DNA of 36,643 nt from the NCBI GenBank assembly GCA_002104905.1, contig MCFE01000779.1, forward strand, positions 1 through 36,643, in the 5' to 3' direction. Below, one piece after another: positions 1 through 36,643 of the stretch. The notes below the pieces were generated by a model. The model was not told where the DNA came from and made no database searches. It saw nothing but the letters and a program-made list of their open reading frames with translations. The position numbers were made by a program, and so were the translations under genes. Positions within the stretch are counted from its first letter, which is position 1. The number at the start of each line of letters is the position of its first letter. This DNA is from Basidiobolus meristosporus CBS 931.73 (lineage: Eukaryota; Fungi; Basidiobolomycota).

Positions 1-311
1 TTCTGCGTAGGTATGTCAAATTTGACCTCAATTCCAAGAAAATAGCTCAATTTTCCAAAATCTTTTCATCTCAAACTTGCTGAAGAGATCTGATTTTGTC
101 TGTTTAAGTGCTCTTGATCACTTGTAGCTACAATTAGGTCGTCCACATAAAGAACTAGGATGATCACACCCTTTTTGAGCTGCTTCACATATATACTGTG
201 ATCTGCAGTGCTACGAGAGAACCCAATTTCCTCTAGATATGTGTCAATCTTGTTATACCATGCTCTGGGTGCCTGCTTAAGCCCATACAACAATTTTCTA
301 AGTTTGCACAC
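1..311 (-). pseudogene. pol: Copia reverse transcriptase continuation (frameshifted)
   Basis: VCKLRKLLYGLKQAPRAWY and LVLYVDDL; after further 1-nt indels KFEMKDFGKLSYFLGIEV can be read. Confidence 0.9.
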
Positions 312-1828
312 CTTATGGGGCTTTTTGTATCGGTAAAACCTTCTGGTTGCTCCATATATATAGTTTCTTCCAAATCCCCATTTAGAAAGGCTGTTTTGAC
401 GTCCATTTGGTGTAGATCTAGACTGTGTACAGCTGCCAGGGCTAGAACTGTCCTAATAGAGTTAAACTTGGCAACTGGAGCAAATATTTCCTTAAAGTCT
501 AGTCCCTGGATCTGGGAATAGCCTTTAGCTACCAATCTAGCCTTGTACTTATCAACAGCACCATTTGAGGTTATCTTGATCTTGTAGACCCATCTACATC
601 CTATTGGCTTTCTCCCATTTGGTAAATCTACCAGTTCCCACGTTTTTGCCTTGATCAGTGATTGGTATTCCTCCTGCATGGCTTGTTGCCACTTAGTAGC
701 ATCTGGACCTTGCATTGCCTGTTCCTGATTCTGAGGTTTGGCACATAAGGCAAGATAAGCTTCTTCATGATCATTGGATGTCTGCCACCAGGATACAGGG
801 GCATTTCTTATTCTGGTAGATCTCCTAACTGGGATAATCTGTTCTGATCTGGAACTGGTAAAAGTATCTTCCATCTCTGGCTGGATTTGGTACGTATCTT
901 CTTCATTTGTGTTGATTGCATCATCAGGCAGCTGGCCAATGATTTCTGTGGCTTTCTGATCTGAATTTTCCTCAAATACAACGTCCCTGCTCTTGATCAG
1001 CTTCTGAATTTCGCCATCATACACTCTATACCCTTTAGTATCTTCACAATACCCAAGAAAGATCCCTTTTCTACTCTTTGGTTCCAACTTTGAGCGTTTT
1101 TTGTCAGGGATGTGATAAAAAACATCACTACCAAAGATCCTGAGGTGCTGGAGATCTGGTTTTTTGCCTGTATATGCTTCAAAGAGTGTAGAATCATGTA
1201 GTGCTGTTGTTGGGCATCTGTTCTTGATGTATACAGCGGTAGCAACAGATTCAGCCCAAAGCTTGTAGTCCATTCCCTTATCATGTAGCATAGATCTTCC
1301 CATCTCTACTATTGTTCTATTTGCACGTTCTACTACTCCATTTTGCTGTGGAGTATGAGGAACTGTGGTCTGTTGAAGTATACCAGTAGACAAGCAGTAT
1401 TTTGCAAACTCCTTTGAGCAGTATTCTCCTCCATTGTCACTTCGTAGTACCTTCAATTTACACCCAGTTTGTGTTTCTGCCATGTCCTTGTAGTGCTTAA
1501 ACGTCTCTAAAGCTTCATCCTTTGTTTTGAGGAAGTACACCCATGTATATCTTATCTTGTCATCAATAAACATCATAAAGTATCTCTTGGCTCCAAAGGA
1601 CAGTGTTCTCATGGGGCCACATATGTCTGAGTGTACAATAGCCAATATTTTGGTGGTATTGATGCCTTCTGAGCTCTTGAAACATTGCCTAGCTTGTTTG
1701 CCATATGAACATCCCTTACAAACATTCAATTTGATTGGAATTGAGTATTTTAGGCCCAAAACAAGCTGATTTTTCACCAATTGGCTCATTTTCTGTTTCC
1801 CTATGTGTCCTAGCCTCCTATGCCACAT
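233..1828 (-). CDS. pol: Copia integrase plus N-terminal reverse transcriptase (531-aa frame of the polyprotein)
   Basis: HHCC region, D-D-E catalytic triad, SH3-like KRSKLEPKSRKGIFLGY, RT start WELVDLPNGRKPIGCRWVYKIK. Confidence 0.93.
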   Translation of the reverse strand: MWHRRLGHIGKQKMSQLVKNQLVLGLKYSIPIKLNVCKGCSYGKQARQCFKSSEGINTTKILAIVHSDICGPMRTLSFGAKRYFMMFIDDKIRYTWVYFLKTKDEALETFKHYKDMAETQTGCKLKVLRSDNGGEYCSKEFAKYCLSTGILQQTTVPHTPQQNGVVERANRTIVEMGRSMLHDKGMDYKLWAESVATAVYIKNRCPTTALHDSTLFEAYTGKKPDLQHLRIFGSDVFYHIPDKKRSKLEPKSRKGIFLGYCEDTKGYRVYDGEIQKLIKSRDVVFEENSDQKATEIIGQLPDDAINTNEEDTYQIQPEMEDTFTSSRSEQIIPVRRSTRIRNAPVSWWQTSNDHEEAYLALCAKPQNQEQAMQGPDATKWQQAMQEEYQSLIKAKTWELVDLPNGRKPIGCRWVYKIKITSNGAVDKYKARLVAKGYSQIQGLDFKEIFAPVAKFNSIRTVLALAAVHSLDLHQMDVKTAFLNGDLEETIYMEQPEGFTDTKSPIRCANLENCCMGLSRHPEHGITRLTHI

Positions 1829-3072
1829 CTCCCAGTTGTTTCATCAGTTTCAGCAATGTTGACATACTCAGGTACAATGATCTTGCATTGTAACTTGTAA
1901 ATATTGTGATCTCTGAATCCCAAAGCTAAATTTTGTCCATTTTCACTCAATATTGAGCAGCTCAGCTTAGTAAAAACAAATTTCAGTCCCTGAGTAGTTG
2001 CTTCACTGACTGAGAGTAGGTTCTTAGCTATTCCAGGTACATAGAATATGTCAGTCAGTTTTGCTGTTGTTGCCCCTGAGTTATCACTCATATTTAGTTG
2101 TATAGACCCACTGGCAGTAGCTTCCAATGCAGAGTTATCTCCCAGATAAACCTTTCTTACGGGAATAGTCTTTAAGTTGCTGAACCAATCCTTTATACCA
2201 CAAATATGCTGTAATGCTCCAGAGTCAATATACCATTCATTACTTTGGTTACTTGCACTCTCTTGTACAGTGACAAATAGCTTTTCATCAGTAGTTATAT
2301 GGTTTGCCTGCTCTAGTTTCTGTTTATCGTCTGCTTGTTTCTTCTTGCATTCTCTTGCCCAGTGTCCTGGCTTCTTACAGTAGTTACAGCAGCCAGGTTT
2401 TCTTCGGTTTTGTTGCTTTCCCTTCTTTTCTGTATGCCTTTCTGAACTGAATAAAGCATTATCTTCAATTTTCTCTGCTTGATCATTACGTCTGAGTTCT
2501 TCATGGAGAAGTCTTCCTTTGACATAGTCTAAAGTCAAGTTGTCTTCTCTGCTTTCAAAAGAAAGTATGAGTGGCTCATACTCGTCTGGTAGGCTGCAAA
2601 GCAGACAGAGTATCTTTTCTTCATCATCTGCACCAGCATTAATACTGTAAAGTTCTTCTGCAAGTGTCTCCATTGTGGTAATGAGTTGTAGCATGTCATC
2701 ATCTGGCTTTTTTCTCATGTTGAAGAACTTTCGTTTCAAATAAAGCTTGCTTGATACTGACTTTGCTCTAAAGATCTTCTCTAAGGATTCCCATGCTGCT
2801 TTGGCAGTATTTGAGGCATGGATTTGTCCAATGAAGGAGTCTTGCACATTGATGCATATTGCATTGAAGGCCTTTCTCTCCTTCTCTTGAAACTTCTCCA
2901 CATCTTCTGCTGTTCCTTTGGGCTCAACTTCCTTTCCTGTTACTATGTTCCAAAGCTTTCTTTCCTCAAGGTGGATCTGTATTTTGATTCTCCAAAGTCT
3001 GTAGTTCTTCCCATCAAACCTCTCCGTTACAGGGAAGATGTTGGTATTGCTTTGTTTGCTGGTAGAAGTCAT
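1810..3072 (-). CDS. gag: Copia gag-protease portion of the polyprotein (420 aa; frameshifted from pol near 1820)
   Basis: ORF track: FDGKNYRLWRIK N-terminus, LLCSLPDEYEPL, zinc knuckle CxxCxxxGHxxxxC, aspartic protease motif WYIDSGA. Confidence 0.92.
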   Translation of the reverse strand: MTSTSKQSNTNIFPVTERFDGKNYRLWRIKIQIHLEERKLWNIVTGKEVEPKGTAEDVEKFQEKERKAFNAICINVQDSFIGQIHASNTAKAAWESLEKIFRAKSVSSKLYLKRKFFNMRKKPDDDMLQLITTMETLAEELYSINAGADDEEKILCLLCSLPDEYEPLILSFESREDNLTLDYVKGRLLHEELRRNDQAEKIEDNALFSSERHTEKKGKQQNRRKPGCCNYCKKPGHWARECKKKQADDKQKLEQANHITTDEKLFVTVQESASNQSNEWYIDSGALQHICGIKDWFSNLKTIPVRKVYLGDNSALEATASGSIQLNMSDNSGATTAKLTDIFYVPGIAKNLLSVSEATTQGLKFVFTKLSCSILSENGQNLALGFRDHNIYKLQCKIIVPEYVNIAETDETTGRCGIGG

Positions 3073-3095
3073 CTTTAGAATAGATTAAGGCAATT

Positions 3096-3108
3096 GGGGC
3101 TCATAACC
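3096..3108 (-). promoter_or_regulatory. Primer-binding site complementary to the anticodon arm of initiator tRNA-Met (half-tRNA priming)
   Basis: Minus strand GGTTATGAGCCCC directly after the LTR end; the plus strand reads GGGCTCATAACC, the anticodon stem-loop of fungal-type tRNA-iMet, as in Ty5/copia priming. Confidence 0.85.
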
Positions 3109-3477
3109 TGTTGAAGTTTAAGAAGTGATTTGGATATAAGGAACCTATCAAGAAATAGTGATAATAGTTGAACTGTTGTTTATTCATAAAGTAGCTCAGT
3201 ATTTATACCTTTGTAGAAGTAATACAGCTGCAACACTAAGTAGGGAGGGTTTCTCAATATTCAGGAGCATTCTGTAACAGTTTCAGGGTTAGTACATAAT
3301 GTTTGGTAATAGTGCTAATTTGATGCTGACTATAGGGGAATAATTATAAGATCATATATCTGGAGAAAGTGGCAAAGTTAAGGCAGTGAATGAGTCCTAC
3401 AGTGACTAAGACTAGCCTAGAATTGTTAAGTAAGTTTTTAGCTGCTGAATGATACTAAATAGTCCAATATTTCAACA
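3109..3477 (-). repeat. Copia family A 5' LTR (369 bp)
   Basis: Termini TGTTGAA...TTCAACA (7-bp perfect inverted repeat); TATA-like GTATAAATA on the minus strand near 3200; adjacent to the PBS. Confidence 0.92.
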
Positions 3478-4400
3478 TCTTCAATGTTGTTTGCTTTTTA
3501 GGCTTTGGTCTACACACCACATTATCTCCCTGCCATGCTGTGATAGGTTGTTTGGTGGGCTTTATCTTTGGGCACTGTTGTTGTGCTTTAACAACTGTAC
3601 AGTGTTCATCTGCTGTTACATTGGGAAATGAATTAATTCTTGTCTGTGACATTGAGCTAAATGAGGTCCTTCTATGTGGCAAAGATACTCTTTTCTCTAT
3701 TGTCTGCTCATCCTGTTTCTGTTGCAATTTAAGAAGTGATTTGGATCTAAGGAATTTATCAATAAATAGTGATATTAGTTACACTGTTATTTATTAGTAG
3801 AGAAGCTCAGTATTTATACCTTTGTAGATGTAATGCAGCTGTAACACTAAGTAAGGAGGGTTTCTCAATATTCAGTAGCATTCTGTAACAGTTTCAGGGT
3901 TAGCACATAATAGTTACTGTTGGTGCTAATTTGATCCTGACTATGAGGGAATAATCATAAGATCAAAGGTCTGAAGAAGGTGGCAAACTTAAAGCTTTAA
4001 GTTAGTCCCACAGTGACCAAGACTAGTCCAGAATTGTTAAGTAAATATTTAGCTGCAGAATGATACCAAAAAGTCCAATATTTCAACTGTTTCTGAACTA
4101 TTTCCTGATCTCCCTGGGCCATTGCATATATCCTATCAGCCACTGCACCTAATTGCTTCATTAATGCCTTGGTATGAGCTGACAACATACTTGCTAATGT
4201 GGATGGTGGTAATGTTACAACAGCCACTTGCTGGTTGTCAGTTGAAGGTACTGCATTTGCTACACTCTCATCTGCCTGATCATAACAGTCAGCTTGCCAC
4301 TATGCAGAGCTTCTCAGTTCACCACTTTACTGAGAGCCAGAGGAGACCGTATTATTACCTTTGGTGGGCATACTGTCAACACAACCTTTATTGGATGCAG
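3478..4400 (-). pseudogene. Accessory ORF of CACTA copy 1 (unknown function), split by the solo LTR
   Basis: LASMLSAHTKALMKQLGAVADRIYAMA and RINSFPNVTADEHCTVVKAQQQC match ORF 21746..22390. Confidence 0.7.
3720..4088 (-). repeat. Copia family A solo LTR (369 bp) with 5-bp target-site duplication
   Basis: Colinear with 3109-3477 and the same length; flanked by GTTTC at 3715-3719 and 4089-4093; removing it restores the peptide QEIVQKQ-DEQ seen in the paralog near 22010-22040. Confidence 0.92.
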
Positions 4401-4736
4401 CCCTGCTTATTGAACTGAATGTCAAAGCAAGCTGTTGTCCAACTGTTCTTCTGCCGCCATCAGTGGTGGGGTTTGGTTGGGGACTAGACAACTTTGCTTT
4501 CTTTTTTGGCAGCATAAATATGGAAGTAAGTCAAACCATAGGAGAAATAGAGTACATATACATGAGTATGTGGTGCCACAGCATTATTTATAATGCCTAC
4601 TATGGCAGGTCATCATTGAATCCTACATTCATGTAAGTGCAATGCCTCAAGTACCAGACTGTCTTGAAACTATATCAATATTGACCAAAAAGTGATAAAA
4701 TAGCGTTAAATTGTTGAAGGCTGAGCTGTTTGCTCC

Positions 4737-6120
4737 ATGAACAAGACTACTTTGACTGAACACTGTAAAAGAAGAGAAAAAAGGCCATGTGGCTATTGTA
4801 GCAAGCCTCTCAACCATGAAGCATGCAAACTGCATAGAAAGTATTACCAGAATCATGCCCAGTGTTTTGCCACAAAAGTCATATTTGACTATTCATCAGT
4901 CACAACTGCACCAAAATTATCTTGCCAGTTGGTTGACACTTCTAGATTGCACCTGGCTGTCTTTGTAACATTTCTCAAACTGAGTCAGATGAGTTTGTGA
5001 CACCTTCAGGCTAACCTAAGCTTTCTGAATATGGCACACAGAGTGATAGCTCCGACAAAGAAGGCTTGCTGACGGATGTGAGCCTATCTCCCCTGGCACC
5101 AGTACCACACATGAGCCTAGTCAAATTCCAATATGCAATGAGACAACATCTGTTGAAACAAATGCTAGGGATACTCTATGAAGCCCAGTGACCCCAGTAA
5201 TACATCTGCTGGTGAATGAAGTAATGTAGTGGCTAGAGAAGTGGTGTGTTTCCACTGATATCAGTAATTGGGGAATTAGGAATTACTACTTTATATATAG
5301 AGCGCTTCATGCTAAATGAGCCCTGGGATATATTGTAGAAATTTGGAAGAATTGGCAAGAAATTACAAAGTGTTCACTACCCTAGGTATTTCTCAATGGC
5401 TCCAATAAGTATTCATGCATATATGCAACAGAACATATGCAAGGACTGGATGAAGTGGATATGTACTTATTCAAGTGGTGCTCTGAAGCCATCCCTACCA
5501 AGTGTACAATGGGAGCATTGGGAGTCATATGTAGGCATTGTAGGAATATTTATCCAGAAGCAGATCACCAATGCCATCTTGACACATCTACAGCTGTTGT
5601 GCAAGGAGTTAGTAATCAGATTTGAGCAGCTATACTACAAACATAAAGCTGAACATGTAAATCTGTGCAGCTACTGTATCCATTCTCTACTCTGTCTTGC
5701 TTGTTGTGTGGAGAACATTTGGCCTTTTCTTCATCTCTTGGGAGCTTCCTATGGAGCAGATATGTGGAGAGATAGGAAGACAGGTCAAGTTGCAGGTACT
5801 ACCATTTCCCAATCTCATCACAAATATTATCTTCAAGTCTGTGATGGATGTGATAAGTTGGTACATGGAGAACTGCCAGAGAGAGTTGCAAAATACTGAG
5901 GACAGATGTGCACATGGAGACACTTATGCCTATGGAACTGAGAAGCTAAGCAGCCCCAATGCGTTAGTATGCAGTTGAGTAATGCAAAGCTGGGTTGGGT
6001 GCAACAAGCAACTACTTTTTATTACGAACGCTCTACCGTAGTATGCCTGGTTTCTCTTGGACACAAGCCACCTTTTACACCATATGATATGTAACTCACA
6101 CAAATAAGAGCCAGAGCACA
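4737..6120 (+). pseudogene. CACTA/EnSpm transposase remnant (N-terminal Cys motif and C-terminal DUF4218-like region; catalytic core deleted near 5290)
   Basis: PCGYCSKPLNHE; KCKDWMKWICTYS..LKPSLPSVQWEHWESYV..RFEQLYY..IHSLLCL; WELPMEQICGEIGRQVK. Aligns with copy 2 except for about 1 kb that is missing. Confidence 0.78.
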
Positions 6121-7351
6121 TCCCTAAGCAGGACTAGAATCCAACAGGGAGAAGAAAAATACTGGCCAAACACAGAAAGGTTCTGTGCAGATATTCAGGG
6201 GGTATCCATGGCAGAAGCGGCAGCAACCAGGTATGTGCTTGCAAGATGTATATTTTACCAGCATATTTTACCAGCAATACAAGGTATATGGTGGCTTAAC
6301 TAGCATCATACTAAAAGGCTGTAAAGTTGAGGTACTAGAAGTATGTCAGTAGGAGCAGGTTTGCACATTAGTAGAAGTTAGTACGGAGGAGGTGATATAT
6401 GTGGAATACTCAAGGTAGCAGTGGGTAATCAAATAATGATAAGTGATTCTACAATGAAATATATAAATTACACAAGTGATGGTAGAAAAAGGAGACACCA
6501 ATTGGTAAATTGGTACAGTTGAATTCTTCAGTACTAGCTATAGGTCTCCATACTACCCTCATAATGTTATTAGAGAGCGGAAATGAGGCCATCAAATCAC
6601 CATCAAGTTTTTGGCCATATAGGCAATTGGATGTACTGGCAAGTAGATCCATTTAAAATAGCAATAATGTGCTCTAAGACCACAGCAATGCCATGTAACT
6701 ATTACCAGAGCATGTATGAAACCCCATCAAGTTTTGTACAGTTATTTGGCAGTTAAATTAGCCAAACACTGTTGTGATCCTGTCAAAAGATTTTCAAGAG
6801 GGTTGCTAATTCCAAGCTGCTGATATTATGATGGTCTTCAAATAGGATCCTGATGGCCAATCTAGATTGGATCTACCCACAGGACCAAACTATTGCTCAT
6901 AAGGTATTGGATCATTGACTGATGTGGTAACAGACAAACTTTCTTACACTAGACATAAACTGAGTGACATCTAGTATCTTGGTCCTCTGAAGCCTATGTT
7001 ATCACCAGAGACAGCAAGTTTTGCAGGCATTAGCTGATAATGCACAGTCACCTTGCATCTCTGAAATTTGACCACAGTGATTGCAGCCCCTGAGACAAGC
7101 CTTGTAGTCCTGGACTGTCCAGGTGGTGTTTGGAGAGCAAATGTGTCACTTGATGTCTCCTCTGTGGTGTCAGGTCATATCCTGAGGGGCGGTCATATAA
7201 AGAGTAAAAAGGGGCATGGATCAACCAGATAGTTTTTATGGATCCTGAAGACACTGAGAAGATCAGTTAGACTTGCAAACCAAGTGCAAGGCTGAAAATG
7301 ATTAGCAGCAAAAAAAGAATAAACAAAGCCCTTATTAAGGTAAAATCTCAC

Positions 7352-8049
7352 TGTGGTGCATCAACATTTAAACAGAGCCTATTTTACTCCAATAGAAAAT
7401 CTAGTACCCTAACTGATTTTCCCTTACCCAAGCATAACTAATCTCAGTTGTGGTTTATTTTATCACTTCTCAGAAATTATCTTCAGCTGTCACACCTGAT
7501 CATTCTTCATGTGATAATTACATGCTCAACTGATCTGCTAAGCCTTTCAGAGTGACTAGTCATCTGATATCTATCCAACTACTTAGCAGTTGCCAAGACA
7601 TCAGCTGATTAATGATGTAATATCTCATTTACCTTATGCACCTATGAACATGCCAACAGACTTCAATTAGTCCAATCTCTTGGCACTTACTTACTCAACT
7701 TAATCAGAAAAATATAAACAAAGATTACTGAGCCTTTTGGTGTGGTGCATGTCTCAACAAAATTAAGATTGTACCTCAGCAAAATTAAGAGTTCAACAAA
7801 TCTGTTCCAGTTTCCACCCAAGCCTAGCATATCTAGCATTCCTAAGAACACCAAGCCTAGCCTGTATAACAAACTAACTTGGTTGCCTTTATGGCCCCAC
7901 CCAACTATATACAAAACCAATATTAGACCAGAACATTTCTGCTAATATTTCTGTCACCTTTGACAATTCTTAGATTCTGCACTTAGTTGTCACTTAGGTT
8001 CAGTTAACTCACTCAAGAGTCTAATTACACTTTTCTCTTGGATACAACA
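7352..8049. repeat. Candidate solo LTR (698 bp)
   Basis: Starts TGTGGTGCAT and ends GATACAACA; flanked by CTCAC at 7347-7351 and 8050-8054; the joined flanks give an open frame RINKALIKVKSHFWKGIR. Confidence 0.5.
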
Positions 8050-8894
8050 CTCACTTCTGGAAAGGCATTAGATTCTACTCTACAAGTATATTCTGATAAG
8101 ACAAAAGCAACTGAATCAATTCAAATCAGTAGAAGCACTGTAAAAATAGACACCAAATAACTAATGGTACTTTCTGATACCAGAATGGGAAAATCAAGAA
8201 ACAAATCAATTTTGAATCTACCATAAATGAAGTAATCTATCCAAAGAAAGTTATTGCTACTTAAGGAAGACAAAGATGACCATGTCAGATCATGTTTGTG
8301 GATCTGATTCACCAAGCAGATGTGGTTCAAGTGGGAGCAGGCCATCCCAGCTTAGAGTTGAGCAAAAACCTTTTTTTTGCCCTGTTGTGTGCCCTGTAAT
8401 GCCAGGAAATTGGGATAATCTAGATCAGGCATATATGAAAAAGCCTTAACTTGGCCCAATATAGATCATTTTCTTTACCTCATATAGTGTCTATGTGATC
8501 AAAGTAACTGTCCCTGAGCCTAATACTGACATACAGTGAGGTTGTCCAAAGGAATTAGACTTTTGCCCAGAGATAAGGAAACTGCATATCTGCCATATAT
8601 GACAAAACCTTAACTTGACCCAAAGTGTGTCAATTTTGCCCAAATATGAAGCATTGGATAGCCCAGAGACTATATCTCATTATTACAATCTGAAAGTTAG
8701 ATATAGATCATTATTTAATCAGGTACAGCTGATCAAAGCTAATGATTAGTATTTTGTTCAAATCATTCTGATTTGTGGGCATACTATTAAGTCGATTTGC
8801 ACTTTGAATGACAAGTTTGCTATTCAGTTAAGCTGAGCACAAATGCATATATGGTTCAATATCTATTGATCCAGTATGAAACACAGTAAAATTG

Positions 8895-9262
8895 TGTTAC
8901 AAGTCTTGGTATAAGAGTTGTAGAGGAATAGGGAGTTTAGCTAGTATTGTATTCACTAAAATTTGAACTGCTCTTTATTGAGGTTCCAGCAGCTCCTAAT
9001 ATACATTTTGCCAGATCAATTGCTGACTAATCATATTTCCTAATGTAGGTTGTGGCTGATGACTCATTTGATTGCATCATCATCACCCAATAAGATCCTA
9101 CTTAAAATATCCATATCTGTCTGATAAGGATCTATTGATTCATTTACTGACTAATGCAACTGATTTGATAGATAATACTGATATACTGATAACCTAAACA
9201 TATACTAATTGACTTGATTAAAAGCTGATCCAACTTAAACATTCAAGCGGCAGATCACAACA
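8895..9262 (-). repeat. Gypsy family C solo LTR (368 bp) with 4-bp TSD
   Basis: TGTTAC...CACAACA termini; ATTG at 8891-8894 and 9263-9266; reverse complement of the repeats at 15504-16207 and 27539-28397. Confidence 0.88.
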
Positions 9263-10209
9263 ATTGCATATTCTTATTATACATTGCACACTCTCAATAG
9301 ACTTGTTCCATTGTACCATGCCAGGGCAAGTGGTGCAATCCATGGTCTCTAAGAACAATTGGGCATCATATTGTAGCTACCAATAGGCAGGATTGCTCTT
9401 GGACAATTTTGCACTATGTGGGACAATCTTGCACACTATGGCATAATCTGACATGATGAGGTTGGCACATATGATTGCGCCCACTTGTAGTAATTGCATC
9501 ACGTGCGCAATTGGATGTTGCCATTATGGTTGGTAAAGTCCAGTTTTTGGATATGTTTCTTTAATGTAAATGGAAATAAATGTGTATCACACTATAAGCT
9601 ACACTGATACTAACCATTTTGATGACCATCACTCCAATTGGATAGTATCTCAGTGGTTAAATGGCTGAAAAGTATCCTGAAGCTGTCAACCTCCAGTTGG
9701 ATCTTTGAGCAATACACAAGCTACCTGATTTGCCATCAAATAACCCATTTTGCCATTAAGCAAGTAAATCCTTGGTCCTAGTGATTAGGCAAGGTGTTGT
9801 AGCTGGCATGCAACCAACTGTATGGGTGCAAATTGGATCAAATGGCTGCAATGGTGCCACAGATGATGTATACATATGCAGGGTGTTTATTTGTAGTGGT
9901 CCTGTCTCAAATGTGAGACAACCTTGATACTGGTTATATCAAAAATTTAGTAATTACTGAATTGCAATGGCTTGATGCGGATTGTGAAAAAATGTGTAGT
10001 TTGGAGCATTACAAATAATAGCAATTCAATGCAATTGCATCATCTTCTCCCAGGCTTTTTTCTCACAGGGATTACAACTGAAGCATTTGGTAGTGATTCA
10101 CTTTGCACACCTAAACTACTTTCTTGTTGACTATCCTCTTGGCTACTGTGTAATTTAAGTCAGTATTTTGCCTCCTAGTTGATGAGTGCAATGCTGCAGC
10201 TTGGCTGCA

Positions 10210-11286
10210 CTACATTGCTCCAGATAATACAACTGATCTGGCCTGTAGTTCTACACGCTGACATGTTCTTTTACTTGCCAAAGGATCTGGTGGTGGAGGC
10301 ACTTCATGTGGGTCATCATCAGTCAGTTCACCAGAAGAAACTTGCTGATGGTCAGGTGTAATGGCACATGCAGATGCAACTTGATGCACTGGCATGGCCC
10401 TTGGCTGAGTTTGATGTGATGCTGCTTGTTGACGCAACTTGGCCTGCTCCAATGGACTTGTGTCTTTTTGAGCAGTTTGGTGGGCTCTGGTGGTTTTGCT
10501 CTGAAGCATGTGCATTGACCCAAAACACATTGAGTCAATGCGGGGTGCTCTTGTGAAGGGTGTTGGCATAGTTTGGACTGATGTGTGCTGGCATGCTGAA
10601 GTTGCAAGGGATGGTAAGGAATCCAGCAAGGCATGCTGGTGCAGTCTAGACAATGTTGCTTGCGGTCTGTATTTCTTCTCTTGAAGCTCACCTATGGATT
10701 CCTTAAAGTATTCACTTACCCTCTGTCTAATACTTTGGAACTGTTGGCTGGATGAGTCCTGTGTTTATTGCTCTTGGAAGCCAGTTACCTCTACTAATAT
10801 ATCATGTAATACATTGGTTATTTGAGGCAAAAACTCATTCAAAATCTCTTTGGTTCCCAAAGTCAAGGCACAAATGGATGCATCCGGCCCATACTGGGCA
10901 AATTGCATGCAAAATTGTTCCTGTGTGGTTTCCTCATCAAATCCCCGCACTCTCAGCTCATTCTTGACTTCAATACTTGTCTTGTTATATATCTTCTTAC
11001 ATACATCTGCTGACATCTTGATGTAGAAGTTATGCCACAGCTTTCTGCTCAGGTTCTTCCATCTCTGTTGACTCTCTGAGGTATCTAGTTCTGCTAGATT
11101 AATGAGTAGTGCCCAAATATCGGTATGAAGGCTCAATGTAAACACTTGGGCCATACTAAAGTCATTTGGCAAGAACTCAAACAGATCCAACATTGCCTTT
11201 TCCAGTCTGGACTGTGCTTGTGAGCTGGGGGATGGGTTTTGTCTTGGTTGAGCTGAAGATGAGCTGAGACTTGGTACAGGGACCAT
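10210..11286 (-). pseudogene. Second gene of the PHIS element (about 358 codons, one internal TAA), function unknown
   Basis: ORFs 10765..11286 and 10210..10653 are in the same frame; I translated 10654-10764 and found no stop, so only TAA at 10765-10767 separates them. Confidence 0.65.
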
Positions 11287-11811
11287 AGTGATGGATTTGA
11301 ATACTTATACAGTAGTATATTGGCATCAACCAGGTATTATATGAAATTTATATGAAAACTAATGTGATTGTTGAACTTTCCATATATTATGCATGATGCA
11401 TCTTGGATTGCATTGACATGGATCAGATCACATCAATTGCAGATTTCCTTTTGATTATAGATTTGTGAGTAAAACATCAATAAAAATACCCAGTCATTGT
11501 TTAGGGATGATTTTTGCAACATAATGATGTAATACATGACAATTGATGGAGATTTAATCATAATGCATGGAAAAGCAGATTAATAAAGCTGATTGAGCCA
11601 AATCAATCCCCTAAAATCATTTGGCAAGAACTTGAATGGATCTAACATCAACTTTTTTGGTCTGGACCACGCTTGGACCATCTACCCCAATCTACACAAG
11701 GAGATCCCTTGCTAAGCTTCTCTGCTACTACAAGAACTATAGCCCTACAAGGTTTCATCCCACCATCCATGGCAACAAAGTCCTAGAAGCTTTCATTTGC
11801 AGCTGACAGCA

Positions 11812-12462
11812 ATGGAGAACCACCTTGCAGAGGGTATGAATGACTTAGAGCAAGCTTAGAGTACTAGGTTCAGATGCTCCAATAGACTTCCATATCCCAG
11901 AGTGCTCAGCAACAGGTTCCATATAAGAAGTATTTTGGATACCTTCCCAGTCAGGATTAGAAGAACTTCTAGAGGGCAGACACACTTTTATTCTGGCAAG
12001 TACAAGGCACACTGTGTGAAGTATCAAGTGCTGTTTGATATTGAGGGAAGCACCATCTGGTTTTGTGGGCCATTTGCTGGAAGTAGGCATGACAAAGCAC
12101 TCTGGGTAGAGAATCATCCAGAATTCAGTAGAGGGGAGAAGTATATGGCAGACTTAGCCTATATAGGAGAGGATTGTCAGAGATTAGGATGTATTACAGC
12201 TTATAGGAAGCCAAGGTATGGTGTGCTTAGCAGGAAGCAGAAGCTATACAATGAGATATTTCATTATTTCAGAGTGAGGGTAGAGCATACATTTGGATAT
12301 CTGAAGAGATTCAGCATACTGGCAGGTAAGTATAGAGGAAAGGCATATATAGGAGAAAACAACAGAATAGGTAAAATAGTTAAGATACTTATCAATACAC
12401 AGTATATTCATACAAGAAGACATCCACTGAGAGAAAAGTGTCTGGAGCATTATGAAGAGTGA
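11812..12462 (+). pseudogene. DDE_Tnp_4 (IS5/Harbinger-type) transposase, 5' part disrupted
   Basis: ILDTFP, FYSGKYKAHCVKYQ, GSRHD, MADLAYIG and RVRVEHTFGYLKRF give a D-D-E triad; in-frame TAG at 11857-11859 upstream of the 186-aa ORF; the true start is probably further upstream. Confidence 0.88.
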
Positions 12463-12660
12463 ATAAAGCAAGGAAAGCACTACTCTGAGCAACATAAGTA
12501 AGGTTGAGTAAAATTACCAGTAGCTATATCCTACCACTGGCATTATGGTAGATATTATAGTGCCTGATAGTGCCAAATCAATTTGGCACTATAAACAGGC
12601 TGTCACTATGTGGCACTACCCAACGGAACAAGTCTAATATGTATCTACTACTTATGAATA

Positions 12661-13023
12661 TGTTGTTGAGTGAAAGTGTTATAGTTATTAAGTTGTCACC
12701 TAACTATTCATGCTAACTTAGTTACATACATTTTATTCTTTGATTAGAATTCTGTCCTGAATAAACTTCTTGTTGGGATTTACTTTGAATATTTTCATCA
12801 AATTATCCAACACCCAGATTATGATCTCCCTCAAAGTTGTCCAAAAGCCCCCAAGCTTTACACATGTTCTTGGGACTTTACTAAGCCTATTCTTTGTGTT
12901 CATTAAGCTAAGACCATGTAAAAGTATAAATACTACATTCACATTCAATAATTCATTAGGTGAAAGCCACATAAACTACTTGTCCTCCCAATCTCTTCCA
13001 ATATCTTCAAGACTCACACAATA
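12661..13023 (+). repeat. Copia family B 5' LTR (copy 1)
   Basis: Homologous to 29533-29939 and 15118-15462; TATA-like GTATAAATACT; followed by the PBS. The 5' boundary is approximate. Confidence 0.75.
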
Positions 13024-13099
13024 GGTTATGGTCCCTGAGCTGTCACTCTCTACAATATCTATTACTGCTATTACTTGAATTTTTTGCTGTGCCAAAAAG

Positions 13100-14027
13100 T
13101 GGCATGGATCTAACTACCAAGTGTGGAAGGTGAATATGAAGGAGCTGCTACAAGAAAGCAGCCCTTGGGATATTGTCATGGGAGAAGAACACTCTCCCAA
13201 AAACATGGGAGAGGAATCCTCAAAGTACTAGAAGAAACAATAAGGTGCCTTCAACTGTGTTTGCCTTAATATTAAAGACAAGTTGCTAATTCAATGTTTT
13301 GGAGCAAAAACAGCAAAGAATTCATGGAAAATATTAGAAGACATCTACCATTCATGTTCAGCAGCTAAGGAAATGTATCCAAGACAAAATTTCTTTACTA
13401 CAACAATGCTCTCAGGAGGAGAAATGAAGAATCTAAAATTTACTCTGCTTGTGGCTGAGATGGAAACTATCTGTGGATCAGCTACTGATGGTGATGTGGT
13501 AGTTTCCATTGTGAATAGCCTGACAGACAAGCTCCAGAGCCTTGTATCAATTTTGGAGTCCACAACTGAAGATTTGACCTTAAATTACATATATGGAAGG
13601 TGTTTTGATGAAGAATTAAGAATATCATGCACTAATAAGAAAGTAGAAGAAAATGCCCTCAATAAGCAATGATAACCAAGAAAAGTGGTACTCCAGACCT
13701 ATTAAAGGCATCAGCAGCCAATTTTACCACTACTGCAAAGGAAAGGGACAGATATTAGATTGGTGATTCAGAAAGAGAGAAAATCAACAAAAAAACCCTG
13801 AATATGGAAATGCAGCAACAACTGAAGATACTCTATTTGTATCTGAATTAAATATGACCACAAACAAATATTCTAAGAAATGGTATATTGACTGTGGAGT
13901 ATCTCAACACTTTACACACCAAAAAGAACTTTTTATATAATATCAAGAAATTCCAATCAAGAAGTTTTTCATGTGACACAGCAGAACACTTGATGCAATG
14001 GGAGAAGAAACTATCCAGGTAAACCTC
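13100..14027 (+). pseudogene. gag: Copia family B gag-protease remnant
   Basis: SNYQVWKVNM, AKNSWKILEDIY, LTLNYIYGR and WYIDCGVSQH; multiple stops. Confidence 0.82.
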
Positions 14028-15117
14028 TGAGTTAACTCACACTTACCTTTGCTACAGTATTCTATGTATACAGACTCTACAATGCCAAAGCAAAGAAGCT
14101 AATCAAGTCCAGGGATGTGTGGTTTGATGAAAATTTAAGATTTTCACAAAAAATGATATCTGATGATGACAAAAATCTGATCTAAAGTCCACCAATTGTC
14201 AGGATTGAATCAGATCAAAATAATGAGATCTTTTTCACTGCAGAGGACACTAAAGCCATGGTTCAGCCCAAATCAGTTCCCAGGAATATCTCAGAAGTGA
14301 TCATTCCAGTATCAAATGCCTGGAGATCCAATTGGACACAAAATAGCCCAAGTTACCATATCAATCAGGGTACAAACCTAGCCTGTTCCTATTTGGTTCA
14401 TATTGATGAGCCCCACCTGTAAAAGAGACCCTAAATATCCCTCAGCCAAAGTTTTGGAGATCTGCCATGACTGAGGAATATCAGGCCCTGATGGAAAATC
14501 AAACTTGGGACTTGGTCAAATTACCAATTGACCAAAAATCAATTGGATGTATATGGGTCTATAAGACAAACCCTATGAAGTATAATTTGGTCAAAGGAGT
14601 CACTATTAAACAAGAAGATATATAACTTAAATGGCCAGATATGGAAGAAACTAATATCAGCTCCAGATCTGCACATATTATCCCAGATAGAAGATCTAGT
14701 AGAAAAGAAAAGCCCTTGGATCTTTGTGGCTCATATCCAATGACCATGAAGCAGCTTTTCATGCCTAATATTCCAAACCTCAGTACTTAGAATTGGTTGT
14801 GTAAGATTCAGATGTTAATATGGAGCAACAAGCCATTCATGGGGAGTACTAATCACATCTCAAGGCAAAAACATGGGACTGGTAGAGTCACCAATTGAGA
14901 GAAAGCCAACCAGATGGCTCTACCCAATCAAGATAGCCTCACATGTTACTGTTGCTAAGAACAGAGCTAGGTTGGTGGCTAAAGGGTACTCTAGAACCCA
15001 CAGACTTGGTTTGGAGGAAAGTTTAGCTCCAGTAGCCAGGTTTGACTCCATTAGGACAGCTCTAGCCCTGGAAGCTGTACACAGTCTGGATCTACACTGG
15101 ATGGACTTCAAAACTGC

Positions 15118-15462
15118 TGTAAAAGTTTGTGATTCCACCTAAATACTTACCTAACTTAGTCACTTAGATCATTACGTTGAGATCCTAGAGAATACTGATC
15201 AAGTTCCTTGTTGGGATCTACTTAGAATATTTTCACTAAATGCCAAGTACCTAGAACACAAAAATTCTCAGGTTGTCCAAACAACTCCAAAACTTTGCAC
15301 ACATGTTCTTTGGACCTTCCTTAGCCTATTTTATGGGTTTGTAATGCCAAGACCATGTAAAAGTATAAATACTACTTTTACATTCAGTAAATCATTAAGA
15401 GGAAACCACATAATCTACTTGTTCTCCCAATCAGTTCCCATATCTCCAAGAATCTTACAACA
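15118..15462 (+). repeat. Copia family B 3' LTR, 5'-truncated
   Basis: Colinear with the interior of 29533-29939 and ends CTTACAACA; fused directly to the RT motif MDFKTA. Confidence 0.85.
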
Positions 15463-15503
15463 AAAACTGCCTCTGTATATGGAACTTCCAAGAAACAGTT
15501 TGT

Positions 15504-16207
15504 TGTTATGATCTGTTGCTTGAATGTCTAAGTTAGCTGAGCTTTTAGTCAAACCAAATAGTGTTATGTGTGGCCTATCAGTATTTCAATATTATCCATT
15601 AAATCAGTACTCTAAGTCAGCAGACAATTCAGCAAATCCTTATCAGTCAGAAATAGATATATTATGTAAGATTTAATTGGTTAATGATGAGCAATCAAAT
15701 GAGTCATCAGTGACCACCTATACTTAATTCAATTGGTCTGGCAGTACATATGGAGCTGTTGGAATCTCAATAGGAATCAGTTGAAGTTTTAGTCAGTACA
15801 ATACTATCTAAACTCCCTATTCCTCTACAACTATTATGTCCAGACTTGTAACACTTGAATGCTTAAGTAAAATCAGTTTTTACTCAGATCAATTAGTTCT
15901 TTGCTTGGCCTATCAATAAATCAGTATTTGCTATCAAATCAGCAGGATCAGTCCACAGGTAAATCAGCAGATCCTGGACAGATAGAAGTAGATGTATTAA
16001 GTACAATCTAATTGGGTGACAATGATGCAATCAAATGAATCATCAGCCACAACCTACATTAGGGAGCACAATTATTTAACAATTGTTCTGGCAAATTGAA
16101 TACATGGAGCTGCTGGAACTCAAATAAAGATCAGTTCAAGTTTTAGTAAATGCAATACTAGCAAAACTCCCTATTCCTCTACAACTCTTGTATCAATACT
16201 TGTAACA
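15504..16207 (+). repeat. Two tandem gypsy family C LTRs (15504-15853 and 15854-16207)
   Basis: Both end ...CCCTATTCCTCTACAACT...ACTTGTAACA; the second lacks about 15 bp at its start. Confidence 0.85.
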
Positions 16208-16208
16208 T

Positions 16209-16218
16209 TGGTAGCAGC
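16209..16218 (+). promoter_or_regulatory. Primer-binding site for the tRNA 3' end (iMet-like)
   Basis: TGGTAGCAGC one base after the LTR end TGTAACA. Confidence 0.7.
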
Positions 16219-16472
16219 AATAACTAGTAACCTCCTTCCTGATGAAAGAAGAAGCTTCTCCCAAGATGTCAGATAATCAAGAATGGAAGAATGCTATGCA
16301 GAAAATCCTGGCCCAACAGCAGCAGTTATTGTATATCCTTAGTCCATAACAACAAGGAATGATTATCATGGCCCAGAACCAGCAAAGCCCTGGTGAAAGC
16401 AACTTTAGTGTGAAAGTCAACCAGTCCCATGGTAGAGTCAATAAGAACCTGGTAACTTGCTATTTCAGGATG

Positions 16473-17712
16473 TGTTGCATTGTATTATGATTAGTTTGGG
16501 GCTTGTTCTACAATGTAGAGGCTAATCAACAATATACAACAACTGCCAGTATGCTAATACTAAAATAGTTTATTGGGAGTTTGATATACCAATAGAAGAT
16601 ATAAGTTTCACTAATTTCCTCAATCTTAGGCTCAAAATATACTGTAGACAGTGTTTATCACTTCTACAGCAGTGTTCTGACCTTCTGTTGACTAATGGGC
16701 TTATTTACTTTTATAGTAACTCTTCCTTATTTGGAAGTCACTTTCCTTTCTGAGAAAATATTTCCTAATATGGAAATTCTGGACTCCCCTTTAGCCTAAA
16801 GGGGTGTGTTGTAGAAGTCTCTAACGGGGTCTTTAGACCTGAAGGGGTGTCTTAAGGGGTGTCTTTAGAATAAAGGGGCTTCTTATAGTGGTCTCTAAAG
16901 TGGACTTTACACTAAAGGGGTGCCTAAAGGGGCTTCTTTAGAGTAAAGGGGTTTCTTAAAGGTGTCTCTAAAGGGGTCTATAGACTAAAGGGGTGTCTAA
17001 AGGGGTGTCTTTAGAGTAAAGGGGTTTCTTAGAGATGACTTTTCCAACAGAAAAGTGGTAGTTTCTTGTAGAACTTAGATTGGATTCTTGTGAGCTTTGC
17101 AGTTTCTTTACTGATGTAGTACTGATCAAAGTCAGAATACTCAACAGTGCAAGTGATGCAGGGGAAGTCTTATAACCTTTAAACTTGTAATTGTAGTGTG
17201 GAGATTCTGGAAAGAGAGGCTCTCTCTTTATTTTTCAGCTGGGGAAGTCATATATATGAAAATTTTGAAGGATCAAAGTCTGGGCAATTGCACAAGCAAT
17301 ACACATGATACAAAGCTAAACTTTTGCAGTAGTGCAGATCGGACATAGGCTCAGCACCTGTGAAAATTTCACGTGATTTGATTAGCTGGTTTGAAAGTTA
17401 CACGCAATCAAACTCACCATAGTAATCCTAGCAACAAGGCATAGTATACATAATAATTGGACTCTTTGGTCATAACTCCGTAAGTACTGCTTCAAATGAG
17501 CTGTAATTTGAAACATGTGTTGACTACTACGTGCTCTGTATGATATAGTATTCTTGGGTGGATTGTTTGTCAGGGTCTGGAGCATTTTCTCTTCAAAGCT
17601 GGAAATTCTTGATCTTTCACTTGTGTGTTATGATAGCAAAAAGCAAAATAAAGGAATGAGTGCAATATTGGTTTAGAGATATTGTAGTAATGGAATACTT
17701 TCCATTACCACA
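16473..17712 (-). repeat. Large solo LTR-like insertion (1240 bp) with 4-bp TSD
   Basis: TG...CA ends; GATG at 16469-16472 and 17713-17716; removal restores gag LFQDEEAF; minus strand shows TATATATG followed about 20 bp later by AATAAA near 17230-17258. Confidence 0.75.
16797..17038. repeat. Minisatellite of TAAAGGGG-core units arranged as three 73-74 bp higher-order repeats
   Basis: Higher-order units start at 16819, 16893 and 16966; about 14 (T)AAAGGGG-like cores. Confidence 0.9.
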
Positions 17713-18599
17713 GATGAAGAAGCTTTTAAGGATCAAATAATTGCCCCAGAAAGCAAGTTGCATTATGCAGTTTCTAACTTGGTAGATGCAGCTTTATAGT
17801 GGTACCACAACAAGCTTAGATCCACCACTATGATGGGATACTCAACTATCTCTACCTGGGATGAGTTTGTGTCCAAAATTTAGGATGCTTTTGAGCCTTC
17901 ACATCAGCAGACACTGCTAAGAAGGAAACTGAAGACACTCAGACAGAAAGGAATGGTTGAGGAATACACTTATTAGTAAAAATATCTGCTTGGACATACT
18001 GAAAGATTGGACCCCTATAATGAGGTTGAGTACTTGATTGATGGTTTGACCGTATGACAAATAATTTGGTCCTACTGGTAGATCCAATCCAGATTAGCCA
18101 TCAGGATCCTGTATGGAGACCATCATAATACTAGCAGTTTGGAATTAGTGACCCTCTGAGCAATAATTTGACAGAATCACAACAGTGTTTAGCTTATTTT
18201 ACTGCCAAATAAATGGATAAACTTGACAGGGTTTGATTGGTGCTCTGGTAATAATTGCATGGCATTGTGGCAGTCTCTGTGTGCTCTACAGCTATATTAA
18301 ATGGAGCTAACCAGCCAGTACATTCAATTGCCTTATATGGCAAAAACTTGACAGTGTTTTAAAGGCCTCATTGCAAGTCTCTGATGGCATAATGATGGCA
18401 TTATGGTGGCCAATAGCTAGTGCTGTTAATGCTACTGTACCAATTTACCAAAGGTATTTCCTTTTTCTGCCTCCCCTTATGCAACTCATATATTACACTG
18501 TAGAATCACCCCTCTTTATTTGCTTACCCAATACTACCTTAGGTATTCCATATATAGCTCAAATCAAAAAACCTATGACCTCCTGCTTACCAACTTCTA

Positions 18600-21348
18600 C
18601 AAACATGTATATCTGCCACAATTGACATACTTCTATTATCTCAACTTTGCAGCTTTTTATTGTGATACTTCCAAAGTTGCCATATACCTTGTACTGCTGG
18701 TAACATATGCATCTTGCAAACATATGCTTGGTTGTTGCCACTTCTGCCATAAATACCTCCTGAATATCCACAATGAACTGCTTGGTATTTTGCCAATATA
18801 TTCCTTGTCCCTGCTGGATTCTGGTCCCCATTATAGGTACTCTCTAGCTTTTGTTTGTGTGAATTTGGTATTAGACTTGTTCCATTGTGCCAATGATCAT
18901 AGTGCCAGAAAGTGCTGTATATTATGTTATTAATTTGATATTTTAGGGTTATATACATGTCAATTTTGATCCCAAATTGGCACTGTATGGCTAGTCACCC
19001 TTGTGGGTGCACTCTGGCTCTTGTTTGTGTAAATTCCATATTGAATGATGTAGGAGCTGGCTTATGACCAAGAGAAACCTGGCATACTTTGGTAGAGCTT
19101 TCCTAATAAAAATTAGCTGCTTGTTGCTCCCAGCCCAACTTTGCATTGCTTGACTGATTATCCACACATTGTGGCTGCTTAGCTTCTCAATTCCATAGGC
19201 ATAGGTGTCTCCATGATCACATCTTTCCTCAGTATTTTCCAAACCTTCCTGGCTTTCCACTATGTACCAGCTTGTCACATCCATCACAGACTTGAAGGTA
19301 ATCTTCTTGATGAGATTGAGATATGGTAGTACCTTCTACTTGACTTGTCTTCCTAACTCCCCATACATCTGCTCCATAGGAAACTCCCAAAAGGTGAAGT
19401 AAGGCCCAATATTCTCCACACACTAATCAAGATGGAGTAGGGAATGGATACAGCAGTGTCAGAAATCTGTGTGTTCAGCTTTATGTTTGTAGTATAGCCA
19501 CTCAATCCTGTTAGAGACTTCGTGCACAACACCTGTAGATGAGTCAAGTTGGCATTGGTGATCTGCTTCTGGATAAGTACTCCTACAATGTCTACATATG
19601 ACTCCCAATGCTTCCATTGTACTCTTGGTGGGAATGGCTTCAGAACACCACCTGAATAAATACAAATCCAGTTCATCCAGTCTTTGCATTTGTATTGTTG
19701 CATATGTGTATGAATATTGATTGGAGCCCATGAGAAGTACCTAGGGTAGCAGATACTCTGTAATATCTTACTAATTCTTTCATATTTCTTCAGTATCTTG
19801 TTGGGCTCATTCAGCCTGAAATGCCCCAGGTACAACTTGGTCATCAGAATTGGGATATTGTGAAAAGCAAATGCATTGCTCTCAGTGGAAAGCTTTTGCT
19901 CCAATAGACACCGTCAATCTTAAGTATCTTTGGTTTCCAATTAATTCCAAATTCCAGCCAATGGCTTAAAGCTTGCCAACTTTGCTGCAACTACATGCTG
20001 GCTTCTGTACATTTTCTCTGCAGACAGATGATGCTCTTGGTGTAGGTCTTTGGGTAATAACAATGTTTGTGAGTTATGGGGTTATTTCCTGGATCTCACT
20101 CATTTAATAGCAATACTGTTCATTGTTATCAGAAAAGCCAGTTATCTTGCTGATGGCTGGGGTATCTGCAATGCAGATAATAATATGCACTTTGACATGA
20201 TTGTCATTTACTGTTATACTGCTGGAAATCATATAAGTTTCATCCAGTAATGGATACAGGTAGCTATCCAGGTTGGATGGTGATTTAGGACCAGATACTA
20301 GTGAAACTACCATCAGATTTTTGCTCTGATACTGTATGAAAGGCAGCCAATTCTGGCTGATGGGAATTGGTGGCCAGCCAGATTTACTGGTAGAGTACTT
20401 GTTTAATGAGAATCCGGCAAGTGCTAAGGCAAAGGCATGGTCATACATACCTTTAAAGTAGCCCTTACTTCTTACCTATGTGTGATGTTTGACATCATGT
20501 ATCTTGGATATTTTTGCACTTGATTGATGCTGAGTGTGGTGCTTTATAGCTTGACAATATTTGTTGGACTGCATGAGCTTCTTTGGACAGGGTATTAATG
20601 GAATATATCCAGAGTGTGAGCAATGTTTTCCCTCAATGGTGGTAGATTCCCAACAATTTGTACACATTGCAATGATGGCATTTTGGAATGTGAGTGCCAT
20701 GCAAGTGTTAACACATGCTGGAATCAAGACATTCTCTGGGTTGTATGCTGCCAGCTGCATGATGGTTGTCCACTTGTACCATGTACATAGTAAGTGGCAT
20801 CCTAGAATAATTGTGACAAGAAGTAGTAGTAAATCCTTAAAGCCCCCATAACTGATATTTGTGGAAACGCACCACTTCTCTAGCCACTACATTACATCTT
20901 TTACCAGTAGATGGATTACCAGGCATACTTGACTCCATACAGTATCCTGGGCATTTGTTTCCGCCAGTGTTGTCTCATTGCATATTGGAATATGAATGGG
21001 CTCATGCAAGGTACTGTTGTTAGGGGAGATAGACTCACAATCAATTAGTGAGCCTTCTTTGCCAGAGCTATCACTCTGTGTGCCATAATCAGAAGGCTAA
21101 GGTAAGCCTAAAGGCATCAAAAACTCATCGGACTCAGCTTGCGCAAGGTTACATAGACAGCCAGGTGCCAAAATAGAAGTATCAGCTGGCTGCCAGGATA
21201 ATGCTAGTACAGTGGTGACTGATGAATAATCAAATATGAATTGTGTGGTGAAACACTGGCTGTGAACCTTGTAGTACTTCCTATGCTGTCTGTGTGCTTC
21301 AAGGCTGAGAGGCTTGCTACAATAGCCAATGGTCTTTTTTCTCTTCAC
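18600..21348 (-). pseudogene. CACTA/EnSpm transposase (tnp2 family) pseudogene
   Basis: ACVNTCMAL..CTNC..YIPLIP; HAFALALAGFSLNK..SGWPPIP..NLMVVSLVSGPKSPSNLDSYLYPLLDE; IICIADTPAISKITGF; KCKDWMNW..WKHWESYV. Many stops and frameshifts. Confidence 0.85.
18873..18990 (+). mobile_element. Truncated left-end fragment of the PHIS/MITE family inserted in CACTA copy 2
   Basis: ATT|AGACTTGTTCCATTGTGCCA, 19/20 identical to the left end of 9299-12635; absent from CACTA copy 1. Confidence 0.75.
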
Positions 21349-21745
21349 TTATGGTATTGAATCAAAGTAGTCATGTCCATTGGGCAAACAGCTTGACCTT
21401 CTGCAACATAACACTATTATATCACTTTTTGGTCAATACTCATATGAGTTTAAGACAGTCTTGTATTTGAAATATTGTACCTACATGAATGCAAGATTCA
21501 ATGATGACCTGCCAAAGTAAGTATTATAAGTTAAGTTGTGGCATAACATACCCATGTATATGTAGCACTATTTCCCCTTTGGTTTGACTCACTTCCATAT
21601 ATATACTGCCAAAAAATCAAGCAAAGTGGTCTGGTGCCCAGCCAAGCCCCACTGCTCACAACTGCAAAAGAACAGTTGGACAACAGCTTGCTTTTATGCT
21701 CAGTGCAACAAGCAGGGCTACATCCAAAAAAGGCCATGTTGAAGT

Positions 21746-22390
21746 GTGCCCATTGAAGGTAATAATGTGGACTCCTCAGGTGCTCAATCAAGAAGTCAGT
21801 TGAGAACCTCTGCAGAGCCACAAGCAGACTGTTATGCTCAGGCCAATGAGAGTGCAGCAAAAGCAGTACCTTCAGTTGAAGACCAGCAAGTGGCTGTCAT
21901 AACATCACCACCACCCATATTAGCAAGTATGTTGTCAGCTCATACCAAAGCATTGAAGAAGCAAACAGGTGCAGTTGCTTATAGGATAGATGCAATGGCC
22001 CACAGAAATCAAGAAATAGTCCCAAAACCGGATGAGCAGATAATATGTGTAGAGCAATCAATATCCCAGGTAGAGAAAGCAGTATCTTGGGTGCAAAGAA
22101 GGAACCCAAGTAGCCCAATTTCACAGCAAAGAATTAAGTTCTTTCCCAATGTTACAGCAGATGGACACTGTTCAGTACTTGAAGCACAACAACAGTGCTC
22201 CAGAATAAAGTCTACCAAAAAACCTACAACAGCATGGGAGGGCAACAATGTGGTGTTTGCTCCAAAGCCTAAAAATCAAGAGACATTGAAGATCCATGAA
22301 GTCATTGAGTGCAATAGTGAAGCATGGGCTAATATTCAAGCAGTCATCAGTGGTCTAGCATGCCATCACCTTGAGGCCAGCATACCATGA
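21746..22390 (+). CDS. Accessory ORF of the CACTA element (214 aa, unknown function; decayed continuation to about 23512)
   Basis: Open frame conserved at peptide level with copy 1; downstream frames 22613..23035 and ...VNDEWHKAFGFLPESW* (stop 23510-23512). Confidence 0.6.
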   Translation: MPIEGNNVDSSGAQSRSQLRTSAEPQADCYAQANESAAKAVPSVEDQQVAVITSPPPILASMLSAHTKALKKQTGAVAYRIDAMAHRNQEIVPKPDEQIICVEQSISQVEKAVSWVQRRNPSSPISQQRIKFFPNVTADGHCSVLEAQQQCSRIKSTKKPTTAWEGNNVVFAPKPKNQETLKIHEVIECNSEAWANIQAVISGLACHHLEASIP

Positions 22391-23989
22391 GACCATCAGG
22401 AACCCAAGGCCAAACAGAATGCACTTGACTTGTTCCATGAGCAATATCCTGAATTCAAACATGCAAACATATTTTGGGCCAGCATTGGTATGCTGAGAAA
22501 GTATCTTAAGAATAGCAGTATCTATCAAAGGCAGAAGAACAAGGGTTCCATGGCTTAAAACCTGTGGCTTACTCAAGAGCCTGTGACTAGCAGGGCTTAA
22601 AGCTCCATATAAGTGTCAAAGAGACAGCAGGTAGCTGGGAGAGTGCCAATAAGGGACAAGCAGGCAGACACAGATGCACCAGCACAAAATTTTTCAAGGA
22701 AAAAGTGTAGTGCTACTCAAGTAGCCCTCAGTCAAAGTAGCAGTGAAGGACCTGGCCATGATAAAAGCCAGCAAATTTCTCACAAGCCCATCACAACTAC
22801 AGCTGAGAGCTCAAAACAAGCGGTCAAGAAGCATCAGATTGCCAGAAGAGTGCCAGTTAGGGGCAAGGTCAAAACTAATGTGTCAGAGCAGTATTTATCA
22901 AGGAGAAAATGTAGCTCATTGCAAGAAGCAGCCAGACAAAGTAGCCATGAAAGACCTGGCTGTGATAAAGGCAATGGTAACAGGAAAAATGTCCACCAAA
23001 GCTTGAGACAGGGAAGCATGCAAACAAGACTGTAATTCTTGCCAATTAATGCTGTGAGCTAGGAACAGACTGAATCTCATTGTAGCCAAGAAGAATCACC
23101 AATATGAAAACAGCTGTTTTCTCAATAGTTGGAAGCACAGGCAGTTGAGCTACACTTCAGCATGGTATATGAGTTTTCAGAGAAAGGCAATTTGTTTACC
23201 ACAGCCTGTGCATCTTCCAGAGTTGACAGAGTGGAGATCCCATTAACAGACAAGGCTACAATGTTAAGGACTCAAAAGACTATGACAATGCCTTCAGTAA
23301 AATTTTGGAACATTAAGAGCCATACCAGGAGGTTGTAACATTTCTTCAAGAGCAGTGCTCAAGAAAATACACTGGAATATTGCAAGGACTTATTGCAAAA
23401 ACTGGCAGATGAGGTGCTATACCTCAAGGTGGCAGCTGAAGACCAGGATGTGCTGGAATCAGTGAATGATGAGTGGCATAAAGCCTTTGGGTTCCTGCCA
23501 GAGTCATGGTAACAGAGCATTGCAGCAGAAATACTGGTTGAGTGGTGGATTGTAATGGAGTTACTTGTTGAGTGTGGGGTTGGGCTTAATGTTAGTGTAG
23601 GGTATAGGGATATGATAGGTCAATACAATTGGCAATAGAGGTACAACTGAAGTTTCAACAGAAACAATTCAGTTGATGAACATAAAAAGTAAGAGAAATG
23701 GTAGATTCAGGAACTAAGGAGTGTGAAAAAGAGGCAATAGACAATCAATGTATACAAATGTAAGAGGTGACTGAGTGTTGGGATCAGAAAGTGATTAAAT
23801 TGGCAGGGAACCAATCAAAAGCCACTCAAGTACCAGTATGATGAAAATTTTTAACTTAATTTTGTGAAATCTGGGATGCAGTTATTTTTCAGCAGTCTCT
23901 GCACAGTGTCCTCACAGGATCAGTACCATTGGTCACAAGACTTTAACTCTGTGAAGGCCTTTTAATGGGATAAACACAATAATCTCTTG

Positions 23990-26900
23990 CAGGATTGAAT
24001 GAAAGAACTTGCAAGGAAGTGAACCGTTAGAGACATTAGACTATTGAAGACACCATTAAGATTGCCATTGACTATGACTCAGCTATGTTTGGAGTCATAA
24101 AGCTTGCAGTGACTAATCAGTAAAACTACAATCACTGTGAAAAATGACAATCAGCAGCAGTGACAATTGAAATGGATGCTATGCAGAAGAATTGCAGCTC
24201 AGAAGAATGTAGAAGAAAGGACTTTACTTTTTTTGCCACTAGCAAGGACATCTTGCAAAGGACTGTTCTCAGAGAAGAAATTGACAATACTCAACATGAA
24301 CCTTAAGGTATATTGAAACTCCTGAGCATAGTCTTGTAGGGGATGAGTGTAAAGCTGATTCAACACTTACCTGTTGTATGAAAGAAGAGTGCTTATCCAA
24401 AATTATCTCAAATGCAAGGATGCCATAATACTTGAATGGAACAATCATTGTGGTACCTGCCAAGATTATGATCAACTTAAGAGCCTTATACAAGTATTTG
24501 CCAGACCTATTTGCCAGACCTATTTGCCTTGAGAGCTAGGATTAACTCAGAACCTACCAAGTCAGCTTTGGAATACACATGGACACTACAAGTACTTAGT
24601 CATGAGTTTTTGCCTCAATTATGCCCCTGCAACATTCATGGCCTTGATGCATATCATCTTCCTGGAGTTCTTAGAAAGGATTGTGGTAATCTACTTAAAT
24701 GACACAATAAAGGACAATAAGACAGAAGAGGACCACTTGGTGCACATTGAAAAGATCTCAAGGAAGCCAAGAGAGAACAAGCTATACAGCAAGCTAGCAG
24801 AGTATGAGTTCTACTGGGAGCACATTCAGTATCTGGGTCACAGTGACTAGCACAGGAGTGAGCTTAGACTCAAGAAGGAAGAAGTTATGAAGAATCTGAG
24901 GCAGCCCCAGAGCATTTCCAAGCTCATATCATTTCTCAGACTGGTTTTCTATTATCATAGATTTGTCAAGTCCTTTGCAAGTATTGCAGCCCCTTTGACT
25001 GATATCCTCAACAAAGACAACACCTTAAAGTGGGTCATAGCCTGTGATACTGCATTTCAGATGCTTAAGAATGCACTTGCCAAGCTGCCAAGCTTAAGAA
25101 TACCTGACTTCAGACAAGAGCTCAATCTCTGCGCAGATGCTGCTAATTATGCTATTGGTGGAGTACTGAGCCAAGGACAGGAGAGAAAGAAACTCCTAGT
25201 TGCTTTTGAGTCCAAGAAACGGAGCTCAGCAGAGCCAGACTATCCAGCACATGAGAACACAATGCTTGTCATAATACACTACCTAAAGACATGGAGATGC
25301 TACATAGAAGTAGTCAAGTGCACAGTGGAGACTGATCATACCTAACTCAAGTGAATATTTACTCAGAACATACTATCCAGAAGAATGACAAGATGGAGTT
25401 GATACATTCCACAGCTTGACCTGGAGATTGTTTACTGCCCTGGAAAAAATAACAGGGTTGCAGACATGTTATCAAGACCAGAACAAGTTGCACAACTCTA
25501 CCTGGTCATGAGTCCAATTGGTCCAGCCTATTGCCAAAGTTCTTTCCTAATGAGCTGTATGAAGATATCATGATCATTATCCAGTATGAAGCTAGCAAAT
25601 TTGTAGTGCAGGATGACACATTTGACCAAGCTCTTGAAGGAAGCCCTATAGCCTATTGCCCCTAAGTTGCTTGTATGGACTTAGTATACAAGCTACACAA
25701 TGGATGTGGACACTTGGAAACTGAAGTAACCTATAGACTTCTAAAAGCAAGAGCATGATGGCTTAGAATGAAACAGGATATGGATAGGTTAGTGAAAATA
25801 TGCCCAAATTGTCAGAATAGCCAAGTTCAACCATGGAAAATACCTTAACTCTTTCTCTTGGAGCCTGTGAGACAATTTGAGAGATGGGGAATTGACTTAT
25901 TGGTAGATTGCCTACTACTAGAAAATGCAATCAGTAGATTTCAGCAGCAATTGACCATACCACCATATGGCCATTGGCTAGAGCTGTACTAACAGCAAGT
26001 GAACAAGAAGTTGCAAGTTTCATCTACCCCACATTCCTGATGAAGTGTGGATGTCCTTTGGAAATCTTGACTGATAGAGGAGCAAACTTTATTGCAAAAA
26101 CATTTGAAGCATACCTGGAAATGCAGCAGATCAAACATCTGAAAACATTGGCATATCTATGCTTAACCTAACAGTATATCAGTATTATCTATCAAATTAG
26201 TGGTATTAGTCAACAGATGAATAAACACATCTTTGTCAGACAGCTACTGATGTAATAGACTTATTCCGTTGGATAGTGCCAAATTGGGCCATGAGTGCCA
26301 AATGATGCCATAGTGTGCCAGAGAGGCCAAGTGAACCTATAGTTGTCCACAGAGTGTAAAACATAGCTCTGCATCTTCATGCAAAGCAGCCCCTGTGTTT
26401 CACATATGATGCAGAAGAAAATCCATTTTTTGATGTTTTTTGTGTATCAATGTTGTGCAGGATGTGTAAGCGCACAGAAGAGCTGAAGACATGCATCAGG
26501 TACTCATAACCCATGGCACTCTGAATCTAGCTTCTGTGGCTTGTAACATGTCAGAAAACTGCATGGCACTATCTTAGTCCACTGGTACTATCTGGTACTA
26601 TAAGTGCTTTGTATAGATCTTACTTTAGGGCTAATAATTAAATATAGTGCCAGATAGTACCAGTGGACCAAGATAGTGCCATGCATTTTTCTGATATGAA
26701 ACAAACTAAAGAAGCAAAATTCAGAGTGCCATGGTTAATGAGTACCAGATGCAAGTCTTCAGCCCTTCTGTGCTCTTAAGCATCCTGCACAACATTTATC
26801 CAAAAAAATGGTTAAAAAATGGATTTTCTCCAGCACAATGGGTGTAATACAGGGGCTGCTTTGCATGAAGTTGAAGAGCTATCTTTTACACTCTGTGGCC

Positions 26901-27538
26901 AAGTTTAGGTCTACTATGCTTTTCTGGCACTTAATGGCACTATTTGGCACTCATGGCTCAATGTAGCACTTTCCAACAGAACAAGTCTAGTTCATAGGGA
27001 TGCACTGAAGCTTGCAAGTCTTGCTGGCAATACTGTGCCATTGAGATATTGGCACCATACAGGAGCAGATTCAGGGGAACCCACTCCACTCTAGTAGGGG
27101 AGCATATTTTGATCTACTACTTGAGTGTTTAAGCTAGATCAGCTTTAAGTCAAATCAGTTAGTTTGAAGTTAAACCCATTAACATATTGGTGTTGTCTAT
27201 CAGGAGGCACAGGCCATAGTCTCTAAAAGTGCCAAAACAATGTAGCAGAGAGTTGATATGACTATATCACCCAAGGCTTTGATAGTTGGGAGCTTAGTAT
27301 TGCTATGAAACAACACCTGGAATAAGTAAGAGTTATAATGAACAAGACCATTCAAGATCATTAGAGAATGTCCATTTGCAGCTTACCAACTAGTAAGTAA
27401 ACAAGGAAATACCCATAAAGATCTATTCATAGAGAGAGACATACCTTGCAAGACTTACTGACAATGCTGAAGCATCAAGATACTGGTACCACAAGGGAAG
27501 ATATTCAGAAGAGGCTTCTCAGATTTAGTGGGGACAAT
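23990..27538 (+). mobile_element. pol: Decayed, scrambled Ty3/gypsy family C internal region (gag C-terminus, knuckle, RT, RNase H, integrase)
   Basis: DTIKIAIDYDSAMFG; FCH*QGHLAKDC; YKYLVMSFCLNYAPATFM..VIYLND; ADAANYAIGGVLSQ..VETDH; HNGCGH..CPNCQ; LTDRGANF; PFKII near 27350; purine tract GGGGACAA before the LTR. Confidence 0.85.
26257..26988. mobile_element. Fold-back MITE (732 bp): 346-bp inverted arms around a 40-bp spacer
   Basis: Arms 26257-26602 and 26643-26988 are reverse-complementary; termini AGACTT(A/G)TTC; flanks AAT and AGT. Confidence 0.92.
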
Positions 27539-28397
27539 GTTATGATTTGATATGCCAATATTCAAGTCTAATTGGCTTTTAGGCAAATCAATTAGGTTTT
27601 TGTGTAGCCTAGTTGTAAATCAGTATTCTCTATCAAATCAATAGTGTTAGTCAGAGGATGAGCTTGCAGCACCTTATCAGCCAGATACCAATATATTGGG
27701 TAAGATCTAATTGGGTGATGATGATGCACTCAAATGAGTCAGCAGCCCCTGTGTTTCACTCATTGTGATGGAGAAAATTCATTTTTTGACCTTTTTTTTT
27801 GGTCAATATTGTAAAGGATGTGCAAGTGCACAAAAGGATTGAAGATATGCATCTGGTACTCAATACCCATGGCACTCTGAATCTAGCTCCTGTGGCTTGT
27901 AACATGTTACAAAAATGCATGGCACTATTTTGGTCCACTGGGACTATCTGGCACTATAAGTGCTTTGTATTGAGCTTACTTTAGAGCTAATATTTAAATA
28001 TAGTACCCAATAGTACCAGTGGACCAAGATAGTGCCATGCATTTTTGTGCAATGTTACAAGCCACAGGAGCTAGATTCAGAGTGCTATGGGTATTGGGTA
28101 CCAGATGCATATCTTCAATCCTTTTGTGCACTTGCACATCCTTTACAACATTGACCAAAAAAAAGGTCAAAAAATGGATTTTCTCCATCACAATGAATGA
28201 AACACAGGGGCTGCTTTGCATGAAGATGCAGATCTTTGTTTCACACTCTGTGGGCAAGTATAGGCTCACTTGGCCTCTCTGGCACACTATGGCATCATTT
28301 GGCACTCATAGCTCAATGTGGCACTATCCATCAGAACAAGTCTACTTTTAACTGAACCCCCTATTCCTCTACAACCCTAATATCAAGACTTATGACA
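27539..28397 (+). repeat. Gypsy family C 3' LTR interrupted by a MITE
   Basis: Starts TGTTATGAT after the purine tract; resumes after 28343 with CCCCTATTCCTCTACAAC...TTATGACA. Confidence 0.8.
27741..28343. mobile_element. Second fold-back MITE copy, left arm truncated by about 128 bp
   Basis: Same arms and spacer (27959-27998); right terminus GAACAAGTCT followed by ACT. Confidence 0.9.
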
Positions 28398-28995
28398 GGT
28401 GAAATGTCTGAAATATTTGACTCTCTTACCCTCACGTAAGTTTCAGATTATATACATAATATTTGGTATTGGTGCCGCTTAGATCTTGACTGTAAGGGAA
28501 TATGAATATGTTCTTAGATCTCAAAGAAAGTGGTAAATTCAGGACTGTAACTGAGTCCTACCATTACAATGTCCAGTCCAGAGTTGCTGGGTAAGTAATC
28601 AGCTGCTGAAAGACGCAATATAGCTCAATATTTTGACACTCCCCTTGAACTCAAAAATTTCTTGATCCCAATGTATTGCTGGGCTTTGTAAACAGTGGCA
28701 TAGCTAATGGCTTTGATAGTATATATAGAAGCATTTTTTCAGTTAGGTGGTAAACTAAATCTACTAATCTATTTTCTACTGCTCCCCTGACAAGGTTGTG
28801 TTGTATGCATAATTGATTAGCTCTGGCATGATGAGTGGGATTTCTAGCTAGAGAGATAATAACTTGGTCATACTTGCAAATGCAAGTTGATTCTAAAGAA
28901 TTAAAACCTAGGTCATTGAATGCTTCAATTACCATATAGCATCCCAAATTGCTTACAAGCTGCCAGATACTCGGCCTTAGTTGTAGTTGGTGCAA
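28398..28995 (-). mobile_element. Copia family A-like 3' remnant: RNase H, polypurine tract and partial 3' LTR (28398-28638)
   Basis: IWQLVSNLG..DQVIISLARNPTHHARANQLCIQHNLVR..TEKMLLYILSKPL; PPT CAAGGGGAG then TGTCAAAAT; the LTR aligns with 3360-3477. Confidence 0.82.
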
Positions 28996-29532
28996 AGGTG
29001 GTTATCTTTTGCAATTTCAAGTGACAGCTGCAAATAATATAGTAATAAATAGTTAGTTGAAGAATGCCTATCATTGACATCCTTACTGCTATCTGATCAC
29101 TATAACACTAAAGCTTGTGCCTGTGGACAGCTTTAGAGTATTCTAGTTCCATATTTACGGCACCTTTGAATTATGTGAGTGATCTAAATCTTAGTGATTT
29201 AATGCTAGCATTGGCTGAGATTTACTCTATTGCTGATTATTTTCCATAGGAGTTACTGAAGGCATACAATTCTCATGTTGAGGCATCTACAAATGTCCTG
29301 GATGTACTTGAACTGCTTGAGCACAACTTTTGGGGTAGATGTGTGATATATGACTTTGATTGAAAGAAAAAAGCTGAAATATTTGTCTAAATTGTTTGTG
29401 AAATCTGGGATGCAACAAGTCTTTGATGGTCTTTGCATGGCGTCTTAAGGGGATCAATACCTGTTAGTCAGGGGACTTTAAATTTGTGACATCTTTTTGA
29501 CAGGAATATCACAATAACTTTTTATAGGGGCA

Positions 29533-29939
29533 TGTTGCAGTTGTGAAAAGCCTCTAAGCAAATGAATCATGCATATGGAATAGGAAGTATTTGTGTAAAA
29601 ATTTGTAACTTCACCTAAATATTCAGCTTACTTAGTCACTTAGATCATTACCTTCAGATCCTAGAAAATGCTGACCAAATATCTTATTGGGGCTTACTTA
29701 GAGTATTTTCACTAAAACACCAGGTACCCAGAACATGAAAATTCTCAAAGTTGTACAAACAACCCCTGACTTTGCACACATGCTCTTGGGACATTTCTGA
29801 TTCTATTCTGAATGCTTGGTATGCCAAGATCCTGTAAAGGTATAAATACTACTATCACATTCAGTAAATCATTAAGTGAAAACCACATAATCTACTTGTC
29901 CTCCCAATCACTTCAAGTATCTTTAAGACTCCTACAACA
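29533..29939 (+). repeat. Copia family B 5' LTR (407 bp, copy 2)
   Basis: TG..CA ends, TATA-like GTATAAATA near 29840, PBS starting at 29940. Confidence 0.85.
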
Positions 29940-30550
29940 GGTCATGAGCTCTGAGCTGTCACTCTTTGCAATGTCTACTACTGCTATTATTGGAATTTTT
30001 TCCTCTGCTGAATAGTTGGATGAATCTAACTACCAAGTGTGGAAGGTGAAGATGAAGATGCTTCTACAAGAAAGAGGCCTTTGGGAAATTGTCATGGCAG
30101 AAGAATGCCTGCCTAAAAGCCTGGGAGAAGAATTCTTAAAGTACTCAAAGAAAGAACACAGTGCCTTCAACTGCATTTGACTGGACTATAAAGACAAATT
30201 GCTAATTCAATGCTCAAGAGTAAGAATGGTAAAGAATGCCGGGAGAGCATTAGGCAACATCTATCAGTCATATTCAGCTGCTAAGAAAATGTATCTGAGA
30301 CAAAAATTCTTTACTACAAATATGCAGCCAGGAGAAGAATCAAAATCTAATTAACAGAATTACCCTGCTGGTGGATAAGATTGAATCTATAGGCATGCCA
30401 ACTACATTGAGGATGTGATAGTACCATCCTGAATAGCCTGAAAGACAAGTTTCAAGGCCCTGTATCAGCCCTAGAGTCCAGAACTGAAGTTTTGACCTTA
30501 AACTATGTATATGGAAGGCTCCTGGATGAAGAATTAAGAAAATCAAGCAC

Positions 30551-31614
30551 TGTAGTGGGGTCATATTGACACCCACTGACAGATGTGTGCATTCCCATAT
30601 TTCCTACTTCCCTATTTCTCTAATACACTTATTTAAGTTTTATCCCTTTGTCTTACCTGATTAGTACTATCTTATAAGCCAGTTGACTATCATACCTGCT
30701 TACCTTATTGCATAAGTTATCCCTCACTTTATGTAAGATTACTAGCAGTAAATGCTTCTATATTAGGCAAGTACCCATGACAGTACCTGCAACACATGAT
30801 CAACCCATGTCACCATCCCTACCATTTCCATACCATGCATGGTATCCCTATGTTACACAGGTTTTGGAGTACTTTTTCCTGATTGGTTGGATGTGCTGTG
30901 CCTCTTAAAGCCTCTGGCACCTGCTTAGAGCATTCTTAGGTCATTCTGATGTCATTAAGATTTCTATTGATATCTGGAACCTTCTGGAACACTATTATTA
31001 GTACTCACTTAGACAGTAAGAAAAGTATATGAGGGAGGCTATCCCTCAACAATAAATTATCATCCCTTTTATCAATATACCAACTTGTTGATTAGTGTAT
31101 CACTGCTACCTGCTACTACCTGAACATCCAACCCCAGACCACAGGACACTCCCAGGAAACCACGCTGACAGCAAACTGACCTTGGAGGCACTACTTGTGA
31201 GCAAAACTGAGTAGGTATCTTTTATTATATTTGATTCTTTCCCAAGTTTGTTCTTGTGCAGGCAAAGATACTTTTGTGTCTTTGTATCTATTGACCACAG
31301 CTGCATTCTTATCAAGTCCCTGCTGGTGGAGTTTACAATTGTTTTGACTTTAGAAGCTTTAGTACATTGCCATCTCAAAGGATGCTGAACCCAGCATATA
31401 CTTTTGTTAAGATGCCAACTAAGTTGGTGATTGTAGCTCAATAGTTTTCCCTTGACACACTTGTGGCTTTACTCCCCATCACATTGGATTAGAGACAGAA
31501 CCCAAGTATTCCTAGCAAGCTTGTGCCAGAGGTTATTGCACCCAGTTGACACCCCACACCAAACACTTGGGAAGTGTTGGATATATCTCTCCCTTGGACC
31601 TATACACCACCACA
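30551..31614 (+). repeat. Large solo LTR (1064 bp), probably gypsy-type, inserted in copia B gag
   Basis: TGTAGTGG...CCACCACA termini (7/8 inverted match); gag sequence resumes at 31615; TATA-like GTATATGA then AATAAA near 31025-31057; flanks GCAC and GTGC. Confidence 0.78.
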
Positions 31615-34219
31615 GTGCCAATAAGAAGGAAAAAAGAGGATGCTCTAATAAGCAATGATAACCAACAAAGGAGGTACCCAAGACACTACAAAGGCAACAG
31701 CAACCTTTTTTGCAACTACTGCAAAAGGAAGGACACACATCAGACCAGTGCCTCAAAAAGAGAGATAATCAGCAAAAGGAGCCTGAATATGGAAATGCTG
31801 CAACAACCGAATATAGACTATTTATATCTGCACTGAATATTGCCACAAACAAGGACTCTCTGACATGGTATTTTGACTCTGGAGCATCTCAACACTTTAC
31901 ACACCAAAAAGAACTTTTTACCCAGTATCAAGAAATTCTAGTTAAAAAGGTTCTCATGAGTAACAGTAGAACAATTGATGCAGTGGGAGAAGGAACTATC
32001 CAAGTAAACCTTGAAAGCAGTAAAGGAAGCCATACACTGACTTCTAAAGAAGTACTCTTTACACTAGAAATAGCCATGAACCTACCATCTGTAAGCAAGG
32101 CCACTGCAGAAGGACTCAGTTTCAGCTTTGACAATTTTGGATTCAGGATCACTGATCAAAATGGCACCCATATTGCTTTGGGTATCAGAGATCTGAATCT
32201 ATACAAGTTGACATATATTCCATCATATATGGAAGCCAATATAAATAACTTAGATGAAGAAACACCAATGCATTAGCACAGGAGATTTGGGCACATCAAT
32301 TTTGATTACTTGAGCAAAATGATCAAAGATCAGCTGATTTCTGGAGCAAAAATTGATACCCCAGCTAGTTTGGAGCACTGTAAAGCCTGCATATATGGGA
32401 AACAAGCCATACAACTATCTAAGAGCTCTGGGTTAGTCAAAACTAAGAAACAATTAGGTCTAATTCACTCAGATCCATGTGGACCTATGCAAATTTATCC
32501 TTAAGTGGGATGAAGTATTTAATCACTTTTATTGATGATTATACACGATACATATGGGTCTACTTCATGGAGGAAAAGGAGGAAGCTCTGTCTAAGTACA
32601 GTGAGTTCAAAGCCATGGTGGAGAGAAAAACTGGTGAAAAATCAAGAAAATATGCTCTGACAATGGTGGAGAATATACCTCAAAACTCTTGATCCACTTC
32701 TGCAAAATTCATAGGATAAAGCAAGAGACTACTGTACCATACTCCCCACAGCAAATTTGAGTAGCAGAACATGCAAACAGATCAATAACTGACATGGAAA
32801 GATATATGATCCATGATCAAATATTATCCTATGATTTTTGGGTGAAATCAGTTGCCACAGCTGTATACCTTGAATATAAGAGTTATGACAGAATACTTGG
32901 TGATTCTACTCCATTTAAAGTATGCTATAGATACAGGCCAAGTGCAGAACATCTAAGAATATTTGGGTGTACAGCATATGCCAAGAAACTGCTTGGAAAT
33001 CAGTCAAAATTTGAGCCAAAAAGTGTCAAATGCATATTTTTGGGCTACTGCAATGAGAGTAAGGCATACAGACTCTAAAATGCTAAGGCAAAGAGGCTGA
33101 TGTAGTCCAGGGATGTGTTGTTTGATAAAAATTCAAAGTTTTCACAAAAAATGACATCAGATGATGACACAAATATGATCTTAAGTCCACCAATAGTCAG
33201 TATTGAATCAGACCAAAACAATGAGAACTTTTTCACTCCAGAGAGCACTACAACCATGGTTCAGCCTGAATCAGTGCCCAGGAATATTCTAAAAGTGAGC
33301 ATTCCAGTATCAAGTGCCAGGAGATTCAACTGGAGAAGAAATAGCCCAAATTGCTATATCAATGAGGGTACAAACTTAGCCTATGCATATTCAGTCCATA
33401 TTGATGAGCTGCAGATTGTAACGGAGGCCCCAAATATCCCCCAGAAAAATTTATGGAGATCTGCAATGACTGACAAATACCATGCTCTGATGGAGAATCA
33501 AACTTGGGACTTAGTCAAATTACCAGGTGACCAAAAATCAATTTGATCAGATGCGTCTTTAAGACAAAATACAAGGTTTATGGTTTAATTGAAAGATTAA
33601 AAGCAAGACTTATGGCCAAAGGATACTCTCATTCAAAAGGACTTGACTATACTGAGACCTTTGTACCAGTTGCCAATTTTAATTCCATCAGATCAATACT
33701 GGCTATTGCAGCCAAATACAAGTTTTTCTATACATCAAATGTATGTAAAAACTGCATTTCTGAATGAAGACCTTGATGAGGAAATGTATATGGACCAGCC
33801 TGATGGTTTTGCTGACCAAGATAACCCCTGTTTGGTCTGCAAGCTTAAAAAATCTTTACAAGGTCTCAAACAATCACCAACAGCCTGGTATTGCAAGATA
33901 GATTCCTACTTAGAATCTTTAAGTTTCAAAAGGAGTAATGCTGACTATAATACATACTAAAAGCCATATAGAGCAAATCCAGTTCTACTAGCTCTATATG
34001 GGCATGAACTTATTTTAGCGCCAATAACCTAGAAACATTGGCACAGACTAAATCCAGTATATTTTAAGAGTTCAAGATGTCCAATCTAGGAGTACTCAGT
34101 TACTACTTAGGAATAAAGTTCTCCATAGACAGAAGTACCAGGACTATCACCCTAAGCCAATCCAGGTATATTCAAGATATACTAAAGAAGTACTAAATGG
34201 AAAACTGTAGACTGGCAGC

Positions 34220-34740
34220 TGTTATGAATAGACACAAGGCAGGAGGAAAAGCTAGGCACGGCAGGAAAGGACTTAGGTGTGGACCATCAAGGCAAGGCAG
34301 GATTCAAGGCAAGGCTGTTTATTCAAGACCTGTGTTTATCAGACTGAGGAATACTCAAGGGGGGATAGGACTATATATACTTTTTGGCTATATTGATGCC
34401 AAGAGATATTAGCTAATACTAATGGGGTTGTGGGGTGAGGCACAGCAATGGTGCTGGGGATAATGACATAGATGACACGGCACTGAGACAGGATGGGGAA
34501 ATGGATTGGGTCACCTGATCATGTGACTAAGTCATGTGACCTGGTATTTCCATATATGGTACTGGACTATGAAAAATACGATGGAAAGCTTCCATGGAAT
34601 GTTCCATTGTGTAACAATGGTTTGGAATGGTCAGGAACTTTCTGGAAGGTGGTAGAAGGTTCCAGAAGGAATCTCTTAGAAATTGAGCTAGGAAGCTGAA
34701 ACTTGGCATGGGTGTTCATGGTTGTCATGTGATCATGACA
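34220..34740 (-). repeat. Chromovirus 3' LTR (521 bp)
   Basis: Plus-strand termini TGTTATGA...TCATGACA (7/8 inverted match); abuts the PPT and the pol stop codon. Confidence 0.88.
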
Positions 34741-36642
34741 CTATTCTCCTCTTCCAGGCAAAGCTCTGTTTCCCTTTGGGGTAGGTTTTGCAGGATATTG
34801 TTGGTGGAACTGGGTAACTAGTTCTTGACAATTAGTGAGATGTGTAGCTGGTTCCCATGTTTGGTCACTTGGGCCATAACCAATCCAGTCTACTAAGTAG
34901 CACAGCTTTGACCGGATATACTTGGAGTCTAGAATCTGTTTAACTTCAAATTCTTGATGTTGGTCAACCTGGATAGCTTGGGGCTTTGCTTCTTGCCGGT
35001 TTGGCAAGGTGTTCCTACAATACGGCTCCAGTAGGGACACATGGAAAGTATCATGGATTTGCATACTTGCTGGTAACTGTAGCTGATATACTATAGGGCT
35101 AAGCTTTGTCTTGATCTTGAAAGGACCAAGTTTCTTGAAATCCAATTTGTCACAAGGGCGGTTGGTGCTGATGTTTCTTCTGAGCAGCCATACAAAATCT
35201 CCTTCATTAAGATCAGGGCTGGGATGCCGTTTTAGATTGGCAAATTTCTTGTAGCTTTCCTGAGCTAAGGATAGTTCTTCCTTGAGGGTATTCTGGATGT
35301 CCTGGATTGCTTGGGCATGTTCAGCCGCATGTGGGCTCATTGGGTTTGTTGGGATCTGGATATCAAACTGAGGGTGGAATCCATAGTTTGCATAGAATGG
35401 TGTAAAACCGGTTGCACTATGGCTTGAGTTGTTGTAGGCAAACTCAGCAACAGGGAGTAGATCAACCCAATTGTCTTGCTGGTAATTGATATAGCACCGG
35501 AGGTATTGCTCTAGAATCTGGTTGATTCTTTCAGTCTGGCCATCAGACTGTGGGTGGAAGGCAGTAGAGAGCTTGACTTGAACACCAAGGTATTGCATGA
35601 AGTGTTTCCAAAACTTGGACACAAACTGTGGGCCTCTATCTGACACAATATCACTGGGGATACCATGAAGGCGGAAATTATTCTTCAGGACTAAAGCAGC
35701 AGTTTCTTTTGCATCAGTGTTCTTACAGCAAGGGATAAAGTGAGCCATCTTGGTCAGCCAGTCAGCCACTACAAGTATAGCATTGAAGCCACATGACTCA
35801 GGGAGGTCAGTAATGAAGTCCATAGATATAGATCTCCATTGGTGTTCTGGGATAGGCAGGGGTTGAAGAAGTCCATTGGGCTGGTGTCTGGCTGGTTTTG
35901 CACGGTTGCAAATATCACAAGTCAGAATGTACTCTTTGATAAGAGTTATCATTCTAGGCCACCAGAAATCTCTTTTGATAGCATTCAAGGTTTTGGCAGT
36001 ACCAAAGTGGCCTGCAGTCATTGAATCATGCCAAGACTTAATGATGTCCAGCTGGGTGGCAAGGTCTGGGACATAAAGCTGCTGCTTGTGGTAGATGAGG
36101 TTGTTTACCAAATGCAGGTTCTGGATGTTTGGGAACTTGGGAGGGGGCCGAACTGGGGATTCCAGATATTTCTTGATGGTGCTGGAAGTCATATCAGAGG
36201 CCTGGGATTCTGATATCCTTACTAGGGATGAAGGGACAACAAGACTTGAGGACTGGGTGGCAAGAATCTCAAAATGTTTCTTGCTCAGCAGTGGGTGTTC
36301 CATTTGCCAACAGGCATCATCTCCCTCTTACAGGGCATATTCCTTTTTTCTGGACAGGGCATCAGGCTTTCCTTGCTTTGCACCAGGTCTATAGGTGATA
36401 GTAAAGTCAAAGCTGGACAGGAAGAGTGACCATCTGGCTTGTCTCTGGTTTAGTACTTTGGAAGTTGCAAAGTACTCAAGGTTCTTATGGTCACAGAAGA
36501 CTTTGATTTTGTGTTTTGCACCGTCCAGGTAGTGTCTCCATTGCTCAAAGGCCACAATGATGGCAAGCAACTCCTTATCATAGATATCATAGTTGATCTC
36601 TGCAGGGGAAAACTTCCAAGAGTAGAATGCAATGGGGTGCAA
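34741..36642 (-). CDS. pol: Gypsy pol: RNase H - integrase - chromodomain (single in-frame TAA at 36328-36330)
   Basis: [36 protein letters not shown]; [12 protein letters not shown]; [21 protein letters not shown]; LGPFKI; [26 protein letters not shown]. The two ORFs in the track share one frame. Confidence 0.95.
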
Positions 36643-36643
36643 C

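Follow-up and report, generated by a model that had tools for sequence, protein, structure and literature searches.

Two putative fold-back insertions with the termini of a Pangu-type PHIS transposon in Basidiobolus meristosporus

Here, we report two palindromic sequences, FB1 and FB2, in a contig of Basidiobolus meristosporus CBS 931.73 (assembly GCA_002104905.1, MCFE01000779.1, positions 1 to 36,643); this whole stretch of 36,643 nucleotides is the window to which all positions refer. They are very probably two old insertions of a non-autonomous fold-back element that was mobilized in trans by a family of Pangu-type transposons of the PHIS (PIF/Harbinger-ISL2EU-Spy) superfamily. Judged by its sequence, the element represents a putative non-autonomous family of fold-back, same-end structure that belongs to a Pangu-type transposon, i.e., a new family of a known type of element, and the finding would extend the Pangu branch of PHIS transposons by such a family.

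Structure of the two fold-back copies

The fold-back features, with the analyses that define them, are as follows.

26257–26988, no strand: FB1, the complete fold-back element, 732 bp (inverted-repeat search, BLAST, RNA folding)
26257–26602, plus strand: FB1 left arm, 346 bp, with a terminus assigned to the right-end type (TIR comparison)
26603–26642, plus strand: FB1 loop, 40 nt, asymmetric (loop comparison with FB2)
26643–26988, minus strand: FB1 right arm, 346 bp, with a terminus assigned to the right-end type (TIR comparison, BLAST)
27741–28343, no strand: FB2, the second fold-back copy, with a left arm that lacks its outer 128 bp (repeat search, BLAST)
27959–27998, plus strand: FB2 loop (loop comparison with FB1)

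The repeat search returned FB1 as a pair of inverted arms of 353 nt (26250–26602 and 26643–26995), 83% complementary and separated by a gap of 40 nt. When the element is trimmed to its shared termini, seven extra bases on each side fall to the flank, which leaves 26257–26988 and the 346+40+346 arrangement that the first-pass annotation had described; BLAST aligns the left and right arms without gaps over all 346 positions at 83.5% identity. The termini read AGACTT...AAGTCT. Folded as RNA, FB1 is predicted to form one long hairpin of -468 kcal/mol, compared with -197 +/- 6 for shuffled sequences (z = -42), and its coding capacity is restricted to ORFs of at most 52 amino acids.

FB2 starts 752 bp past the end of FB1. 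A second copy some 750 bp away had been noted on first reading and is indeed present. Its left arm is 128 bp short at the outer end, a loss that had gone unmentioned. Over 218 bp, the arms of FB2 are 93.6% alike. On the left, a host repeat (R, see below) joins arm position 129 directly, and the junction falls on a CAGCC microhomology common to R and the arm. FB2 contains two mirror ORFs of 103 and 110 amino acids; they have no Pfam match, and neither is kept in FB1.

Termini shared with a local Pangu-type transposon

A transposon with matching ends lies upstream in the window.

9299–12635, plus strand: local Pangu-type PHIS transposon, 3337 bp, with AAT on both sides and an 11-bp exact TIR
11902–12462, plus strand: DDE_Tnp_4 transposase ORF (Pfam PF13359), 186 amino acids, without an ATG start and with a broken upstream part
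10210–11286, minus strand: second transposon gene (ORF2), divergent, split by a stop, without a Pfam domain
12555–12635, minus strand: transposon right end, the sole part of the transposon homologous to the fold-back arms (BLAST)

The 11-bp TIR, AGACTTGTTCC, is identical at both transposon ends. The transposase ORF covers profile positions 1–153 of 158 of PF13359 (E 6.6e-21), and a word-based protein search with it gave a single match at 36% identity; the Pfam search with ORF2 gave no match. Pangu elements have ANT target duplications, TIRs of 11–40 bp that start with AG or GG, a mean length of about 3487 bp, and two ORFs, the second without known motifs; their transposase clade is placed next to bacterial IS5 (Han et al. 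2015, Mob DNA 6:12, PMC4482050). The local transposon fits this published group in its predicted features: it encodes DDE_Tnp_4, has an A-N-T duplication (AAT on both flanks), an AG-starting TIR and two ORFs of which the second is motif-less, and at 3337 bp it is close to the mean length in PMC4482050. FB1 and FB2 share its termini, and their flanking triplets are candidate A-N-T duplications. The local transposon is decayed, with no ATG-initiated transposase ORF and a split ORF2, so it cannot itself be the mobilizing copy. Stops crowd the region upstream of the DDE ORF, and a spliced transposase model was rejected: a GT...AG candidate is present just upstream of the DDE ORF, and its phases do not join the DDE frame. 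The intergenic space also contains a second copy of a 65-bp segment from the ORF2 5' region (11156–11220 versus 11611–11675).

Of the first 28 positions, 9 distinguish the two transposon ends, which allows the fold-back ends to be typed. Over these 28 bp, the FB1 left arm matches the transposon right end at 25 and the left end at 19, and the FB1 right arm matches the right end at 24, which are exactly the counts given earlier. At the nine diagnostic positions, the FB1 left, FB1 right, and FB2 right ends carry the right-type base at 7, 7, and 8, respectively, and the left-type base at one each. The window contains four instances of a 23-nt terminal word (0 expected), i.e., at both FB1 ends, at one FB2 end, and at 12613–12635, 150 bp downstream of the DDE_Tnp_4 ORF. 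In line with the first-pass annotation, the element is a fold-back without coding capacity, and its ends are those of the local DDE_Tnp_4 transposon.

The subterminal motif AGTGCC/GGCACT reaches 13.7 per kb in FB1 and 10.0 in FB2, compared with 0.47 in the rest of the window; within the transposon, it reaches 26.7 per kb in the right 150 bp (four motifs) and is absent from the left 150 bp. The AGTGCC motifs of each arm are in inward-forward orientation close to the tip and in reverse orientation beside the loop, as they are along the final 85 bp of the transposon right end. A left-type end elsewhere in the window, at 18873, also carries AGTGCC, so that across the family the motif does not strictly mark right ends. 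TIR positions 10–16 separate the end types more cleanly: both left-type ends of the window read CCATTGT, and GTTGG/GATGG is common to the right-type ends, i.e., the right end of the transposon and the three ends of the fold-back copies. Taken by their sequence, both FB1 ends are supported as right-end type.

How much of each arm derives from the transposon is a separate question. BLAST aligns arm positions 1–35 with 12635–12601 (83%) and 1–54 with 12635–12584 (74%), and finds a 21-bp inner patch near the loop, arm positions 327–347 against 12575–12555, at 86–90%. The arm is thus colinear with the final ~85 bp of the transposon right end, with a large interior interposed. This interior, about 270 bp, has no BLAST match in the local transposon and no source within the window. 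The element had been described as built from two copies of one end; this holds for the outer 35–54 bp and the 21-bp inner patch but not for the ~270 bp of each arm that lack a counterpart in the transposon, and an origin from the right end of the transposon at 9299–12635 is for that reason demonstrated for the tips only.

The short extent of this homology, which stops after 35–54 bp and resumes only at the 21-bp patch, suggests another possible parent, i.e., a different autonomous subfamily in which both ends are of the 'right' type, or in which the right subterminal region holds the ~270-bp interior, so that the likeness to the local transposon would be one of kinship rather than a sign of one-end origin from it. 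The AGTGCC motif at the left-type end at 18873 is in keeping with such a parent, as the motif is not exclusive to right ends. However, the split at TIR positions 10–16, which sets the left-type ends apart from the right-type ends of transposon and fold-back copies, speaks against it, as does the lack of any symmetric autonomous element within the window; we consider it an unlikely origin.

Insertion into a host repeat and the candidate target duplication

FB1 and FB2 are both embedded in copies of R, a 354-bp host repeat family that also occurs at 8895–9262 on the minus strand and as two tandem units at 15504–16213. The flanking features are listed below.

26156–26254, plus strand: R upstream of FB1, 80% identical to 9202–9109 and 72% to 15898–15996
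26254–26256, no strand: FB1 left flanking triplet AAT, candidate target duplication
26989–26991, no strand: FB1 right flanking triplet AGT, one mismatch to AAT
27538–27740, plus strand: R upstream of FB2, R positions ~1–202 (alignment)
28344–28346, no strand: ACT triplet at the intact FB2 right end
28349–28403, plus strand: R downstream of FB2, R positions ~320–368 (alignment)

FB1 interrupts R at position ~155, and R resumes downstream in gapped and decayed form; the right end of FB2 abuts R at position ~320. With different R positions and with R continuing beyond each copy, FB1 and FB2 appear to be independent insertions. The simplest history for FB2 would be that a complete element inserted at ACT of R and that a later deletion of ~240 bp took its left tip together with the adjacent R.

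The first-pass annotation expected ANT duplications around the copies. AAT and AGT at FB1 both fit A-N-T, and FB2 has ACT on its single intact side, but the two FB1 triplets are not identical. In the paralogous R copies, AGT stands at the place of the FB1 right flank, in an alignment that is gapped and among R copies that are 70–80% identical, and ACT stands at the place of the FB2 right end in 3 of 3 copies, again in gapped alignments. The three element junctions can equally well be read as a 2-bp TA duplication around GACTT termini; at FB1, this reading needs fewer gaps than ANT against the paralogous sites. The one-ended fragment at 18873 offers a further comparison: its flank ends in ATT, and the host duplicate reads ATT then G, not TA, which assigns the A of AGACTT to the element; the fragment thus favours ANT over TA. 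The typical Harbinger TTA/TAA duplication was also considered and fits none of the junctions. Please note that the window offers two copies, one of them truncated, and that the triplets of the complete copy are imperfect (AAT/AGT), points that speak against reading the pair as mobilized insertions.

Metagenome contigs were scanned with a conserved 19-nt arm word; the 26 loci found were all single chance matches of 20–43 nt, with no palindromes among them.

Arm evolution, mobility, and relation to known elements

The loops of FB1 and FB2 are identical at 36 of 40 positions in direct orientation and at 10 of 40 in reverse. Conservation of an asymmetric loop to this degree indicates that the palindrome, loop included, moved as a unit, and the separate formation of a palindrome in each copy is ruled out by the same one-orientation likeness. 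Arm against arm and copy against copy, a comparison already named on first reading as a check, were then contrasted over 217 four-way aligned columns comprising the arms of FB1 and FB2. Of the informative sites (n = 14), 13 group the two arms of a copy together against the other copy (mirrored), none is arm-specific, and one is crossed. Because of this 13/0/1 split, and because the conserved loop excludes that the palindromes formed separately, the source lineages must have kept their arms alike. The 13 mirrored differences also separate the two copies from each other, which makes it unlikely that FB2 is a local daughter of FB1.

Over the shared part, the FB1 arms have 14 and 15 private changes and the FB2 arms 5 and 6. 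Private substitutions (n = 69) comprise 35 from G/C to A/T and 14 in the reverse direction; the pattern is one of decay and not of stem maintenance.

Each terminus of the fold-back element carries the right-end form of the family TIR, with the array of AGTGCC motifs behind it. For its mobilization in trans, we propose the following course of events. The transposase, probably together with the ORF2 protein, may bind both of the symmetric ends at their TIR and AGTGCC motifs, and the bound element would be cut and pasted into A-N-T targets. The palindrome itself may have arisen once, likely by gap repair after excision, in which a nascent strand copying inward from the right end snapped back and copied itself. 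In the active source lineage, arm-to-arm copying would keep the arms alike; after insertion, they would drift, by ~8% per arm in FB1 and by 3% in FB2. If so, the family may serve as an example of a palindromic element that moves as a unit and whose arms are concerted in the active lineage and drift once inserted.

A more far-reaching version, which we regard as doubtful, would have the element exploit the better-bound right end by carrying it twice, with the motif array both at the tip and beside the loop, out-compete its parent for transposase, and have its arms re-copied at each excision-repair cycle. Such re-copying, if true, would account for both the origin of the palindrome and the mirrored substitutions. 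A further addition, in which hairpin RNA from read-through would contribute to silencing directed at the right ends, is weaker again.

That the copies described here would be a hairpin-RNA locus, from which small RNAs repress the transposon family as Mu killer does MuDR, or a MITE-derived miRNA/siRNA precursor, is in our judgment highly improbable. If transcribed, the element would fold into a nearly perfect hairpin whose stem measures 346 bp, and this part of the earlier proposal of dsRNA-mediated silencing stands; the silencing itself is unsupported, since the longest exact word shared between fold-back and transposon is 13–14 nt, and that shared with the transposon ORFs is 10–11 nt. With shared words of at most 14 nt, predicted small RNAs would match other fold-back copies only. 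Rfam does return matches to long plant hairpin miRNA precursors, centred on the loop, but each falls below its gathering threshold (MIR2630, 75.1 versus 144 bits; MIR7807, 49.6 versus 90; MIR1428, 40.6 versus 79; MIR812, 39.1 versus 80), and we rejected them as a shape artefact that reflects generic hairpin form only. The arms, moreover, decay freely, and the 69 private substitutions argue against selection on the stem.

That the palindromes are immobile local inverted duplications of ordinary sequence made in place, as their distance (within 2.1 kb) and common host repeat family could suggest, is extremely improbable, given that the copies sit at different R positions, end exactly at the transposon TIR, share an asymmetric loop, and differ by 13 mirrored substitutions.

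Returning to the trans-mobilized fold-back element, its closest architectural counterparts have been described. Drosophila FB, Galileo, and Tetris form a fold-back class with very long inverted arms and a short middle domain; elements of this type are non-coding or mostly so and carry extra copies of protein-binding motifs in their arms (PMC4079207, PMC4168063). The architecture, which had been put forward as unusual on first reading, therefore belongs to an already described class (PMC4079207), and FB1 resembles its members in having arms of 346+346 bp in 732 bp and a 40-nt loop. Most foldback elements, however, belong to the Mutator or P superfamilies, make 7–10-bp duplications, and in many cases have tandem arm subrepeats (PMC4079207, PMC4168063), whereas FB1 and FB2 are of PHIS lineage, have a candidate 3-bp A-N-T target, and carry scattered 6–7-nt motifs in place of tandem arrays; the repeat search found no tandem subrepeats, the classical Drosophila FB feature, in the arms of either copy. 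The Pangu survey contains no fold-back derivative, because it was transposase-based, and by its own account MITEs may have escaped it (PMC4482050). A mini-Tn7 with two right ends works (Arciszewska et al. 1989, as cited in PMC9308760). As far as that citing account goes, the likeness is that a transposase with asymmetric natural ends acts on a same-end-twice substrate; the difference is that mini-Tn7 is bacterial, has an unrelated transposase, and is an experimental result, whereas the right/right fold-back is known here from sequence alone. The present copies could guide a test of the end preference of the Pangu transposase, and they open no new element class.

Tourist-type MITEs, which are derived from PIF/Harbinger elements, have short TIRs of ~10–30 bp and TWA duplications. 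The fold-back family is like them in being small and non-autonomous, in having only its termini in common with a PHIS-superfamily source, and in being presumably cross-mobilized; it differs from them in its 346-bp inverted repeat per arm and its candidate A-N-T target.

The window thus contributes two old copies, one of them apparently cut by a microhomology deletion, together with paralogous empty sites in R. It is repeat-dense eukaryotic DNA with a G+C content of ~39–40%, and CpG is almost erased over its whole length (observed/expected 0.07). Copia-like and Gypsy-like ORFs are present as well, and the window is dense in Copia, Gypsy, and DNA transposons.

Structure of the local transposon and its one-ended relative

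The Pangu-type PHIS transposon at 9299-12635 (+), the local "parent" of the fold-back elements, is defective, because the transposase frame upstream of its DDE domain (11676-11901) is broken and without an ATG, and because a 65-bp segment from the 5' part of ORF2 (11156-11220) is repeated in the intergenic region (11611-11675, 77% identity). A short member of the same family lies further along the window:

18873-19006, one-ended fragment, 134 bp
18836-18872 and 19007-19046, its flanks

The fragment starts with a left-type end, whose first 16 bases are identical (16/16) to the left end of the transposon, and it has no right TIR. Host sequence of about 37 bp is duplicated on either side of it, and the host element's inverted paralogue carries no insertion at the corresponding site, near 6140-6180. 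An aberrant or one-ended event, either of insertion or of repair, seems to have produced the fragment.

Fold-back insertions in a host repeat

Both fold-back copies, the complete FB1 (26257-26988) and the truncated FB2 (27741-28343), sit in R, a partly tandem 354-bp repeat family:

8895-9262 (-), R
15504-16213 (+), R
26156-26254, R
27107-27265, R
27538-27740, R
28349-28403, R

R makes up about 5% of the window, yet it is the target of both copies; target preference, local hopping or chance could account for this. The left end of the transposon is 36 bp from an R end.

Hairpin centre and sequence decay

In Rfam, the centre of the fold-back hairpin (26511-26735) matches plant miRNA precursor families of MITE-like type, but below threshold; MIR2630, for instance, scores 75 bits where 144 are required. 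Such precursor models give scores to any long perfect hairpin.

CpG is extremely depleted across the whole window (observed/expected 0.07), with two CpGs in FB1, none in FB2 and 13 in the transposon. Private substitutions in the fold-back arms run from G/C to A/T in 35 cases versus 14 in the opposite direction.

Surrounding repeats

A 3.4-4.2-kb repeat is present in two inverted copies (3477-6905 and 18049-22293, about 80-82% alike), which bracket the transposon and a Copia fragment; no Pfam domain was found in its ORFs (e.g., 5396-5899 and 19353-19904). A tandem array at 16765-17057 holds four units of about 73 bp composed of CTAAAGGGGTGTCT-like subrepeats. Retrotransposon genes are found at three places:

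233-3072 (-), retrotransposon gene
24887-25345 (+), retrotransposon gene
34741-36642 (-), retrotransposon gene

Among them, a Copia-type gag and integrase/RT have long open frames, a Gypsy-type RNase H is present as a fragment, and a Gypsy integrase ORF of 520 aa appears intact.
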